Source: Polyangiaceae bacterium
Lineage (GTDB): Bacteria; Myxococcota_A; Polyangia; Polyangiales; Polyangiaceae
Length of the DNA: 64,000 nucleotides
Reading direction: 5' to 3'
NCBI GenBank assembly: GCA_036501935.1
Contig: DASXZL010000050.1
Location: forward strand, 6,620 to 70,619
Below, piece by piece: positions 1 to 64,000 of this stretch (positions are counted from its first letter, which is position 1; each line of letters starts with the position of its first letter). A program made the translations under genes and the position numbers. The notes beneath the pieces are model-generated. The model worked only from the letters and a program-made list of their open reading frames with translations, did no database searches and was not told where the DNA came from.

Positions 1-757
1 AGTTGCACGCGAACGAGCACTGGCTGCTCGCGCACGTCGGCTGCGCGTTGGTCACGTTGTTCGGGCACGCGAGCCCGCATCCGTTGCAGTTGCTCGCGTT
101 GCTGGTCGTGTCGACGCAGGCGCCGCTGCACAGGGTCGGCGTCGTCGTCGGACACCCCGAAACGCACGTGCCCGCGGCGCACACCGGATCGTTCGCCGGA
201 CATGCGTTCGTGCACGAGCCACAGGTGGACTTCGTAGTGATGTCCGTCTCGCACCCGTCGTCGGGCTTGCCGTCGCAATCGGCCCATCCCGCGGCGCATG
301 ACGACGCGGGAAAGCTGCACGCGCCTGCCGTGGTGCAGGACGTCGTCCCCGCGACGTGCGCGAGGTTCGTGCAGTCATGGCCGCACGTGCCGCAGTTGTG
401 CACGTCGCTCGGGACGCACGTCCCGCTGCACTCGATGTCGCCCGTCGAGCACCCTGGCGGAGGTCCCTCGTCGCCCCCCGCCTCCGGGACATCCCCGCCG
501 CCCTCGGCTCCCGTCGCCCCTGTTTCCGCCGCTCCGGCTTCGGCCGCCGTCGCGTCCTGATGGCCCGCGTCGACGGCGGCTCCGTCATGCCCACCCCCGG
601 CCTCGGTGCCGAGCCCCTCGACCGCTGGGTTGTCGTCGGTGGCGTCGGTCCCGCCCGCGCCTGCGTCCGAACCGTCCCCCGCACCGAACGAGCCGCTGCA
701 CGCCACGAGCACCGTCGCCAGCGGCAACCAGAGAAACGAGGACCTATCGAACCGCAT
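1..757 (-). CDS. Secreted Cys-rich lipoprotein, 3' end cut by window edge (not in supplied ORF track)
   Basis: My own reverse-strand translation from ATG at 757 gives MRFDRSSFLWLPLATVLVAC-SGS, with a lipobox L-V-A-C. A Gly/Asp/Ala-rich linker follows, then repeated Cys modules (CSTGDIECSGTCVPSDVHNCGTCGHDC ... CGSCTNACPANDPVCAAGTCVSGC ... CNGCGLAC). The frame stays open to position 1. Confidence 0.6.
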   Translation of the reverse strand, partial: MRFDRSSFLWLPLATVLVACSGSFGAGDGSDAGAGGTDATDDNPAVEGLGTEAGGGHDGAAVDAGHQDATAAEAGAAETGATGAEGGGDVPEAGGDEGPPPGCSTGDIECSGTCVPSDVHNCGTCGHDCTNLAHVAGTTSCTTAGACSFPASSCAAGWADCDGKPDDGCETDITTKSTCGSCTNACPANDPVCAAGTCVSGCPTTTPTLCSGACVDTTSNASNCNGCGLACPNNVTNAQPTCASSQCSFACN

Positions 758-972
758 GAAAAAGCACCCTTCCCGTGCCCCGCCCTCGAGCGCCGGCATG
801 TAGCATGTGGTGCGACGAACGCATCCGACTTCTATTCACCCATCGGCCATCGTTCCTCCGAGGTTGCTCGGGCGGATGTCACCCGATCGGGGGACGGGGG
901 ACGCGGAGCCCTTCGCGGCGCGCGGACGGCTGGTGCAAGGCGAACCCTGGCGTTGTACTCGTCGTTCTCCCC

Positions 973-3558
973 ATGAACCGCGATCCGCTCTCGATCCGCG
1001 CATGGTTCGCCTTTGCCGTGCTGACCGTCTCCGCCTCGGGCTGCCGCGCGCCGGCACCCGCCGCTCGGGCGCCGCTGGCCACGCCCGCGCCTCCCGCGGC
1101 CGTCGTGGCCACGCCGAAGCCACCGGCCTTCGCGGCGAGAGAGGTCTTCCCGCACCACGTGACGGCCCACTGGCTGCAGGACCACGCCCACTTCTTCTAC
1201 CGGAACGAGCAGCCCGACGGCGTGCGTGAGTACCTCCTCGTCGACGCGACGACCGGCGAACGCACTCCCCTCTTCGATCAGACGCGCCTCGCAGCCGCGC
1301 TGAGCCAGGCGAGCGGGAAGGAAGTGAAGCCGGACCACCTGGCCCTCCACCGGCTCGAGCTCGACGAGAAGCGAACGACGATGATCTTCTCCGCGGCCGA
1401 GAAACGCTGGCGCTGCGATCTGCAGACGTACGCCCTCCAGCGGGAGACCGAAAAGCGCGAGGTCGACTCCCTTCGCCTCGCCGCCGAGCCGACCACGCGA
1501 ACCGGTCCGGCGACCGAGCTCACGTTCGTGAACGACTCACGCGGCGCTGTCGCCGTGTACTGGATGGACTTCGAGGGGCACCGCAAGCGCTACGCGACGC
1601 TCCCTCCGGGCAGCCGCCACACGCAACCGACGTACGCCGGCCACGTCTGGGTGCTGACCGACGCGGCGGACCGCGTGCTGATGGCGTTCGAGACGCCGGA
1701 GGACGGCGGCGAGTACGTCGTCGACCAGGAGGACACCCCGCTCGGCAACGTGCCCGTGGCGGTAAAGACTGCGGCGGCGGCGAAAGCCCCGCCGGTCATG
1801 GCCCCTGCCGACGAGCCGCGCGGGATCGCGTCCCCGGATGGCCACCGCCTCGCGTTCGTCAAGGACCACAACGTCTACCTTCGCGACGCACGCACCCGCA
1901 CGGCGGTGGCGCTGAGCCACGATGGCACCGCGGACGACTCGTACGCCGAGGGCGACCTCGCGTGGTCCCCCGATTCGACGCGGATCGTCGCGATGCGCAC
2001 GAAGAAGGGCGACACCCGCAAGGTCTACCTCGTCGAGTCGTCGCCCCACGACCAGCTCCAGCCCAAGCTCGACTCGTACGACTACCTCAAGCCGGGCGAC
2101 CGCATTCCGGTCCAGAAGCCGCATCTCTTCGACGTCACGGCGCGTGCGTCCATCCCGCTGAGCGACTCGCTGTATCCCCAGCCGTGGTCGATCTCGGAGG
2201 TCCGCTGGTCGAGCGACTCGAAGCATTTCAGCTTCCTCTACAACCAGCGCGGCCACCAGATGCTGCGTGTCGTATCGGTCGACGCGCGCAGCGGAGAGGC
2301 GCGCGCCATCGTCGACGAGCAGTCGAAGACGTTCATCGACTACAGCGGCAAGCTCCTCTACCGCCGGCTCGACGACACCCACGAGATCCTCTGGATGTCC
2401 GAGCGCGACGGGTACAACCACCTCTATCTCTACGACGCCGACACGGGCGCCGTGAAGAATCAGATCACGCGCGGCGAGTGGGTGGTGCGCAGCGTCGAGT
2501 CCGTCGACGAGAAGCAGCGCCAGATCTGGTTCTTTGCGGGCGGCGTTCGCCCGGGGCAAGACCCGTACTACCTCCACCTCTGCCGGGTGGGGTTCGACGG
2601 CACGGGGTTCACCGTGCTGACGGAGGGTGACGGGACGCACCTGGTCGAGCTCTCGCCCGATCGGCGCTTCTTCATCGACACCTGGTCGCGCGTCGACCAG
2701 CCTCCCGTGACGGAGCTCCGCCGCGCGAGCGACGGGAAGCTCGTCCGCGAGCTGGAGCGCGCCGACGACCGCCGCCTCCTCGAGACGGGCTGGACGATGC
2801 CCGAGCGGTTCGTCGCCAAGGGCCGCGACGGGCAGACGGACATCTACGGCATCCTGATCCGCCCTTCGAGCTTCGACCCGACGAAGACCTACCCCGTCAT
2901 CGAGGACATCTACGCCGGCCCCACGGGGGCCTTCGTGCCGAAGGCCTTCGGGCTCGAGGAGGACCAGCACGCGCTCGCCGACCGGGGCTTCATCGTCGTG
3001 CAGATCGACGGGATGGGCACGTCCTACCGATCGCGCGCGTTCCACGACGTCGCCTGGAAGAACCTCGCCGACTCGGGTTTTCCCGACCGCATCGCGTGGA
3101 TGAAGGCCGCCGCCGCGAAGCACCCCGAGATGGATCTCACGCGCGTCGGCATCTACGGCGGCTCGGCCGGCGGCCAGAGCGCCCTCCGAGCCCTCCTGTC
3201 TCACGGCGACTTCTACAAGGCTGCCGTCGCCGACTCCGGTTGCCACGACAACCGCATGGACAAGATCTGGTGGAACGAGCAGTGGATGGGCTGGCCGGTC
3301 GACGACAGCTACGTCAAGAGCTCGAACGTGGTGGACGCCCACAATCTGACGGGCAAGCTCCTCCTCATCGAGGGCGAGCTCGATCACAACGTGGACCCGT
3401 CCTCGACGATGCAGGTGGTCGACGCCCTCATCAAGGCCAACAAGGACTTCGAGCTGCTCGTCGTCCCGGGCGGCGGCCACGGCGTCGGGGACAGCCCGTA
3501 CGGGCGACGACGGCGTGCGGACTTCTTCGTCCGGAGCCTCATCGAGAGCAAGCCGTAG
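973..3558 (+). CDS. S9-family serine peptidase (dipeptidyl-peptidase IV-like), probable lipoprotein
   Basis: Track ORF 775..3558 trimmed to ATG 973, giving the signal/lipobox MNRDPLSIRAWFAFAVLTVSASGC. It has a long N-terminal propeller-like region. The C-terminal hydrolase carries the nucleophile elbow IYGGSAGGQ, then Asp (ELDHNVDP) and His (GGGHGV). Confidence 0.85.
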   Translation: MNRDPLSIRAWFAFAVLTVSASGCRAPAPAARAPLATPAPPAAVVATPKPPAFAAREVFPHHVTAHWLQDHAHFFYRNEQPDGVREYLLVDATTGERTPLFDQTRLAAALSQASGKEVKPDHLALHRLELDEKRTTMIFSAAEKRWRCDLQTYALQRETEKREVDSLRLAAEPTTRTGPATELTFVNDSRGAVAVYWMDFEGHRKRYATLPPGSRHTQPTYAGHVWVLTDAADRVLMAFETPEDGGEYVVDQEDTPLGNVPVAVKTAAAAKAPPVMAPADEPRGIASPDGHRLAFVKDHNVYLRDARTRTAVALSHDGTADDSYAEGDLAWSPDSTRIVAMRTKKGDTRKVYLVESSPHDQLQPKLDSYDYLKPGDRIPVQKPHLFDVTARASIPLSDSLYPQPWSISEVRWSSDSKHFSFLYNQRGHQMLRVVSVDARSGEARAIVDEQSKTFIDYSGKLLYRRLDDTHEILWMSERDGYNHLYLYDADTGAVKNQITRGEWVVRSVESVDEKQRQIWFFAGGVRPGQDPYYLHLCRVGFDGTGFTVLTEGDGTHLVELSPDRRFFIDTWSRVDQPPVTELRRASDGKLVRELERADDRRLLETGWTMPERFVAKGRDGQTDIYGILIRPSSFDPTKTYPVIEDIYAGPTGAFVPKAFGLEEDQHALADRGFIVVQIDGMGTSYRSRAFHDVAWKNLADSGFPDRIAWMKAAAAKHPEMDLTRVGIYGGSAGGQSALRALLSHGDFYKAAVADSGCHDNRMDKIWWNEQWMGWPVDDSYVKSSNVVDAHNLTGKLLLIEGELDHNVDPSSTMQVVDALIKANKDFELLVVPGGGHGVGDSPYGRRRRADFFVRSLIESKP

Positions 3559-3585
3559 CCGCGCCCCCTGATATCGTTGGGGCTC

Positions 3586-5403
3586 ATGGTGTCCCTTTCC
3601 GACGGCGAGCGCGTCGCGCTCGGCGAGTACGTCTCCGAGGCGCGGATGCTCGCCCGGGTCATCCGGCGCATCGTCCGCTATCGGCCGACCAGCAAGCACA
3701 ACGTCGCCGAGCTCCTCGAGGCCCGCGCGCTCGAGCATGGCCCGCGGACCGCGATCCTCTTCGGCGACGAGCGCTTCACGTACGACGACTGGAACGCGCG
3801 CGCCAACCGCGTCGCGCACTGGGGCCGCGAGCGGGGTCTTCGCCGGGGGGACGTCGTCGCCCTGCTGATGGAGAATCGCCCGGAGTTCCTCTTCGTGTGG
3901 ACGGGGCTCGCGAAGCTCGGCGTCGTGACCGCGCTCCTGAACACGAACCTCGGCGGGCGCGCGCTCGATCACGCTCTCGCGGCGGCGCGTCCCGTGCGCC
4001 TCGTCGTCGGCGCGGAGTGCCTACCGCAGCTGACGACGCTGTCGAAGGCGCCCCCCACGCACGTCCTGCGCGACCGCTCCGCCTACGAGCTGCCGCGGGG
4101 TGCGCACGATCTCGACGCCGCGCTCGCCGCTCGCCCTGCGAGCAATCCGGACGCGCGGTGGCGCAAAGGCCTCCAGGCGGGGGACGACGTCCTCTACATC
4201 TACACGTCCGGCACCACGGGCTCGCCGAAGGCCGCGCGCCTCAGCCATCTGCGCTTCCTGGCGATCGGCGACGTGCTTTCGGTGTTCGTCGACGGCGCCC
4301 CGGGGGACGTCCTCTACGACGTGCTGCCGCTCTACCACACGGCCGGCGGCGTCATGCTCCCGGCCCTGTCGCTCTTCTCCGCGGCGACGCTCGTCATCCG
4401 CCGCAAGTTCAGCGCAACCGGCTTCTGGGACGACGTTCGCCGGTATCGAGTGACGGGGTTCCAGTACATCGGAGAGCTCTGCCGATATCTGCTCGCGCAG
4501 CCGCCGAAGCCCGAGGACCGCCGGCACGGCCTCCGCTTCGCCGTAGGCAACGGCCTCCGGCCCGACGTGTGGCCGGCGTTTCGAGACCGGTTCGGCATTC
4601 CCCGCATCCACGAGTTCTACGGCGCGACCGAGGGCAACGTCGTGCTCATGAACCTCGACAACCGCGTGGGCGCGGTCGGTCGCGTGCTCATCAAACCGGT
4701 CAGCAACGCGCGCATCATCCGCTACGACGTCGACCGCGACGAGCACCCGCGCGACAAGAAGGGCTTCTGCGTCGAGGCCGCCCGCGGCGAGGTGGGCGAG
4801 ATGATCGGGCGCCTGCCGTTCACGAAGCGAATGGCCCTCGGGAGGTTCGAGGGATACACGTCCGGCGCCGACTCGGAGAAGAAGGTCCTCCACGGCGTCT
4901 TCCGGAAGGGGGACGCCTGGTTTCGCACCGGGGATCTCATGCGCCAGGATGCGCGCGGGTATTTCTATTTCGTCGATCGCATCGGCGATACGTATCGCTG
5001 GAAGGGCGAGAACGTCTCCACGCAAGAAGTGGCGGAGCTTCTCGCACCGTTCCCGGGCGTGCAGATGGCGAACGTCTACGGGGCGCGCGTCGAGGGGGCG
5101 GACGGCCGCGCCGGGATGGTCGCGCTCCTCCTGCACGAGGGGGCGAGCTTCGACGGAAAGAGCTTTTACGCGTTCGTGACCGAGCGTCTCCCGCGTTACG
5201 CCTCTCCGGCGTTCGTTCGGCTTCAACCCGAGGCCGACCTCACGGGGACCTTCAAGCTGCGCAAGGTGGACCTGCAGAAGCAGGGGTTCGATCCGGACCT
5301 CGTGCCCGAGCCGCTCTTCGCGCGGGATGACGCCGCCAGGGCCTACGTCCCCCTCACCCGCGAAATCCACGAGGCCATCCGTGGCGGAAAGTGGGCGCTC
5401 TGA
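3586..5403 (+). CDS. FATP-type / very-long-chain acyl-CoA synthetase (AMP-binding superfamily)
   Basis: Carries the AMP-binding motif YIYTSGTTGSPKAA. The block FYFVDRIGDTYRWKGENVST is typical of fatty-acid-transport-protein-type ligases. ATG 3586 lies in frame within track ORF 3577..5403. Confidence 0.85.
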   Translation: MVSLSDGERVALGEYVSEARMLARVIRRIVRYRPTSKHNVAELLEARALEHGPRTAILFGDERFTYDDWNARANRVAHWGRERGLRRGDVVALLMENRPEFLFVWTGLAKLGVVTALLNTNLGGRALDHALAAARPVRLVVGAECLPQLTTLSKAPPTHVLRDRSAYELPRGAHDLDAALAARPASNPDARWRKGLQAGDDVLYIYTSGTTGSPKAARLSHLRFLAIGDVLSVFVDGAPGDVLYDVLPLYHTAGGVMLPALSLFSAATLVIRRKFSATGFWDDVRRYRVTGFQYIGELCRYLLAQPPKPEDRRHGLRFAVGNGLRPDVWPAFRDRFGIPRIHEFYGATEGNVVLMNLDNRVGAVGRVLIKPVSNARIIRYDVDRDEHPRDKKGFCVEAARGEVGEMIGRLPFTKRMALGRFEGYTSGADSEKKVLHGVFRKGDAWFRTGDLMRQDARGYFYFVDRIGDTYRWKGENVSTQEVAELLAPFPGVQMANVYGARVEGADGRAGMVALLLHEGASFDGKSFYAFVTERLPRYASPAFVRLQPEADLTGTFKLRKVDLQKQGFDPDLVPEPLFARDDAARAYVPLTREIHEAIRGGKWAL

Positions 5404-5607
5404 GGCTCGTGCTCAGCCGCTCCAACGGACGAGACCGGACCCCTCGTGATCGCATGTCACAGAATGGCATTTTGCCTCTGCGTGACAATCCAGACGTTCG
5501 TTCCTTCGCCCCGGCGACCGTAGCTCCGGCGGATATCCGAGTGATTGTCAGGCGAGCCAGGGTGCTCGTGCGGCGACGGTTCACAATGTGCAGCGGACGA
5601 GTCGCCC

Positions 5608-6921
5608 ATGAAGAAACCGGCTTCCGTTCGCCCCGCCGATGGCAAGCTCGGCGTCCTGCTCCCGGGAATGGGTGCGGTCGCGACGACCATGATGGCGGGG
5701 GTCATGCTGGCCCGTCGTGGCAAGGCCTTGCCCATCGGCTCGCTCACGCAGATGGGGACGGTGCGTCTCGGGATGCGTACCGAGAACCGGGCACCGAGGG
5801 TCGCCGACCTCGTTCCTCTCGCCAGCCTCGATCGGATCGTGTTCGGCGGCTGGGACATTTTTCCCGAGAATGCCTTCGAGGCGGCCGAGCATGCCAAGGT
5901 GCTCGAGCCTCGGCACCTGTCCGAGGTGCGGGCCGAGCTCGAGGCCATCGTGCCCATGAAGGGGGTCTTCTATCCGGGTTACGTGAAGAGGTTGAGCGGG
6001 ACGCACACGAAGAGCGCCGGCTCGAAGGCCGACATGGTCGAGCAAGTGCGCGACGACATCCGCACCTTCAAGCGTGACCGCGGATGCGACCGCCTCGTCT
6101 CGGTCTGGTGCGGGAGCACGGAGTCGTACCTGCGGCCCACGGCCGTCCACACCGACACGACGTCGTTCGAGAAGGGCCTCCTCCGCGACGATCCCGCCAT
6201 CTCGAACGCGCAGATCTACGCCTGGGCATCGCTCAAGGAGCGCGTCCCGTTCGCGAACGGCGCGCCGAACCTGTGCGTCGACTTCCCCGCGGCCTGGGAG
6301 CTCGCGCGCGAGCAGCGCGTGCCCCTCGCCGGCAAAGACTTCAAGACCGGCCAGACGCTGATGAAGACCGTGCTCGCCCCCGGCTTCAAGGCACGCCTGC
6401 TCGGCCTGCGCGGCTGGTACAGCACGAACATCCTCGGCAATCGCGACGGAGAGGTCCTCGACGACCCCGAGTGCTTCAAGAGCAAGGAGGTCTCGAAGCT
6501 CGGCGTCCTCGACCAGCTGCTCCAGCCGAAGCTCTATCCCGAGCTCTACGGCGAGCTCGTTCACAAGGTCAGCATCGATTACTACCCCCCGCGCGGCGAC
6601 TCGAAGGAGGGCTGGGACAACATCGATCTCTTCGGGTGGCTCGGATACCCGATGCAGATGAAGGTCAACTTCCTCTGCCGCGACTCGATCCTCGCCGCGC
6701 CGGTCGTCCTCGACCTCGCGCTCTTGCTCGACCTAGCCCATCGCGCCGGCTTCCAAGGAACCCAGGAGTGGCTCAGCTTTTACTTCAAGAGCCCGATGAC
6801 GGCGCCCGGGCTCTACCCCGAGCACGACCTCTTCATTCAACTGATGAAGCTCAAGAACACCCTTCGCTGGATGGTCGGCGAGGAGGTCATCTCCCACCTG
6901 GGTACCGAGTACTATGATTGA
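5608..6921 (+). CDS. ino1: myo-inositol-1-phosphate synthase
   Basis: N-terminal Rossmann segment GVLLPGMGAVATT. Conserved MIPS blocks are NGAPNL, GKDFKTGQTLMKTVLAP and WYSTNILGNRDG, and the C-terminal core block is LCRDSILAAPVVLDL. Trimmed to ATG 5608 (MKKPASV). Confidence 0.85.
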   Translation: MKKPASVRPADGKLGVLLPGMGAVATTMMAGVMLARRGKALPIGSLTQMGTVRLGMRTENRAPRVADLVPLASLDRIVFGGWDIFPENAFEAAEHAKVLEPRHLSEVRAELEAIVPMKGVFYPGYVKRLSGTHTKSAGSKADMVEQVRDDIRTFKRDRGCDRLVSVWCGSTESYLRPTAVHTDTTSFEKGLLRDDPAISNAQIYAWASLKERVPFANGAPNLCVDFPAAWELAREQRVPLAGKDFKTGQTLMKTVLAPGFKARLLGLRGWYSTNILGNRDGEVLDDPECFKSKEVSKLGVLDQLLQPKLYPELYGELVHKVSIDYYPPRGDSKEGWDNIDLFGWLGYPMQMKVNFLCRDSILAAPVVLDLALLLDLAHRAGFQGTQEWLSFYFKSPMTAPGLYPEHDLFIQLMKLKNTLRWMVGEEVISHLGTEYYD

Positions 6922-7987
6922 ACGTCGCGCGCTGCGAGGGGCGGTCGTCGGCTACGGTTTCATCAGCGAGCGTGGCCACGTGCCCGCCTACGCGCGGCCC
7001 GGGGAGACGCCCTTCGAGATCGTGGCCGTGGCGGACGTTTGCGCGGCGCGGCGGGCGAAGGCCCGGGCGGCGCTCCCGAATGCGCGCATCTACGAGACCC
7101 ACGGCGAGCTCCTGATGGCCGAGCGCGGCCGCGTCGACTTCGTCGACGTGTCGACCCCCCCATGCGACCACGCCGCCATCGCCCAGGCCGCGCTGAAGTG
7201 CGGCCTTCACGTGCTCTGCGAGAAGCCCCTCGCTACGAGCGCGAACGAGGCCCGCGCCATGGTGGCGATGGCGCGCGAGCGGCGGCGGGTGCTCTTTCCC
7301 TGCCACAACTACAAGCACGCGCCGGTCGTCAAGGCGGTGCGCCACGTGCTCGACGCGGGCCTCATCGGGCGCCCCAGCGTCGTGACGCTGCAGACGTTCC
7401 GGAACACGCACGCGCGGGGCGTCGACGAGTGGCGGCGCGACTGGCGACGAGAGCGGCGCTTCTCCGGCGGCGGCATCGCGATGGATCACGGGAGCCACAC
7501 CTTCTATCTGGCCTTCGACTGGCTCCGTGAATACCCGACGGACATCACGGCGAAGATGTCGACCCTCGGCGCCTACGACACCGAGGACAACTTCACCTGC
7601 ACGATGAGCTTCCCCAACGGCACGGCCACGGCCACGCTGTCGTGGACCGCCGGGGTGCGGAAGGTCATCTACACGATCCACGGCGACCGGGGCGCGGTGC
7701 GCGTCGAGGACGACAACGTGCAGGTCGCCGTCAAGACCGACGGCCACGAAGGGGCCGAGCCCGTGACCTGGGAGATGAAGGAGCAGCGGGTCGCGTCCGA
7801 GTGGATGGACGCCAGTCACGTCGGCTGGTTCCGCTCGCTCTTCGACGAGTTCGGACAGGCCATCGCGGCCGACGACTACGTCAGCCGCGAGACCGAATCG
7901 GGCGTCCGCGCCATCGAGCTCATCACGGCCGCCTACGCCTCGGCGCACGACCAGTCGCGTGAGCACGTCCTCCTGCGGGGAGCCTGA
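6914..7987 (+). CDS. Gfo/Idh/MocA-family NAD(P)-dependent oxidoreductase (inositol-dehydrogenase-like fold)
   Basis: Dinucleotide-binding segment VVGYGFISERGH near the N-terminus and the family EKP motif (VLCEKPLA). The start overlaps the ino1 stop by 8 nt (ATGATTGA). Confidence 0.8.
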   Translation: MIERRALRGAVVGYGFISERGHVPAYARPGETPFEIVAVADVCAARRAKARAALPNARIYETHGELLMAERGRVDFVDVSTPPCDHAAIAQAALKCGLHVLCEKPLATSANEARAMVAMARERRRVLFPCHNYKHAPVVKAVRHVLDAGLIGRPSVVTLQTFRNTHARGVDEWRRDWRRERRFSGGGIAMDHGSHTFYLAFDWLREYPTDITAKMSTLGAYDTEDNFTCTMSFPNGTATATLSWTAGVRKVIYTIHGDRGAVRVEDDNVQVAVKTDGHEGAEPVTWEMKEQRVASEWMDASHVGWFRSLFDEFGQAIAADDYVSRETESGVRAIELITAAYASAHDQSREHVLLRGA

Positions 7988-7990
7988 CGC

Positions 7991-8788
7991 GTGGTCGACC
8001 TCGCGTGCTCCCTGGCGCTCTTTGCGTGCGTTCTCGCGATCGCGGCGGCTTACGGCGTGCACGTCGCCCGAACGGGATACGCGTGGCACGCGCGCGTCGA
8101 GCGCGCGGGGCGGTCGCCCCTGCTCGGCATGGGTGTCCAGCAGATGGGGTACTGGGCGATGCGGCCCGCGGCCCGCGCGTGCATCGCGCTCGGATGGAGC
8201 GCCAACGCCATCTCGTGGGCTTCGCTCGTTCTGGCGGCGGCGGCCGGCACCGCGCTGGCCTTCGGGCGCTTCGGCGTCGGAGCGGCCCTCAGCGCGGTGT
8301 CCTCCGTCTGCGACGCGCTCGACGGCATGGTGGCGCGCGAGACGGGCACGGCGAGCAACGCGGGCGAGGTGCTCGACGCGACCGTGGATCGCTACGCGGA
8401 GCTCTTCTTCATCGGCGGCGTGGCCTATGCGGCGAGGCTCGACCCCGTCGCGCTGCTGCTCGCCTTCGCCGCGGCCGCCGGCGCGGTCATGGTGAGCTAC
8501 GCGACGGCGAAGGCGGAGGCGCTGCGCGTCGAGGCTCCGCGCGGGGTGATGCGGAGGCAAGAGCGCGCCGTATACCTCGTGCTTGGCGCCGCGCTCGTGC
8601 CCATCGCCGCGGCGGCCGCGGTTCGCTGGGCGCTGCCTACGTGGGTCGGGTGGGCGCCGATGCTCGCGGCCTTCGGGCTCGTCGGCGTCCTCGGCAACGC
8701 GTCGGCCGTGTACAGGTTGCGCGTCGTGGCCGATCGGGTGGTGCTTCAGCCCAGGCACCGGGTCGCAAGGAGCTCGCCGGCGCAATGA
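7991..8788 (+). CDS. CDP-alcohol phosphatidyltransferase family membrane protein (candidate phosphatidylinositol-phosphate synthase)
   Basis: Exact family signature D-x2-D-G-x2-A-R-x8-G-x3-D-x3-D in CDALDGMVARETGTASNAGEVLDATVDRY. The protein is polytopic and hydrophobic. GTG start lies 3 nt after the upstream stop. Confidence 0.8.
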   Translation: MVDLACSLALFACVLAIAAAYGVHVARTGYAWHARVERAGRSPLLGMGVQQMGYWAMRPAARACIALGWSANAISWASLVLAAAAGTALAFGRFGVGAALSAVSSVCDALDGMVARETGTASNAGEVLDATVDRYAELFFIGGVAYAARLDPVALLLAFAAAAGAVMVSYATAKAEALRVEAPRGVMRRQERAVYLVLGAALVPIAAAAAVRWALPTWVGWAPMLAAFGLVGVLGNASAVYRLRVVADRVVLQPRHRVARSSPAQ

Positions 8789-10161
8789 CAGCGACCTTCC
8801 GGACTCCGCACGACCAGAAGATCCACCTGAAGACGGCCGTCCCCGGCCCGAAGAGCCGCGCGCTCCGCGCCCGCGAGGACGCCCACATCGCCCCCGGACT
8901 CCAGGGCTACGCGGTCATGGCGGGCATCGTCGTCGACCACGCCGAGGGCAGCGCCATCACCGACGCCGACGGCAACGTGCTACTCGACTTCGTCGGCGGG
9001 ATCGGCGTCAACGCGCTCGGCCACGCGCACCCGAAGATCGTCGACGCCATCCAGCGTCAGGTCGCGCGCGCACACGTGGGCTCCTTCACCAGCGAGGCTC
9101 GCGTCGAGCTCGTCGAGAGGCTCGCCGCTCACGCCCCCGCCCCGCAGCTTCACCGTGCGCAGCTCTACTCCGGCGGCGCCGAGGCGGTGGAGAGCGCCCT
9201 CCGCCTCGCGAAGAGCCACACCCGGAAGAACGAGCTCGTGTCGTTCTGGGGGGGATTTCACGGCAAGACCATGGGCGCCCTCTCGCTCATGGGCTCGACG
9301 TACAAGGAGGGCCTCGGGCCGATGGTGCCGGGCAGCCACCTCATCCCGTACGCCAACTGCTACCGCTGCCCCATCGGCTCGACGTATCCGTCGTGCGGCC
9401 TCGGTTGCGTGGAGCTGGGGCGAAAGCAGCTGCGGATGGAGAGCGCGGGATCCATCGCGGCGTTCATCATCGAGCCCATGCAAGGCACCGCGGGCAACAT
9501 CGTACCGCCGGACGACTTTCTGCCGGCCGTGCACGCGCTGGCCAGGGAGCACGACGCGCTACTCATCGCCGACGAGATGATCACCGGCTTCGGTCGGACG
9601 GGGACGTGGTGGGGGATCCAGCACTCGGGCGTCGTCCCGGACATCGTCACGATCGGCAAGGCCTTCGGCGGAGGCTTTCCGCTCTCGGGCCTGCTCACGA
9701 CCGACGACATCGGAAAGGCCAAGCCGTGGAGCGCGCAGAGCGGCTCTTCGTCGAGCTATGGCGGCAACCCGCTCGGCGCGGCGGCCGGCGCGGCGGCGCT
9801 GCAGGTCATCGAGGACGAGAACCTCGTCGACAACGCGCGGGGGGTGGGACGAGCGCTTCTCGACGAGCTACGGCCCTTCGTCGACGATTACCCCTTCGTC
9901 GGCGAGGTCCACGGTCGTGGCCTCTTCCTCGGGATCGAGCTGGTCCGCGACAAGAAGACCAAGGAGCCCTTGTCGCGCACCGTCACCCGCCGAATCTTCG
10001 ACGCATGCGTGGCGCGCGGTCTGCTGACGATGGCCTACTCGCCGAGCTTCCGCCTGCAGCCGGCGCTGACGATCGACCGCGCGACGGCGCAGGCGGGGGT
10101 GGCCGTGCTGCGCGAGGTGTTCGACCTCGTGAAACGCGAGCGGAGCTGGGAGGCGCCCTGA
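8785..10161 (+). CDS. Class III (PLP) aminotransferase
   Basis: In-frame ATG 8785 within track ORF 8005..10161, overlapping the upstream stop as ATGA. Motifs: LDFVGGIGVNALGHAHP, ADEMITGFGRTG, and the PLP-lysine context DIVTIGKAFGGGFP. Confidence 0.85.
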   Translation: MTATFRTPHDQKIHLKTAVPGPKSRALRAREDAHIAPGLQGYAVMAGIVVDHAEGSAITDADGNVLLDFVGGIGVNALGHAHPKIVDAIQRQVARAHVGSFTSEARVELVERLAAHAPAPQLHRAQLYSGGAEAVESALRLAKSHTRKNELVSFWGGFHGKTMGALSLMGSTYKEGLGPMVPGSHLIPYANCYRCPIGSTYPSCGLGCVELGRKQLRMESAGSIAAFIIEPMQGTAGNIVPPDDFLPAVHALAREHDALLIADEMITGFGRTGTWWGIQHSGVVPDIVTIGKAFGGGFPLSGLLTTDDIGKAKPWSAQSGSSSSYGGNPLGAAAGAAALQVIEDENLVDNARGVGRALLDELRPFVDDYPFVGEVHGRGLFLGIELVRDKKTKEPLSRTVTRRIFDACVARGLLTMAYSPSFRLQPALTIDRATAQAGVAVLREVFDLVKRERSWEAP

Positions 10162-11109
10162 GTGGCCATCGCCGTCGACGAGCTCCGCGTACGCCACTCC
10201 GCCTGGATGCTCCTCGCGCCCGTCCCGTTCCTGCTGCACGGCGCCTGGTCCGCCTGGCGCGGCGTCTTTCACTGGGAAAACGCCGCCATCTGCCTCTTCT
10301 TCGTGATCACGGCGCTCGGGGGAGCGAGGACCCGGAGGCTGCTCGTCGGCGCGTACCCCCTCGGTCTCGTAGGCCTGATGTACACGTCGATGAAGGTCGT
10401 CGAGAACGTGGGCGTCTCCCCCGCGACCGTGCACCTGTGCGATCTCCGCGCCGCCGAGCTCGCGCTGTTCGGCATCACCGTCGGAGGCCAAAGGATGACG
10501 CTCCACGACTGGTGGCAAGTGCATCCGGTGCCTGCCCTCGACTTCCTCTGCGCCATTCCGTACGGCACCTTCCTCTTCGCGATCACCGGGTGCGCCATCT
10601 GGCTGTACTTCCGCGACTACACGCGGATGGTGCGCTTCGGCTGGTGTTACCTCGCCCTCAACGTCGCGGGCTTTCTGACCTACCACCTCTATCCCGCGGC
10701 CCCTCCCTGGTACTTTCACGCGCACGGCTGCGTCGTCGACCTGACCGTGCACGCCACCGAAGGCCCGAACCTCGCGCGGGTCGACGCCTGGCTCGGCGTC
10801 CCCTACTTCGCCGGCATGTACGGGAGGGCGAGCGACGTCTTCGGCGCGATGCCGAGCCTCCACGCGGCGTACGCTCTGCTCATCGTGCTCCTCGCGTGGC
10901 CCACGTACGGCGTCGGCTGGCGCATCGTCAGCGTCGCCTTCCTCGTCCTCATGTGCTTCGCCGCGGTCTATCTGGACCACCACTGGGTGCTCGACCTCGT
11001 GGCGGGCCTCCTCTACTGCGCGGTCGTGGTCGGCGTCTCCGTGGTCGCGGTGCGCCTCTCCGGGTGGTCCGCCTCGTCGAGGCGGCGCCCGGCGACGTGC
11101 TCGACGTGA
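10162..11109 (+). CDS. PAP2-superfamily polytopic membrane protein resembling AUR1-type inositol-phosphorylceramide / phosphoinositol transferases
   Basis: GTG start directly abuts the upstream TGA. Multiple TM segments. PAP2 C2-like FGAMPSLH and C3-like DHHWVLD (H-x3-D) motifs sit in the spacing seen in AUR1-type enzymes. The call rests on motifs only. Confidence 0.55.
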   Translation: MAIAVDELRVRHSAWMLLAPVPFLLHGAWSAWRGVFHWENAAICLFFVITALGGARTRRLLVGAYPLGLVGLMYTSMKVVENVGVSPATVHLCDLRAAELALFGITVGGQRMTLHDWWQVHPVPALDFLCAIPYGTFLFAITGCAIWLYFRDYTRMVRFGWCYLALNVAGFLTYHLYPAAPPWYFHAHGCVVDLTVHATEGPNLARVDAWLGVPYFAGMYGRASDVFGAMPSLHAAYALLIVLLAWPTYGVGWRIVSVAFLVLMCFAAVYLDHHWVLDLVAGLLYCAVVVGVSVVAVRLSGWSASSRRRPATCST

Positions 11110-11819
11110 GCGGGCGGGGCGCGGTCTTCGTCGACGCGATAGGCCTTCGCCATGGCCTCGGGCAGGGGGCGGATCGCGTCGCCCACGTAGCAGCGCTCCT
11201 CCACGAGGTCCTTGCGCGAACGGGCCGCGTGGCCTCCGAGCTGGTGGCTCCAGACGTCGCTGTAGAACGTCGGTCGAGCGGGATCGAGCGCGAGGACCTC
11301 CTTGCGCGAGAGCTCGTGCGGGTGCTCGCGCCCGTCGTCCACGAGCGCATGATCGATGGTCAACGAGCCGTCGGCCCCGAGGCGGTACACGATCGACACG
11401 CCCTCGACGTCCCCCGCGCCGTAGAGAGCACGCTGAAACCCGGGCGCGACCCAGAGCGCACGCGTGTAAACCATGTCGACCGCGAGCGCGGGGAGGACGC
11501 TCCACGTGAGCCAGTTGTTCCCCCAGGGCCGCTCCTCCGAATAGAACGCGAAGTACCCCACGGCGATGTGTCCGTCCGTCGTGGCCACGGCCCGGTAGTA
11601 GAGGACGTCCGAGCGCTTGCCCGCGCTGCGCACCGACGAACCGATGCACACGGGCTGGCTTTCGATCGCAGCCTGCTCCACGGTCACCTCGCCGCGCGGA
11701 CCGGGGGCCGTGGGGAGCGCGCCCGCGAACGGGAAACAGGCCATCGTGAAGACCGCCGGCGCTACGATCAACCACGTCTGGCGGGGACCGGTTGACGCGC
11801 CGTCGAGCCGAAGTCCCAT
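11013..11819 (-). CDS. Hypothetical membrane-anchored/secreted protein
   Basis: Track ORF with a plausible N-terminal hydrophobic anchor (WLIVAPAVFTMACFPFAGA). The sequence is globular-looking and not low-complexity. Its 3' end overlaps the convergent gene by 97 nt. Confidence 0.5.
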   Translation of the reverse strand: MGLRLDGASTGPRQTWLIVAPAVFTMACFPFAGALPTAPGPRGEVTVEQAAIESQPVCIGSSVRSAGKRSDVLYYRAVATTDGHIAVGYFAFYSEERPWGNNWLTWSVLPALAVDMVYTRALWVAPGFQRALYGAGDVEGVSIVYRLGADGSLTIDHALVDDGREHPHELSRKEVLALDPARPTFYSDVWSHQLGGHAARSRKDLVEERCYVGDAIRPLPEAMAKAYRVDEDRAPPAHVEHVAGRRLDEADHPERRTATTETPTTTAQ

Positions 11820-11948
11820 CGAGGGTCCGGACGATACACAGACGCCAAGCCTGGTTGCGAGCTGAGCCGCACATTTCGTGAGTAGAGTGTGGGCAGTACT
11901 GCGCGTGGGTGGGAATGAGGCGCAACGACTTCGGGGCCCGACCTCGGC

Positions 11949-13253
11949 TCAGAAGGTCAGGCCGTCCTCGACGTAAATGCCGAACGGAAAGCCGGGGTTC
12001 TCTGCGGTGGCGTCGGGCGAATAGGCGAAGTCGAAGCGGAACAGCGCGGCCTGGCCCCAGAGTAAGTACGCGCCCACCCCGGTGCCCCACTTGAGCCCCA
12101 GCCCGCTGCCATCGAGCGGCGAGTGGAAGGTGTAGTCGCTCCACACGCGCCCCGTGTCGAAGAAGACGTCGTGGCCGAGCCGGATGGTCTGACCGAACAC
12201 GTGAAAGCTGGAGTAGAGGGTGCGAAGCTCCACGTTCCCGACGGCCTTGATCTGACCGAGGTAACGGCCGAACGGGACGCCGCGGATCGAGGCCGAGCCG
12301 CCGATCATGTAGTCGGGGTTGAAGACGCCCCCCGTGAAGAGCTCGAAGAAAGGGACGTGGCCGAACTTGAAGTCCGCGGCTCCCTGGACGGCCAGGACGA
12401 AGGGGCCCCCGAGGGGTGTGTACTTGGCCACCGTGATCTCGCCCTCGCCGTAGGTGAGGCCCGCGCCGAGAGGAAAGGCCTGCGAGAACCGCGCACCGAC
12501 CTGATCGAGCCAGCCCGAGCGGGTGAAGATTTCCGAGTCGCGCGAGTCGTAGAGGAGCCCTGCCCCTTCGGAGACGATGGCGAGCGGCTGCGTGCCCAGC
12601 ACATAGGGGCTCCCGTTGGGGGCGCGCTCCGTCGTGTCTTCGGCGAGCCGGCTGCCGGCGTACGGGGTCGGGTTCACGTAGCGGGCGATCGTCGACGAGA
12701 GGAAATAGAGGGGGCCGGAGAGCTGGTAACGCGTCAGCTGACGAACGCCGCCCTCCTCGTGCGTGTACTCGAAGTACCGGTTGTCCGACCCTGCGGGCCG
12801 CGCCGCGCTCGAGGCGTTGCCGAGGCCGAAGTATCCCTGGTTTACCGTCCGGCGAAACTCGGCGAACGGATTCACGCGGAGTCTGCCGCCATCGAGCCCC
12901 GGTACGTCGATGTCCCAGAGATACGATTGCTGCGCCAGCTCGACGCCGCCGGGAATGCTCTTCACGCTCGCCGATGCCACGAGGTCCATGTTCCAACGGT
13001 AAGGGACGACCCCGCCGCCGAAGAGCGACAGGGTCGCCGCGCCGCCGAACTCGAAGCCGACGTCGCTGTTGCCTCCGAGGATCGGGAAGGCAGCGGGCTC
13101 GTAGCGGCGCGTCAGGTAGTCGCACTCCTCTTCCGCCTTGACCAAGCTCGCGGGGTTCGTGACGGGCGCCGGATCCGCGGCGAACGCGGGGCGCGGCGCG
13201 AGGCTCGACACGCCAGCGACGAGCCCCAGTACGAGTCGAGCTCGCCGGACCAC
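11949..13253 (-). CDS. Omp85/surface-antigen(D15)-like outer-membrane beta-barrel protein without obvious POTRA region
   Basis: This is the C-terminal part of track ORF 11949..17444. I place the start at GTG 13253, giving the signal peptide VRRARLVLGLVAGVSSLAPRPAFA-ADP. The protein shows an alternating beta-strand pattern and a C-terminal aromatic (…GIYVEDGLTF). Confidence 0.6.
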   Translation of the reverse strand: MVRRARLVLGLVAGVSSLAPRPAFAADPAPVTNPASLVKAEEECDYLTRRYEPAAFPILGGNSDVGFEFGGAATLSLFGGGVVPYRWNMDLVASASVKSIPGGVELAQQSYLWDIDVPGLDGGRLRVNPFAEFRRTVNQGYFGLGNASSAARPAGSDNRYFEYTHEEGGVRQLTRYQLSGPLYFLSSTIARYVNPTPYAGSRLAEDTTERAPNGSPYVLGTQPLAIVSEGAGLLYDSRDSEIFTRSGWLDQVGARFSQAFPLGAGLTYGEGEITVAKYTPLGGPFVLAVQGAADFKFGHVPFFELFTGGVFNPDYMIGGSASIRGVPFGRYLGQIKAVGNVELRTLYSSFHVFGQTIRLGHDVFFDTGRVWSDYTFHSPLDGSGLGLKWGTGVGAYLLWGQAALFRFDFAYSPDATAENPGFPFGIYVEDGLTF

Positions 13254-13333
13254 GGGCCTAAGGCGTGCAACGCGAGTGCCTCGGCGCGACGCGCCGGACG
13301 AGGACGCCTCTGCCGCGAGAGCGGCGGAGACCG

Positions 13334-15193
13334 CTACTTTCGCTTCGTGTGGCGCAGCGGTGCGTTGCCGCCGCGATCCGCGCGTGGGGGAGCCTCGACG
13401 GTGCGTCGCCGTGGAAATGCCCGGGGAGGGCGCTCCTCGACGCGGGCCGGACGGTCGGCGGGCGCGGGCGGCACGCTGTAGGGAGGGGCAGGCCGACGGG
13501 GCCCCTCCGGCGGGGGACTCGGCGGTCCAGGCCGCGGCGCCGCGTCGGCCCGCGTGATGAGCACGCGCGGATCGCGCGGATCGGGCTTGGCTGCCTCGCG
13601 CTCGAACGCCTCGGCCACGCCGCGGGCCACATCGACGAACGAGCAACCGGCCTCGACGCGGATGGCCCCGACGTCGCCGCCACGGATGTTCCCGCGCCGG
13701 CACGCCACGGCGAGGAGACGTCGCGCGTCGGCCCCGTTGCGCCCGCCCCAGGTCACACGGAACGTGACCCAGTCGGCCGGTCCGGTCGGCTTCCGTGGAG
13801 CACGCCCCTCCGCAGCCCGCGGTGGCGTCCGCGCCGGAGGATGGTCGTCCCGCGGCGGCGGGATGGCGCGCACTTCGCGCGCCTTGGTCGGACCGTGCAG
13901 GCCCGCCTTGACGACCAGCCGCGCCAGCGCCGTCACGAGCGCGCCGCTCTTCACGATGCGCTCGGCGATCGACAGCGCGTGCGGATCGATGGTCTCGCCG
14001 TCCCCCTCGCGGGCGAGCCACGCGACGAGCTTCTCCTCGCGCGCGCGCTGGATGGCCTCGGGCCGAGGGATGGGCTCCACGCGGTGCGCGATCTTGGCGC
14101 GCGCGAACCCTCGCGTGATGGCCTGGTAGTGGTTCGGCGACACGAAGAGAACGCTCGTCCCCTGCTTGCCCGCGCGCCCCGTGCGGCCGCTCCTGTGCGT
14201 GTACGTCTCCACGTCCGTCGGCGGCTCGATCTGGATGACGCGCGCGATGTCGCGGACGTCGATGCCTCGCGCCGCCACGTCGGTCGCGATGAGGGCCTGG
14301 ACGCCCCCCTGCCGGAACGCCGCGAGCGCGCGGTCCCTCTCCGGCTGCTCCATTTCCCCCGACAGCGTGCGGACGACGAAGCCGGCCTCCGCGAGCTCGC
14401 CCGCGATGCGAGCGACGTCGGCCCGCGTCCGCGCGAAGACGAGCGACTTCGCCTCCTCGTCCGAGAGAAGGAGGTTCACGAGCGCGTCGACCCGCTTGCC
14501 CGGCTCGACCAGGTGCACGATGTGCTCGATGTCCGCGTGGGCTTCTCCCAGGCGCGTGCCCTGCACGTGCACCGGCTCTTTCTGGAAGCGGTCGGCCAGC
14601 GCCACGACGTCGCGAGAGAACGTCGCCGAGACCAGGTGCGAACGACGCTCGGCCGGGAGCATGGCCAGGATGGCCTCCAGGTCCTCGCGGAAGCCGAGGT
14701 CGAGCATCGAGTCGGCCTCGTCGAGCACCACGGCCGCCAGGTTGGACGGATCGAGCCTCTGGCGCTCCAGCGCGTCGCGGAGCCTTCCCGGGGTGGCCAC
14801 GACGACCGCGGGGTTCGACGAGAGCGCTCGCTTCTGGTCGAGATAGCCGGAGCCGCCGGTGACGGCCGCGACGCGGACCCGCAGCGGCGCGTAGAGCCAC
14901 GTCAGCTCGTCGGCGACCTGCTTGGCCAGCTCGCGTGTGGGCGCGAGGACGAGGACACGCGGACGCGCGACGCCACCGTACTGGGCGGTCAGGTCGTCGA
15001 GCAGGTCGCGCACGGCGAAGCCGATGGCGAGGGTCTTGCCCGAGCCGGTCTGCGAGGTAATGCGCAGATCGCGCCCCTCGAGCGCCTCGTCGAGCACCGC
15101 CTCCTGCACGGGAGTGAGCGTGTCGTACCCCTTCGTGGCGAGCGCCGACGCGAGCGCCGGGCCGACGAGGTGCGTGAGGTCGGCGGCGGTCAT
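13334..15193 (-). CDS. DEAD-box ATP-dependent RNA helicase with DbpA-like C-terminal RNA-binding domain and Arg/Pro-rich tail
   Basis: Q-motif TPVQ, motif I SQTGSGKT, motif II VLDEADSMLD, motif III SAT, and motif VI HRSGRTGRAG. C-terminal segment WVTFRVTWGGRNGADARRLLA. Confidence 0.9.
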   Translation of the reverse strand: MTAADLTHLVGPALASALATKGYDTLTPVQEAVLDEALEGRDLRITSQTGSGKTLAIGFAVRDLLDDLTAQYGGVARPRVLVLAPTRELAKQVADELTWLYAPLRVRVAAVTGGSGYLDQKRALSSNPAVVVATPGRLRDALERQRLDPSNLAAVVLDEADSMLDLGFREDLEAILAMLPAERRSHLVSATFSRDVVALADRFQKEPVHVQGTRLGEAHADIEHIVHLVEPGKRVDALVNLLLSDEEAKSLVFARTRADVARIAGELAEAGFVVRTLSGEMEQPERDRALAAFRQGGVQALIATDVAARGIDVRDIARVIQIEPPTDVETYTHRSGRTGRAGKQGTSVLFVSPNHYQAITRGFARAKIAHRVEPIPRPEAIQRAREEKLVAWLAREGDGETIDPHALSIAERIVKSGALVTALARLVVKAGLHGPTKAREVRAIPPPRDDHPPARTPPRAAEGRAPRKPTGPADWVTFRVTWGGRNGADARRLLAVACRRGNIRGGDVGAIRVEAGCSFVDVARGVAEAFEREAAKPDPRDPRVLITRADAAPRPGPPSPPPEGPRRPAPPYSVPPAPADRPARVEERPPRAFPRRRTVEAPPRADRGGNAPLRHTKRK

Positions 15194-15275
15194 GGGGGAC
15201 GCGATGTAGCACGCGGTCCCGGCGGAGGCTCCTGATCGAGCGCTCGATGGAACGTCGGTTGCTCAGGGGAGATGC

Positions 15276-15824
15276 ATGCGAACGTCGATGCGTGCAGGGC
15301 TCCTCGGTGTGGCGGTGCTTTCGACGGCGGGTCTCGCGGGGGCATCGCGTGAGCGATCCCCCGTGTTCGACGCCGCGACCGTCGAGAGCTACTCGGCGGC
15401 GACGCACCGCTCGAAGTCGGCGCGCATCCTGGCCGAGGACGCGATCGCGGCTCCCACGGCTGCGACGCCGGGCCCCGGCGCGGTGCTGCGTGAGGGACCA
15501 TTGCTCTCGTGGCGTCTCGACGACCCGTCCCTCGACGGAGCCCGCGTCGAGCTGAGCCCGTCCCCCGACTTCGAGGACGCGACGACGGTCCGCTACGACG
15601 TGCGCGGCGTGGGGCTCGGGATCCCGGCGGTCCCAGGGCTCTGGTACTGGCGCTTGCGAGGGCGCAGCGACGGCACGATCGGCGCTCGGCCCGGGCCGAC
15701 GTGGTCCTTCACCGTGAGCCCGCGGCCCCATGCGCCGCGCGCCCCCGACGGGCCCGACTGGGGCAACCCGTATGACCTGCTTCTCCGGGGCATTCCGCCC
15801 GGACCGTGGAGCGACATGCGGTGA
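15276..15824 (+). CDS. Secreted hypothetical protein
   Basis: Signal peptide MRTSMRAGLLGVAVLSTAGLAGA. The frame has G/C-rich third positions. No family recognised. Confidence 0.5.
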   Translation: MRTSMRAGLLGVAVLSTAGLAGASRERSPVFDAATVESYSAATHRSKSARILAEDAIAAPTAATPGPGAVLREGPLLSWRLDDPSLDGARVELSPSPDFEDATTVRYDVRGVGLGIPAVPGLWYWRLRGRSDGTIGARPGPTWSFTVSPRPHAPRAPDGPDWGNPYDLLLRGIPPGPWSDMR

Positions 15825-15902
15825 GGCACGGCGGACCGGTTCACGGCTCGGGCGTGGCCGGCGTTTGCCCGGTCGTACGTCTCGTGGTGATCTCTGCGCG
15901 CC

Positions 15903-17696
15903 TTGGACACACCTCGCTCCGTCGCCGTCTTCGCGTTCGTCCTCCTCGCCGCAGCCGGGGGCCAGGTCGCTTGTTCCGCACCACCGCCCGCCGTCCTGCC
16001 GGCGGCGGCTTCGGCCGTCCCGGTGGTTGCGCCGGTACGGGACGCCGCGCCGCCCCTCGTCCACGTCCAGATCCTCGCCATCAACGACTTCCACGGAAAC
16101 CTCGAGCCGCCGTCCGGAACCAACGGCGTCGTCCTGGCCGCGCCGGACGACCCGCTGGCCTCCACTCCGGGCGCGCGCGCAACCGACGCGGGCGTCACGT
16201 TGATCCCTGCCGGCGGCGCCGCGTTCCTCGCGACCCACATCGCACGCCTCCGCGCCGCGAACCCGACGACGGTCGTCGTCTCGGCGGGCGATCTCACCGG
16301 CGCGAGCCCGCTCCTCTCGAACCTCTACGACGACGAGCCCACCGTCCAGGCGATGAGCCGCCTGGGCCTCGATCTCGAGGCCGTGGGAAACCACGACTTC
16401 GATCGCGGTCTGTCTGCGTTGAAGCGCCTCCAGGCGGGCGCTTGCCCGCCGGGCGACTGCGACGCCGGTGCCTTCCCCGCCGCGTCGTTCGAGTACCTGG
16501 CCGCCAACGTGATCGACGACTCCACCGGCCACACCGCCTTCCCGCCCTACTCCATCCGCGACCTCGGCGGCGCGCGCGTCGCCTTCATCGGCGAGACGCT
16601 GCGACAGACGCCGAAGGTCACCAAGGTGGACGCCGTGAAGGGGCTCTCGTTCGAGGACGAGGCGACGACGGCGAACGCGCTCGTGCCGGAGCTCCAGCAG
16701 AAGGGCGTCTCGGCCATCGTGCTCCTCCTCCATCAGGGCGGGATGCAATCCCCGGGTGGCACCTACGACGCCTGCCAGGGCTTCTCCGGGGATCTCGGCC
16801 CCATCCTCGACAGGCTGAGCCCCGCCATCGACGTCGTCGTCAGCGGGCACACCCATCAGGCGTACGACTGCCTCATCGGCGGCCGCCTCGTCACGAGCGC
16901 CATGAGCTACGGGCGGCTCGTCACCAAGATCGATCTCACCATCGACCCCTCGGCTCATCGAGTCGTCGACAAGCACGCGCGAAACGTCCCCGTCACGCGC
17001 GACGTCCCTCCGGATCCCGAGGTCACGAAGGTCGTCCAGACCTACGAGGACAAGGCGCGCAGCGTGATGATGCGGGTGGTGGGGTACGTGAAGAAGAACG
17101 TCACGGGCAACGCGCGAGCCGCGAGGAGCGCCTCGTGCGAGACGCCCCTCGGCGACCTCATCGCGGACGCCATGCGCGCGGCGACGGGGGCGGACATCGC
17201 GTTCATGAACCCCGGCGGCATCCGGGCCGACCTCGTGGCGAAGCGCGAGGGCCGCCCCGACTTCGCCGTCACGTACGGCGACGCGTTCGAGGTGCAGCCC
17301 TTCCAGAACGCCCTCGTCACGATGAAGCTGCGCGGGACGCAGATCCGCGCGCTGCTCGAGGGACAGTTCGGGACCCGGCAGGAGCCGCGCATCCTCCAGG
17401 TGTCCAAGGGCTTCTCGTATCTCTACGCGTACGACGGAACGCACGAGCGGGCCGTCCTGTCGAATCTGCGCCTCGACGGCAAGCCCATCGATCCGGCGAG
17501 GACGTACCGCGTGACGGTGCCGTCCTTCCTCGCCGGCGGCGGCGACAGCTTCGCCGTGCTCCAGAGCGGGGAGGACCGAAAGCAGGGGCCGATCGACGTC
17601 GATGCGCTGAGCGCGTACCTCGGGAAGGTCAGCACGGCGGGAACACCGTTCGACCCGCCGGCGGCAGGAAGGATCACCGGCGACGGCTGCAAGTGA
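15903..17696 (+). CDS. Bifunctional metallophosphatase / 5'-nucleotidase (UshA-like), lipoprotein
   Basis: Calcineurin-like motifs ILAINDFHGNL and GNHDFD. C-terminal 5'-nucleotidase block NPGGIRAD. Signal peptide with Cys (AAAGGQVAC). Confidence 0.85.
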   Translation: MDTPRSVAVFAFVLLAAAGGQVACSAPPPAVLPAAASAVPVVAPVRDAAPPLVHVQILAINDFHGNLEPPSGTNGVVLAAPDDPLASTPGARATDAGVTLIPAGGAAFLATHIARLRAANPTTVVVSAGDLTGASPLLSNLYDDEPTVQAMSRLGLDLEAVGNHDFDRGLSALKRLQAGACPPGDCDAGAFPAASFEYLAANVIDDSTGHTAFPPYSIRDLGGARVAFIGETLRQTPKVTKVDAVKGLSFEDEATTANALVPELQQKGVSAIVLLLHQGGMQSPGGTYDACQGFSGDLGPILDRLSPAIDVVVSGHTHQAYDCLIGGRLVTSAMSYGRLVTKIDLTIDPSAHRVVDKHARNVPVTRDVPPDPEVTKVVQTYEDKARSVMMRVVGYVKKNVTGNARAARSASCETPLGDLIADAMRAATGADIAFMNPGGIRADLVAKREGRPDFAVTYGDAFEVQPFQNALVTMKLRGTQIRALLEGQFGTRQEPRILQVSKGFSYLYAYDGTHERAVLSNLRLDGKPIDPARTYRVTVPSFLAGGGDSFAVLQSGEDRKQGPIDVDALSAYLGKVSTAGTPFDPPAAGRITGDGCK

Positions 17697-17705
17697 GCCC
17701 GCGGC

Positions 17706-18953
17706 TCAGGGGAGGCACCCGAGGGGCAACGCTTGCACACCGTCCGGCGTGTCGCCGAGGCCCCCGGAGAAGACGAGGAGCGCCCGCAGCCCGGCGGGAG
17801 CTTCGACGACGACCCGGACGACGCCGAGGTCGGCGAACGTGCCCAGCGGGGTGACGGGTCCGCGGGGCGTGCCGTCGGGCGCGAGCGCCACGACGAAGAG
17901 ATCGTAGAGCGACGTCGACTCGACGAGCTCGAAAAACGCGAGCAGGGCGTCGCCGTTCGGCGCCGGCGCGAGCGTGAATCCGTAGAGTGGGCCTGCTCCG
18001 GGCCGAGGAAGACGAGACGGGGTGGACGTCGCCCTGCCGTCGCCGTCGACCGGCAGCACGAAGATGGAGCTGGCGTCTCCCAGCCACGCGGTCAAAGCGC
18101 CGCCGTGGGTCTCGGCCATCGAGACGAGCGAAGCGGAGCTATCGGTGAGGAGGAAGGGGGACGCGAGGGGCGACCCGTCGGGAGCGAGGTGCTGGAGCGA
18201 GGTCGCGAGGGCGCCCGCGTCGGTCTGCTCGAACGTGCCAAGGAGGAAGGAGTCGTCGCGCAGCACGAGGCGCCCGCCCACGCTGGGGCTCGCCGTCGCG
18301 AGGAGCAAGCTGGCCCGAGGGCTTCCGTCCGCGGCGACCGTCGAGAGGGTCCATCGGCCGTCGCCGCTGCCGTCCGTGCTCAGGAACGAGAAGCCGCCCG
18401 CGACGGCGGCGAGGTCGCTGCAGGCCGTGCCTGGCGGCGCCACGACCACCGAGGCCCCGAGGTCGTCACCGTCCCCGTCGAGCGGCACGAAGCGGCAGCC
18501 GTTCAAGGGGTCGTCCACGAGGCCGGCGAACGCGACGCCGCTCACCGCGAGGGACATGACGTTCACGTAGACGCCGCCCGCCGTCGGGAACGTGAGGTGC
18601 GTGCGGATGGCAGCCCGGGGAGTCGCGTCGAACCACAGTGGGCGGGTGCTCCACGTGCTGCTCGGCTCGTCGTCGAGCGTGGACCACGTCGCGATCACGC
18701 CGTCGCCGCTCGGCACGACCGACGTGAAATAGCTCATGCTCCCGGCACTCGTCGGCGCGGAGATGGTCACGCCCGGCCCCGCCACGGACCACGCGCTGCA
18801 AGTCGCCGCGGGCGCCCCGGGACCGGCGTCGTTCGGCGGAGCTCCGCCATCCTCGGTCGCGAGCGTGCTCCGACCGCCGCAACCGCCCGCGGCCAGCGCA
18901 GTGATCGCCGCCACCGCGACGCGCGCGGAAGTCCCCCCGCCAGCCCCACTCAC
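17706..18953 (-). CDS. Hypothetical lipoprotein
   Basis: Lipobox ALAAGGC close to the N-terminus. Ser/Gly/Asp-rich but non-repetitive, beta-rich-looking sequence. No family recognised. Confidence 0.5.
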   Translation of the reverse strand: MSGAGGGTSARVAVAAITALAAGGCGGRSTLATEDGGAPPNDAGPGAPAATCSAWSVAGPGVTISAPTSAGSMSYFTSVVPSGDGVIATWSTLDDEPSSTWSTRPLWFDATPRAAIRTHLTFPTAGGVYVNVMSLAVSGVAFAGLVDDPLNGCRFVPLDGDGDDLGASVVVAPPGTACSDLAAVAGGFSFLSTDGSGDGRWTLSTVAADGSPRASLLLATASPSVGGRLVLRDDSFLLGTFEQTDAGALATSLQHLAPDGSPLASPFLLTDSSASLVSMAETHGGALTAWLGDASSIFVLPVDGDGRATSTPSRLPRPGAGPLYGFTLAPAPNGDALLAFFELVESTSLYDLFVVALAPDGTPRGPVTPLGTFADLGVVRVVVEAPAGLRALLVFSGGLGDTPDGVQALPLGCLP

Positions 18954-19007
18954 CCTTCGATGATCTCACGAAGGCCCGCCCCGTGAAAGGCCACCGACTC
19001 GCGGGCG

Positions 19008-20063
19008 TCAGAGAACGAGGTACCGGCCCTGTCGCAGCAGCGGCGCGCCGTCGAGGTCGACGTCGGCCTGCGTCCCCGCCATCGACAGCTGCGTCGGCGC
19101 GTCCCATCCGGCGCCCGTCTGGTCGGCCAGCGTCGCCCCGAAGGCGAGGTGCAGGCCCGGCACGTTCTGATCGCTCACGACCTCGCCCGTCGCCTCGTGC
19201 ATCCCGATGTTCGTGCCGAGGACCACCATTCCGACGCGCTCGGCGTTGCGCTCCGTTCGCAAAAACCCTTCCACCGCGCTCGCCAGCCCGCGGTCGATGC
19301 ACTGCACCGATCGGCACGCCCCCGACTTGATCTCCATCTTGACCGGCGAGCGCGCGAGCAGCCCCGCCGTCGCGCCGAGCGGGCTCCCCATGCTCGCGTC
19401 GGCGACGAAGACCCCGTTGACGTCGGCGGGGCACGTGAAGAGCTCCCCGCTCGGCAGGTTCTCCCAGCGCCCCGGTCGGACGATGCCGACGCGCTCCTGC
19501 CAGCGGAACTGCGGGCCGAGCTTCACCTCGAGGTCGCTGCCGGCGGGGGACCGCAGGCGGAGGACCGAGTCCGGGCGCATGCGCGTGCGGACGGCCCGCG
19601 TGGCGTCGAGGATGCGCTGAGGATCGACGCTGAACCCCGCGAGCATCGTGCGCCGGCCGACGCCGATCATGTGGGCATGACGGAGGCGAAGCTCGGTGAC
19701 GAGCCTCGCGTACTCCAGACGCATCTGCCACTCGCCCTCTTCGAAGCCGATGAGGAGCACGCTCGCCTGCGCGCGGGACAGCTCGGCCCGCAGCTGGTCG
19801 GGCAGATTCCTCACGGGACGTCGCGCGAGCTTCTCGAGGACCACGACCTCGGCCTCCGCGCGCACGCTGCGCGTGATCTCCGCCAGCGTCGCGCCGAGCG
19901 GCTCGCGCGCGACGTCGACCACGATGACCACACGATCGCCGGCCACGACGCCGAGCGAAGTCTCGATCACCCGGCGCGCGGCGCTCGCCAGATCGAAATC
20001 GATCTCGGGCAGGCGCAGCCCGAGGGGGGTACGCGACCGAGGCGGTGGCCGGCTGGTCGGCAC
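19008..20063 (-). CDS. Aminopeptidase, M29 (AmpS/aminopeptidase T)-like
   Basis: Overall similarity by eye to M29 thermophilic metalloprotease family blocks (…GTNIGMHEATGEVVSDQNVPGLHLAFG…). Assignment is moderate. Confidence 0.55.
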   Translation of the reverse strand: MPTSRPPPRSRTPLGLRLPEIDFDLASAARRVIETSLGVVAGDRVVIVVDVAREPLGATLAEITRSVRAEAEVVVLEKLARRPVRNLPDQLRAELSRAQASVLLIGFEEGEWQMRLEYARLVTELRLRHAHMIGVGRRTMLAGFSVDPQRILDATRAVRTRMRPDSVLRLRSPAGSDLEVKLGPQFRWQERVGIVRPGRWENLPSGELFTCPADVNGVFVADASMGSPLGATAGLLARSPVKMEIKSGACRSVQCIDRGLASAVEGFLRTERNAERVGMVVLGTNIGMHEATGEVVSDQNVPGLHLAFGATLADQTGAGWDAPTQLSMAGTQADVDLDGAPLLRQGRYLVL

Positions 20064-20101
20064 GAGGGCGAGCCTAGCTCAAGTGACGAGCTGCCGGGCC
20101 A

Positions 20102-20698
20102 TCAGGGATAACAGCTCGAGCTCGTCCCGCTCGACTTGCACCCGTGAGCGCAGGCCACGCTCTGGACGACGTTCCCGCTCTGGCACTGGATGAGAAAGTC
20201 CGCGTTGACGGCGGGAAACCCCGCGAGGTCGCGACCGCAATAGGTGCCGGCGGGGTTCCCTGGGCAGGGGTTGCACGCGTCGGGGAAGGGCGCCGGCAAG
20301 GGCAAGCACCCTCCGTCGCAGAAGGTCGCCTTGGCGATGCCGCCGTCGTCGCACTGGACGAGATCGTTCGGCGACCCCGCGTAGCCGTGGAGCCCGTCCT
20401 CCGCGCAGTAGAACCCGCTCGCGAGGGCCGCGCACGGCGCGTAGTGATCCGGCCCGGCGTCGACGGCTGCGTCGATGGGGGTCGCGTCCTTGCTTGCGTC
20501 CGCCGTCGCATCCGGCCGCACGTCCGCGGCGGCCTCGCTGACGACCACGTCCTCCGTCGGCAAAGACGCGTCGTCCCCGCAGAACCCGCCGTCGCATCCG
20601 CCGCCCCCCGCCTCGTCGTGGAACTGGACGAGGAGCGTGCAGGACGCCGTGAGCGCCGCGGCGGCCGTCGCGAGACCGAGGCAGCCGCGCAAGCCCAT
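20102..20698 (-). CDS. Secreted Cys-rich lipoprotein with internal C-terminal duplication
   Basis: Track ORF 20102..20857 trimmed to ATG 20698, giving the lipobox MGLRGCLGLATAAAALTASC. Two similar modules are present: GFYCAEDGLHGYAGSPNDLVQCDDGGIAKATFCDGGC and GTYCGRDLAGFPAVNADFLIQCQSGNVVQSVACAHGC. Confidence 0.55.
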   Translation of the reverse strand: MGLRGCLGLATAAAALTASCTLLVQFHDEAGGGGCDGGFCGDDASLPTEDVVVSEAAADVRPDATADASKDATPIDAAVDAGPDHYAPCAALASGFYCAEDGLHGYAGSPNDLVQCDDGGIAKATFCDGGCLPLPAPFPDACNPCPGNPAGTYCGRDLAGFPAVNADFLIQCQSGNVVQSVACAHGCKSSGTSSSCYP

Positions 20699-20750
20699 CA
20701 AGCATCCATTGTACCGATCGCCTGACCACGCGATCGCCCGATCCGCTACC

Positions 20751-23700
20751 ATGGCCGGCATGCCGCAGCAGCGCGCCGGGAGCGAGCCTGAGACGCTCTC
20801 CGGAAGCGTGCTCGACGAGGCCGAGATCGAGGAGGAGCTCGACGACCTCGGATCCATCGACCGGCTCCTGGCCGAGACCGATCAGGGCTGGGACATCGAC
20901 GCGCAGGTGCAAACGCTGAAGGCGGCCGCCGGAACGCGCCCCCTCGGCGAGCAGAGCGGGGCGACCGGCATGCGCCCCCGCCTGCCCTCGCATGCCCTCC
21001 ACATCCCCACGCCGTTCGAGCTCGGCCCGACGCAGATCACCGCGGCCCGCTCCTCGGGGGCCCTGCCGACCGAGCCCTCCCCGAGCCCGCAGCGCATCGG
21101 CGGCAAGCAGGCGTCGAAGGCCCCCCCGCCACTCCCACGCAAGGGCCCGCCGCCCCTTCCGCCCCCCAGCGCGACGCGGCCCGAGCCGTCGCCGGTGCGT
21201 CTTCCTGCCGACATGTCGCAGCCCGGGGCGCTCGTCGACCTGCTGCACGCGCGGGTGACGACGCTCGAAGGGACGGACGACCGGGTCGGCCTCGCGCGCG
21301 CCCACATGGAGCTCGCCATCGCGAGCGAGGCCATCCTGGGGGACGACGCGCGGGCGATGCTCCACGCGGAGTCGGCGCTGAAGGTCGACCCTTCGTCGGC
21401 CGCAGCCCACGCGATGCTGCGGCGAAAGCGCCACGCTCGCGGGGCGCTGGCGACGATGCTCCAGCACCTGGAGGCGGAGCTCATGGCCGCCACGAGCGAG
21501 CCGCACAAGGTCGAGCTGCTCGCCGAGAAAGCTCGCCTGCTCGAGGCCGTCGGCGATCGCGGCCCGGAGGTGCGCGTCACCTGGGAGCAGGCGTTGGTGC
21601 ATGCGCCCAACCACGCCGCCGCGCTGAAGGGGCTGGAGGTCGAGCTCCTCGCGCGGGCCATGGCGAGCGACGCCGCGCAGGACTGGGAGGCGCTCGCGGT
21701 GCACCTCGGGCGCATGGCCGACGCGTACGGATCGGAGAAGCGGCTGGCTTCCTGGCTGCACGTCGAGCGGGCCGACATCCTCGAGCGGCGCCTCGGACGC
21801 CTCGACGCGGCACGCGGCGCGCTCGAGCGCGCACTGGAGCTCGATCCCAGCGTGGGCCCCGTGCGCGACGCGCTCGTGCGACACGTCGCCGCCCATTCGG
21901 ACTGGGGCGAGCTCGCGCGGCTGCTCGAGGAGGAGGCCCGCATCGAATCGACGGTCGCGCGCGCCGCACGCCTGGAGCTCGACGCGGCCGCCATCTGCGC
22001 CGCGCGTCTCAGCGACCGCGCGCGGGCGTGCGATCTGCTCGAGCGCGCCGCGGGCCGTGCGCCGACGACGCCCGGCATCGACCACCGCGTGCTCGACGAG
22101 CTGGTGCGGCTGCACGAGGGCGAGGGCCGCTGGACGGAGGCCGCGCGGGCCCGGCGGGCGCGCATCCGCTACGTGACCGACCCCGCGGCGATCGCTTACG
22201 AGCTCCGCGCTTTGGCCGCCACGGCGGAGAAGGACGGCGATCTCGAGTCGGCGATCGCCGACGTGCAGCGCGCGCTCGCGGTCGACGCGACGGATCCCAC
22301 GTTGGTCGAGATCCTCGACCGACTGCTCGCCACGACCGGCAAGCACGACCAGCGCATCGCGACCTGGCTGCAGGAGGGCGCGCGCACCGAGGACGGCGTG
22401 CGGCGCTCCAAGGCGCTGGCCCGCGCGGCGCAGATCTGCGACGACCTCGGGCGACCCGCGGACGCCGTGCGGCACCTGCGGTCGGCGTGGATCGCAGCGC
22501 CCGGCGACGCCGAGGTCCTCGACTCGCTCGCGCGCCTGCTGTCCCCCGTCCTCTCCGAGGCCGTCGACGCGGGAGCGCGGTCGCTGGTGGAGCTCTACGC
22601 GCAGGCGGCCGAGCATGCGCGCGACCCGGGCCGCAAGGTGGCCTACCTCGAGAAGGTGGCGCTGCTCTGGGAGGAGCTCCTCGGCGATCCGGCCCGCGCC
22701 GCGCGCGCCTACGAGCAGGTGCTCGAGCTCGAGAAGGACCGCCGCACCGCGCTGCTCGGCCTCCAGCGGACCGCGGCGCGCATGGGGGACGCGAGGACGC
22801 TCGCCCGCGCCCTCCTCGACGAGGCGCGCGTGGCCTCGGACGGGGCGACGCGCCTCTCGCTACGGACCCGTGCCGCCGGGGCGCTCGCGAAGACCGATCC
22901 CGCGCGCGCCATGCAGCTCGTTCGCGAGGTGCTCCACGAGGACCCGGCCCACGCCGGCGCACGCGCTCTGGAGACGCGTCTCGAGGAGGAGGCTGGCCGC
23001 TGGGAGCTGGCCGCCAAGTCCCTCCACGCGCGCATCGATCACGCGTCGACCGGCGCGGAGAAGGTCGCCCTCTGGCTCGCGCTCGCGCAGATGCAGCACG
23101 CGCGCCTCCACAGGCCCCTCGACGCCATGCAGTCGCTCGAGCACGCGCGCGGCATCGATCCCGCTCACCCCGTGCCACCCCAGGAGATCGCGCGTGTCCT
23201 CGAGGACCACGGAGACGCCCGCGAGCTGCGCGACGCGATCGAGCGCCTGGCCAGCCACGCGAGCACCCCCGAGGATCGAGCGCGGCACCTGACACGCGCG
23301 GCCGAGATCGACGAGCTGCGGCTGAGCGACGACGCCTCGGCGATGCGCACCTACCAGCGCGCGCTCGCGGAGATGCCCGACGACGATCTGGCGGCCGAGC
23401 GCCTCTCGCGCGTCGTGGCCCGGCGGGGAAAGAACGCCGTCGGCGGCGGACTGGGCGAGCTCGCGACGCTTCTTGCGAAACGCATCGAGCGCGCGTCGTC
23501 TCCCGGGGCCGCGCAGGCGATGTCCTTCGAGCTGGCGGCGCTGCTCGTGCAGATGCACCTGGAGCCTGCCCGGGCGACGTCCTTGCTGGAGGGGCTGCTC
23601 GCCGAGCAGGGCGACCACGTGCCGGCCCTCCGCACGCTCGAGTCGCTGCGAAGGCGGGCCGGAGAGCCCGCGCCGCTCGCGCGCGTGCTGACGCGGGAGG

Positions 23701-26366
23701 GCGAAGCGCTGAACGACGCGCGGGCCCGCCTCGGGGCCCTGTGGAACCTGGCGGCGCTCGAGGAGTGGAAGCTCCCCGTCGGGGATCCGGCGCAGACCTA
23801 CCGGAACATCCTCGAGCTCGACCCCACGGACCCGGGGGCGCTCGACGCGACGCTGCGCCGCGAGCTCGGAAACGCCCGCCGCGGCGATCCCCGCTCGCGG
23901 AAGACCGTCATCGGCGCCCTCCGCGCCCTCGTACCCTTCGCGTCGGACGACGACACGCGGCTGGCACTGCAGCTTCGCCTGGCGCTCCTGCTGGAGACCG
24001 CAGCCGACGAGACGCCCGAGACGCTCGCGTCGGAGGACATGTCCCGCGAAGCCCTCACGCGCTACCGCGACGCCCTGCGGACCGACGAGCTCTCCGTCAC
24101 GGCGTCGACGTCGGTCGCGCGCCTGGCAGGCCGGCTGATGGACACCGAGGCCGCGCTGGCGGCCGCTCGCTCGCTCGCCGAGCTGGCGATCGAACCCCGC
24201 GTGCGGTCGCGCTACCTCGTCGACGCCGCGGAGCTGCTCCTCGGCCCGGACGACGACGACCGCCTGGGCCGCGTCTCGGAGCGCCGCGCACAGGCGGCCG
24301 TCGTGCTCGAGAGGGCGCTCGACGCCGACGCGGACTCGATCCCCGCCGCCGGGCGCCTCGCCACGGTGCTGCTCGAAGATCACCAGGGAGAGCGGCTGGT
24401 GAGCGCCTTCCGGAACGCCCTCGGGCGCGCGAAGTCGCCGGACGCCGTCGTCATGCTCGGCTCCGAGATCGCTCGCGTGGCGCGCGACGAGCTGCAGGAC
24501 CTCACCGTGGCCATCGACGCCATGCGCAGGGTGCGCGCGTCCGCCCCGCAGCACGTGCCATCCCTGCTCACGCTGGCCGAGCTGTGCATCGCACAGCGCT
24601 CGTGGCCGGAGGCCGTCGACGCCCTCGAAGCTGTGGTCTCGACGAGCCGCGAGGTCCCTCCCAAGCTGACGGCGCTCTTCGCCCTCGCGAGCATCTACGA
24701 GCGCGTCCTCGCGCGACCGGACGACGTGGACCGCGTCCTGCGCGCCGCCCTCGCCATCGACCCCAGCAACGCGCGCGCCCTCCGCGCGCTGCTCCGCCGG
24801 ATCGCCGCCGAGGCCGTCGAGGACAGCGACTCGGCGCAGCGCGAGCGGCGCGAGGAGCTCGCCGACCTCCTCGGACGCCTCGCGCAGGTGGAGAAGGACC
24901 CCGAGCAGAAGACGGGCATCCTTCAGGAGCTGGCCGAGGTGAACCAGCGCCTCGGCGACCGGCAGGGGGCCGAGCGCGCGCTCATCGAGGCGGTCGCGAC
25001 GCTGCCGTCGAACGCGCGCGCCTTCGCGCGCCTGGCGGGGCTCTTCCGGCGACCCGAGGGCCGCGATGCCACCGGCTACGCGCGCGCCCTCGCCGGGGTC
25101 ATCGGCCTCGGGCAGGAGCTCGGGCACGTCGACGCGCGCTGGTTCGCCGCGCTCGGCACGCTGGAGATCCAGCAGCTCCAGCGGCTGCGCGACGGCATCC
25201 TGCACTTGCAGCGGGCGATCGCGCTCGATCCGACGCTCTACGAGACGCGCTTCGAGCTGGCGAGCGCGTTCGCGAAGATGGGCGCCAACGAGGAAGCGTC
25301 GCGGGCTCTCCTCTCCATGATGGCGCCGACGCCGCACCCGCTCCTCTCCATCGCCGATCCGGCCGCGGGCCTGGCCCTGCTCGAGCAGACGCTCTCGAAA
25401 GAGCGGCGGGTCGACGAGGCCGTCGTCGTGAGCGAGCTGCGGGCCCTCAGCGGAGAGCTCGACGACGGTCGCAAGGCCTGGCTGCGCGCCCGCCGGCTGC
25501 CTCCGCTCGATTCGCAACACGGCACGCTCGACCGGACCGCGCTCGTCAACCACGTGCTCCCGCCCGAGGGCCGACACATCCTGCTCGAGGTCGCCGTCGC
25601 GGTGGCCGGCCTCGAAGCCAAGATGATGCGGAGCGATCTGTCCGAGCTCGGCATCTCGTCGCGCGATCGGATCACCTCGCGCAGCGGCCACCCGACGCGC
25701 GTCATCCTCGATCGCGTCGCGCGGCAGATGGGCGTAGGCGAGGTCGAGCTGGCCGTCGCGCCGTCGGTGACACGCACCCGCGTGCTCTCGCAGGACGTGC
25801 CGTGGGTGGTCGTCCCGCCGTCGCTCGTCGAGCAGACCGAGATGGCGCAGACCGCGAGCATCGCGCGGGCCGTGGCGCGCATCGCGTTCGGCGTGCCCTG
25901 GCTCGAGGAGCTGGCGCCGCCGCACATCGAGGGGCTCCTCGTCGCCGCCGCCCGCCAGGCCGTCCCCGGCTACGGCGCGGACGACATCGACGTGCTGACG
26001 CAAAAGCTCGTCGCGCAGCACGAGCCGACCATCGGGAAGCTCCTCACGCGCCGGCAGAAGAAGCAGCTCGAAGAGCTGGCGCCGCACATCGCGTCGCCGC
26101 AGTCACGCCCTCCGCACGCCGACGCCTTCGTCAACGCGCTCGCGCGCGCCGAGCTCCGGACGGCGTTCGTCGTGACGGGCGACCTGCTGACGATGGTCGA
26201 CGAGATGCGCCCGCTCGATCAGAGCCTGCATCGGGCCACCGATTCGTCCGGCCCGAACGCGCTGGCCGCGGTGCTCGGGCATGCATTCGCCGGCGACGTC
26301 GTCCGCTACGCGCTCACCCCCGAGGCGACCGCGCTGCGCCGCCGCCTCGGGTCGACCTGGACCTAG
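20751..26366 (+). CDS. Giant (1871 aa) TPR/helical-repeat protein
   Basis: Track ORF 20475..26366 trimmed to ATG 20751 (MAGMPQQRAG). It starts with an acidic, Pro-rich N-terminus. About 1.5 kaa of Ala/Leu/Arg/Glu-rich helical repeats follow, with TPR-like spacing (…ALELDP…, …AIALDP…, …ALAVDA…). Confidence 0.7.
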   Translation: MAGMPQQRAGSEPETLSGSVLDEAEIEEELDDLGSIDRLLAETDQGWDIDAQVQTLKAAAGTRPLGEQSGATGMRPRLPSHALHIPTPFELGPTQITAARSSGALPTEPSPSPQRIGGKQASKAPPPLPRKGPPPLPPPSATRPEPSPVRLPADMSQPGALVDLLHARVTTLEGTDDRVGLARAHMELAIASEAILGDDARAMLHAESALKVDPSSAAAHAMLRRKRHARGALATMLQHLEAELMAATSEPHKVELLAEKARLLEAVGDRGPEVRVTWEQALVHAPNHAAALKGLEVELLARAMASDAAQDWEALAVHLGRMADAYGSEKRLASWLHVERADILERRLGRLDAARGALERALELDPSVGPVRDALVRHVAAHSDWGELARLLEEEARIESTVARAARLELDAAAICAARLSDRARACDLLERAAGRAPTTPGIDHRVLDELVRLHEGEGRWTEAARARRARIRYVTDPAAIAYELRALAATAEKDGDLESAIADVQRALAVDATDPTLVEILDRLLATTGKHDQRIATWLQEGARTEDGVRRSKALARAAQICDDLGRPADAVRHLRSAWIAAPGDAEVLDSLARLLSPVLSEAVDAGARSLVELYAQAAEHARDPGRKVAYLEKVALLWEELLGDPARAARAYEQVLELEKDRRTALLGLQRTAARMGDARTLARALLDEARVASDGATRLSLRTRAAGALAKTDPARAMQLVREVLHEDPAHAGARALETRLEEEAGRWELAAKSLHARIDHASTGAEKVALWLALAQMQHARLHRPLDAMQSLEHARGIDPAHPVPPQEIARVLEDHGDARELRDAIERLASHASTPEDRARHLTRAAEIDELRLSDDASAMRTYQRALAEMPDDDLAAERLSRVVARRGKNAVGGGLGELATLLAKRIERASSPGAAQAMSFELAALLVQMHLEPARATSLLEGLLAEQGDHVPALRTLESLRRRAGEPAPLARVLTREGEALNDARARLGALWNLAALEEWKLPVGDPAQTYRNILELDPTDPGALDATLRRELGNARRGDPRSRKTVIGALRALVPFASDDDTRLALQLRLALLLETAADETPETLASEDMSREALTRYRDALRTDELSVTASTSVARLAGRLMDTEAALAAARSLAELAIEPRVRSRYLVDAAELLLGPDDDDRLGRVSERRAQAAVVLERALDADADSIPAAGRLATVLLEDHQGERLVSAFRNALGRAKSPDAVVMLGSEIARVARDELQDLTVAIDAMRRVRASAPQHVPSLLTLAELCIAQRSWPEAVDALEAVVSTSREVPPKLTALFALASIYERVLARPDDVDRVLRAALAIDPSNARALRALLRRIAAEAVEDSDSAQRERREELADLLGRLAQVEKDPEQKTGILQELAEVNQRLGDRQGAERALIEAVATLPSNARAFARLAGLFRRPEGRDATGYARALAGVIGLGQELGHVDARWFAALGTLEIQQLQRLRDGILHLQRAIALDPTLYETRFELASAFAKMGANEEASRALLSMMAPTPHPLLSIADPAAGLALLEQTLSKERRVDEAVVVSELRALSGELDDGRKAWLRARRLPPLDSQHGTLDRTALVNHVLPPEGRHILLEVAVAVAGLEAKMMRSDLSELGISSRDRITSRSGHPTRVILDRVARQMGVGEVELAVAPSVTRTRVLSQDVPWVVVPPSLVEQTEMAQTASIARAVARIAFGVPWLEELAPPHIEGLLVAAARQAVPGYGADDIDVLTQKLVAQHEPTIGKLLTRRQKKQLEELAPHIASPQSRPPHADAFVNALARAELRTAFVVTGDLLTMVDEMRPLDQSLHRATDSSGPNALAAVLGHAFAGDVVRYALTPEATALRRRLGSTWT

Positions 26367-26914
26367 GGCTTTGCGACGCAGATCCCCTGCTCGCACGCGA
26401 GGCCGAGGTCGCACGCCCAGCCGGGCGGGCAGCTCTCGCCGGGCTGGCGCGCCCCGGAGCAACCGCGCAGCCCACCGACGCAGTCGGCGTGCATGATGAC
26501 GTCACCGGGCTGGCTTCCGGGGAAGACGACGATCCAGGTCCCGTCCTCGACCGGATCGATGTCCTCCAGCGCGAAGCCCGACGTCGCGTCGACGGGGATC
26601 TCCAGCGTCACCGTTCCGTCGTTTCTCGCGCGCCACACCTCGAACCGCAGCGGCGATCCGTCCGGCGTCACCACCTCCAGCTCGAGCTGCGATCCTCCGA
26701 GGAGCCCCATCGTCGCCAGCGCCGGGGAAGCCCCGAGCGTGACGTGGTTGTCCGTCCCGACGTAGGCGCGCTGTTCGGTCGCGCCCGCCTCGAGCGCCGA
26801 CATCGTCGACGCCTCCTTCGATGCCGATCCGACCCCCGCGGTGATCCCCCCGCAGCCGGCCGCGCAGATCACGGCCATCGCCCCCGCGAGCGCGGGGAAC
26901 GTAGTGCGGTTCAT
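26363..26914 (-). CDS. Hypothetical lipoprotein with Cys-rich C-terminus
   Basis: Lipobox VICAAGC. C-terminal knot-like segment CVGGLRGCSGARQPGESCPPGWACDLGLACEQGIC. It converges on and overlaps the TPR gene stop by 4 nt. Confidence 0.55.
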   Translation of the reverse strand: MNRTTFPALAGAMAVICAAGCGGITAGVGSASKEASTMSALEAGATEQRAYVGTDNHVTLGASPALATMGLLGGSQLELEVVTPDGSPLRFEVWRARNDGTVTLEIPVDATSGFALEDIDPVEDGTWIVVFPGSQPGDVIMHADCVGGLRGCSGARQPGESCPPGWACDLGLACEQGICVAKP

Positions 26915-27009
26915 GGAGCTCTCTCCTTGTGTCCCGAAGGGTTGCCCCGGGAATCCGTGCCTCTACCGACCGGTGGTGACGCAATGCGTAAGGCCCACCG
27001 GCGGACCCG

Positions 27010-28842
27010 TCAAGGGGCCGTGACGAGCCCGGCGCGGACGAGCTGGAGCGTGCCCTCGACGCCCTTCACGTGGGCCTCGAGCCGCTCCTTCTCGACGAGG
27101 CGTTTGCGGTCGGCGGGAGCGAGGGACTCGAACACCATGCCGGGCATCACGATCTCGCCCGACCCGGCGAGGTGCTGCACCCGCGAGGCGACGTTGACCG
27201 TCTGGCCGAAGTAATCGAGCGCGCCGTTCGCGGTGACCACGTAACAGGCCCCGGCGAAGAGCCCGAGCTTCAGCCCCACGAGACCGCCGTGCTTCTCTTT
27301 CGCGCGAAACGCCTCGAAGCGCTCCAGCGCGTCGATCGCCGCCCGGGCGCACTGCGTGGCGTCGACGAAGGCCGCAAGCACCGCGTCGCCCATCGTCTTC
27401 ACGAAGACCCCGTCGTGCGCGTCGACCACGGCGCGGATGACGTCGAAGTGATCGTCGACCAGCCGGAACGCCGCCGCGTCGCCCACCTGCGTGTAGAGCG
27501 CCGTCGACCCCGTGAGATCGCTGAAGAGGACCGCCGCGCGCGCCACCTTGAGGGGCGTCCCGCGCTTCAGCAGCTCGCTCGAGAAGATGGTCCGGAACTC
27601 GCCCAGCGTCGACACGATGTGCGCCGTGGCCGCGGTGCTGGCGAAGGTCAGCCGCTCGATCTTCACGTGACGCGCGTCCTCGCACGTCGACTGGACGCGG
27701 AGCTCCCCGCCCGGCGCCGCGTGCAGCTGCGTCGGGTGCACGGCGCCCTGGTCGATGGTCACGTCGACCTCCCGCGCGCCGCCCTCGCCGACCTCCAGCG
27801 TCGCCGCGGCCCCGCCGCGCGCGAACACGCGGTAGCGCCCGGCCTCACGCGGCACGTCGAGCGAACGCGTCGCGCCCGCTTCGATCGTCCCTTGCACGAG
27901 CACGTGCGGCGTCCGGGCCGGGCCCCCCATGCAGAACATGGCGTCCGGCACGCCGCGCACCGCCGGGTGCGGAAGGAACGTGGCCTCGACGGCGCGGTCG
28001 AGATCGAGATCGAACGTGATGTCGCAGAGCTGGCAGTGCCCCTCCGGCTTGATGTCCTCGAGCGCGCGGGCCTGCTGCGACGACGTCATGCAGCTCGGGC
28101 AGATGATCCCCCAGCGCATCTCGACCAGCCCCGCCGGGACCGCCTTGAGGAAGGCGCGCAGCACGTCGCGCCGCTCGTCGCCCCAGGCGTCGGCGAAAGC
28201 GAAGGGACGCATCCGCACGAGGTCCGCGTCCGGCGCGTCGCGCACGAGCACGCCGAGCTTGTCGGCCAGCTCCGGGGCCACCGCGTCGTCCTTCAGCCGC
28301 TGCACCGCCGCGGCGATGCGCTGCTCGTCCGCCGGCGAGGCCGGCTTCACGTACGGGCTCGACGCGCCCTCGACGACGTGCGCGTCGACGAGGGCGCCCA
28401 GCTTGGCGAACTTCGCCGTGAAGAGCCGCGCGTTCAGCCACGCGACGGGTATGAACACGGCGTACCGCGGGACGATCTCCATCCGCACCGTCGCCCGCGT
28501 CCCGCCCTCCAGCGCGCCGGCCCCGTCGCCCGCGCTCGTCGCCTCCAGCGTGCACCGCCACGTGTACGACGCGATGGGCCCTCCGCGCATCCGCCGGTGC
28601 ACGCCGAAGGTCCGCTGGTGGCTCCACTCGAAAGGGAACTCCTCGTAGGTCAGCTTGAAGCCGCCCGCGCGCGTCTCGGCGACGAAGCGCGCGCTCGACG
28701 TGCTCCCGTCCTCGATGGGCCGGTACCGGACGTCGTGGCTCCCGATGAGGCGGTTGAACCGCTCGGTGTCGCACAGGAACGGCCACGCGCGCTCCGGCGG
28801 GGCGGCGAGGACCACCGAGCGCGTCACCACGATCGCGCGCAT
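27010..28842 (-). CDS. Class III adenylate/guanylate cyclase with N-terminal SRPBCC-like domain and central four-Cys segment
   Basis: Track ORF 27010..29787 trimmed to ATG 28842 (MRAIVVTRSV). The C-terminal cyclase domain has AVLFSDLTGSTALYTQVGD, VKTMGDAVLAAF and FGQTVNVASRVQ. The central segment is ICPSC-x21-CQLC. Confidence 0.8.
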   Translation of the reverse strand: MRAIVVTRSVVLAAPPERAWPFLCDTERFNRLIGSHDVRYRPIEDGSTSSARFVAETRAGGFKLTYEEFPFEWSHQRTFGVHRRMRGGPIASYTWRCTLEATSAGDGAGALEGGTRATVRMEIVPRYAVFIPVAWLNARLFTAKFAKLGALVDAHVVEGASSPYVKPASPADEQRIAAAVQRLKDDAVAPELADKLGVLVRDAPDADLVRMRPFAFADAWGDERRDVLRAFLKAVPAGLVEMRWGIICPSCMTSSQQARALEDIKPEGHCQLCDITFDLDLDRAVEATFLPHPAVRGVPDAMFCMGGPARTPHVLVQGTIEAGATRSLDVPREAGRYRVFARGGAAATLEVGEGGAREVDVTIDQGAVHPTQLHAAPGGELRVQSTCEDARHVKIERLTFASTAATAHIVSTLGEFRTIFSSELLKRGTPLKVARAAVLFSDLTGSTALYTQVGDAAAFRLVDDHFDVIRAVVDAHDGVFVKTMGDAVLAAFVDATQCARAAIDALERFEAFRAKEKHGGLVGLKLGLFAGACYVVTANGALDYFGQTVNVASRVQHLAGSGEIVMPGMVFESLAPADRKRLVEKERLEAHVKGVEGTLQLVRAGLVTAP

Positions 28843-28876
28843 CCTGGCGAGGGTATCACGCGCTACGATCGGGGGA

Positions 28877-30274
28877 GTGACGCCCACCGATCCGCCGCCC
28901 CCGCACCAGACCCGGGAGGTCGACCTCGGTCCGACGCCGGAGCCTCTCCCGCTCCAGCTCGAGCTGCCCGCGCAAGAGGTCCTCCCCGCCGGCGTGGCGG
29001 CGCGGCCGCCGGGAGCCGGCCCTCGGAAGGGCGCCGTGCGGCGGTGGATCGTGCGCGTCGTCGTCGTGCTCCTCGTCCTCGGCGCGGGGGCCGCGGCCGT
29101 GTTCGTGTGGGGCCTTCCCTGGTACGTCCGGCGCGAGTGCATCGCGGAGGCCGCGGCGCACGGGATCGCGCTCACCATCGATGACGTCGACGTGGGCGCC
29201 GGCACCTTCCACCTGCTCGGCGTGCACGCGACCGCGACGGCGCTTCCGGGCGCGCGCGCCGAGGCGCCGGAGATCGTCGTCGAGACCACGGGCCTGCACC
29301 CCGACCGGCTGACCGTGCGGCGCGCCTCGCTGACGCTCACCGGGCCCTGGAGGACGGTCGACGCGGCCTTCTCGGCCTGGCGTGCGAGCCCACAGGGAGG
29401 ACAGGGCGGCGCGTGGGCGCCGACGTCGCTGGTGATCGACGAGTCGCGCGTCGTCTGGCAAGGCCCCTTCGCGGAGAACGCGCGCGTCGAGGCCGCGAAC
29501 ACGCACCTCGACGTCACCTGGGGCGGGCCGTCGGCCACCGTCCACACCCGCTCGGACAACGTGATCGTCGTCGTCCCCGCCGGCAAGCTCGGGCCCTGGA
29601 GGGTGGACCTCGACAGGACGCCCGCGACCCTGCGCCTGCGGCTCGCGCTCGATCCGGGCGTGCCCGACGCGTGCACCGTGCTCGTCGTCGGCAACGACGG
29701 CGGCATCACCAACGTCGACGTGAAGATCCCCCGCTCGCCGCTGGCGCGTCTCGGCGTCGCTCCGGAGCTCGTCGGCCTGCACGGCAAGGCGCTCCAGGTC
29801 GAGGCGACGGCGCACTACGCGGCGATGGGGGCCGACCACGGCGAGGCCGCGTCGAAGGGTGCCCTCTACGGGATCGACGCCGGACTCCCCGCCCCGCTCG
29901 ACGTCAACTGGGACGGCTCGGCGACCGGCGATCGCCGGGCCGGGCTCGACGTGAAGAAGGCGCGTCTCGCGGTGGGTCCGATGGTCGGCACGATGACGGG
30001 CACGCTGAAGACCTTCGACGACGGCTTCCGGGTGGACCTGGCGTGGACGGCGACGCCCGTCCCGTGCGCGGCCTTCGAGGCGCCGATCGGGGCGGGGAAC
30101 CCGTTCGACGTCGCCTACCAGCTCCGGAAGCTGGCCGAAGGCGTGGGCCTGGCCAAGGTGGCCGGCGAAGTGAGCGCCCGCGGAGCGCTCACCTTCGACT
30201 CGCGCGACTTCGGCGCAGCCCGGGTCGAGTTCACTCCCGAGGTCAAATGCCAGGTTGCCCTGTTCGGACAGTAG
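28877..30274 (+). CDS. Membrane-anchored hypothetical protein
   Basis: In-frame GTG 28877 within track ORF 28655..30274, divergent from the cyclase gene. One N-terminal TM segment (VVVVLLVLGAGAAAVFVWGL) is followed by a large soluble region. Confidence 0.5.
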   Translation: MTPTDPPPPHQTREVDLGPTPEPLPLQLELPAQEVLPAGVAARPPGAGPRKGAVRRWIVRVVVVLLVLGAGAAAVFVWGLPWYVRRECIAEAAAHGIALTIDDVDVGAGTFHLLGVHATATALPGARAEAPEIVVETTGLHPDRLTVRRASLTLTGPWRTVDAAFSAWRASPQGGQGGAWAPTSLVIDESRVVWQGPFAENARVEAANTHLDVTWGGPSATVHTRSDNVIVVVPAGKLGPWRVDLDRTPATLRLRLALDPGVPDACTVLVVGNDGGITNVDVKIPRSPLARLGVAPELVGLHGKALQVEATAHYAAMGADHGEAASKGALYGIDAGLPAPLDVNWDGSATGDRRAGLDVKKARLAVGPMVGTMTGTLKTFDDGFRVDLAWTATPVPCAAFEAPIGAGNPFDVAYQLRKLAEGVGLAKVAGEVSARGALTFDSRDFGAARVEFTPEVKCQVALFGQ

Positions 30275-30316
30275 GCCCTGTTCGGACTGTAGATCGTGAG
30301 CTATAGAGGGCCCGCC

Positions 30317-30547
30317 ATGAGAGGATCTCGTACCCCCGCCCTGCGCCCGACCACCAACGACCTGCAGAACAAGCTCCGTGGGCTCTCGCGCCACCGGCGC
30401 GGAAAGCTCGCCGCCGCAGCCCACACGACGCTCGTGAAGGTCGACCAGTGGGCCCGGGGCGCCGGTCTGCCCACCGACCTCGCCGGCGCCATCGAGCGCG
30501 CGATGCTGAGCGCCTCCGAGCGCAAGTCGAAGGCCAAGACGGCCTGA
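30317..30547 (+). CDS. Small (76 aa) basic protein, possible Cro/YdaS-like HTH
   Basis: ATG 30317 within track ORF 30296..30547. I read strongly G/C-biased third codon positions. The segment LAAAAHTTLVKVDQWARGAGLP resembles short HTH proteins. Confidence 0.4.
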   Translation: MRGSRTPALRPTTNDLQNKLRGLSRHRRGKLAAAAHTTLVKVDQWARGAGLPTDLAGAIERAMLSASERKSKAKTA

Positions 30548-30561
30548 GGAGCGTCGACCGC

Positions 30562-31668
30562 CTAGCCGTTCTGCTTGGCGAAGTCCTTCATGAAGCGGGC
30601 GAGCTCCTCGACCCACTCGAGCTCCACCGCGTTGTAGAGCGACACGCGGACGCCGCCGACGCTGCGGTGGCCCTTCAGCCCCACCATGCCGGCTTTCTTC
30701 GAGCCGTCGAGGAAGCGCTTCTCCAGCTCCGGGCTCGGCAGCCGGAAGACGACGTTCATCACCGAGCGGCTCCCCTTGTCGACGGGCGCCCGGTAAAGCG
30801 CGGGCTCCGCGTCGATGGCGGCGTAAAGCGTGGCGGCCTTCTGGCGGTTGCGGCGCTCGATGACCTCGAGCCCCCCGAGGCTCTTGATCCACTCGAGCAC
30901 GTTGCGCACGAGGTAGATCCCGAACGTGGGCGGCGTGTTCAGCAGTGACTTCGCCTCCGCGTGCGCGCGGTACTGGAGGATGCCCGGCAGGTCCTTGCGG
31001 CCGCGGTCGATGAACTCGCGCCGCGCGATGACGACCGTCACGCCACTCGGGCCGATGTTCTTCTGCGCGCCGCCGTAGATCATCGAGAACGGCGCGACGT
31101 CGATCTTGCGCCACAGAAAGTCGCTCGACATGTCGCACACCTGCGGCGCCGTCCCGAAGCGCGGCACCTCGAGGTACTGCAGGCCGTGGATCGTCTCGTT
31201 GCTCGCCCAGTGCACGTAGCCGGCCTGCGGATCGAGCTTCGCCTCGTCCGGACGAGCGACGCGGTGGTAGCCGTCGTTCTCCTCTTTCGTGCACGCCGCG
31301 AGCTGCACGTGCGCCGACGCGACGTGCGCCCACGCCAGCGCCTCCGCGTGCGCCTTCGCGCTCCACGTCCCCGTCACCACGTAGTCCGCCGCTCCGCCGA
31401 CGGGCAGAAAGCTCATCGGGATGAGCGCGAACTGCATCGACGCGCCCCCTTGGAGGAACATCACCTCGAAGCTCGGCGGCAGCGAGAGCAGCTCCCGGAG
31501 CAGCGAGAGCGCCTGGTCGTGCACCGCTTCGTACTCCGGGCCGCGGTGCGAGTGCTCCATGACGGACATCCCGCTGCCCGCGAAGTCGAGCAGCTCGTCG
31601 CGCGCCCGCTCGAGCGCGGGCAAAGGGAGGGTCGCAGGGCCGGCGTTGAAGTTGAGAGGGCGGCGCAT
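30562..31668 (-). CDS. serC: Phosphoserine aminotransferase
   Basis: The N-terminus MRRPLNFNAGPATLP is diagnostic. Further blocks: MEHSHRG, FLQGGASMQF and GGAQKNIGPSG. Length is 368 aa. Confidence 0.9.
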   Translation of the reverse strand: MRRPLNFNAGPATLPLPALERARDELLDFAGSGMSVMEHSHRGPEYEAVHDQALSLLRELLSLPPSFEVMFLQGGASMQFALIPMSFLPVGGAADYVVTGTWSAKAHAEALAWAHVASAHVQLAACTKEENDGYHRVARPDEAKLDPQAGYVHWASNETIHGLQYLEVPRFGTAPQVCDMSSDFLWRKIDVAPFSMIYGGAQKNIGPSGVTVVIARREFIDRGRKDLPGILQYRAHAEAKSLLNTPPTFGIYLVRNVLEWIKSLGGLEVIERRNRQKAATLYAAIDAEPALYRAPVDKGSRSVMNVVFRLPSPELEKRFLDGSKKAGMVGLKGHRSVGGVRVSLYNAVELEWVEELARFMKDFAKQNG

Positions 31669-31785
31669 GGTGGCGGCACTCTAGCCGGTACGATGGCCGG
31701 GCGCATGGGGGTCGCTCCGCGAACGAAGGCCCGCGCGGCGGCGGTCGTGCTCGCCACGATTTCCCCCCACGCGGTCTACCCCGCC

Positions 31786-32352
31786 TCAGTGCGGCGTGAA
31801 CGCGCTCGCGATCGAGCTCGGGATGACCGCCATCATCTGGTCACGCGTCACGGTCCCCGACTCGTCGACGCCGTAGTTGTCCTTCTCGAGCTGGAGCGAC
31901 CGCGTCGCCGTCACGTCGGCCTTGCCCTGGAAGCGGTAGCCGATGACGGGCGAGGCCATCGCCTGCTGCACGAGCTGGAAGGCCAGCGGGAGCGGCAGCG
32001 ACAACGGCACGCGCACCGACGTCGTCTGATGGGCGGGCAGCCACAGACCGTCGCCCGGCGCGCGGTAGTCGACGGGGAGCGGGAAGCGCTCGGCCAGGAC
32101 GGTCTGCCCGCGCACGGCGCGGACGGCCACGTCGTAGCTGTTCGGGTTGTACACATCGAGGACGATGGTCATCACGACGTCGACGCTGGGCGGCAACGTC
32201 GCCAGCTGGACGCCGCTGATCTCGGCGTGGTTCAAGTGCATCGTCGGCTTGCTCACGCAGCCGGTGCACGCGAGGAGCGCGACGACGCCGAGCGCGGCGC
32301 CGAGGCGAAGCACGGGTGACGAAAAAGCGGATCGAGTAAGGGGTGTGGCCAC
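31786..32352 (-). CDS. LEA_2 (late-embryogenesis-abundant type 2 / NDR1-HIN1-like) lipoprotein
   Basis: Lipobox LLACTGC. The region …VDVVMTIVLDVYNPNSYDVAVRAVRGQ… is typical of LEA_2 beta-sandwich proteins. The gene starts 4 nt after the NlpC/P60 stop. Confidence 0.65.
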   Translation of the reverse strand: MATPLTRSAFSSPVLRLGAALGVVALLACTGCVSKPTMHLNHAEISGVQLATLPPSVDVVMTIVLDVYNPNSYDVAVRAVRGQTVLAERFPLPVDYRAPGDGLWLPAHQTTSVRVPLSLPLPLAFQLVQQAMASPVIGYRFQGKADVTATRSLQLEKDNYGVDESGTVTRDQMMAVIPSSIASAFTPH

Positions 32353-32356
32353 GCCC

Positions 32357-32860
32357 TCAGTCTACGCCCGCCGGACGCAGGGCGCGGTACGGATTGGTCG
32401 CGGGGCGGCGGACGACGCCGTGGCGCGAGTCGAGGGCCTCGATGGACCAGCCGCCGCCCGCATAGATGCCGACGTGTCCCGGCCACCAGAGAATATCGCC
32501 GGCGTGGATCTCGTCCAACGGGACTTCCGTGAGCGCGTCGCCCATCGCGCCGGCCGTGCGCGGCAGCGGAACGCCGACGGAGCCCCACGCGCGCAGCACC
32601 AGGCCCGAGCAGTCGAAGCAGTCGGGACCCTTGCCACCCCAGCAGTACCGGTGGCCGATCTGAGCCGCGGCGAACGCGACGACCTCGCGGGCGCGCGGGC
32701 CCGGCGACGGCTCTCGGCCTTCGCGGGCGCGCTCGACGAGCGCCGAGCGCGGCAGGCTCCGGGAGGTCGTGGCCGAACAGGCCGTCGAGGAGAAGCCGAG
32801 CAGGCCGACGACGCCGATCAGGCGAACGAGCCGGTTGCCGAGGAGCGTGCGGCGCACCAC
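32357..32860 (-). CDS. NlpC/P60 (C40) cell-wall peptidase lipoprotein
   Basis: Start placed at GTG 32860, giving VRRTLLGNRLVRLIGVVGLLGFSSTAC. Catalytic Cys context FDCSGLVLRAW and His context WPGHVGIYAG. Confidence 0.8.
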   Translation of the reverse strand: MVRRTLLGNRLVRLIGVVGLLGFSSTACSATTSRSLPRSALVERAREGREPSPGPRAREVVAFAAAQIGHRYCWGGKGPDCFDCSGLVLRAWGSVGVPLPRTAGAMGDALTEVPLDEIHAGDILWWPGHVGIYAGGGWSIEALDSRHGVVRRPATNPYRALRPAGVD

Positions 32861-32888
32861 GGGATCGTGACCCGACAGGGGGCCGAAG

Positions 32889-33560
32889 GTGAAATTCCCG
32901 GGTCTTGCGCCGCCGGGCGCCGCGGGCGGAAGATCGGAGCAAGGTCCGCTGGTCTTGGACGAGCTGCTCGTACCCCTCCCCGCCCCGCGCGCGACGCTTC
33001 CTACGGCGACGCACGTGCGGAGCACGCTCGTCCTCTCGTCGCACCAGTCGCTGCGCTCGCGCGGCCTCTTCGAGCGCTACGCCGCCGGGCTCGACGAGGC
33101 CCATCGACCGGCGATCCTCGAGGCGGTCGCGGGCGTGTGGCTGCCGATGGACGTCGGGGTCGCCCACTACCGGGCGTGCGACGCGCTCGGGCTCCCGTCG
33201 GAAGAGCAGGCTCGCATGGGCCGCGACGTGAACGCGCGCGTCCAGGGATCCGTGCTCGGTCTCGTGGCCCGCACCGCCCGCGAAGCCGGCCTCACGCCGT
33301 GGGTCGTCCTCGGCTCGCTGGGCCGACTCTGGCAGCGCACCTTCGACGGAGGAGGCGGCGTCGAGGTCCGCAAGACGGGACCGAAGGACGCGCGCGCCGA
33401 GCTCGTCGGCCTCCCGCTGCTCGAGATCGCGTACTTCCGCCACGCGTTCCGCGGCGTCTTCGAGGGCGGCCTGCAGCCAATCAGCCAGCGCGCCTACGTG
33501 CGCGAAGAGAGCGACGAGGGAACGCCGACGTCCGCGGTGTTCCGCGTGCAGTGGGTCTGA
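32889..33560 (+). CDS. Hypothetical protein, possibly the myxobacterial DUF2378/TIGR02265-type paralogous family
   Basis: Track ORF. Architecture resembles the gene at 34183..34818: similar length, a conserved Trp/Pro core, and a C-terminal strand (…FRVQWV versus …GFEIRLQE). The family call is tentative. Confidence 0.45.
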   Translation: MKFPGLAPPGAAGGRSEQGPLVLDELLVPLPAPRATLPTATHVRSTLVLSSHQSLRSRGLFERYAAGLDEAHRPAILEAVAGVWLPMDVGVAHYRACDALGLPSEEQARMGRDVNARVQGSVLGLVARTAREAGLTPWVVLGSLGRLWQRTFDGGGGVEVRKTGPKDARAELVGLPLLEIAYFRHAFRGVFEGGLQPISQRAYVREESDEGTPTSAVFRVQWV

Positions 33561-33665
33561 GGGGCGCGGTCGAGGCTGCACGCGAGACGCGGCGCCGAAG
33601 AGGAGGCCGACGAGTGAAGGGAGACGCCGCCGACCGCGGGCCGAACTTGGGCTAGCGTGCGCCGC

Positions 33666-34070
33666 ATGTCGGAGAAGATGCGGTTCGAGGGGTTGACGCT
33701 CACCGTCGAGAGCGTGGAGCGGTCGATCGAGTTCTACAGCGGCAAGCTCGGCATCAAGGTCGAGTGGAACGCGGTCCCTGCGTTTGCCATGCTCCGGCAC
33801 GGAGCTGGGACCATCGGCCTTCTGTCCGTCCTCGAGGCACGCAAGGAAGGCGTCGAGGACTCGACGGCCGAACAGAAACGAGCGATCCACGTCGAGTTCA
33901 CCACCGACGATCTCGACGGGCTCTTCGAGGAGCTCGAGGCCAAGGGCGTCGTGTTTCATCAGCCGCCTCACGACGAGCCTTGGGAGCGCGCCATGACTGC
34001 GTTCGATCCGGATGGCTACGCCGTCGAGTTTGCGCAGGGGAAGCGCGGAAAAAACCAGACGAAGGCTTGA
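33666..34070 (+). CDS. VOC / glyoxalase-bleomycin-resistance family protein
   Basis: Starts FEGLTLTVESVERSIEFYSGKLG. Continues …HVEFTTDDLDGLFEELEAKGV… and …FDPDGYAVEF, the classic beta-alpha-beta-beta-beta module pair. Confidence 0.75.
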   Translation: MSEKMRFEGLTLTVESVERSIEFYSGKLGIKVEWNAVPAFAMLRHGAGTIGLLSVLEARKEGVEDSTAEQKRAIHVEFTTDDLDGLFEELEAKGVVFHQPPHDEPWERAMTAFDPDGYAVEFAQGKRGKNQTKA

Positions 34071-34182
34071 GCCTGCGGGCCGCGAGGACGATGCCCGACG
34101 CTCCGGCCTCGCGTCGACGCGCCGAGCCCAGCCATTCTGTCCACGGGCGCGACGGCACGCGCGGTGCTCCACTCCACAGGCG

Positions 34183-34818
34183 ATGCCATCCGCGCTCGAA
34201 GACTACGAGGCTCTTCCGTTCCCGGCGGGGACGAGCCCGTTTCGGATCAAGGGCGTCACCTACCGGGGCCACGTCGACTACGCGGCGAGCTTCATCCCGG
34301 GCGGCGAGCGCGCGGTCATCGACGCGCTTCGCACGCCGGAGCTCCGCGCGTTCTTCGACCAGCGTTTCCTCGCGTCCTCCTGGTACGACGCCTTCCCGAT
34401 GGTGCCTGCGTGGCAGGTGTGCGCGCGCCTCCTCCAGCAGAACCCGACGGACTTCCTGAAGGCGCGCACGCGGCACCAGGCCCTCGCCGACATCCACGGC
34501 GTCTACCGCTTTCTCCTCAAGCTCTCGTCGGCCGAGAGCATCGCGCTCCGGGGCCCACGCGTCCTCCAGCAGTACTTCGACTTCGGAGTCACCGAGGCCA
34601 GCGTCGTCGGTCCCGGCTGCGTCCGGGCGATGGCGAGCGGCATCCCGTCGTTCCTCGTGCCGTGGTTCCGTATCGTGACGGAGACCTACCTCCTCGTCGC
34701 CCTCGAGCTCGCGGGCGTCGAGTCGCCGCAGGTCCGTCGCCTCGGCGTGACCCCCGGAGGGGAGGCGCACGGTCTCGGCCTCGCCGTCGTGGGCTTCGAG
34801 ATCCGGCTTCAGGAATGA
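34183..34818 (+). CDS. Hypothetical protein, possible DUF2378-like paralog of 32889..33560
   Basis: ATG 34183 (MPSALEDYEAL) within track ORF 34012..34818. The sequence is globular. See the note on 32889..33560. Confidence 0.45.
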   Translation: MPSALEDYEALPFPAGTSPFRIKGVTYRGHVDYAASFIPGGERAVIDALRTPELRAFFDQRFLASSWYDAFPMVPAWQVCARLLQQNPTDFLKARTRHQALADIHGVYRFLLKLSSAESIALRGPRVLQQYFDFGVTEASVVGPGCVRAMASGIPSFLVPWFRIVTETYLLVALELAGVESPQVRRLGVTPGGEAHGLGLAVVGFEIRLQE

Positions 34819-34858
34819 GCGCGTGACCGGAGCGTCGCGCGCGCCCGGACGAAATTCG

Positions 34859-34889
34859 GAAACGAACTTTCGAGTCGCACGTATCCCTC
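34859..34889 (+). promoter_or_regulatory. Candidate ECF-type promoter GAAAC-N16-CGTATCCCTC upstream of lipoprotein/sigma/anti-sigma operon
   Basis: Sequence read directly: gaaac gaactttcgagtcgca cgtatccctc. It ends 37 nt before ATG 34927. The same motif occurs at 38175-38205 (minus strand) and 38226-38256 (plus strand). Confidence 0.5.
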
Positions 34890-34926
34890 GTTCGAGAGGG
34901 GACGGCGGCCGCCGCCGGAGGACACC

Positions 34927-35550
34927 ATGGACACGACGTGGTCGACGCATGCATTTGGTTTGCTCATCGGTACGGGGCTGTTCGCGACGCTTGCCGGGTG
35001 CTCGACGGCTGCACCGAAGCCGGCCATCGCGTCCCCGACGGTGGCGTTCGGGGCGGCGACGAGCGATGTACCGTCCGAGTGTGGGCTGCAGGGCGCTCCC
35101 CGCGTCCTCGCCAAGAACGTCGCGCCGATGGCCGGCGTGACGGCGACGGCCCAGGGCCAGCACGTGTGGCTCCGCTACACGACGACCCGGTCACCGCGCG
35201 TGGCAGAGAAGCTCGATCTCACGTCCCTCGACGCCATCGTCGACGACGAGACACCGCCGCCCGAGGACACGCTTCCGACCGGACCCGTGGTGGTCGGTCG
35301 CCCCGATCGCCAGCGGCTCGTCGCATGGACGGAGGGCACGCTCTATCGCGGCCTGCACGTGAAAGCCGCGACCTTGGACGCGAGCAGCGGCGCCGTCGGC
35401 GAGCCGATCGATCTCGGCTACCAGGGCAGTGCCTTCGGGTATCCGGCGGCCGCGGTGACGAGGGCGGGCGAAGGGGTCCTGGCGTTCATCGAGTCGAACG
35501 GTACGGGTTTCCAGATCGTCGCGATGCGCGTCGTCTGCGACCGAAGGTAA
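34927..35550 (+). CDS. Hypothetical lipoprotein, first gene of ECF operon 1
   Basis: Lipobox LFATLAGC. Lies 64 nt upstream of the sigma gene on the same strand and is preceded by the shared promoter motif. Confidence 0.5.
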   Translation: MDTTWSTHAFGLLIGTGLFATLAGCSTAAPKPAIASPTVAFGAATSDVPSECGLQGAPRVLAKNVAPMAGVTATAQGQHVWLRYTTTRSPRVAEKLDLTSLDAIVDDETPPPEDTLPTGPVVVGRPDRQRLVAWTEGTLYRGLHVKAATLDASSGAVGEPIDLGYQGSAFGYPAAAVTRAGEGVLAFIESNGTGFQIVAMRVVCDRR

Positions 35551-35614
35551 GCCGCGGGGACGAAGCCAGCATGGAGGCGCGCGCCCTTCGGGAGGGGAGC
35601 GCGCGCAAGAGCGC

Positions 35615-36205
35615 ATGACCACGAGCACGTGGAGAGAGGCTGCGAGCGCGGCCATGGACAGGTACGCCTGCGGCGACGACGCGGCGTTCTCGGAGCTATA
35701 CGACCTTCTGGCTCCGCGCCTGGCGTCGTTTCTCGTTCGGCGGACCCGCGATCCGGCGCTCGCCGGCGATCTCGTCCAGCAGACCTTCTTGCAGATGCAC
35801 TCGTCCCGCCGGCACTTCGCCGAGGGGGCCGACGTCATGCCCTGGGCGTTCGCGATCGCGCGACGCCTGCTCATCGACGTCTTCCGCAAGAGCGGGCGCG
35901 AGATCATGGCCGACGACGACGAGGGGGGCGAGGGGCGCGAGAGCGTCGCGCCCGAGCCCTCGCCGGACCAGCTCGTGTCGCGACGACGTCTCGTCGATCG
36001 GATCGGGCAGGAGCTCGAGCGGATCCCCGAGGCGCAGCGCGCGGCCTTCGAGCTCGTCAAGCGCGATGGGCTCTCGCTCGCCGAGGCCGCCGAGGTGCTC
36101 GGCACGACGGTCGCCGCCGTGAAGCTGCGGGTGCACCGGACGTATGAGGTTTTGCGTGCGCGTCTCGGCGACGAGCTGCGCGAGGAGCTGGACGGGACGT
36201 GGTGA
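35615..36205 (+). CDS. ECF-type RNA polymerase sigma-70 factor (pair 1)
   Basis: Region 2 (LVQQTFLQMH, PWAFAIARRLLIDVFRK) and region 4 HTH (LSLAEAAEVLGTTVAAVKLRVHR). Confidence 0.85.
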   Translation: MTTSTWREAASAAMDRYACGDDAAFSELYDLLAPRLASFLVRRTRDPALAGDLVQQTFLQMHSSRRHFAEGADVMPWAFAIARRLLIDVFRKSGREIMADDDEGGEGRESVAPEPSPDQLVSRRRLVDRIGQELERIPEAQRAAFELVKRDGLSLAEAAEVLGTTVAAVKLRVHRTYEVLRARLGDELREELDGTW

Positions 36206-36232
36206 GCGACGGGCCATCCCGAGGAGGTAGTC

Positions 36233-36898
36233 GTGAACGGATTGGACGAAGCGGGCTCGATTCTCGCGCAGAAGGCGCGTGTCATGGCGGCTGCTGCCGC
36301 GACACCCTCGCCCACGCGCCGACAAGCGCGCAGGGTCACGTATCTCATCGTCGCGCTCTCGGTCATCGTGGGTCTTACGCTGTTCGAGCTCGCCGGGGGG
36401 CTCGCCCACGCGCGCGACCGACCGCTGGCCCTCACGGTGCGCCTGGCCGATGGCTGGGCTCTGGCGTCGGCCGTCCTCACGTGGCTGGTGGTCCGGCGCG
36501 CGACACCCCTCGTGCGCGACGGCGACGTGCTCGCGCTGCTGCTCGTCGCCGCCCCGCTGGTCCTGCTGGGCTGGATGGCGCGGTTCCATCTGGCCTACGT
36601 CGATGCGCCGCCTGTCGCCGACTGGCCTTGCTTCGTCGGAGCACTCACCGCGGCGGCGGCTCCCCTGGCGGGTCTGTCGTGGGCACGACGGAAGGCCGAG
36701 CCGAGGCGCCCGGGCATGCTCGGGGCCGCCATCGGCGCTTCGTGCGGAGCATGGGCCGGCGTGCTCGCCCTGCTCTGGTGTCCTCACACGGGCCTCGAGC
36801 ACGCCCTCGCCGGTCACGTCGCGCCCCTCGTGGCGACGACGGTGCTCGGGGCCATCACCGGGGTCCGCGTGCTGCGAATGCGACGAGGCTCTCCGTGA
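36233..36898 (+). CDS. NrsF-like (DUF1109) polytopic anti-sigma factor (pair 1)
   Basis: Sits directly downstream of the ECF sigma gene. About six hydrophobic segments. Conserved Cys-containing segment GASCGAWAGVLALLWCPHTGLEH, shared with the paralog at 36904..37572. Confidence 0.6.
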   Translation: MNGLDEAGSILAQKARVMAAAAATPSPTRRQARRVTYLIVALSVIVGLTLFELAGGLAHARDRPLALTVRLADGWALASAVLTWLVVRRATPLVRDGDVLALLLVAAPLVLLGWMARFHLAYVDAPPVADWPCFVGALTAAAAPLAGLSWARRKAEPRRPGMLGAAIGASCGAWAGVLALLWCPHTGLEHALAGHVAPLVATTVLGAITGVRVLRMRRGSP

Positions 36899-36903
36899 TC
36901 GGC

Positions 36904-37572
36904 TCACGGCCGGCGGCGCCCGCTCATCTTCAAGATGCGGGCTCCGAGCACCGCGCCGAGCGCCGCGAGCACGCCGATGGGAAGGATGTGCCCGAGGGCC
37001 ACGTGCGCGGGGGTGGCGACGGGGCACCACAGCTCCACCATGATGCCGGCCGACGCTCCGCACGCGGAGCCGAGGGCCGCTCCGGTGACGGCAGGGTGCA
37101 CCGGATCGCTCTCGCGCCGCGCGTAGAGGAGCGCCACGAGCGGGAGGACGGCCGCCGCCAGCGTGAGTCCGAAGCACTTGAGCCCGAGCCGCTCGGGGTG
37201 CAGCGCGGTGACCTCGGGGTCGATGATCGCGAACGCGAACATGAGCGCGAACAGCAGCCCCGGTGTGCCTGCGGCCACGGCCAACAACGTCGACCGCGAT
37301 CGCCAGCTGCGCGATCGAGCGCGGCCGAGCGCGCCCCACATGGAGGTCGCCGCCACGGCCGTCCAGCTCGCGGCGCAGGCCACGTAAAACCAGACCGGGC
37401 GCCCCCCGCCGTGGTCGAGGCCGTTCATCGTGAAGTACAGCGCGCCGGCGACGATGATGCCCGAAGGGAGAACGAGCCACGCCCAGGCCCGCGCCGTCTG
37501 CCGCGTGGTGGACGGCGTGCGGCGCATCGCCTCGAGCAGGCGTGCCTTGGGATCGGAGGGCAGCTCGCTCAT
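36904..37572 (-). CDS. NrsF-like (DUF1109) polytopic anti-sigma factor (pair 2)
   Basis: ATG 37572 (MSELPSDPKARLLEAM) within track ORF 36904..38598. It overlaps the sigma gene stop as ATGA. Paralogous segment GSACGASAGIMVELWCPVATPAH. Confidence 0.6.
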   Translation of the reverse strand: MSELPSDPKARLLEAMRRTPSTTRQTARAWAWLVLPSGIIVAGALYFTMNGLDHGGGRPVWFYVACAASWTAVAATSMWGALGRARSRSWRSRSTLLAVAAGTPGLLFALMFAFAIIDPEVTALHPERLGLKCFGLTLAAAVLPLVALLYARRESDPVHPAVTGAALGSACGASAGIMVELWCPVATPAHVALGHILPIGVLAALGAVLGARILKMSGRRRP

Positions 37573-38132
37573 GGAAGGTCTCCCAGCGCTTCGTGCACTT
37601 CGTCGCCCAGCAGCTCGCGCAGCGCCACGTAGGTCCTGTGCGCCCGGAGCTTCACCGCCGGTACGGTCGTCCCCAGCACCTCCGCCGCCTCGGCCATCGA
37701 CAACCCATCGAGTTGCACGAGCGCGAACGCTTCGCGGTGCTGCTCGGGGAGCTGCTGCAGGGCCTCGAGGATGCGGTCGCCGACACGCCGGAGGGACACC
37801 AGCGCGTCGACGCCCGGTGAGCTGGGCCGCTCCGCCTCGTGGGGCGCGTGGCACTTGCGATGGTCGTCGATGAGCATGCGGCGCGTGATCGCGAAGGCCC
37901 AGGGGGTCACCTGGGCGCCGCGGGCGAAGTGCCTTCGATTCAGGTGCATGCGCAGGAACGTCTCGTGAACGAGCTCCTCCGACCGCGCGTGATCGCGGGT
38001 GCGGCGGAGCAGGAAGGCCAGCAGGCGCGGTGCCAGGAGCGTGTACACCTCCGCGAACGCGGCTTCGTCGCCGCCCTCGGCGTACCTGTCCATGGCCGCA
38101 TCGGCCGCCGGCTTCCACGTGTCGTCGCGCAT
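37569..38132 (-). CDS. ECF-type RNA polymerase sigma-70 factor (pair 2)
   Basis: Close paralog of 35615..36205. Compare AADAAMDRYAEGGDEAAFAEVYTLLAPRL with ASAAMDRYACGDDAAFSELYDLLAPRL. Region 4: LSMAEAAEVLGTTVPAVKLRAHR. Confidence 0.85.
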   Translation of the reverse strand: MRDDTWKPAADAAMDRYAEGGDEAAFAEVYTLLAPRLLAFLLRRTRDHARSEELVHETFLRMHLNRRHFARGAQVTPWAFAITRRMLIDDHRKCHAPHEAERPSSPGVDALVSLRRVGDRILEALQQLPEQHREAFALVQLDGLSMAEAAEVLGTTVPAVKLRAHRTYVALRELLGDEVHEALGDLP

Positions 38133-38174
38133 ACGCTGCGCTCTCCCCCTTTTGCGATCGAGCCCTCGCGCATC

Positions 38175-38205
38175 GGAGGGATACGTACCCGCCGGACATG
38201 CGTTT
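38175..38205 (-). promoter_or_regulatory. Candidate ECF-type promoter GAAAC-N16-CGTATCCCTC upstream of sigma gene 2
   Basis: Plus strand reads gagggatacg tacccgccggacatgc gtttc. The reverse complement is gaaac-N16-cgtatccctc, preceded on the minus strand by a T-run. It lies about 43 nt from start codon 38132. Confidence 0.5.
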
Positions 38206-38225
38206 CCAAAAAAGCGACGTCGACG

Positions 38226-38256
38226 AGTAACTCGAGTGCGTTTCGCCCGTATCCCT
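38226..38256 (+). promoter_or_regulatory. Candidate ECF-type promoter GTAAC-N16-CGTATCCCTC upstream of DUF3455-like gene
   Basis: Reads gtaac tcgagtgcgtttcgcc cgtatccctc. It ends 58 nt before ATG 38315, which is itself preceded by GGAGG. Confidence 0.5.
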
Positions 38257-38314
38257 CCGGGGAGGGGCGTGTCGACCCAACCAAGGGTCGTGGCTCCCCA
38301 GGGAGGATTCTTCC

Positions 38315-39055
38315 ATGAAGCGCTTCTTCGTGGTGTGTGTCACGTGCGCGTTGCCGGCGTGCAGCAGCAGCAGCGGCGGGGAGACGCCGGGCGGCGGACA
38401 GGACGCCGGCGGCCACGACGCGACCGGCGACGTCTCGGTGGCCCCGGACGGGTCTGTGGCGGTCGACGCGAGCCCCGAGGCGGGCGTCGACGCGAGCCTG
38501 GAGGCGGGCGCCGACGCGTCCGTCGAGAGCGGCACGGGGGACGCGGCGGAAGATGCGTCGGACGGAGGCTGCCCCGCGAGCTGGCTGGTCGCGCCCACCG
38601 TCGATCCCTCGATCGCCGTGCCGGCCGACGGGGGGAGCGTGCTGCTCCACGCGTCCGGCAGCGGAACGCAGAACTACACGTGCACGGCGGGCACCGACGG
38701 CGGCGCATCGTGGGTGCTGACGGGCCCCAGCGCCAATCTGAACGACTGCACCGGGACCCTCGTCGGCCACCACTTCGCGAGCGACGGCGGCGCGGCTTTT
38801 CCCGAGTGGCAGACGCTCGACGGGACGTACGTGGTCGGACACAAGCTCGCTCCGTTCACTCCGGACGGCGGCTCCGGATCGGTTCCGTGGCTGTTGCTCC
38901 AGGGGGTCGACCACGGAGGAACCGGCACGCTGAGCGAGGTGGCGTACGTCCAGCGGCTGTTCACCGACGGCGGCAACGCGCCCGCATCGGCCTGCGACGC
39001 GGGCGACACCGTGGAGGTTCCGTACGGGGCCAGTTACTACTTCTACGGGCCCTGA
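38315..39055 (+). CDS. DUF3455-like secreted lipoprotein
   Basis: Lipobox VTCALPAC and an Asp/Ala/Gly-rich linker. The core then has GTQNYTC, WVLTGPSANL, GHHF, PWLLL and the C-terminal YYFYGP, as I recall for DUF3455. Confidence 0.6.
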   Translation: MKRFFVVCVTCALPACSSSSGGETPGGGQDAGGHDATGDVSVAPDGSVAVDASPEAGVDASLEAGADASVESGTGDAAEDASDGGCPASWLVAPTVDPSIAVPADGGSVLLHASGSGTQNYTCTAGTDGGASWVLTGPSANLNDCTGTLVGHHFASDGGAAFPEWQTLDGTYVVGHKLAPFTPDGGSGSVPWLLLQGVDHGGTGTLSEVAYVQRLFTDGGNAPASACDAGDTVEVPYGASYYFYGP

Positions 39056-39229
39056 CGCTCATGCTCCAGCGCGCTCGGCGGCCATGCCACGAAGCTCACG
39101 CCGTTCACGAGGAAGCACCACCCTTCGTCGCGATGAGTGAAATGGACCTGAGCGCATTGCTCACCGCTCGCTCGCGGCTACTCTGGACGCATGCTGCGCG
39201 GCTCGACGGGCGAGCTCCCGTTCTAGACG

Positions 39230-40363
39230 ATGCGCGCCTTTGCCCTCCTCGCGCTGGCGGCGCTCGCGGCGACTGGCTGCGGCAACTCCAGTCGTGCGTC
39301 CGGCTCCCCCGAAGGCGGGGCCGCCGACGCGTCGGGCGACGTCGAGCCCGGCGACGCGTCCGCCTGCGCGCCCGACGGCGAGGGCCTCGACGCGGGGTCC
39401 TACCCCGTCCCCACGCCCGCCTCGATCCAGTTCGCGGCGAAGGCGGCGCTCCCGAGCGGCGAGCAGCTCCTCTTCAACGACTGGAACCCGTCGCCCAACA
39501 CGGTGAGCTCCCTCACGCCCGACGGCGCGACGAAGACACCGGTGTTCGCCGTCTACCGCGCCTGGAGCATGGGCGTCTCGCACGACGCGAAGAGCATCGC
39601 CTTCTCGTGCGGCGATCCGGACCAGCAGGCCGACTTCGGCCTCCAGATCGGCGACTCGATCCAGCAGACGTGGATCTACGACGTCGCCTCGCAGGCCATC
39701 CACCTCGTCGCCCACGGGAACATCAACGACGAGTGCCACACCTTCGGCCCGGGCGACACGGCCCTCTGGGTCTGCCGCCGGTACGACTTCGCGGAGACGG
39801 GCGACGCCAGCGACCTCACGGGGACGAACAAAGGCTACCGCATCGGATGGATCGAGCTGGCGACGGGCGCGTTCTCGTTTCTGACGCCGGACGACTCGGC
39901 CTCGTCGACGTACGCGCTCTACCCGCAGCCGACGGCGGACGGCCGGAGCGTCTACTACTCCACGACGCAGGACGTCAGCGCGACCCAGACCAGGAGCACC
40001 GTCCTCGACGCGCCCCTCTGCGGCGGCGCGACCGCGAACATCCGCGACGCGGCGGGCGAGCCCGTCCTCTCGCCCGACGGAACGAGATACGTCTACGCGG
40101 ACGAAACGCAGACGGGCGCGCTCCACGCGAGCACCCTCGACGGCAAGACGGACGTCACGATCACCACCGCGGCAGGTACGAACGCCGTGTGGTCGCCCGA
40201 CGGGACGAAGGTCGCCTACCTCGTCTACGACGGCGCCGCGGGCTGCCAGCACATCGACGTCGTGAAGAGCGACGGCAGCAGCGCGGCCACCCCGACGCGC
40301 CTGAGGGACTGCAGCAAGACCGGCGAGTTCATCACCGAGCTAGCCTGGTTCGTGAACCCCTAG
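39230..40363 (+). CDS. TolB-like / WD40-like beta-propeller lipoprotein
   Basis: Lipobox LAATGC. Repeated PD40-like strands are present (VLSPDGTRYVYAD, AVWSPDGTKVAYLVY, SLTPDGATK). Confidence 0.6.
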   Translation: MRAFALLALAALAATGCGNSSRASGSPEGGAADASGDVEPGDASACAPDGEGLDAGSYPVPTPASIQFAAKAALPSGEQLLFNDWNPSPNTVSSLTPDGATKTPVFAVYRAWSMGVSHDAKSIAFSCGDPDQQADFGLQIGDSIQQTWIYDVASQAIHLVAHGNINDECHTFGPGDTALWVCRRYDFAETGDASDLTGTNKGYRIGWIELATGAFSFLTPDDSASSTYALYPQPTADGRSVYYSTTQDVSATQTRSTVLDAPLCGGATANIRDAAGEPVLSPDGTRYVYADETQTGALHASTLDGKTDVTITTAAGTNAVWSPDGTKVAYLVYDGAAGCQHIDVVKSDGSSAATPTRLRDCSKTGEFITELAWFVNP

Positions 40364-40496
40364 TACGTCGCCGCAGAGGTTCTGACGGGATCGTCTTCGT
40401 CGGCGCCGCGGTTTCCGGCGGAAACGTGCAGCGATACAGCTGGTTACGGGGTGCGCTCGGGGAGGAAAGAACACCGGCGCGACGCTTCGACCTGCG

Positions 40497-41252
40497 AATG
40501 CGTCGTCTTGTCGACCGAATGCGTCATCTTGTCTTCGAGGCGGCGCATCGTCTCGACTGAATGCGCGATCTTGTCTTCGAGGAATCGCATCTCGTCGACG
40601 GGATGGCGCGACTTGAAGACGAGACGACGCATCTTGAAGACAGGAAGGCGCTTCTTGTCGACAAGCTGCGCTACTCGGTCGACAAGGCGTGTCACGCTGA
40701 AGACGAGACGGGGCATCTTGTCTTGGCGATGCGTCGTCTCGAGACCAAGAAGCCGCTTCCGACGACTCGGGAGCGTCATCGTCTCGACAAGACGCCGCAT
40801 CTCGTCGAGCCGATGCGTCTTCTTGTCTTCGCGATGCGTCGCCCTGAAGACAAGGTGACGCATCTCGAGAACAAGACGACGCATCGTGAGTTGTCGCCGC
40901 GTCTCCCGTCCACTCGGGAGCCGCTTTTGCTCTTCAAGACGACGCACTCGGTCTTCAAGACGACGCACTTGCTCTTCAAGACGACGCGTTCGTCGAACGA
41001 GGAGCCGCTCTTCCTCGACAAGACGGCGGTTTCACTGAGCAAATTGGCGCTCTTGCTCGAAACAACGGCTCCTTCGTCGACCCGCGAGCCGCACCCGGTT
41101 CGACGAATGCGGCGCGGAGAGGTGAACGAGCATCGGCGAGAACGGCCGGACACGCATTTCGTCGTCCCGCGTGACCACGATGAGGATCCGATGCTCCATC
41201 GCGTCGATGCGCGTGGGCGCCTCGTCTTCATCACGAGCGCCTCGTGAGACTT
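40497..41252. repeat. Phase-locked array of degenerate 21-bp repeats (at least 28 clear units, up to about 36), consensus about GAYGNCGCATCTTGTCGACAA
   Basis: I segmented the region by hand into consecutive 21-mers and needed no indel. The core occurs in both orientations (ATGCGTCGTCTTGTC and GACAAGACGACGCAT). A perfect palindrome CTTGTCGACAAG sits at 40655-40666. Three near-identical units lie at 40938-41000. G+C is lower than in the flanks. Confidence 0.85.
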
Positions 41253-41383
41253 CGCGCGGCCCATGGCAATCTCGTTCGTGCGCGTGGGAGCCTCGGGCAA
41301 ACGATCGAAACCTCCGTGGCGAGGTCCTAAATCGCCGAGCGTGATTGTCGGGTCAAACGCCACCCGATGCCGCGCCAGCGGCA

Positions 41384-41486
41384 TCAGCACCGCGAGCGTG
41401 AGCGAGCGGTGAGCGACTAAGCTCGCGGCGCGGAGTGCCGTGTGCCAGCGACGCGGCTCACCGCTCGCTCACGCTCGCGGTGCTGA
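41384..41486. repeat. 31-bp perfect inverted repeat (stem) separated by a 41-nt loop
   Basis: The arm at 41384-41414, tcagcaccgcgagcgtgagcgagcggtgagc, is the exact reverse complement of 41456-41486, gctcaccgctcgctcacgctcgcggtgctga. It lies about 95-195 nt downstream of the stop of the minus-strand gene ending at 41579. Confidence 0.9.
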
Positions 41487-41578
41487 CGGCGGCTACGCCG
41501 CCCGTGCGAGACCCATCGAGAATCGCGCTCGCTAGCGCTCGCTCATTTAGATGCCCCAGCGGCGCCCCTCCGCGCGCG

Positions 41579-43537
41579 TCAGAACGCGTACACGATGTCG
41601 AGCCCCTGCGTCGACAAGCTGGCCACGGGCTTCGCCCCCTTCTCGAACGCGAGCGACATCCCGACCCCCGTCCCGATGGCGATCGGCGCCTTCCACGGCG
41701 CATACCGGAGGGCCCACATGGGCGTGAAGATGACCATGGTCATCGGGTAGTTCGGCGACAGCGAGCCGATGAAGTTGAGCTCGGGCCCCATCGCGAACGG
41801 CGCGACATCGTGCACGAAGTAGATGACGTCGAGGAAGAGATCCGACCCGATGCGGTTGTTGGTCGCCCCCTTGATGCCGGTGAGGGGCGAGGTCGGCGTG
41901 CCGTTGCCGTCGTACGTGAAACCGAGACCCACGGTCGTCGCGAGGTGGTCCACCGGGAAGTACCCGAGGAGCGCCGCCGGCGTCGTGCTGACGGCGGCGC
42001 CCGTGTAGAAGGCGCCCTGCGGCCCGAGGATGGCGGGCTTCGTCGACGAGGGCTTGGGCGTCGTCTTCTCACCGGCGGGCGGCGTGTCGGCCGAGGGCAC
42101 GTCGTCGTCCTGCGCGCGCGCCGGGCTGGAGAAGAGCAGCGTGAAGACGCCCGCGAAGAGCGCCGCCGCCGTCAGGGCCTTCGCCCGAGCCCTCCTTCTG
42201 CGGAGACTCGCCCCGATCCCGAGCGCCACGAGCGCGAGCACCGGCGTCGCCGCGCCCGCGTCTCCCGGGACCATGCTGCACCCCGGCATCGTCGGAGCCA
42301 CTGCGGGACCCGCGTCCGGCGCGTCCCCGGTCCCTCCGCCGCCTGAGCCCGAGGCCGCGGCCGTGCCCACGGTGCCGCCGTCCGCGGAGACGGCGCCGCT
42401 GCTGCTGCCGCCAGCGCCGCCGCTGCTGCTGCTGCTACTTCCGCCGCTGCCGCCGGACGACGTGCTTCCACCGGATCCGCCGCTGCTCGAGCCACCGCTC
42501 GAACCGCTGCTCGAGCCGCCGCCGGGCGAGGGCGCGAGACCGAAGAAGCTCGCGACGTAGGCCACGGCGCAGGTCTTCTCGTCGACGAAGTACGTGCTGG
42601 CCGTGCCGCACCCGCTCGCCGTATCGATGGCCACCGCGTGGCTCATGCCCGTGATGGAATACGACTCGACCTGCACGACGCCGCTTCCGTCCGCGTACTC
42701 GTCGTGCGGAAAGCCGTTCACCGTGCCGGACGTCGTCGCCGTCGCGCTCGCGCCGGTGAGGTTCGCCCACTGCTGCACGATCTCGCCGAGGTTCGCCGTG
42801 TTCACGGTGGTGTCGGCCGAGCCTTGCCACACCGAGAGACGCGGGTACGGGCCCGCGTACCCGGGAAAGCCCTTCTTCGCGAGCGCGCCCCACTGCGCCG
42901 GCGTGTTCGTCGTCGCCCCGTCCATGCACGTGTACGCGCTCGAGAGCGTCGTCGCGCACCCGAAGGGGACGCCCGAGAACGAGGCCCCGGCGGCGAAGAC
43001 GTCGGGGTACATCGCGAGCAGCGCCACGGCGTAGGCGGCGCCGGCGGAGAAGCCCGTGACGAAGACGCGCTTCGCGTCGACCGAGTAGGTCGACTTCATG
43101 TAGGTGACCATCTGCGCGACGGACTCCGCCTCACCCTGCCCGCGCGTGATGTCCGCCGTGCTGCCCGACGTGTTGCCGAACCAGTTGAAGCAGCTCTCGA
43201 TGTTGTTCGACGATTGCTGCTGCGGATAGACGACGTAGAACTTGTACGTGTCGGCGAGCGCGTCCCAGCCGGCCGCCTCGTAGTCGGCCGCCGTCTGGGT
43301 GCACCCGTGGAGCGCGAGCACGACGGGCGCGTTCGCGGGCACGCCCGACGGCACGTACGTGTACATGAGGAGGCTGCCCGGGTTCGAGCCGAAGCTCGTG
43401 ACGGCCTGCAGCGTGCTGACGGCCTGGGCGGTGCTGTCGACGATCTCCGCGCCGGGACCGCCGGCCGCGCAGGAGGCGACCGAGAGCGCGAGCCCGGCGA
43501 GGACGAGTGGACGAAGGACGAACGGACGGGGATTCAT
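41579..43537 (-). CDS. PHB-depolymerase-family esterase with Gly/Ser linker and MYXO-CTERM-like tail, continuing in frame into a second signal peptide and an outer-membrane beta-barrel-like domain
   Basis: Single uninterrupted 652-aa track ORF. Signal/lipobox LALSVASC. Esterase blocks LALHGCTQTA and VTGFSAGAA (GxSxG). An (S/G)n linker leads to PGCSMVPGDAGAATPVLALVALGIGASLRRRRA. Then KALTAAALFAGVFTLLFSSPARA-QDDD follows. A beta-strand-rich region ends the ORF in …LDIVYAF. Confidence 0.7.
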   Translation of the reverse strand: MNPRPFVLRPLVLAGLALSVASCAAGGPGAEIVDSTAQAVSTLQAVTSFGSNPGSLLMYTYVPSGVPANAPVVLALHGCTQTAADYEAAGWDALADTYKFYVVYPQQQSSNNIESCFNWFGNTSGSTADITRGQGEAESVAQMVTYMKSTYSVDAKRVFVTGFSAGAAYAVALLAMYPDVFAAGASFSGVPFGCATTLSSAYTCMDGATTNTPAQWGALAKKGFPGYAGPYPRLSVWQGSADTTVNTANLGEIVQQWANLTGASATATTSGTVNGFPHDEYADGSGVVQVESYSITGMSHAVAIDTASGCGTASTYFVDEKTCAVAYVASFFGLAPSPGGGSSSGSSGGSSSGGSGGSTSSGGSGGSSSSSSGGAGGSSSGAVSADGGTVGTAAASGSGGGGTGDAPDAGPAVAPTMPGCSMVPGDAGAATPVLALVALGIGASLRRRRARAKALTAAALFAGVFTLLFSSPARAQDDDVPSADTPPAGEKTTPKPSSTKPAILGPQGAFYTGAAVSTTPAALLGYFPVDHLATTVGLGFTYDGNGTPTSPLTGIKGATNNRIGSDLFLDVIYFVHDVAPFAMGPELNFIGSLSPNYPMTMVIFTPMWALRYAPWKAPIAIGTGVGMSLAFEKGAKPVASLSTQGLDIVYAF

Positions 43538-43555
43538 GGCGGGCTCCTTGAGCGG

Positions 43556-44818
43556 TCAGGCGGCTTCGAGGACAGCGAGATCGGGGGCGGCGGAGGCGGT
43601 CGTGGCGTGGGAGTGGCGGCGTCCGGCGAGGACGACGACGGCGAGCGCGACCTCGCAGCCGCCGGCGACGAAGGCGAGCGCGGTGGCGAGGGAGATGTGG
43701 GCGTAGGCCGCGAGCGCCGCGGTGGCCGTGGGGACGAGGGCCGCGAGGGCGGCGCCCGCGTGGTAGACGATGCCGACGTACCGCGCGCGCACCTCGGCCG
43801 GGAACATGCCGGTGAGGAACATCGGGACGACGCCGCAGAAGCCCGCCCCGAGCGCCCCGCCGAGGAAGGCGCCGGCGGCGAGCATCCCCGGGACCGCGCC
43901 GACGTAGAGCGGAATCGCGAGCACGGAGAGGAGCGCCGGAAGGGTGATGGCGAGGGCCACGCCGCGCCGGGCCGCGAGCGCGCCGCAGGCGACCGAGCCC
44001 GCGAGCATGCCGACGTTGAAGAGCGCGACGAGCCAGGCCACGCGGCCGGCGTCCGCGCCGAGCTCCGTGCGGAGCACCGTGGGGTAGAGCGCCGTCAGGC
44101 CGTAGTAGGCGCCGAAGCCGAGGCCCATCGCGCCCGTGGCCCACGCGAGCTTCGCGAGGGACCGGGGATCGAGCGCCGGCCGCGCGGGCCGGGACGACCT
44201 CGCGCGCCGCGCCGCCGCCCACTCGCGGCTCTCGACGATGCCGAGACGGATGGGGATGACGAGGAGCGCCGGGAGCGCCGCGCAGACGAAGAGCGCACGC
44301 CAGCCCCAGAGCGGCAGCACGACGGCGGAGACCCCGGCCGCGAGCAGGTACCCGACGGCCCAGCTCCCCTGGAGGACGCCCGAAGCGATGCCGCGGCTGC
44401 GGGCGGGCCAGTTCTCCATGGCGAGCGTCGTCCCGGAGGTCCACTCGGCGCCCATGCCCAGGCCGAAGAGCGTGCGAAGCACGAGGATCCACGCGAAGGA
44501 CGGCGCGAGCGCGACGGCGCCGTCGCACATCGCGAACCACACGATGGAGATCATCAGCGGGAGCTTGCGGCCCCAGCGGTCCGCGGCGGCGCCCGCGAAG
44601 AAGCCGCCCGCGAGCCTGGCGAAGAGCGTCAGCGTGATGGAGCCCGCCGTGGCGACGACCTGGACGTGGAAGTCGCGCGAGATGTTGGGCATGACGAGCA
44701 TGAAGATCGTGAAGTCGAACGCGTCGAGGACCCATCCGGCCCACGCCGCGCCGAAAGCGCACCACTGCGCGCGCGTCGGCTCCTTCCACCACGGGACATC
44801 GTTCATCGCGGCCTCCAT
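43556..44818 (-). CDS. MFS transporter
   Basis: About twelve hydrophobic segments. MFS loop 2-3 motif GFFAGAAADRWGRK. Overall similarity to the sugar-acid/sialate symporter subgroup. Confidence 0.85.
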   Translation of the reverse strand: MEAAMNDVPWWKEPTRAQWCAFGAAWAGWVLDAFDFTIFMLVMPNISRDFHVQVVATAGSITLTLFARLAGGFFAGAAADRWGRKLPLMISIVWFAMCDGAVALAPSFAWILVLRTLFGLGMGAEWTSGTTLAMENWPARSRGIASGVLQGSWAVGYLLAAGVSAVVLPLWGWRALFVCAALPALLVIPIRLGIVESREWAAARRARSSRPARPALDPRSLAKLAWATGAMGLGFGAYYGLTALYPTVLRTELGADAGRVAWLVALFNVGMLAGSVACGALAARRGVALAITLPALLSVLAIPLYVGAVPGMLAAGAFLGGALGAGFCGVVPMFLTGMFPAEVRARYVGIVYHAGAALAALVPTATAALAAYAHISLATALAFVAGGCEVALAVVVLAGRRHSHATTASAAPDLAVLEAA

Positions 44819-44985
44819 GTCGGCGCGTCCCGTTCAGCAACGGTCGGGCCAGGGGCGGGATCGCGCGGAATGCGCGAGAACGGGCCCGTGCCGCGGATGG
44901 GCGCGTCACGCGCGACGCGGCTGGCTGGCGGGTCCCCTGCGTCACCGGCGACGCCGGGCGGCTCTGCTAGCCTCCAGCCCGAACG

Positions 44986-45603
44986 ATGTTCCCCATCGAC
45001 ATTCCGCCCGGCACCACGATCGAGTCGCTCATCACGGACGTCGTCCCCGCCCTGCACGCGCGCTTCGTCGGCGCCGACGCGCCGGCCGATCTCTACACGG
45101 TCACCGTGCGGATCGAGGGGCGCGGCGGCTGGACGGTGCGCGTCCGCGGCTGCGCGATGACGGTCGAGGAGGGCGAGGCCGAACGGCCGACGCTCTGGAT
45201 GCACGCGACCGAGCGCGCGGTCGAGCGTTTCCTCGAGGACGCGCTGGGCCCGCGGCGGCTCATGCCGAAGTTCGCGCCCGCGGGCGGGGTGACGACGATG
45301 AGCGATCCCCGCGTCCTCAAGCGCGTCGCCATGGCCAGCGGCCGCATCGAGCTCGCGCTCGTCGACGTGGACGGCGAGCGCCTCGCCATCGCGTTCGGCT
45401 TCGGCGACGCCGCGCGCAAGCCCATCGATCCCGACGACGCCAACGTCGTCGTCGAGGCGCGCCTGCAGACGGTGGAGCGCGTCCTCCGCGGCGAGCTCGG
45501 CCCGGAAGACGCCCTCGCCGACGGCGACGTGAAGGTCCGCGGCAACCGCTTCCTCGCGATGCAGCTCGCCCTCGCCGTCGCGCCGTTCTACCCCGCCCAA
45601 TGA
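44986..45603 (+). CDS. SCP2 (sterol-carrier-protein-2)-like domain protein
   Basis: The C-terminal segment LRGELGPEDALADGDVKVRGNRFLAMQL is typical of SCP2 domains. Confidence 0.55.
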   Translation: MFPIDIPPGTTIESLITDVVPALHARFVGADAPADLYTVTVRIEGRGGWTVRVRGCAMTVEEGEAERPTLWMHATERAVERFLEDALGPRRLMPKFAPAGGVTTMSDPRVLKRVAMASGRIELALVDVDGERLAIAFGFGDAARKPIDPDDANVVVEARLQTVERVLRGELGPEDALADGDVKVRGNRFLAMQLALAVAPFYPAQ

Positions 45604-45923
45604 GCCGGGGACCCGCCGGGGCTCTCCTCCTTCTGGTCGCGCTCGTCGCGTGCCGCGGCAACGCGTCGCCCGAGGACTGCAAGGCCATGACCTCCCGCTA
45701 CCTCGATCTGGCCGTGAAGGAGACGCCGCGGACGGCGACGATGTCTCCGGCCGAGGTCGCCGCGGTGCGGGACGTCGAGCAGGGGCTCAAGCGTGCCGTC
45801 CCCGCCTACCGTTTCGTGCAGGACCACTGCGAGGCTGTAACGAGGGCGGAAAGCTCGTGCGCCCTCGACGCCGACGGAACGCGCGCCTGGGAGGCCTGCG
45901 TGCACCTGCCGGACGCGCGGTGA
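45600..45923 (+). CDS. Small hypothetical lipoprotein (107 aa)
   Basis: ATG 45600 overlaps the upstream stop as ATGA. Lipobox LLLLVALVAC. Four further Cys residues. Confidence 0.5.
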   Translation: MSRGPAGALLLLVALVACRGNASPEDCKAMTSRYLDLAVKETPRTATMSPAEVAAVRDVEQGLKRAVPAYRFVQDHCEAVTRAESSCALDADGTRAWEACVHLPDAR

Positions 45924-45938
45924 TATGGTCCCGGCCCG

Positions 45939-46739
45939 ATGAGACCAATCGCCTGCACCTTCGCCCTGCTCTTCGCGGTCGCCTCCTGCGGCGGCGCCAA
46001 GAAGAGCGCCGACTCCCCCACGAACGCCGACGACACGGCGGGCGACGGCGGCGCGACGGCCGAGACGCCGCCGGCGGACGACTCGACGCCCACCTCGAGC
46101 ACCCCCGCTCCGGGCGACGACAAGTCGAAGAAGGCGACCCCGTGCGGCGGGTTCGAGATCCCCGACCTCTTGTCGGTGCTCTCGCAGGCCGCGTGCGAGG
46201 TGCAGAACCCGAACACGAGCGACCAGCCGGACCTGAAGGACAAGCTGGAGATCAAGGTCGTGCCGGATTCGCCGCGCATCGCGCCCGGCTCGACCGCCAG
46301 CATCACGATCACCTTCAAGAACAAGAGCAAGGGCGACCTGCCGCTCAACTTCGTCGTCGATCCGGAGCCGCGCTTCGACTTCGCCGTGTTCACGATGAAG
46401 GGCTCGCGCGTGGACTCGCCGAAGGGCAACGCGCCGCCGCTGCCGCCGGAGGTCGCCAACGCCACCGTCCCGGAGGCGAAGGTGGCGCGCGTCACGCTGG
46501 CGACGCAGGGCACCGCCAAGTTGACCCTCAAGTGGAACGCCGTGAAGTACAAGTGGGCCTCGAAGGAGCGCGCGAAGGGCGCCCTGCCCGGTCAGGGCTA
46601 TCCGCGCGAGCCGGCCGGACCGCTCCCGAAGGGGACGTACATCCTGCGGGCCATCACGCCGCTCACGAACGTCTTCGAGGGCGTCGACCACGACGCGAGC
46701 CAGCCCCGCGTGCAGATCACCGTCGCCCCCATGCCGTGA
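45939..46739 (+). CDS. Hypothetical lipoprotein
   Basis: Lipobox LLFAVASC and an acidic/Pro/Thr linker. A beta-sandwich-like domain follows (SITITFKNKSKGDLPLNFVV). Confidence 0.55.
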   Translation: MRPIACTFALLFAVASCGGAKKSADSPTNADDTAGDGGATAETPPADDSTPTSSTPAPGDDKSKKATPCGGFEIPDLLSVLSQAACEVQNPNTSDQPDLKDKLEIKVVPDSPRIAPGSTASITITFKNKSKGDLPLNFVVDPEPRFDFAVFTMKGSRVDSPKGNAPPLPPEVANATVPEAKVARVTLATQGTAKLTLKWNAVKYKWASKERAKGALPGQGYPREPAGPLPKGTYILRAITPLTNVFEGVDHDASQPRVQITVAPMP

Positions 46740-46743
46740 GGCC

Positions 46744-47682
46744 GTGACGTTTCGCGCGCTCTTCTTCGGCTCGCCCGCCTTCGCCGTCCCTTCGCTCGAC
46801 GCGCTGCACGGCCTCGCCGAGGTGGTGGGCGTCGTGTGCCAGCCCGACAAGCCGGCGGGGCGCGGCCTCACGCTGACGCCGCCGGCCGTGAAGGTGCGCG
46901 CGACCGAGCTCGGTCTGCCGGTGGTGCAGCCGACGAAGCTTCGAACCGGCGAGGTCGGCGCGTGGGTGCGGGCGCAGGGCGTCGACGTCGCGCTCGTCGT
47001 CGCGTACGGGAGGATCCTGCCGAAGGACGTGCTCGAGGGCCCGCGCCTCGGCTGCGTCAACGTGCACGCGTCGCTGCTGCCGAAGTACCGCGGGGCGGCG
47101 CCCATCACCTGGGCCGTCGTCCACGGCGAGGCCGAGACGGGGGTGACGCTGATGAAGCTCGACGAGGGGATGGACACGGGGCCCACGTTCGCGCGCGTCG
47201 CGACGCCCATCGGTCCGGAGGAGACGGCGGGCGAGCTCTCCGAGCGCCTGGCCCGCATCGGAGCCGAGGCCGTGACGCGATGGCTGCCTTCGTACGTCGC
47301 CGGCCAGTGCCCACTCGAGCCGCAGGACGGCGCGCGCGCGACGACGGCGCCGATGCTGGAGAAGGACCACGGCCGCATCGCGTGGAGCCGGACCGCGCGA
47401 GAGGTGCACGACCACGTGCGGGGCATGAGCCCGTGGCCCGGGGCGTTCACCACGGCGCGCGGCAAGACGCTGAAGGTGCGCGCGACCCGCGTCGTGAAGG
47501 GCACGGCCACCGGGACGACTCCGGGGCAGGTGGTCGTGGCCGACAAGTCACGCGTGCTCGTGGCGTGCGGCGAGGCCTGCGTGGAGCTCGCGACGGTGCA
47601 GCCCGAGGGCAAGCGCGCCATCACGGGCGCGGAGTGGGTGATGGGACGCGGCGTGGCCGAGGGCGACGTGCTCGGCTCCTAG
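46744..47682 (+). CDS. fmt: Methionyl-tRNA formyltransferase
   Basis: FFGSPAFAVPSL, VVCQPDKPAGRG, the catalytic block NVHASLLPKYRGAAPI, and MKLDEGMDTGP. Confidence 0.9.
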   Translation: MTFRALFFGSPAFAVPSLDALHGLAEVVGVVCQPDKPAGRGLTLTPPAVKVRATELGLPVVQPTKLRTGEVGAWVRAQGVDVALVVAYGRILPKDVLEGPRLGCVNVHASLLPKYRGAAPITWAVVHGEAETGVTLMKLDEGMDTGPTFARVATPIGPEETAGELSERLARIGAEAVTRWLPSYVAGQCPLEPQDGARATTAPMLEKDHGRIAWSRTAREVHDHVRGMSPWPGAFTTARGKTLKVRATRVVKGTATGTTPGQVVVADKSRVLVACGEACVELATVQPEGKRAITGAEWVMGRGVAEGDVLGS

Positions 47683-48296
47683 CCGAAGACGCCGAGGCAC
47701 TTGCCTCCGGGGGCGACCATCACGTTGCACCAGACGACGAGCGCGCCGCCCACGGTGACGAGCATCGCGAGGACGATGATGACGACGCGGGCGAGGCCGA
47801 AGAGCCTCCGGAGCTGGACGACCGCCTCCATCAGCCGCTCGATGTCCTGCCCCCTCGTGCGCACCATCGCCGACAGCGAGCGCCCGGCCGACACCATCCA
47901 CCACGCCATCACGCCGTAGACCGCGGCCACTGCGGCGGTGCCGATGCCGTTGGGCACGAAGCCCATGTAGGCCTCGCCGAGCGCGAAGACCACGGACAGC
48001 CCCGCGAAGAGGAGGGTGCAGACGCCGACGAAGCTGACCGACGCGGCGAGGGCGCGGAAGCTGTCCTTGTGGAGATCGGAGAACTCGTAGGGCTCGGAGG
48101 GCGGCTCGGGCGGCGCTTCGAGCCGAGGGGCGGCGCTCTTGGGGGCCACGGAGGACTTGGGGGCCACGGAGGACCGAAACTTACTCCGGCCCAGACCGAA
48201 TCGGGAAACCCGTTCGTACCAGAGGTTGTCTATGCTCAGCGGCCTGCGCCGTCGCAGGGTGTCGGGCGCGCGAAACTCGAGGAGGGAGCCGGCCAT
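47679..48296 (-). CDS. Hypothetical membrane protein (about 4 TM)
   Basis: ATG 48296 (MAGSLLEF) within track ORF 47679..49757. The hydrophobic C-terminal half contains an exact SVAPKS-SVAPKS duplication. Confidence 0.5.
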   Translation of the reverse strand: MAGSLLEFRAPDTLRRRRPLSIDNLWYERVSRFGLGRSKFRSSVAPKSSVAPKSAAPRLEAPPEPPSEPYEFSDLHKDSFRALAASVSFVGVCTLLFAGLSVVFALGEAYMGFVPNGIGTAAVAAVYGVMAWWMVSAGRSLSAMVRTRGQDIERLMEAVVQLRRLFGLARVVIIVLAMLVTVGGALVVWCNVMVAPGGKCLGVFG

Positions 48297-48389
48297 GCAG
48301 AGGGGAGTCGTGCGCGCGTGGGCCACGGCAGCGACTGCTAGGCGCTGCGGCTCGTGTAAGCCCCGTCCCGCGACGAGCGTTGGCACCGC

Positions 48390-49892
48390 ATGACCCGGCA
48401 CCTGCCCCTCGCCTTCCTCGCGGCTCTCCTCACCCTCGCGGTCGCCCAGCCGGCGCGCGCGTTCTGCGGCTTCTACGTGAGCGGGGCCGACACGCCGCTG
48501 ACCAACGACGCGACGCTCGTCGTGATGATGCGCGACGGCACGCGCACCGTGCTCTCGATGCGAAACACGTACACGGGACCGCCGCAGGACTTTGCGATGG
48601 TCGTCCCCGTCCCGGTGGTGCTCCACGAGGCGAACGTGAAGGTGCTCCCGCGGGACATCTTCGACAAGGTCGACCGACTGACCGCGCCGCGCCTCGTCGA
48701 GTACTGGGAGCAGGACCCGTGCCGGCCCGTGGTGCTCTACGAGAGTGCCCCCCCGATGGCCGCCGCGGCGATGGCGGACGCGCCCGAGGAGAAATCGGCG
48801 GCCGCGCACCACGTGAAGATCGAGGCCCGGTTCGCGGTGGGCGAGTACGACGTCGTCGTCCTCAGCGCGCAGGATTCGTCCGGGCTCGACGCGTGGCTGC
48901 ACGAGAACCGGTACCAGATCCCCGACGGCGCCGAGCCGTTCCTGCGCCCGTATGTGCAGATGGGGATGAAGTTCTTCGTCGCGAAGGTGAACGTCGCGAA
49001 GGTGAAGTTCGAGCGGGCGGGCGACGGCAAGGAGCACGCGGTCCTCTCGCCGCTGCGGTTTCACTACGACTCGGACGACTTCTTCCTGCCGGTGCGTCTC
49101 GGCCTCATCAACTCGGCCGGCAAGCAGGACCTCGTGACGGTCATCCTCGCGAAGGGGCAGCGCTACGAGGTCGCGAACTACGACAACGTCTCCATCCCGA
49201 CGAACCTCGAGGTCGCCGACGCGACGCGACGGCAGTTCGGGTCGTTCTACGCGTCGCTCTTCGATCGGGTCGTCGAGCGCCACCCCCGCGCGGTCGTCAC
49301 CGAGTACTCGTGGGACGCCGGCTCTTGCGACCCCTGCCCCATCCCTCCTCTCGAGGAGCAGGATCTGGCGACGCTGGGCGCCGACGTGCTCCCCTCGGGC
49401 GACGACGGGTCCGGCTTCGTCGTGACGCGTCTCCACGCGCGCTACGCGAAGGACACGCTGGGCGACGATCTCCACTTTCGCCCGGCCCCGCCCATCGTCG
49501 GCGGCCGTGAGGGCATGGAAGAGGGCGCGAAGCCCGACTCGACGAACAACTTCCAGGGACGCTACGTGATCCGCCACAAGTGGGCCGGCGCCGTGGCGTG
49601 TCCGAAGCCGCGCTTCGGCGAGTGGGGCGGCCCACCGGACGGCAACGAGCCGATGCCCGTCCCGGCGCTCGATCTGGCGTTCGCGCCGCGGGACGCCGAT
49701 CTCGGGGCTCTCGTGAAAAGTCCCCTGCCCGAGGGCCTCACGCTCTCGCAGGGACACCTCGTGCCGCCGCCGCGCATCCCGCCGAGCGGGGGTGGGTGCG
49801 CGGGATGCAACACGGCTCCGGGCGGCGGCGACGTCGCGGCGGCGAGCCTTCTGGCGCTGGCGTTCGTGGCGATGACCCGGAGGAAGCGATGA
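48390..49892 (+). CDS. DUF2330-like secreted protein with MYXO-CTERM-type tail (paralog 1)
   Basis: Signal peptide …LAVAQPARA followed by FCGFYVSGAD. The conserved N-terminal domain includes DFAMVVPVPVVL and APRLVEYWEQDPC. The C-terminus is GGGCAGC…AAASLLALAFVAMTRRKR. Confidence 0.7.
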   Translation: MTRHLPLAFLAALLTLAVAQPARAFCGFYVSGADTPLTNDATLVVMMRDGTRTVLSMRNTYTGPPQDFAMVVPVPVVLHEANVKVLPRDIFDKVDRLTAPRLVEYWEQDPCRPVVLYESAPPMAAAAMADAPEEKSAAAHHVKIEARFAVGEYDVVVLSAQDSSGLDAWLHENRYQIPDGAEPFLRPYVQMGMKFFVAKVNVAKVKFERAGDGKEHAVLSPLRFHYDSDDFFLPVRLGLINSAGKQDLVTVILAKGQRYEVANYDNVSIPTNLEVADATRRQFGSFYASLFDRVVERHPRAVVTEYSWDAGSCDPCPIPPLEEQDLATLGADVLPSGDDGSGFVVTRLHARYAKDTLGDDLHFRPAPPIVGGREGMEEGAKPDSTNNFQGRYVIRHKWAGAVACPKPRFGEWGGPPDGNEPMPVPALDLAFAPRDADLGALVKSPLPEGLTLSQGHLVPPPRIPPSGGGCAGCNTAPGGGDVAAASLLALAFVAMTRRKR

Positions 49893-51607
49893 CGATGCGA
49901 TGGTCGGCGGCGGTGCTGGGTGCGGTCGTGGCGGTGATCCCTCTCGCCGCGACGCGAGACGCTGGGGCCTTCTGCGGCTTCTACGTGAGCGGCGCGGACG
50001 CGAAGCTCACGAACGACGCGACGCAGGTGGTGCTGATGCGCGACGGCACGCGCACGGTGCTCTCGATGCAGAACAGCTACCAGGGGCCGCCGGAGGACTT
50101 CGCGATGGTCGTCCCCGTCCCGGTCGTCCTCCAGAAGGAGAACGTGAAGACGCTGGCCAAGGGCGTGTTCGACCGGATCGACTCGCTCACGGCGCCGCGC
50201 CTCGTGGAGTACTGGGAGCAGGACCCATGCCCGAGGCCGATGGAGGCCATGAAGGAAGCCTCCGGCGCGGGGGGCCTCACCTTCCGGGGCGCGCCGCCCG
50301 CGGGCATGCCCGCCGCTCCGCCTCCCCTCGTGAAGATCGAAGCGCAGTTCAGCGTGGGCGAGTACGACATCGTCGTCCTCAGCGCGACCGACGCAACCGC
50401 GCTCGACACTTGGCTCCGTCAGAACAGCTACAAGATCCCCGCCGGGGCCGAGCCCTACCTGCGCCCCTATGTCCAGATGGGGATGAAGTTCTTCGTCGCC
50501 AAGGTGAACGTGGCAAAGGTGAAGTTCGAGCGCATCGGCACGGGTCCCGAGCACGCCGTCCTTTCGCCGATCCGGTTTCACTACGACTCGGACGCCTTCA
50601 ACCTCCCCATCCGCCTCGGGCTCATCAACTCGGCGGGCACGCAGGACCTCGTCGTGACCATCCTCGCGCGAAACCAGCGCTACGAGGTCGCCAACTACGA
50701 CAACGTCGCCATCCCCACCAACATCGACGTGTCCGACGCGACCCGCAAAGAGTTCGGCGCCTTCTACACGACGCTCTTCGACGAGACGATGGCCAAGCAC
50801 CCCCGCGCCGTCGTCACCGAGTACTCGTGGCAGACGACCTCGTGTGACCCGTGTCCCACGCCGCCCCTCCAGCCGGCGGAGCTCGTCACGCTCGGGGCCG
50901 ACGTGCTGCCGTCGGTGGCCGGTCCGGCGCCCGTCGGCGGCGGCGCGCCCATCGTCGCCCCACCCGTGCGGCCAGGGTCGCTCAACGACTTCGTCGTGAC
51001 GCGCCTCCACGCGCGCTACTCGAAGGACGCGCTCGGCGACGATCTCTTCTTCCGGGCCGCCCCTCCCATCGTCGGGGGACGCGAGTTCGTGCAGACCGCC
51101 GGAAGGCTCGAGCAGGGCGCGCGCTCGGACTCGGCCAACAACTTCCAGGCGCGCTACGTCATCCGCCACCCGTGGACGGGTCCCATCGCATGCCGCCATC
51201 CGCAACGCGGCATGTGGGGAGGGCCGCCCGGCGGGGCCGAGCCCAGCGTGAAACCGGCGACCCGGATCGGGTTCGTGCCGCGAGGGGCCGCCGTCACCTT
51301 GCAGAGCTTCGTGCGTGGCGCCCTCCCGCCGGAGAGCTTTCTGTCGAGCGGCGGAGCCACACCCGTCCTCTTCTTCCCCGCGACGACCGCGGCGCTCGTC
51401 GATGCGGGTCCTTCGCCGGCTCCCGTGGAGGACGCGAGCCCGCCTCCGTCGACCGAGACGGTCGTGCAACCGCTGCCGCCGACGGCTCCTCCACAGGGCG
51501 GTTGCGCCGGCTGCACCGTGGGCACGACGGACGCGAGCAGCGCCGGGGCCATCGCCGCGCTCCTCGGCATCGCCGTCGCGCGCCTCCGCAGGAAGAAGCG
51601 GGGCTGA
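49889..51607 (+). CDS. DUF2330-like secreted protein with MYXO-CTERM-type tail (paralog 2)
   Basis: ATG 49889 overlaps the upstream stop as ATGA. The signal peptide is followed by AFCGFYVSGAD. It is closely similar to paralog 1 through the first approximately 450 aa. The C-terminus is QGGCAGC…IAALLGIAVARLRRKKRG. Confidence 0.7.
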   Translation: MTMRWSAAVLGAVVAVIPLAATRDAGAFCGFYVSGADAKLTNDATQVVLMRDGTRTVLSMQNSYQGPPEDFAMVVPVPVVLQKENVKTLAKGVFDRIDSLTAPRLVEYWEQDPCPRPMEAMKEASGAGGLTFRGAPPAGMPAAPPPLVKIEAQFSVGEYDIVVLSATDATALDTWLRQNSYKIPAGAEPYLRPYVQMGMKFFVAKVNVAKVKFERIGTGPEHAVLSPIRFHYDSDAFNLPIRLGLINSAGTQDLVVTILARNQRYEVANYDNVAIPTNIDVSDATRKEFGAFYTTLFDETMAKHPRAVVTEYSWQTTSCDPCPTPPLQPAELVTLGADVLPSVAGPAPVGGGAPIVAPPVRPGSLNDFVVTRLHARYSKDALGDDLFFRAAPPIVGGREFVQTAGRLEQGARSDSANNFQARYVIRHPWTGPIACRHPQRGMWGGPPGGAEPSVKPATRIGFVPRGAAVTLQSFVRGALPPESFLSSGGATPVLFFPATTAALVDAGPSPAPVEDASPPPSTETVVQPLPPTAPPQGGCAGCTVGTTDASSAGAIAALLGIAVARLRRKKRG

Positions 51608-51610
51608 GCC

Positions 51611-53818
51611 GTGCGGGGATCGGTCAACGCGCTCGCCACGCTCGTGGCGACCACCGCGCTCGCGCTCGCCTGCTCGGGCGCTCCGACGAGCACGCCCGCG
51701 ACGACCCTCCCCACCCCGGTCGCCATCCCCGCGGCCACGCCCACCGCGCTCCTGCCCCGCCCCTCCCCGCCGCTCGCCCCCGCGGAGACCGAGCTCGCGG
51801 GCGCCCTCACGGGCGACACCGTGACGGAGACCGAGAGCTGCGCCGGCTGCCACGCGGACGCGGCCGCGCAATGGCGGTCGAGCGCGCACGCCTTCGGCTC
51901 GTTCAACAACCCCATCTACCGCGTCGTCGTCGACCGCTTCCGCGCGGACGTCGGCAAGGACGCGAGCCGGTTCTGCGGCGGATGCCACGACGTGGCGCTG
52001 CTGGTCGACGGCGCGATGAGCAAGGACGTGGCGCCGACCGATCCGCGCGGGCACGGCGGCATCACGTGCCGGGTCTGCCATGGCGTCGAGAGCACGCGGC
52101 CCGACGGCAACGGGAGCTACCTCCTGGCGTCGTCGCCCATCCCCATCCCGCGCGACGGGGACGACGAGAGCCTGCGCGCGCACAAGGCCCGCATGGCGAT
52201 GCCGCCGCTGCGGACCGCCGAGATGTGCGGCTCGTGCCACCGCTCGTTCCTGTCGCCCGAGACGGGGAACCCGTCGCACCTGGTGGGTCAGGACGAGCTC
52301 GGAGCCTGGCAGCGATCGGCGTACGCGGGCAGTCTGGCGGCGCGGATCGACGAGCCGGTCCAGGCGGCGGAGTGCCGCACGTGCCACATGCCGCTCGAGG
52401 CCGCGACCAAGGGGGACGCGGCGGCCAAGGACGGCAAGATCCGCTCGCACCGGTTCGCGGGCGCGAACACCTGGCTCGCGGCGATGCGCGGCGACGAGGC
52501 GCAGCTCGGCGCGGTGCAGGCGATGCTCCGGGGCGCCGCGAGCATCGACGTCGCCGTGGCGACGGCGGCCGACTGGACGCGAACGTTGCCGGCCGACGGG
52601 GCGCCCGTCGTCCCCGGTCAGGCCTTGACGCTCGACGTCGTCGTGCGAAACGAGCGGACGGGCCATCGCTTCCCCGGGGGAGTGCTCGACGCGCAGGACA
52701 CGTGGGTGGAGCTCGAGGTCCACGATGCTCGCGGCCGGCGGCTCGCCGAGGCGGGAACGGCGCAGCAGGCGACGGGCACCGACGAGACGGCCCACCGGCT
52801 GCGCGCGGTGCAGGCAGACGAGCACGGCACGCCTTTGCTGCTCCGGGAGACCCAGCGCTTCCGCGCCCCGGTCTTCAACCACACGATCGCGCCGCGCGAC
52901 GCGGAGGTCGTCCGCTTCCGGTTCGACGTTCCGGCGACGCTGGCGTCGAGCCAGCTGCCTCTGCGCGTCACGGCCCGGCTCCGGCATCGAAGCCGGGATC
53001 TGGCCCTCGCACGCGCGGCCTGCGCCGATGCGAGGACGAGCCGGGGCGCGTCCTTTGCGCGGGAGGTCGCCCGGCGGACCGGTGGCCCGATGGACCCCTG
53101 CGTGACCGAGCCGGTGACCGAGATCGCCGCGAGCGAGGTGGAGCTCGGATCGGGGGCGGCGGAGCACCGGAGCCCCATGCCGGCCTGGCGGCGTCTCTAC
53201 GATCACGGGCTCGGCATGCTTCACGCGCTGCAGGAGGACGTGGAGTCCGCGCGCCCGAGCCTGGAGCGCGCGCTCGAGGTCCTGCCGACGGGAGCGGATC
53301 GGGAGCGCGCGATGGTGCTCGATGCGCTGGCCGAGGTGTCGATTCGCGAAGGCAGGACGGACGAAGCCCTGCGACGGCTCGACGAGGCCGAGGCTCTCGT
53401 CCCGGCGCACCCGGCCATCCCGCACGCCCGCGGCGCCGCGCTCGGCAACGTGTGGCGCTGGAAGGAGGCGACCCTCCCTCTCCAGGAGGCGGCGCTGGCC
53501 TCCCCCCTCGACGACACCCTCTGGTCGCACCTCGCCGTCGCCTACGGCAGCGCCGACGAGCCGCATGCCGCGCTGGAGGCGACGACGCACGGGCTGGCCC
53601 TCACCCCGCGCGACGCCGACATGCTGCGTGTGCAGGCGCTGGCGCTGGAGCGGCTCGGTGCATCGGCCGAGGACGTGGCCCGCGCGCGGGACGCATTCGC
53701 GCGCTGGCGTCCCCCCGACGACGCGCCCGCCATCAAGAACGGCTGCTCCCGCCAGCTCCCCTGGTGCGCGCTCGAGCGGCTCCCGGTGCACGTGCATCCC
53801 ATGCGCACCACCCCCTGA
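51611..53818 (+). CDS. Multihaem c-type cytochrome lipoprotein (five CXXCH) with C-terminal TPR-like region
   Basis: GTG start 3 nt after the upstream stop. Lipobox LALACSG. Five CXXCH motifs read directly: CAGCH, CGGCH, CRVCH, CGSCH and CRTCH. The C-terminal approximately 200 aa are Ala/Leu/Glu helical repeats. Confidence 0.8.
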   Translation: MRGSVNALATLVATTALALACSGAPTSTPATTLPTPVAIPAATPTALLPRPSPPLAPAETELAGALTGDTVTETESCAGCHADAAAQWRSSAHAFGSFNNPIYRVVVDRFRADVGKDASRFCGGCHDVALLVDGAMSKDVAPTDPRGHGGITCRVCHGVESTRPDGNGSYLLASSPIPIPRDGDDESLRAHKARMAMPPLRTAEMCGSCHRSFLSPETGNPSHLVGQDELGAWQRSAYAGSLAARIDEPVQAAECRTCHMPLEAATKGDAAAKDGKIRSHRFAGANTWLAAMRGDEAQLGAVQAMLRGAASIDVAVATAADWTRTLPADGAPVVPGQALTLDVVVRNERTGHRFPGGVLDAQDTWVELEVHDARGRRLAEAGTAQQATGTDETAHRLRAVQADEHGTPLLLRETQRFRAPVFNHTIAPRDAEVVRFRFDVPATLASSQLPLRVTARLRHRSRDLALARAACADARTSRGASFAREVARRTGGPMDPCVTEPVTEIAASEVELGSGAAEHRSPMPAWRRLYDHGLGMLHALQEDVESARPSLERALEVLPTGADRERAMVLDALAEVSIREGRTDEALRRLDEAEALVPAHPAIPHARGAALGNVWRWKEATLPLQEAALASPLDDTLWSHLAVAYGSADEPHAALEATTHGLALTPRDADMLRVQALALERLGASAEDVARARDAFARWRPPDDAPAIKNGCSRQLPWCALERLPVHVHPMRTTP

Positions 53819-53875
53819 GCCGCGCCGCCTGACGCGGGTGGCGAGCGCCGGCACCTGACCTACGCTGGATCGCTC

Positions 53876-58353
<4,478 letters not shown>

Positions 58354-58357
<4 letters not shown>

Positions 58358-58905
58358 CGACTCTCCGCCACGAAGAGCTGCTCGACGACATCCAGCGCGA
58401 GTTTCCCTCCTTCGCCGTCGTCCCGAAGAAGGGCGACCCGCTCCAGCGCGCCATCGCGCTGCTGCTCGCCGTCGTCACCCTCGGCGGACAGCGGCATTAC
58501 CTCACGCGCTACCACACCGTCCTCTTCGGCAAGCTGTACGTTCCGGATGCCTGGCAGCGAATGGACGACGCCGCGCGGTACATTCTCCTCCGGCACGAGC
58601 GCGTCCATCTCCAGCAGCGGCGCCGGATGGGCGACTGGGTGATGGCGTTCGTCTACCTCGTCCCGTTCTTTCCCCTGTTCCTGGCCTGGGGACGGGCCCG
58701 CATCGAGTGGGAGGCGTACATCGAGACCATCCGCGCCACGGCGGAGGTGCACGGCCTCGACGCGGCGCGCGCGCTGGAGGACGACATCGTGCGGCGCTAC
58801 GTGGGCCCCGACTACGGCTGGATGTGGCCTTTCCCGGGCACCGTTCGTGCCTGGTTCCGCGAAGTCATGGCCGATCTCGAAGCCGAGGCCGTCTCTCCCG
58901 ACTGA
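58354..58905 (+). CDS. Hypothetical protein with HExxH motif and hydrophobic hairpin
   Basis: ATG 58354 overlaps the lhr stop as ATGA. The motif HERVH lies in LLRHERVHLQQ. A hydrophobic stretch follows (WVMAFVYLVPFFPLFLAW). Confidence 0.5.
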
Positions 58906-58926
58906 GTTGTGGTAAGCCCTTCCTCG

Positions 58927-61227
58927 ATGGCGGTCGTCGGAATCGACCTCGGCACGACGAACACCGTCGTGGCTTGCGTCCGGGGTGGCAGGGTTCACGT
59001 CCTGCCCGACGAGCAGGGCCGGCGGCTCCTGCCGAGCGTCGTCTCGTTCCACCCGAACGGCGAGGTGCTCGTCGGGTTCCCGGCGAAGGAGCGGCGCGTC
59101 GTCGACGCCAAGAACACCATCGCCAGCATCAAGCGGCTCATCGGTCGCGCCTGGGGGTCGGACGAGATCCGCCGGGGCCGCCAGCGCTTCGCCTTCGAGC
59201 TGAAAGAGGGGCCCGGGCAGGGCCCGCTCGTCGTCGCCCGGGCGCAGGAGTACACGCTGCCCGAGATCAGCGCGTTCGTCCTCCGGCGCGCGAAGGAGCT
59301 TGCCGAGCGCGCCCTGGGCGAGTCGGTCGACCGAGCGGTCATCACCGTCCCGGCGAACTTCAACGAGCTCCAGCGCGCCGCCACCAAGGTCGCCGGCCGC
59401 GTCGCGGGGCTCGACGTCCTCCGCATCATCAACGAGCCCACCGCCGCCGCGCTCGCCTACGGCCTCGGCCGCGCCGCGAAGGAGCGCATCGCCATCTACG
59501 ACTTCGGCGGCGGCACCTTCGACTGCACGCTGCTCGACCTCTCGGGCAACGTCTTCGAGGTCCTCGCCACCGCGGGCGACACCTTCCTCGGCGGCGACGA
59601 TCTCGACATCGCCATCGCCGAGCGCATGGCCGAGGCCTTCCTCCACGTCCACCGCTACGATCCGCGGACCGACTCGCAGGCCTTCGAGCGTCTCCGCGTG
59701 GCCGCCGAGCTCGTGAAGATCGACCTCTCGGCGCGGGACCGCACGCACACCAAGCTCCGCGAGGTGGCCTTCGGCGTCGGCGGAGCGCACCTCGATCTCG
59801 ACTTCGGGATGACCCGCGACGAGCTGGAGATGCTGGCGACGCCGCTGGTCGAGCGCACCTTCGCCGTCTGCCAGGAGGCCCTCTCGGTCGCGCGCCTCCC
59901 CGTGAGCGCGTTCGACAAGATCATCCTCGTCGGCGGCTCGTCGCGGATCCCGCTCGTTCGCAGGCGCGTCGAGCAGTTCTTCGGCGCCGTCCCCCACGAC
60001 CGCGTGAACCCCGACGAGGTGGTCGCCATCGGCGCGGCCATCCAGGCGGCCGCGCTGACCGAGGTCGCCCGGCGTCGCAGCATCCCGCCGCCTCCCGCGC
60101 CGTCGTCACGCCGCTCGTCGTACCCGTCGACCCCCGACGACATCCCGGACGGCCCGGACGACGTGACGCTCGCGACGAAGGTCACCGCGTTGATGGCGGA
60201 ACGCGAGAAGGCGCGTCCGCTCATGCCGACGTCGCCCGAGGTGCCGCGCACGACGGCGCGCATGGGCGGCCCGCCTCCCATCCCGGGTGCGCCGACGAAG
60301 ACGGCGCGGATGGCGAGCGTGCCCTCCCTCGAGCCGCCGCCGGCCACCCGGCTCGTGACGACGCAGCCCTACGGCTCGCGGCAGGTTCCTCCGGCTCCGC
60401 CGACTTCGCCGGCGCCTCCTCCTCCGCCCCCTTCGGATCCGGGTGACACCTCGCCGGGGACCCAGCCCGATCCGGCGTCGACCATCCCTCGCCCGCTCGT
60501 CTTCGCCGAGGTCCTCAAGGCCGAGCGCGCGTCCATCCCCATCACGCCCCGCCCCATCGTCGGCCTGGGCTCCACGCAGCCGATGGCCGTGCCCCCGTCT
60601 CCCGTGGCGGAGACGCCGTTCCCCGCCCTTCCCGTTTACGGGGTCGGCGCGCACCCGGCGCAGCCTTACGCCGCCCCGCCGCAACCTCCCCCGAGCCATC
60701 CCTCCGCGCCGCCGTCCGCGCTGGCGCCGGCGGTGGTCACGGGGCGAACGGCCACCCAGGCGCTCTCCCCCGTCCACACGCCTCTTCCGCCCTCGATCCA
60801 CCCGCCGCTCACGCCGGTCCTGGTCGACGTCACGCCCCGCGCTCTCGTCGTCGAGACCGTGGGCGGCTGGTGCGACGTCATCGTCCAGCGCAACGCGAAG
60901 ATCCCCTGCGAGCGGACGCGCGCCTTCACGACCTCGAGCGACATGCAGAGCACCGTCCGCGTCCGCGTCGCGCAGGGGGAGGACGCGACCTTCGGCCAGA
61001 ACACGTACCTCGGCGAGGTCGAGCTCACGGGCCTGCGGGCCGCCCCGCGCGGGCAGGTCACCATCCAGGTGCGCTTCGAGGTGGACGAGAGCGGGACGCT
61101 GAAGGTCTTCGCCATGGACGCGGCCACCGGGCGCGAGGCGCACGCGACGCTGCAGCTCGTGGGCATCGCCGGGGCGCAGAGCATCTCGTCGATGGCGGCG
61201 CGGAATGCGACGATGCGTCTCCAGTAG
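58927..61227 (+). CDS. Atypical Hsp70/DnaK-family protein with about 245-aa Pro-rich insert at the interdomain linker and no helical lid
   Basis: NBD motifs [46 protein letters not shown] and LVGGSSRIP. The Pro/Ser/Ala-rich stretch spans about 60070-60808. The DnaK linker/SBD motif [12 protein letters not shown] and a beta-sandwich then follow to the stop. Confidence 0.85.
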
Positions 61228-61240
61228 GAGGGCCGCGGGG

Positions 61241-61819
61241 ATGACCGACGAGACGCACGAGGGCGGTGGCGGCGACGACGGACGCTCCGGCGAGTACGTG
61301 CTCGCCTGGCTCGCCATCCTCGACGAGCTCACCTACTACGACCTCTTCGGCGTGCGCGGCGACGCGACGCCCGACGACATCCAGGCCGCCTTCCACGTCT
61401 TCTGCGACACGTTCCACCCCGACCGGCACATGGCGCGGACCCCCGAGCAGCGCGACGCCGTCGGCACCATCTTCAAGCGCGGCGCCGAGGCCTACGCGGC
61501 GCTCTGCGATCCGAGGCTGCGCGGCCAGTACGACGAGCAGCTCGCCATCCGCCCGAGCCCTCGCCCTCCCCCGCGCATCAGCTTCTCTCCGCACTCCCGG
61601 CCGCCGTCGTTGCGCGCCGCGGCCAACGCCCCCCTCGAGGACTCGGTGCGCTCGCCCTCGGCCCGCCCCTTTGCCCGCCGCGCCGAGGAGCTGATCGGCA
61701 AGGGCGACCTCCGCCAGGCCAAGCTGCAGCTCGTGATGGCCAACCACATGGACCCCGACAACGAGGCGCTCGAGACGGCGCTGCGCGATCTGGACCTCAG
61801 GCTCGCCTCGCCCAAATGA
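61241..61819 (+). CDS. J-domain (DnaJ-like) protein with C-terminal TPR-like helix pair
   Basis: ATG 61241 is preceded by AGGAGG at 61226-61231. J-domain elements are YYDLFGV and the HPD motif (TFHPDRH). The C-terminal segment is GDLRQAKLQLVMANHMDPDN. Confidence 0.75.
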   Translation: MTDETHEGGGGDDGRSGEYVLAWLAILDELTYYDLFGVRGDATPDDIQAAFHVFCDTFHPDRHMARTPEQRDAVGTIFKRGAEAYAALCDPRLRGQYDEQLAIRPSPRPPPRISFSPHSRPPSLRAAANAPLEDSVRSPSARPFARRAEELIGKGDLRQAKLQLVMANHMDPDNEALETALRDLDLRLASPK

Positions 61820-61858
61820 TGGCCTTTTCTCACGCCCTGCTAGAGTCGTGAGGCATCC

Positions 61859-62581
61859 ATGGCCCGCCCGGGACGCACGCTCGACACGCTCTTCTACGCC
61901 TTGCTCGCGGTCACCGCGGCCTCGGTGATCGTCGAGGTTTACTTCATCTTCCTCGTGGCCCCGATCGAAGCGCGCATGGGCGTCGTGCAGAAGATCTTCT
62001 ACTTTCACGTGCCCAGCTGGTACGCGATGTACCTCGGCGCCGGGGCGTGCTTCCTCGGGTCGCTCGCCTACCTCGTGCGCCCGACCGACCCCCGCGACGC
62101 GTTCGCCCGCGCGGGAGCCGAGATCGCAGTCACCTTCGGCGCCATCGGCCTCATCACCGGCCCGCTCTGGGGCGCCAAGGCGTGGGGCTCGTTCTGGACG
62201 TGGGACCCGCGCCTCACGACCGCGCTCCTCAGCTTCCTCATCTACGTCGCCTACCTCGTGCTCCGCGCGTTCGCGGGCGACGGCTCGGCCGAGAAGCGCT
62301 TCTCCGCGGCGCTCGGCGTCCTCGGGGCCGCCAACTTGCCCATCATCCACTACAGCGTGCAGAAGTGGGGCGGGCAGCACCCCATGGTCATCACCGGCAA
62401 CGGCGGCGGCCTGCAGCACCCGGACATGAAGCTCGCCCTCGGGGGCGGCTTTCTCTGCTTCACGCTCCTCGCGGCGCTCATGCTCTGGGCCCGCGCGCGC
62501 GTCGAGCTCGCGCAGAGCCGCCTGGCCCGCGCCGAGGCCGACGCCATCGACCTGGGGCTCGACACGAGGACCGAAGGATGA
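61859..62581 (+). CDS. ccmC: Cytochrome c biogenesis haem exporter protein CcmC
   Basis: Trp-rich signature WGSFWTWDPRLT, flanking conserved His residues (FYFHVP, IIHYSVQ), and six TM segments. Confidence 0.85.
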   Translation: MARPGRTLDTLFYALLAVTAASVIVEVYFIFLVAPIEARMGVVQKIFYFHVPSWYAMYLGAGACFLGSLAYLVRPTDPRDAFARAGAEIAVTFGAIGLITGPLWGAKAWGSFWTWDPRLTTALLSFLIYVAYLVLRAFAGDGSAEKRFSAALGVLGAANLPIIHYSVQKWGGQHPMVITGNGGGLQHPDMKLALGGGFLCFTLLAALMLWARARVELAQSRLARAEADAIDLGLDTRTEG

Positions 62582-62910
62582 TCGACATCCCGCCGATGCC
62601 GTCCGCCGCACCCACCGCACCCGCGGCGCCCGCCGCACCGTCGTCCACGCCGGACGATCGCTCCACGAGCTTCGTGGCCGTGCAGGGCAACGCCAAGGAG
62701 CAGTACAGCGGCGGGGCGCTCCTCGTGACCGCGTACGCGGCCCTGTGGGTGGTCCTCTTCGCGTGGGTCGCCATCGTGTGGCGCAAGCAAGGGGCGCTGA
62801 ACTCGCGCCTCGTCGACCTCGAGCGCGTGCTCGACAAGGCCGCCGCCGACGCCGAGGCCGAGAAGAAGACCGAGAAGCGGAACGAGCCGAAGAACGAGAC
62901 GAAGACCTAG
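62578..62910 (+). CDS. CcmD-like small membrane protein with extended termini
   Basis: ATG 62578 overlaps the ccmC stop as ATGA. A single TM segment (GGALLVTAYAALWVVLFAWVAIVW) is followed by RKQ and a helix, as in CcmD. The termini are unusual: a Pro/Ala-rich N-terminus and a Lys/Glu-rich C-terminus. Confidence 0.45.
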   Translation: MIDIPPMPSAAPTAPAAPAAPSSTPDDRSTSFVAVQGNAKEQYSGGALLVTAYAALWVVLFAWVAIVWRKQGALNSRLVDLERVLDKAAADAEAEKKTEKRNEPKNETKT

Positions 62911-63048
62911 ATGATCGGGACGCCGGGGCCGGAGCACTTCATCTTCATCCCGGGCATCCTGCTCGTCGGGATCGTCCTCGGGTACATCCTCGGCGTGCGG
63001 GCGGCCCGGGCCGAGCTGGAGAAGCGAAAGAGACGCGCCCGGGAGTAG
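62911..63048 (+). CDS. 45-aa single-TM micro-ORF (below ORF-track size cut-off)
   Basis: The ATG directly abuts the upstream TAG. My translation is MIGTPGPEHFIFIPGILLVGIVLGYILGVRAARAELEKRKRRARE. Third codon positions are G/C-rich. Confidence 0.3.
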   Translation: MIGTPGPEHFIFIPGILLVGIVLGYILGVRAARAELEKRKRRARE

Positions 63049-63138
63049 CGACGCGAAGGGCTCGGAGCCGCGAGCCTCGCCGAGCGTCGCCGAGCGGTGG
63101 CGTTGAAACCGCGCCCGCGCCGCGGTACGCCTTGTCCC

Positions 63139-64000
63139 ATGTTCGACTTCGAGCCCACCGAGGAGCAGCGGGCCCTCATCGAGACCGCGCGGCGCTTCGC
63201 CCGCGAGCGCATCATCCCCATCGCGCCGGCGTGCGACCGCGAGGGCAGGTTCCCGAAGAACGTCTTCGACGAGGCGCACGCCATCGGCCTCGTGAACCCC
63301 ACCTTGCCCGCCGAGTACGGCGGCGCGGGCCTCAGCGACGTGGACTCGAGCTTCATCACCGAGGAGCTGGCGTACGGATGCTCGGGCATCCAGACGAGCA
63401 TGACGGCGAACACCCTCGGCCTCACGCCCATCAAGCTCGGCGGGACCGACGAGCAGAAGAAGAAGTACCTCGGCTGGCTCGTGAAGGAGCCCGTGATGGT
63501 CTCCTACGCGACGAGCGAGCCGAGCGCCGGGAGCGACGTCGCCGGGATGCAGTGCCGCGCGACGAAGGACGGCCACGGCGGCTACGTGCTCAACGGCACG
63601 AAGCAGTGGATCACGAACGCGACGCTGGCGAGCTTCTACGTGGTCTTCGCGACCGAGGATCCGGCGCTCAAGCACAAGGGCATCGGCGCCTTCATCGTGG
63701 AGCGCGCGCAGAGCGGCGTGAAGCCGGGCCGGCACGAGGACAAGCTCGGGCAGCGCGCGAGCGACACGGCCCCGCTCGTGCTGGAGGACGTGAAGATCCC
63801 CGCGTCCCAGGTGCTGGCGCCGCCGGGACAGGGCTTCAAGCTGGCGATGGAGACGTTCAACCAGACGAGGCCCGACATCGGGGCCATCGCGGTCGGCGTG
63901 ATGCGCCGGTGCCTCGACGAGAGCGTGGCGTACGCCCGCGAGCGGAAGACGTTCGGCGTCCCCATCGCCCAGCACCAGCTGATTCAAGCGATGCTGGCGG
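63139..64000 (+). CDS. Acyl-CoA dehydrogenase, 3' end cut by window edge (not in ORF track)
   Basis: My translation from ATG 63139 begins MFDFEPTEEQRALIETARRFARERIIP. It contains …SYATSEPSAGSDVAGM… and …GTKQWITNA…, canonical ACAD blocks. Confidence 0.85.
   Translation, partial: MFDFEPTEEQRALIETARRFARERIIPIAPACDREGRFPKNVFDEAHAIGLVNPTLPAEYGGAGLSDVDSSFITEELAYGCSGIQTSMTANTLGLTPIKLGGTDEQKKKYLGWLVKEPVMVSYATSEPSAGSDVAGMQCRATKDGHGGYVLNGTKQWITNATLASFYVVFATEDPALKHKGIGAFIVERAQSGVKPGRHEDKLGQRASDTAPLVLEDVKIPASQVLAPPGQGFKLAMETFNQTRPDIGAIAVGVMRRCLDESVAYARERKTFGVPIAQHQLIQAMLA

Follow-up and report, generated by a model that had tools for sequence, protein, structure and literature searches.

A dehydrogenase–aminotransferase pair embedded in a myxobacterial inositol-lipid operon and its possible part in an aminated head group

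Results

We analysed a 64-kb stretch of DNA from a Polyangiaceae bacterium (the window), in which five genes on the + strand are packed with overlaps or gaps of no more than 3 nt. The reading frames and junctions lie where the initial annotation had placed them, and all five of its family assignments are borne out by Pfam profile matches above the curated cut-offs. The first gene (5608–6921, +) encodes a 437-aa myo-inositol-phosphate synthase (MIPS; NAD_binding_5, PF07994, 321 bits; Inos-1-P_synth, PF01658, 114 bits). Its stop overlaps by 8 nt, read from the sequence as TACTATGATTGAACG, with the start of an NAD-dependent Gfo/Idh/MocA oxidoreductase (GFO; 6914–7987, +; 357 aa; GFO_IDH_MocA and C-terminal domains, 78, 72 and 72 bits), a proposed inositol-phosphate dehydrogenase. 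The TGA stop of GFO, the triplet CGC and a GTG start then form a 3-nt gap before a PIP-synthase-like CDP-alcohol phosphatidyltransferase (CDPOH; 7991–8788, +; 265 aa; CDP-OH_P_transf, PF01066, 40 bits), whose stop shares an ATGA with the start of a class III aminotransferase (AT3; 8785–10161, +; 458 aa; Aminotran_3, PF00202, 331 bits), a PLP enzyme and the proposed inosose-phosphate aminotransferase. The TGA of AT3 abuts, with no gap, the GTG of a gene for an AUR1-like PAP2_3 membrane enzyme (PAP2; 10162–11109, +; 315 aa; PF14378, 82 bits), proposed to transfer a phospho-head group to ceramide. Purine runs resembling Shine-Dalgarno sequences (GGGGAG, AAGGAG and GGGAGG) precede the last three starts. 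This operon is not a chance juxtaposition, because the four- or five-gene arrangement is found again in dozens of independent genomes; 'obligatorily co-translated', the term originally applied to GFO and AT3, is nevertheless more than overlapping codons alone can establish.

The gene upstream (3577–5403) belongs to the long-chain acyl-CoA synthetases by its match to NF006134, at 732 bits (cut-off 625). It does end 204 nt before the MIPS start, as had been pointed out, but it is not conserved with the cluster. Searching the entire 64 kb yielded no gene for a PgpA-type PIP phosphatase, GtrA or MMPL protein. The lack of a PIP phosphatase noted for the operon thus extends to the whole window, but it is a peculiarity of the window: many relatives carry PgpA directly after PAP2, within a fuller cluster of the form MIPS-GFO-CDPOH-GtrA-AT3-PAP2-PgpA-MMPL.

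When the PAP2 profile was compared with the whole PDB, yeast AUR1 was the sole match (E 2e-21). The alignment with this catalytic subunit of the fungal IPC synthase covers the catalytic core only, about 180 residues, and includes the motifs PAAPPWY, PSLH (FGAxPSLH) and HHxxD (YLxHHxxxD), with H234, H273, H274 and D278 invariant. The best NCBIfam match is the Bacteroides phosphoinositol dihydroceramide synthase (NF052609; 144 bits, below its cut-off of 480). The protein is therefore AUR1-like, as suggested from the outset, and falls outside the group of ordinary lipid phosphatases. Comparison of clusters with and without GFO and AT3 revealed no PAP2 residues that correlate with the pair, which seems odd if this enzyme must handle a different head group. 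The same comparison found no MIPS residues peculiar to the clusters that bear the pair. The MIPS of the window is 66–83% identical to those beside the same cluster in relatives, and in a tree the MIPS proteins of pair-bearing and plain clusters are intermixed.

No NCBIfam equivalog cut-off is reached by GFO or AT3, and both have only generic neighbours in the PDB and in structural comparisons, so their substrates can be inferred from context only. GFO has no signal peptide, and its structural neighbours (from a predicted model) include GenD2, WlbA and scyllo-inositol dehydrogenase. Residues E103-K104-P105 and D191/H195 are invariant, as are R163, H166, W173, W177, R178 and R179 within a conserved basic loop (163–185; THAxGVxEWRxDWRRExR) that is of low confidence in the AF2 model. 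In AT3, K292, D263 and R423 align with K268, D239 and R398 of E. coli GabT, whereas GabT R141, E211 and Q242 correspond to K161, T235 and I266. Among 46 cluster-linked AT3 sequences K161 and T235 are invariant, and position 266 is Ile in 44 and Leu in 2. By alignment, then, AT3 keeps the catalytic Lys and Asp and the carboxylate-binding Arg but is unlike GABA aminotransferase at the substrate positions; the retained Arg suggests an alpha-amino acid as the amino donor. The protein also scores well on other class III models (PbfA, 283 bits; Leu/Met racemase, 247 bits), and isoleucine 2-epimerase is among its PDB matches.

To follow the pair elsewhere we used a genome set of 80 loci (L004–L083), to which we added the window and the three copies of it on Logan contigs (L001–L003). 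GFO and AT3 are both present in 45 loci and both absent in 22, and in no locus of this set whose contig spans the region does either occur singly. The proposed co-conservation with inositol-lipid genes therefore holds as a strict pairing. Seen from the GFO side, orthologues of at least 55% identity with full flanks (n = 17) are accompanied by AT3 and by CDPOH in 15 cases each but by PAP2 in only 7, and in metagenome loci too GFO and AT3 follow CDPOH more closely than PAP2. The suggestion that the product is a modified inositol phospholipid or sphingolipid can accordingly be narrowed: the pair tracks CDPOH and not PAP2, so any modified lipid would foremost be a glycerophospholipid, with the sphingolipid form an add-on.

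The pair remains linked to CDPOH, GtrA, PgpA and MMPL in different phyla and under widely differing gene orders. GFO adjoins MIPS in both gene orders (L085–L087 versus L095, L099, L144 and L152), although many loci bearing the pair have no dedicated MIPS nearby; host contigs range from 45 to 73% GC, and the cluster is present in a Chloroflexota MAG (Candidatus Limnocylindrales, HUR71430–71434). Among the carriers, Minicystis rosea DSM 24000 (L083) is in culture. Variant clusters L097 and L144 have LPG_synthase_TM (flippase-type) proteins in place of GtrA. There are exceptions to the linkage: L099 has GFO-MIPS-CDPOH, with a transferase of the Glu type described below, and no AT3 within 10 kb, L124 lacks the transferase, and at L131, L140 and L143 GFO homologues of at most 54% identity stand alone with no lipid genes near.

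In the PDB, CDPOH matches PIP synthases best, among them M. tuberculosis PgsA1. Its motif, D108x2D111G112x2A115R116...G125E126x2D129x3D133, is the DX2DGX2AR...GX3DX3D of mycobacterial PgsA1/PIPS (Grave et al. 2019, PMC6506517), and the PgsA1 phosphate-site residues R94, S132, R152 and R155 have conserved equivalents in R134, S169, R189 and R192. The two enzymes differ in that PgsA1 A86 is replaced by Glu126, the Arg-Phe before it by Asn-Ala (Asp-Ala in most relatives), K135 by Thr and R137 by Lys, and the match to NF045883, at 75 bits, stays below that model's cut-off of 170.

Glu126 (codon 8366–8368, +), which follows the Gly of GX3DX3D, is kept in GFO-linked transferases. It occurs at all 46 genome loci with GFO and AT3 and in all 37 metagenome transferases beside GFO, but at only 2 of the 11 loci without the pair (L022 and L062, where a Glu-type transferase has no GFO or AT3 nearby); other transferases have Ala, Gln or Lys at this position. 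The residue is not a clade marker: across 150 family representatives, enzymes with Glu and enzymes without it are intermingled, and identity between the two types is about 50%, while among the Glu enzymes themselves it goes down to 30%. In PgsA1, A90 and R94 line the ino-P pocket (PMC6506517); Glu126 falls a single helical turn ahead of A90 and faces the same side of the helix as these two residues. Helix periodicity thus makes Glu126 a candidate specificity determinant, and the acidic residues gained in the pocket of the transferase would suit an acceptor that carries a cationic group. As a sequence signature, it is a new and independent line pointing to the same reading as the initial annotation.

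Among the closest known systems is the experimentally dissected BT_1522–BT_1526 of Bacteroides thetaiotaomicron (PAP2/PIPS/GtrA/PgpA/MIPS; Heaver et al. 2022, PMC9246714). The window has the MIPS, PIP synthase and AUR1-like PAP2 (PI-dihydroceramide synthase) families in common with it and lacks the GtrA-like protein and PgpA-like PIP phosphatase, which the window's relatives possess; the fuller cluster of those relatives amounts to the Bacteroides set plus GFO, AT3 and an MMPL lipid exporter. As described in PMC9246714, BT_1522–1526 includes neither a Gfo/Idh/MocA protein nor a class III aminotransferase, and neither term occurs in that paper. The transferase of the window further differs in having Glu126, and Bacteroides-based NCBIfam matches all fall below their equivalog cut-offs.

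Discussion

On balance, and with moderate confidence, we favour the view that the product of the operon is a membrane lipid derived from inositol and bearing an aminated head group, a possibility raised in the initial annotation and supported at the sequence level by co-conservation, the type of PAP2 enzyme and the Glu signature. From more than 100 related loci and the change in the synthase active site, the GFO/AT3 pair probably yields an amino-inositol lipid head group that is undescribed; none was found in the literature searched. MIPS would convert glucose-6-phosphate to D-myo-inositol-3-phosphate, and cytoplasmic GFO would use NAD+ to oxidise one ring hydroxyl of this product, yielding an inosose phosphate. 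AT3 would then turn the ketone into an amine, with an alpha-amino acid as donor, and CDPOH would couple the resulting inosamine phosphate to CDP-diacylglycerol, such that oxidation and transamination of Ins-3-P precede attachment to lipid. A PgpA-type phosphatase, a cluster gene in many relatives and presumably encoded elsewhere in this genome, would strip the extra phosphate to leave phosphatidyl-inosamine, from which PAP2 could shift phospho-inosamine onto ceramide, giving ceramide phospho-inosamine. In relatives, the GtrA-like protein and the MMPL transporter may flip and export the lipid. The absence of residues specific to pair-bearing clusters in MIPS and PAP2 fits a modification made after MIPS and before the transferase. 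That the window is without the phosphatase needed to complete this pathway counts against it.

Inosamines are made by a dehydrogenase and an aminotransferase in StrI/StsC and IolG/MosB, and GFO-family/aminotransferase pairs act on other sugars in NtdC/NtdA (glucose-6-phosphate), WlbA/WlbC and GenD2/GenS2. GFO and AT3 would follow the same logic of ketone formation and PLP-dependent amination, at only 20–27% identity to these pairs. To our knowledge, characterised inosose aminotransferases, like most of the aminotransferase partners in the pairs just named, are mostly of the DegT/StsC type and not, as AT3 is, of class III, which weighs against an aminated product, and none of these aminocyclitol and amino-sugar pathways is known to feed a membrane-lipid synthase.

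The same product could arise in another order, with PIP or PI made first and the lipid-attached head group then modified by GFO and AT3 at the cytoplasmic membrane face. AT3 follows CDPOH and GtrA in the gene order of most relatives, PAP2 and MIPS are alike in clusters with and without the pair, and GFO has, in its basic loop, a potential binding site for a phosphodiester at the membrane surface. We nevertheless think this order unlikely: a Glu that tracks the pair so perfectly would be pointless in a transferase still using unmodified inositol phosphate, translational coupling joins GFO to MIPS in the window and the two genes adjoin in both orders elsewhere, and the characterised Gfo/Idh/MocA enzymes known to us act on soluble substrates. 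There is a similarly small chance that the lipids are ordinary PI or IPC, and that GFO and AT3 are clustered with their genes through a common precursor, diverting inositol phosphate to catabolism, salvage or a soluble aminocyclitol (a solute, signal or secondary-metabolite precursor). Family matches of both proteins are generic only, GFO homologues do occur without lipid genes (L131, L140 and L143), and PMC9246714 cites a report of ceramide phosphoinositol, a lipid whose head group is unmodified, from the myxobacterium M. xanthus. Against such a diversion, the two genes of the pair lie in between membrane-lipid genes, not just beside them, and stay linked to them even where MIPS is not adjacent, neither the window nor the examined flanks showed further inositol catabolic genes (iolB, C, D, E, J) or genes for aminocyclitol tailoring, and the correlated Glu change sits in the lipid synthase itself.

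Two further schemes would alter the chemistry. NtdC, a Gfo/Idh/MocA enzyme, oxidises glucose-6-phosphate ahead of transamination in the kanosamine route, and GFO and AT3 might likewise act before MIPS, which would cyclise an amino-sugar phosphate to an amino-inositol phosphate. GFO does lie upstream of MIPS at L095, L099, L144 and L152, but the scheme seems very unlikely given a module-cluster MIPS with no distinguishing residues and no separate place in the tree; moreover, the many module loci without a dedicated MIPS nearby would rely on a housekeeping enzyme, whose expected substrate is glucose-6-phosphate. More improbable still is that AT3 is a racemase, phospho-lyase or ammonia-lyase and the head group is not aminated but scyllo- or chiro-inositol or a deoxy or keto form. 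In line with this idea, AT3 scores well when matched to class III models and structures of racemases, epimerases and lyases, and it lacks the GabT Glu211 switch residue. However, known class III racemases and lyases use amino compounds, so that an amine would still be involved, inositol epimerisation takes a second reductase and not a PLP enzyme, and the transferase pocket, with the acidic residues it has gained, fits a cationic acceptor.

If the favoured reading, an aminated head group, is correct, a zwitterionic lipid would replace anionic PI or IPC. MprF, which makes lysyl-phosphatidylglycerol, offers a parallel in which an anionic lipid becomes zwitterionic or cationic by gaining an amine, but its enzymes are unrelated and here the amine would enter the head-group ring before lipid assembly.

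The operon and its immediate surroundings

The five genes lie on the forward strand of a window of about 70% G+C and encode, in order, MIPS (myo-inositol-phosphate synthase, 5608-6921), a Gfo/Idh/MocA oxidoreductase (GFO, 6914-7987), a CDP-alcohol phosphatidyltransferase (CDPOH, 7991-8788), a class III aminotransferase (AT3, 8785-10161) and a PAP2_3 membrane enzyme (PAP2, 10162-11109), each scoring above the curated cut-off of the expected Pfam family. The initial annotation had placed the five reading frames at these coordinates and had described close coupling throughout, all of which holds: MIPS and GFO overlap by 8 nt (ATGATTGA), a 3-nt gap separates GFO from CDPOH, CDPOH and AT3 share an ATGA overlap, and the TGA of AT3 abuts the GTG of PAP2. 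Scanning 5200-12200 for promoters and terminators gave no signal exceeding shuffled expectation. A long-chain acyl-CoA synthetase (3577-5403, + strand; NF006134 above cut-off), which ends 204 nt before MIPS and had been associated with the operon, adjoins the cluster in none of 80 related genome loci and was therefore rejected as a part of the system; it is a bystander. The remaining window neighbours of the cluster are unrelated.

MIPS matches the Pfam families NAD_binding_5 (321 bits, cut-off 25) and Inos-1-P_synth (114 bits, cut-off 27) and misses the actinobacterial equivalog TIGR03450 (26 against a cut-off of 638), and is therefore of the long Bacteroides/eukaryote-like type. PAP2 (PF14378, 82 bits) has the catalytic PSLH histidine and the HHxxxD motif, and residues H234, H273, H274 and D278 are invariant and align with yeast AUR1. 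Among NCBIfam models PAP2 matches that of the Bacteroides phosphoinositol-dihydroceramide synthase best (NF052609, 144 bits vs an equivalog cut-off of 480), and a profile of 20 homologues searched against the entire PDB matched yeast AUR1 only, with the PAAPPWY, PSLH and HHxxD motifs aligned. With this sole structural match and these motifs, PAP2 is by sequence an AUR1-type enzyme, as first proposed, and not an ordinary lipid phosphatase; it is predicted to transfer phosphoinositol from PI to ceramide. In one homologue of 446 aa (P0037) an AUR1-like PAP2_3 domain and a PgpA domain are naturally fused, which connects the head-group transferase with the PIP phosphatase. In two MAGs (loci L007 with L025, and L010 with L023) the full cluster is accompanied by a second, solitary AUR1-like PAP2 paralogue elsewhere, and at locus L015 a solitary PAP2 is followed by PgpA.

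GFO has the N-terminal Rossmann and C-terminal domains of its family (PF01408, PF22725 and PF02894, all above cut-offs), and the EKP lysine and catalytic Asp/His are kept (E103-K104-P105, D191 and H195, all invariant). AT3 (PF00202, 331 bits) retains the Schiff-base lysine, the PLP aspartate and the carboxylate-binding arginine as K292, D263 and R423 (GabT K268, D239 and R398), invariant in 46 sequences. At the GABA-specific positions of E. coli GabT it departs from that enzyme: R141 is replaced by Lys and E211 by Thr, both invariant in the 46 sequences, and Q242 by Ile (44 sequences) or Leu (2). Neither protein reaches an NCBIfam equivalog threshold; GFO falls below the IolG (myo-inositol 2-dehydrogenase) models TIGR04380 (63.6 bits vs 355) and NF052679 (41 vs 540), and AT3 below the 4-aminobutyrate aminotransferase model TIGR00700 (283 against 507). 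PDB sequence searches with both returned generic family matches only, and Foldseek with the AF2 model of GFO (pLDDT 86) gave generic family neighbours including GenD2, WlbA and scyllo-inositol dehydrogenase. Because all of these matches are generic, naming the substrates of GFO and AT3 by homology was rejected. Within the AF2 model of GFO, confidence drops internally at one place only, a loop of residues 163-185 (THAxGVxEWRxDWRRExR; pLDDT ~50). This loop hardly varies among 13-27 orthologues and resembles a flexible, basic lid suited to an anionic substrate.

The oxidoreductase and aminotransferase form a paired module in Myxococcota

We scanned the PAP2 alignment against one genome per GTDB species, obtaining 436 loci, and analysed the best 80, all of which are from Myxococcota. 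Most are Polyangiaceae MAGs, and the cultured Minicystis rosea DSM 24000, whose cluster lies at CP016211 11.674-11.695 Mb, is also among them. Among these best 80 of 436, tblastn with the window proteins located a GFO-CDPOH-AT3-PAP2 block in 45 loci and simpler inositol-lipid clusters that lack both GFO and AT3 in 22, and no locus had GFO or AT3 singly where the contig covers the region. The suggestion that the two enzymes are co-conserved with the inositol-lipid genes is thereby borne out. In neighbour-joining trees of PAP2, MIPS and CDPOH, clusters bearing the GFO/AT3 module intermix with plain ones and form no clade, which implies repeated gain or loss of the module.

Several genes missing from the window occur in the relatives, namely a GtrA-like gene between CDPOH and AT3, PgpA directly downstream of PAP2 and, after PgpA, an MMPL transporter of ~850 aa. 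Other genes of the window were rejected as a source of the missing steps, since its 64 kb contain no GtrA, PgpA or MMPL, and no serine palmitoyltransferase or other sphingolipid synthesis gene was found there. The observation that the operon has no PIP phosphatase is thus correct for the window but peculiar to it. Where relatives have PgpA and MMPL, the window has a convergent reading frame (11013-11819, - strand; 268 aa, high GC3, no Pfam match) that overlaps the 3' end of PAP2 by 97 nt; two Logan contig copies of the window (L002 and L003) have it as a called gene too, and a homologue was seen in only ~2 other loci. The flanks conserved in a second cluster subtype (HlyD, MFS, histidine kinase and ABC-F) were judged unrelated.

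In Bacteroides, BT_1522-1526 encode MIPS, PIP synthase, GtrA, a PgpA-like PIP phosphatase and a PAP2 synthase, with roles assigned from knockouts (PMC9246714). Many relatives have all five of these genes, whereas the window has MIPS, a PIP synthase-like CDPOH and PAP2, with GtrA and PgpA nowhere. The myxobacterial cluster is therefore that pathway with GFO, AT3 and an exporter added. The Bacteroides paper mentions neither a GFO nor an AT3 enzyme (PMC9246714), and our literature searches found no amino-inositol lipid, no description of a GFO/AT3 module and nothing relevant on the genetics of myxobacterial inositol sphingolipids; a term search within a survey of conserved myxobacterial gene clusters brought up neither the module nor such a lipid. 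What is new is the dehydrogenase/aminotransferase module; the inositol-lipid cluster to which it is added is known.

A glutamate in the lipid synthase accompanies the module

CDPOH carries the class I signature DX2DGX2AR...GX3DX3D (D108ALD111G112MVA115R116 ... G125EVLD129ATVD133). Its best NCBIfam matches are an archaetidylinositol-phosphate synthase and two bacterial PIP synthase models, all below their equivalog cut-offs (NF040950, 106 vs 180; NF052561, 80 vs 350; NF045883, 75 vs 170), and in the PDB it matches PIP synthases best, M. tuberculosis PgsA1 among them. All cluster-linked CDPOH sequences were aligned with PgsA1 as reference. The catalytic signature is conserved in every sequence aligned, and of the PgsA1 residues that bind the inositol phosphate through its phosphate, the equivalents of R94, S132, R152 and R155 are kept in 57/57 (S132 being Thr in one), R195 lying outside the alignment.

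A single position tells the cluster types apart; it follows the Gly of GX3DX3D and is Ala86 in PgsA1 and Glu126 (8366-8368) in the window. Glu occupies it in 46/46 module-bearing genome loci and in 37/37 metagenome loci adjoining GFO, and Ala, Gln or Lys in 9/11 loci without GFO and AT3. In the Glu type the canonical preceding Arg-Phe is usually Asp-Ala. The same comparison of clusters with and without the module found no correlating residue in PAP2 or MIPS. Glu occurs in 77 of the best 150 family representatives, where Glu and non-Glu sequences interleave at all similarity ranks; non-Glu enzymes are ~50% identical to the Glu type, and Glu types diverge from one another down to 30%. Judged from these alignments, Glu is not a simple clade marker.

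In PgsA1, A90, which lies on the same helix one turn past the A86 position, lines the inositol pocket, the A90Y substitution significantly reduces activity, and R94, two turns on, binds phosphate (PMC6506517). We infer that the acceptor of the Glu-type enzyme may still be a cyclitol phosphate but a positively charged one. With such an acceptor, oxidation and transamination would take place between the MIPS and transferase steps, on soluble inositol phosphate.

The module follows the glycerolipid synthase in metagenomes

Scanning the GFO alignment against metagenomes gave 80 loci, and neighbours were tallied for 17 orthologues of at least 55% identity that are flanked on each side by at least 5 kb. 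AT3 and CDPOH each neighbour GFO in 15/17, followed by MMPL (10/17), GtrA (9/17), PAP2 (7/17), PgpA (6/17) and MIPS (4/17), the last adjoining GFO in both gene orders. The order GFO-CDPOH-GtrA-AT3-PgpA, without PAP2, recurs; GFO and AT3 therefore form a set with the glycerolipid synthase, and the AUR1-like step is optional. This corrects the initial interpretation, in that the module goes with the glycerolipid synthase rather than with the sphingolipid step (CDPOH 15/17 vs PAP2 7/17). Cluster-bearing contigs span 45-73% G+C; L132 matches proteins encoded consecutively in a Candidatus Limnocylindrales (Chloroflexota) MAG, and L126 matches a MAG labelled Proteobacteria. Some more distant GFO homologues are solitary.

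There is one clear exception to the pairing. Locus L099 (GC 0.46; 9977-18220) has GFO-MIPS-CDPOH of the Glu type, followed by MMPL, which is on the opposite strand, and by MlaE/MlaD lipid-transport genes, with no class III aminotransferase within 10 kb. At L097, L103, L105 and L121 (e.g. L097 3705-15960), GFO and a convergent AT3-CDPOH occupy opposite strands. Around this variant are LPG_synthase_TM (MprF flippase-type), a GT4 glycosyltransferase, a radical SAM/SPASM enzyme, a 939-aa sulfatase-domain membrane protein and a phosphoglycerate-mutase-like metalloenzyme, which hint at further head-group decoration. Locus L144 (Bdellovibrionales GWA2_49_15; 8795-18012) has GFO-MIPS, a 304-aa protein without Pfam match, a non-Glu CDPOH, LPG_synthase_TM and, 1.2 kb beyond it, a class III aminotransferase; with its non-Glu transferase and with AT3 3 kb away it is only partly usable as a cross-phylum example, and may represent a related but distinct inositol pathway.

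A proposed route to an amino-inositol lipid

In the pathway that we propose, MIPS would convert glucose-6-phosphate to inositol-3-phosphate, GFO with NAD+ would oxidise this to an inosose phosphate, and AT3 would aminate the latter to an inosamine phosphate. The Glu-type CDPOH would join inosamine phosphate to CDP-DAG, and the resulting phosphatidyl-inosamine phosphate would be dephosphorylated to phosphatidyl-inosamine by PgpA, which is absent from this window. The AUR1-like PAP2 could then make ceramide phospho-inosamine by passing the head group on to ceramide, and in relatives the GtrA-like and MMPL proteins may move the lipid outward. The MIPS, CDPOH and PAP2 steps are modelled on family membership and on Bacteroides and mycobacterial precedents, and those of GFO and AT3 on context, the Glu signature and established dehydrogenase/aminotransferase chemistry. 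We rate the whole pathway as slightly the better side of an even bet. The original reading of an oxidised or aminated inositol-lipid head group is to this extent supported computationally, with its sphingolipid, phosphatase and acyl-CoA synthetase elements corrected.

The same product might instead arise by modification on the lipid, which we consider unlikely: a charged acceptor would put both reactions ahead of the transferase. It would equally put them behind MIPS, and action of GFO and AT3 before MIPS seems to us quite improbable. Ordinary PI or IPC could be the product, and GFO and AT3 could feed a side pathway; against this, the pair goes with a single residue of the lipid synthase, and we think it about as unlikely as modification on the lipid. 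Least probable, and very much so, is a non-transaminase role for AT3.

To our knowledge, the genetics of bacterial inositol lipids was not resolved until 2022, and then in Bacteroides alone. The core of that pathway is present in Myxococcota with an added, strictly paired module that co-varies with one lipid-synthase residue. Tentatively, and at a little under even odds, the amino-inositol route may define an unrecognised class of membrane lipid, comprising phosphatidyl-inosamine and, in Myxococcota, ceramide phospho-inosamine, whose aminocyclitol head group would be made from inositol phosphate before assembly by a dedicated Glu-variant PIP synthase. Exported by MMPL transporters, they would occur widely among soil and freshwater bacteria from several phyla (Myxococcota, Chloroflexota/Limnocylindrales and others), where they would take the place of anionic inositol lipids as zwitterionic counterparts. 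If so, this would be new head-group chemistry in an aminocyclitol phospholipid or sphingolipid, the Glu after the Gly of GX3DX3D would mark producers in genomes and metagenomes, and unassigned nitrogen-containing polar lipids in environmental lipidomes might be accounted for. It would also bear on how the outer membrane is built and its charge tuned in certain Polyangiaceae-type myxobacteria that are reported to lack LPS. The module-bearing cluster combines wide occurrence with a testable sequence marker and a cultured carrier, and because Minicystis rosea DSM 24000 has the cluster the prediction is directly testable.

Other features of the window

Upstream, at 775-3558 (+), a 927-aa S9/DPP-IV-type peptidase has a VHL beta domain match (PF01847, 34 bits vs cut-off 21) at residues 247-298, unexpected in a bacterial protease. 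A TPR-rich protein of 1972 aa is encoded at 20448-26366 (+), and two DUF2330 paralogues lie side by side at 48360-51607 (+), followed by a TPR/cytochrome-c554-like protein (51608-53818) and a 1512-aa Lhr-type helicase (53819-58357). At 27010-29814 (-), a 934-aa adenylate/guanylate cyclase combines DUF5939 with a polyketide-cyclase/START-like lipid-binding domain.

Follow-up and report, generated by a model that had tools for sequence, protein, structure and literature searches.

The closest described counterparts of the locus reported here are the BOX elements of S. pneumoniae and S. suis, which are composite repeats with the arrangement boxA-(boxB)n-boxC (Croucher et al. 2011, PMC3049150). 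These elements are modular, vary in length and possess terminal inverted repeats and target-site duplications (TIRs and TSDs) as well as open reading frames (ORFs) on both strands, and the largest pneumococcal representative measures 637 bp (PMC3049150). AT richness and strong base pairing characterise MITEs as a group (PMC3049150). Each REP is a separate hairpin with a stem of 5-13 bp in which pairing is maintained; linkers lie between REPs, which bear GTAG or CGTC tags (PMC3733652). Iterons, type II ParR/parC and omega-type centromeres have in common with our locus a short repeat spaced at integral helical turns and present as direct and inverted copies. In the heptad arrays bound by omega, for example, repeats occur in both direct and inverted orientation. 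The MIRU-type VNTRs of mycobacteria are dispersed intergenic minisatellites with a variable number of units, whose unit length keeps reading frames open.

We analysed a stretch of 64,000 nucleotides from a Polyangiaceae bacterium (hereafter the window), in which a preliminary description had singled out an array of 21-bp repeats as either a DNA-binding array or a heptad-repeat gene. The best reading of our data is a new, lineage-restricted composite repeat of the MITE/BOX-like kind. The array is probably the middle module of this non-coding, BOX/MITE-like interspersed repeat of ~969 bp. The array itself consists of two segments:

40497-41084, no strand assigned: 28 well-preserved 21-bp units without an indel, delimited by stacking, autocorrelation and weight matrix.
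41085-41210, no strand assigned: six decayed units in phase with the first 28, delimited by weight matrix.

Autocorrelation over positions 40497-41252 peaks at lags of 21, 42, 63 and 84 (0.47, 0.48, 0.44 and 0.47, respectively), with neighbouring lags at ~0.2-0.3 and no sign of a 7-bp sub-period (0.21 at lag 7 and 0.23 at lag 14). The match at lag 21 is 0.482 across 714 nt versus 0.337 +/- 0.023 (maximum 0.405) in 1235 other windows of equal length (z = 6.4), which bears out the period first proposed. When trained solely on units 1-28, a weight matrix places all of these units in phase 0 and also finds 41106, 41148 and 41190, which score above the 99th to 99.9th percentile and are all in phase 0, and the next match, at 41216, is shifted by 5. 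The complete array therefore comprises 34 consecutive in-phase units (40497-41210) with zero phase-breaking indels. The original estimate of at least 28 indel-free units to 41084 holds, whereas its end at about 41250 has to be moved to 41210. Mean pairwise identity among units of the 28-unit segment is 0.47, and units are linked by at least 160 substitutions in that segment and at least 211 across all 34, with no out-of-phase indels. Because the units are only ~47% alike, TRF reports the array as fragments. The lowered GC content noted previously is also real: it is 0.585 in 40497-41084 versus 0.716 in the whole window, with 60-nt lines at 0.53-0.63, and no other 1.2 kb of the window is as low in GC as the array region. 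A CRISPR array was ruled out, as spacers are absent.

The computed unit consensus, GACGCCGCATCTTGTCGACAA, agrees with the one that had been derived by hand. It is a 21-bp near-palindrome with one dyad at position 6 and a second between positions 16 and 17. These two axes are 10.5 bp apart as read from the consensus, and therefore lie on one helix face, in keeping with the two-helical-turn geometry of the preliminary description. The most informative positions are G1, G4, C8 and C11, arranged symmetrically around position 6, and G14 and C19 form a symmetric pair across the 16/17 axis. Single units are poor palindromes, and Watson-Crick pairs occur at the independent-arm expectation at every one of the 10+10 positions, with no compensation found within units. 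Two features stand out:

40654-40665, no strand assigned: the sole perfect copy of the 12-bp palindrome CTTGTCGACAAG, located by sequence check (previously placed at 40655-40666).
40811-40886, no strand assigned: the longest internal hairpin, formed by adjacent units in opposite orientation, with two 36-nt arms that are 83% complementary and a 4-nt loop.

The core had also been described as occurring in both orientations. The sequence ATGCGTCGTCTTGTC is indeed present, once, but its exact reverse complement is absent, the nearest relative being a 14/15 match at ~40869.

The array forms the core of a repeat element at 40361-41329 with the order arm, (21-bp unit)n, arm, in which the following parts flank the units:

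40361-40496, plus strand: left arm, unique and without 21-bp periodicity, containing a small hairpin (GTTTCC-GGC-GGAAAC).
41211-41329, plus strand: right arm, unique, conserved to 41312 in copy L009, to 41286 in L007 and to 41224 in L008.
40361-40381, plus strand: left terminal inverted repeat TAGTACGTCGCCGCAGAGGTT, found by aligning it locally to the reverse-complemented right end.
41309-41329, minus strand: right terminal inverted repeat, with the reverse complement TAGGACCTCGCCACGGAGGTT, found by alignment of the ends and pattern scan.

The left arm is kept in L012 (from 40362) and in L011 (from 40419) although their outer flanks differ, with a mismatch rate across copies of 0.062, and the right arm is conserved at the protein level in P0002/P0135 through ...KPPWRG, at ~41325. 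The terminal inverted repeat is imperfect, with 17/21 matches and a score of 13 in the local alignment of the one full-length DNA copy, and 1.5% of random pairs of 41-43-nt segments score as high (empirical p ~0.015). With zero mismatches allowed, its pattern is confined to the two element ends within the 64 kb. The terminal repeat coincides with boundaries that were set independently by copy comparison (L012 and P0002/P0135); homology with L012 begins at 40362, and homology with L015, an ortholog of the upstream PD40-like gene, ends at 40363. The first three bases of TAGTACGTCGCCGCAGAGGTT are the TAG stop of that PD40-like gene. Taking G as the first base of the terminal repeat leaves the window copy with TA on either side, and the left junction of L012 is CA. 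Three partial copies lose homology short of the predicted termini (L011 at 40419, L007 at 41286 and L008 at 41224). The window copy measures 969 bp, the short copy VGL81_20555 ~570 bp, and the arms without the array ~255 bp.

Array and arms occur at six or more loci, those on other contigs having 85-93% identity and unrelated flanking genes. The array is not a single locus, and the family is multi-copy. The window organism is the MAG VGL81, as the PD40 protein beside the element is 100% identical to VGL81_18860. ORF calls of the family (VGL81_20555, _23945, _37300, _08620 and _25330) lie on five further contigs of this MAG, which gives six contigs in total, and a second MAG carries a more diverged copy (VGM06_17945). 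Five copies with unrelated flanks are represented as DNA, at 85-92% identity: L007 (tRNA-Gln, ferredoxin, FTHFS), L008 and L009 (E1 dehydrogenase) contain the right arm and the right part of the array, and L011 and L012 contain the left arm and the left part. The window copy is the only full-length DNA copy, and the copy number so far is ~6-10. In every copy examined the element is intergenic, in all copies the flanks are unrelated right up to the arms, and orientation relative to the neighbouring genes varies. The order of units is the same between copies; P0135, for example, matches the window order over 235 residues with one extra unit. The four differences in length are all whole multiples of 21 bp (L007, -21; L012, +21; P0135, +7 aa; VGL81_20555, -399 bp or 19 units), and the copies contain 34, 33, 35, 35 and 15 units. 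PD40 orthologs with 78-87% identity (L013-L016) have no element after the stop codon; their downstream genes differ too, and there is therefore no clean empty site among them. Profile searches with the ORF alignment yielded nothing in GTDB representative genomes or a JGI metagenome subset, and exact-pattern scans with conserved pieces of the right and left arms yielded nothing in GTDB representatives, the JGI subset or IMG/VR, the source samples evidently lying outside these collections. A search for the DNA behind P0002 and P0008 likewise yielded none.

The window copy lies between genes for the PD40-like protein and a PHB-depolymerase-type esterase. The window is ordinary chromosome and carries only chromosomal housekeeping genes, among them those for peptidases, inositol-phosphate synthase, helicases, formyltransferase, Hsp70/DnaJ and ECF sigma factors. 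Within its 64 kb, genes of the rep, par, transposase or phage kind were not found, and this holds also for a RAYT (IS200/IS605-like) transposase and for any transposase with matching ends. The likeness to iterons or parC-type centromeres drawn earlier, and to plasmid or phage centromeres of the parC/parS type in general, is not supported, given at least six chromosomal loci with unrelated neighbours, the lack of rep or par genes nearby and the lack of any match in plasmid and phage collections (blastn, distant mode). Whereas those systems sit at one place beside rep or par genes and have 4-20 repeats, this family is dispersed and has 15-35 units per copy.

The architecture is most like that of BOX elements, and is also that of MITEs with a minisatellite inside them. 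Both consist of two unique arms with partial inverted complementarity around tandem short modules whose number varies by locus, both have many intergenic copies and strong predicted folding, and both have ORFs on the two strands because module length is a multiple of 3. Both also count as MITE-like and lack a transposase of their own. This likeness is one of architecture only; Rfam, plasmid and phage searches gave nothing, and homology to boxA, boxB or boxC is unlikely in view of the GC-rich Myxococcota host. There are also differences. The BOX module is 45 bp with near-identical units, whereas ours is 21 bp with up to 34-35 units at 47% identity, and here the unit itself is a palindrome present in both orientations. 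BOX elements measure 67-637 bp and have ~100 copies in a Firmicute, whereas this element measures ~970 bp and has ~6-10 copies so far in a Polyangiaceae lineage with 72% GC.

With MITEs (e.g. the IS630-related Correia, RUP and Nezha) the element shares a lack of coding capacity, AT enrichment relative to the host, terminal inverted repeats (17/21 here), strong secondary structure and multiple intergenic insertions, here at unrelated sites in one genome; the succession of arm, variable tandem modules and arm is the BOX-type trait. However, MITEs are usually well under 1 kb, about half the size of this 969-bp element, which unlike them is mostly minisatellite in length. REP/BIME clusters and NIMEs resemble the array in their clustered extragenic palindromic units in both orientations, often between convergent genes. 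Here, by contrast, units are contiguous, strictly 21 bp long and enclosed by conserved unique arms, and assignment to REP/BIME was rejected because stem pairing is not maintained within units. MIRU-type VNTRs have in common with the family their dispersal between genes, varying unit number and open frames, but their units are direct repeats of 40-100 bp without conserved unique arms or inverted termini.

A plausible history is that a transposase acting in trans, which would recognise the ~21-bp imperfect terminal inverted repeats with their GTACGTCGCCGCAGAGGTT-like ends, has copied whole elements to further positions between genes. The target may be a TA dinucleotide; the TA at both window junctions would fit the targets of IS630/Tc1-type elements. 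In the window, the PD40-like gene would have been hit in its stop codon. Once inserted, the array could gain or lose units via slippage or unequal recombination, and its palindromic unit and mixed orientations would create very stable hairpins in single-stranded forms, be it a transcript or replicating or transposing DNA.

A purely selfish element does not explain why at least 160-211 unit substitutions have accumulated with zero phase-breaking indels, nor does it explain the symmetric, position-specific conservation seen both in the array and between copies. Variation between copies is lowest at the positions of G1/G4/C8/C11 and G14/C19 (0.00-0.11) versus 0.25-0.39 at positions 3, 5, 7 and 9 (chi-square p = 0.03 for position heterogeneity; Spearman rho = -0.40, p = 0.07). 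To judge from the sequence, the retention of phase at 47% unit identity together with symmetric conserved positions hints at selection on the DNA itself. The array might accordingly be read as a candidate platform for a dimeric protein that would bind GAYG-N3-CRTC (positions 1-11) or the palindrome CTTGNNNNCAAG every two helical turns, with 15-35 dimers on one face of the DNA. We consider this doubtful, though with a modest chance of being correct, and it would be compatible with spread as a mobile repeat followed by co-option. Perfect phase across 34 units and the symmetry of the least variable positions speak for such binding, as does the finding that palindrome deviations are uncompensated within units, which half-site recognition predicts and selection for hairpins does not. 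Against it, neither the copies nor the sequences beside them encode a candidate binding protein, flanks are unrelated, rep and par genes are absent, and single units make poor palindromes. In addition, a range of 15-35 units per copy implies that no fixed array size is needed, the statistics are weak, and mutation bias could give part of the pattern, since positions 3 and 9 are hypervariable with changes of CpG/TpG type. A more specific proposal, which we regard as rather improbable, is that the arrays, rather than being junk, are putative docking sites for a dimeric DNA-binding protein that forms polymers along one helix face, with one GAYG-N3-CRTC per 21 bp and 15-35 of these per locus at six or more loci. 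If true, perfect phase and symmetric conserved positions would be the footprint of this protein, and the system would be a sequence-specific chromosome-organising, silencing or transposase-titrating one, of a kind undescribed for Myxococcota.

The family might also have dispersed without transposition, by segmental duplication or recombination-mediated copying of an old intergenic minisatellite whose inverted termini are coincidental. The merely moderate significance of the terminal repeat, the variation of boundaries among copies, and a search that found neither a transposase nor a confirmed target duplication would all fit such a history. Its probability is nonetheless low, because the flanks of all copies are unrelated up to the arms, the inverted repeat matches the two longest boundaries in position, the element always lies between genes, and close relatives have no element at the PD40 locus.

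Equally improbable is that the element is a structured RNA module, transcribed for example as part of the 3' UTR of the upstream gene, with hairpins that serve as terminator, stabiliser or protein sponge. BOX, ERIC and Correia elements have had roles of these kinds proposed for them. Both strands are predicted to form very stable folds (z-scores of -6.8, -4.9 and -6.6), the hairpin at 40811-40886 is present in the minimum-free-energy fold of 40791-41084, and for 40497-40790 the plus strand folds 20 kcal/mol better than the minus strand. Moreover, the element begins inside the stop of a gene on the plus strand, and no terminator intervenes. However, an Rfam 15 search (E <= 1) returned only miRNA hairpin models, the best at 28-33 bits versus thresholds of 67-100, and complementary pairs within units are not in excess over independent arms. 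RNAalifold on four copies gave an unfavourable covariation term (+1.81), with 2 of 103 pairs compensatory and many broken. A scan for promoters and terminators found nothing above chance, and the orientation of the element to its neighbours is inconstant among copies.

The composite-repeat reading also accounts for the long ORFs on both strands, which arise because the unit is stop-poor and seven codons long. Two of these are:

40561-41247, plus strand: 228-aa ORF called by gene finders in the source contig, without a Pfam match.
40444-40968, minus strand: 174-aa ORF with a similar pseudo-heptad, with only a weak, sub-threshold Pfam match of coiled-coil type.

The former is a by-product of the unit and not a gene, and the latter is the mirror by-product of its palindromic nature. 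The observation that four of the six frames are mostly open was a fair one, as stop counts in the array are 5, 1 and 2 on the plus strand and 4, 3 and 1 on the minus strand. Relative to column-permuted arrays, stop depletion was not found in the called frames; three other frames exhibit mild depletion (P = 0.01-0.05) because positions are correlated in oppositely oriented units. GC3 of the array frames is at most 0.72 versus 0.94-0.96 in flanking genes, and GC by codon position in the 228-aa ORF is 0.64, 0.40 and 0.72. Between copies, pN/pS is 0.87-1.24 over all six frames of array and tail (0.94 and 1.05, respectively, for the 228-aa ORF), minus-strand frames, including that of the 174-aa ORF, span the same 0.87-1.24, and substitutions by codon position number 53, 91 and 69, without third-position bias. 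The best-conserved unit positions (1, 4, 10 and 19) are third positions in the called frame. An in-frame TGA, which lies at 40558-40560 rather than at 40557 as first placed, is shared by the window and L012 and missing from L011, and the stop at 41245 is absent from P0135, whose ORF fuses to an adjoining lipoprotein gene. Gene callers choose differing strands for differing copies. Pfam returned nothing meaningful for any of the four ORFs, and phmmer against 1.84 billion representatives gave five matches, of which four are fragments of the same element family and the remaining one (P0012) is a protein of eukaryote type, unrelated to the family, whose heptads read GRL[IV]DEQ (a GRLIDEQ repeat). 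All arguments of the preliminary description against ordinary coding thus hold, and the per-frame codon and substitution analyses agree with them. A real gene of foreign origin for a coiled-coil-like protein with the heptad xxHLVDK, for which one could cite the ORF calls in several assemblies, the seven-codon period and the absence of frameshifting indels within the array and between copies, is strongly disfavoured by these data and highly improbable.

Several points of practical use follow. What is annotated as a 228-aa 'hypothetical protein' is an annotation artefact, as are its relatives (e.g. VGL81_23945, _20555, _37300, _08620 and _25330), one of which has been falsely fused to a lipoprotein gene. 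In the literature searched on myxobacteria we found no description of BOX-like composite repeats, and the element would extend this class of repeats to a GC-rich Myxococcota lineage. Most metagenome contigs of the family end inside the array; the element interrupts the assembly of this Polyangiaceae lineage from metagenomes, and the number of units provides a VNTR marker ready for use.

The array lies in the 1.2-kb gap separating two convergent genes, and it forms the core of a larger element with a distinct arm on each side. The features concerned are as follows.

39230-40363, plus strand, PD40/beta-propeller-like gene upstream of the array
40361-41329, the element, composed of left arm (40361-40496), array and right arm (41211-41329)
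40811-40886, hairpin with 36-nt arms
41579-43537, minus strand, PHB-depolymerase-type esterase gene downstream of the array

The 21-bp periodicity proposed in the preliminary description is real. Autocorrelation over 40497-41252 gives sharp peaks of 0.44-0.48 at lags 21, 42, 63 and 84, versus approximately 0.2-0.3 at adjacent lags. Identity at lag 21 is 0.482 across the array (714 nt), compared with 0.337 +/- 0.023 (maximum 0.405) in 1235 equally long windows elsewhere (z = 6.4). When cut from 40497, the sequence yields 28 units with zero indels. A weight matrix trained on these 28 units scores all of them in phase 0, and further phase-0 matches occur at 41106, 41148 and 41190 before phase is lost at 41216. 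We therefore define the array as 34 units spanning 40497-41210. The 28 clean units described previously are thus retained, whereas the weaker continuation ends at 41210 instead of about 41250; the earlier coordinates also contain minor slips. The computed consensus, GACGCCGCATCTTGTCGACAA, agrees with the one derived by hand, and the lowered GC content was also recovered, as the array (0.585, versus 0.716 for the window) is the lowest-GC stretch in the 64 kb.

The main new result is that the array is part of a dispersed element. The window itself derives from JGI metagenome contig Ga0376652_0000350. Searching at protein level with the two called ORFs brought up a small number of relatives, and the contigs that carry them have the same array next to unrelated adjoining genes. 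Partial DNA copies on other metagenome contigs are arranged as follows.

L007, right part of the array and right arm, then tRNA-Gln, ferredoxin and FTHFS genes
L008, right part, with other genes adjoining
L009, right part, then an E1 dehydrogenase gene
L011 and L012, left arm and left part, in two further gene contexts

These copies are 85-92% identical to the window, and homology stops at the arm ends. Most contigs, including several orthologous ones, end inside the array, as contigs usually do at multi-copy repeats when assembled from short reads. The PD40 protein beside the window copy is 100% identical to VGL81_18860 from an NCBI Polyangiaceae MAG, and the same MAG carries family ORFs on five additional contigs, 7 to 720 kb in length (VGL81_20555, _23945, _37300, _08620 and _25330). 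The element is therefore multi-copy, with at least six loci in one genome. A more diverged copy, VGM06_17945, is present in a second MAG. Outside the lineage, searches of Rfam, plasmids, phages, GTDB representatives, a JGI subset and IMG/VR gave no match. Only five protein matches were recovered among 1.84 billion representatives, four of them fragments of this element family.

The left boundary falls at 40362, where homology to L012 begins; homology to L015, a locus with the PD40 ortholog that lacks the element, ends at 40363. On the right, conservation extends furthest to about 41325, as shown by the protein records P0002/P0135 over one element copy, which match up to ...KPPWRG; in L009 it reaches 41312. 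Homology is lost earlier in L011 (40419), L007 (41286) and L008 (41224), and these copies may be truncated. The element ends are inverted repeats: TAGTACGTCGCCGCAGAGGTT and the reverse complement TAGGACCTCGCCACGGAGGTT agree in 17 of 21 bases, a score that 1.5% of random window pairs reach. At zero mismatches, the window has no further occurrence of the terminal motif. Taking G as the first base of the repeat proper, TA is present at both window junctions, the one complete junction pair, and CA is present at the L012 junction. With this start, insertion would have changed the stop codon of the PD40 gene from TAA to TAG. Two tRNA-like neighbours were also seen: in L007, some 90 nt separate the truncated right arm from a tRNA-Gln(TTG) gene (518-589) encoded on the other strand, and a tRNA-like sequence is located downstream in L015. 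This proximity may reflect coincidence or an insertion hot spot.

On the best-supported reading, the element is a composite interspersed repeat that is non-coding, carries terminal inverted repeats and is organized as arm, (21-bp unit)n, arm. What appeared to be an enigmatic single array is probably the central module of a new MITE/BOX-like repeat family restricted to this lineage. Among described elements, its nearest analogue is the BOX element of pneumococci, boxA-(boxB)n-boxC, which is modular and MITE-like, varies in module number, and has terminal inverted repeats, ORFs on both strands and strong folding (PMC3049150). All of these characteristics are shared by the element. The analogy is architectural, and sequence homology between the two is unlikely. 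The element differs in its shorter, palindromic unit, its many more and much more diverged units, and its GC-rich host.

Every length difference among copies is a whole number of units: 21 bp fewer in L007, 21 bp more in L012, seven more residues in P0135, and exactly 399 bp (19 units) fewer in the short copy VGL81_20555. Unit order is identical across copies, and so the array was already degenerate when the element spread. Small indels (1, 1, 1 and 3 nt) are found only in the arms, although this contrast with the array is suggestive at most because homopolymer runs are about 2.4 times more frequent in the arms. A minimum spanning tree of 28 units requires 160 substitutions and one of all 34 units 211, yet the array has not a single phase-breaking indel. 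The probability of observing no indel is 0.04 down to 6e-9 at assumed indel-to-substitution ratios of 0.02-0.09. Variability between copies depends on unit position (chi-square p = 0.03), being lowest at positions 1, 4, 8, 11, 16, 19 and 21 and highest at 3, 5, 7 and 9.

The unit consensus is a near-perfect 21-bp palindrome. One dyad is centred on position 6 (pairs G1/C11, A2/T10 and G4/C8) and the other lies 10.5 bp away, between positions 16 and 17 inside CTTGTC|GACAAG; G1, G4, C8, C11 and C19 carry the most information. Asymmetry is confined to the consensus centre (ATGCGTCGT versus ACGACGCAT), which is found either way round and accounts for the core reported earlier in both orientations. 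Single units are poor palindromes, and within-unit Watson-Crick pairs match the number expected from independent arms for each of the 20 symmetric pairs of positions. Symmetry thus belongs to the consensus and is not upheld by compensatory change. Within the array as well as between copies, variation is greatest at positions 3 and 9 (e.g. 40499 and 40505, repeating at 21-bp steps), which are the Y of YG and R of CR beside invariant G4 and C8. Their CpG-to-TpG/CpA pattern on both strands fits deamination of methylated cytosine in GACG/CGTC.

A purely selfish element does not account for the indel-free 21-bp phase or for the position-dependent variability, in which the symmetric positions stay preserved. 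The most interesting residual possibility, judging from these sequence patterns, is that a protein might bind the array, which we regard as rather unlikely.

A protein-coding gene was rejected because it fails every test applied, and the non-coding nature of the array is confirmed, in keeping with the earlier case against ordinary coding. GC3 in the best frame is 0.72, versus 0.94-0.96 in flanking genes, and third positions of the called ORF (40561-41247, plus strand) include several of the most conserved nucleotides. Comparison of the window with five further copies gives pN/pS values of 0.87-1.24 for the array, whichever of the six frames is used, and of 0.70-1.05 for the tail; substitutions by codon position (53, 91 and 69) reveal no third-position bias. 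An in-frame TGA at 40558 is common to the window and L012 and missing from L011, whereas the stop at 41245 is absent from P0135, whose ORF continues into a lipoprotein gene. Gene callers pick the plus strand in some copies and the minus strand in others. No meaningful Pfam match was obtained for any of the four ORFs, and called frames showed no stop depletion relative to column-permuted arrays. The stopless ORF of VGL81_23945 (P0135/P0002) and the lipoprotein that follows it (signal peptide MLRLLLSGCFPCLLLASCSS...) are annotated as a single fused protein; the repeat is the cause of this annotation artefact. The sole non-family match to the pseudo-heptad translation in the representative protein search, P0012, is a eukaryote-type protein of 1148 aa that contains about 60 GRL[IV]DEQ heptads in tandem and has a C-terminus resembling talin/Sla2; its RLVD likeness is convergent.

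Both strands of the element fold far better than shuffled sequences (z = -6.8, -4.9 and -6.6), and four copies provide no covariation support (covariation term +1.81; compensatory pairs 2/103). A REP/BIME assignment was rejected because hairpin pairing is not maintained within units (PMC3733652). The suggested likeness to iterons or parC-type centromeres does not hold, as the 64-kb window has no rep, par, transposase or phage genes and the copies occupy dispersed loci.

By gene content, the window is ordinary chromosome, with genes for an S9 peptidase, an AMP-binding enzyme, inositol-1-phosphate synthase, a DEAD-box helicase, a 5'-nucleotidase, a large TPR protein, adenylate cyclase, two ECF sigma/NrsF pairs, an MFS transporter, methionyl-tRNA formyltransferase, Lhr helicase and Hsp70/DnaJ. 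The two adjacent ECF sigma factor/NrsF (DUF1109) anti-sigma pairs (35615-38132; 2425-4903 of locus L001) are arranged tail to tail, one per strand with NrsF genes abutting, and are followed by a DUF3455 gene (38315-39055). TRF repeats at 42394-42522 (periods 3, 6, 12 and 24) reside within the esterase gene and encode its Gly/Ser-rich linker (GGSSSGSSGGSSSGGSGGS...); this low-complexity sequence is coding and has no relation to the 21-bp array. Just past the esterase stop codon and outside the element, a very long, nearly perfect hairpin (41379-41491) has 36-nt arms that are 94% complementary, a 41-nt loop and a folded stem of about 32 bp (fold z = -7.3). Within the window, the 23-mer GCGAGCGTGAGCGAGCGGTGAGC occurs solely in its two arms, and this hairpin may act as a terminator or represent another type of palindromic insert.
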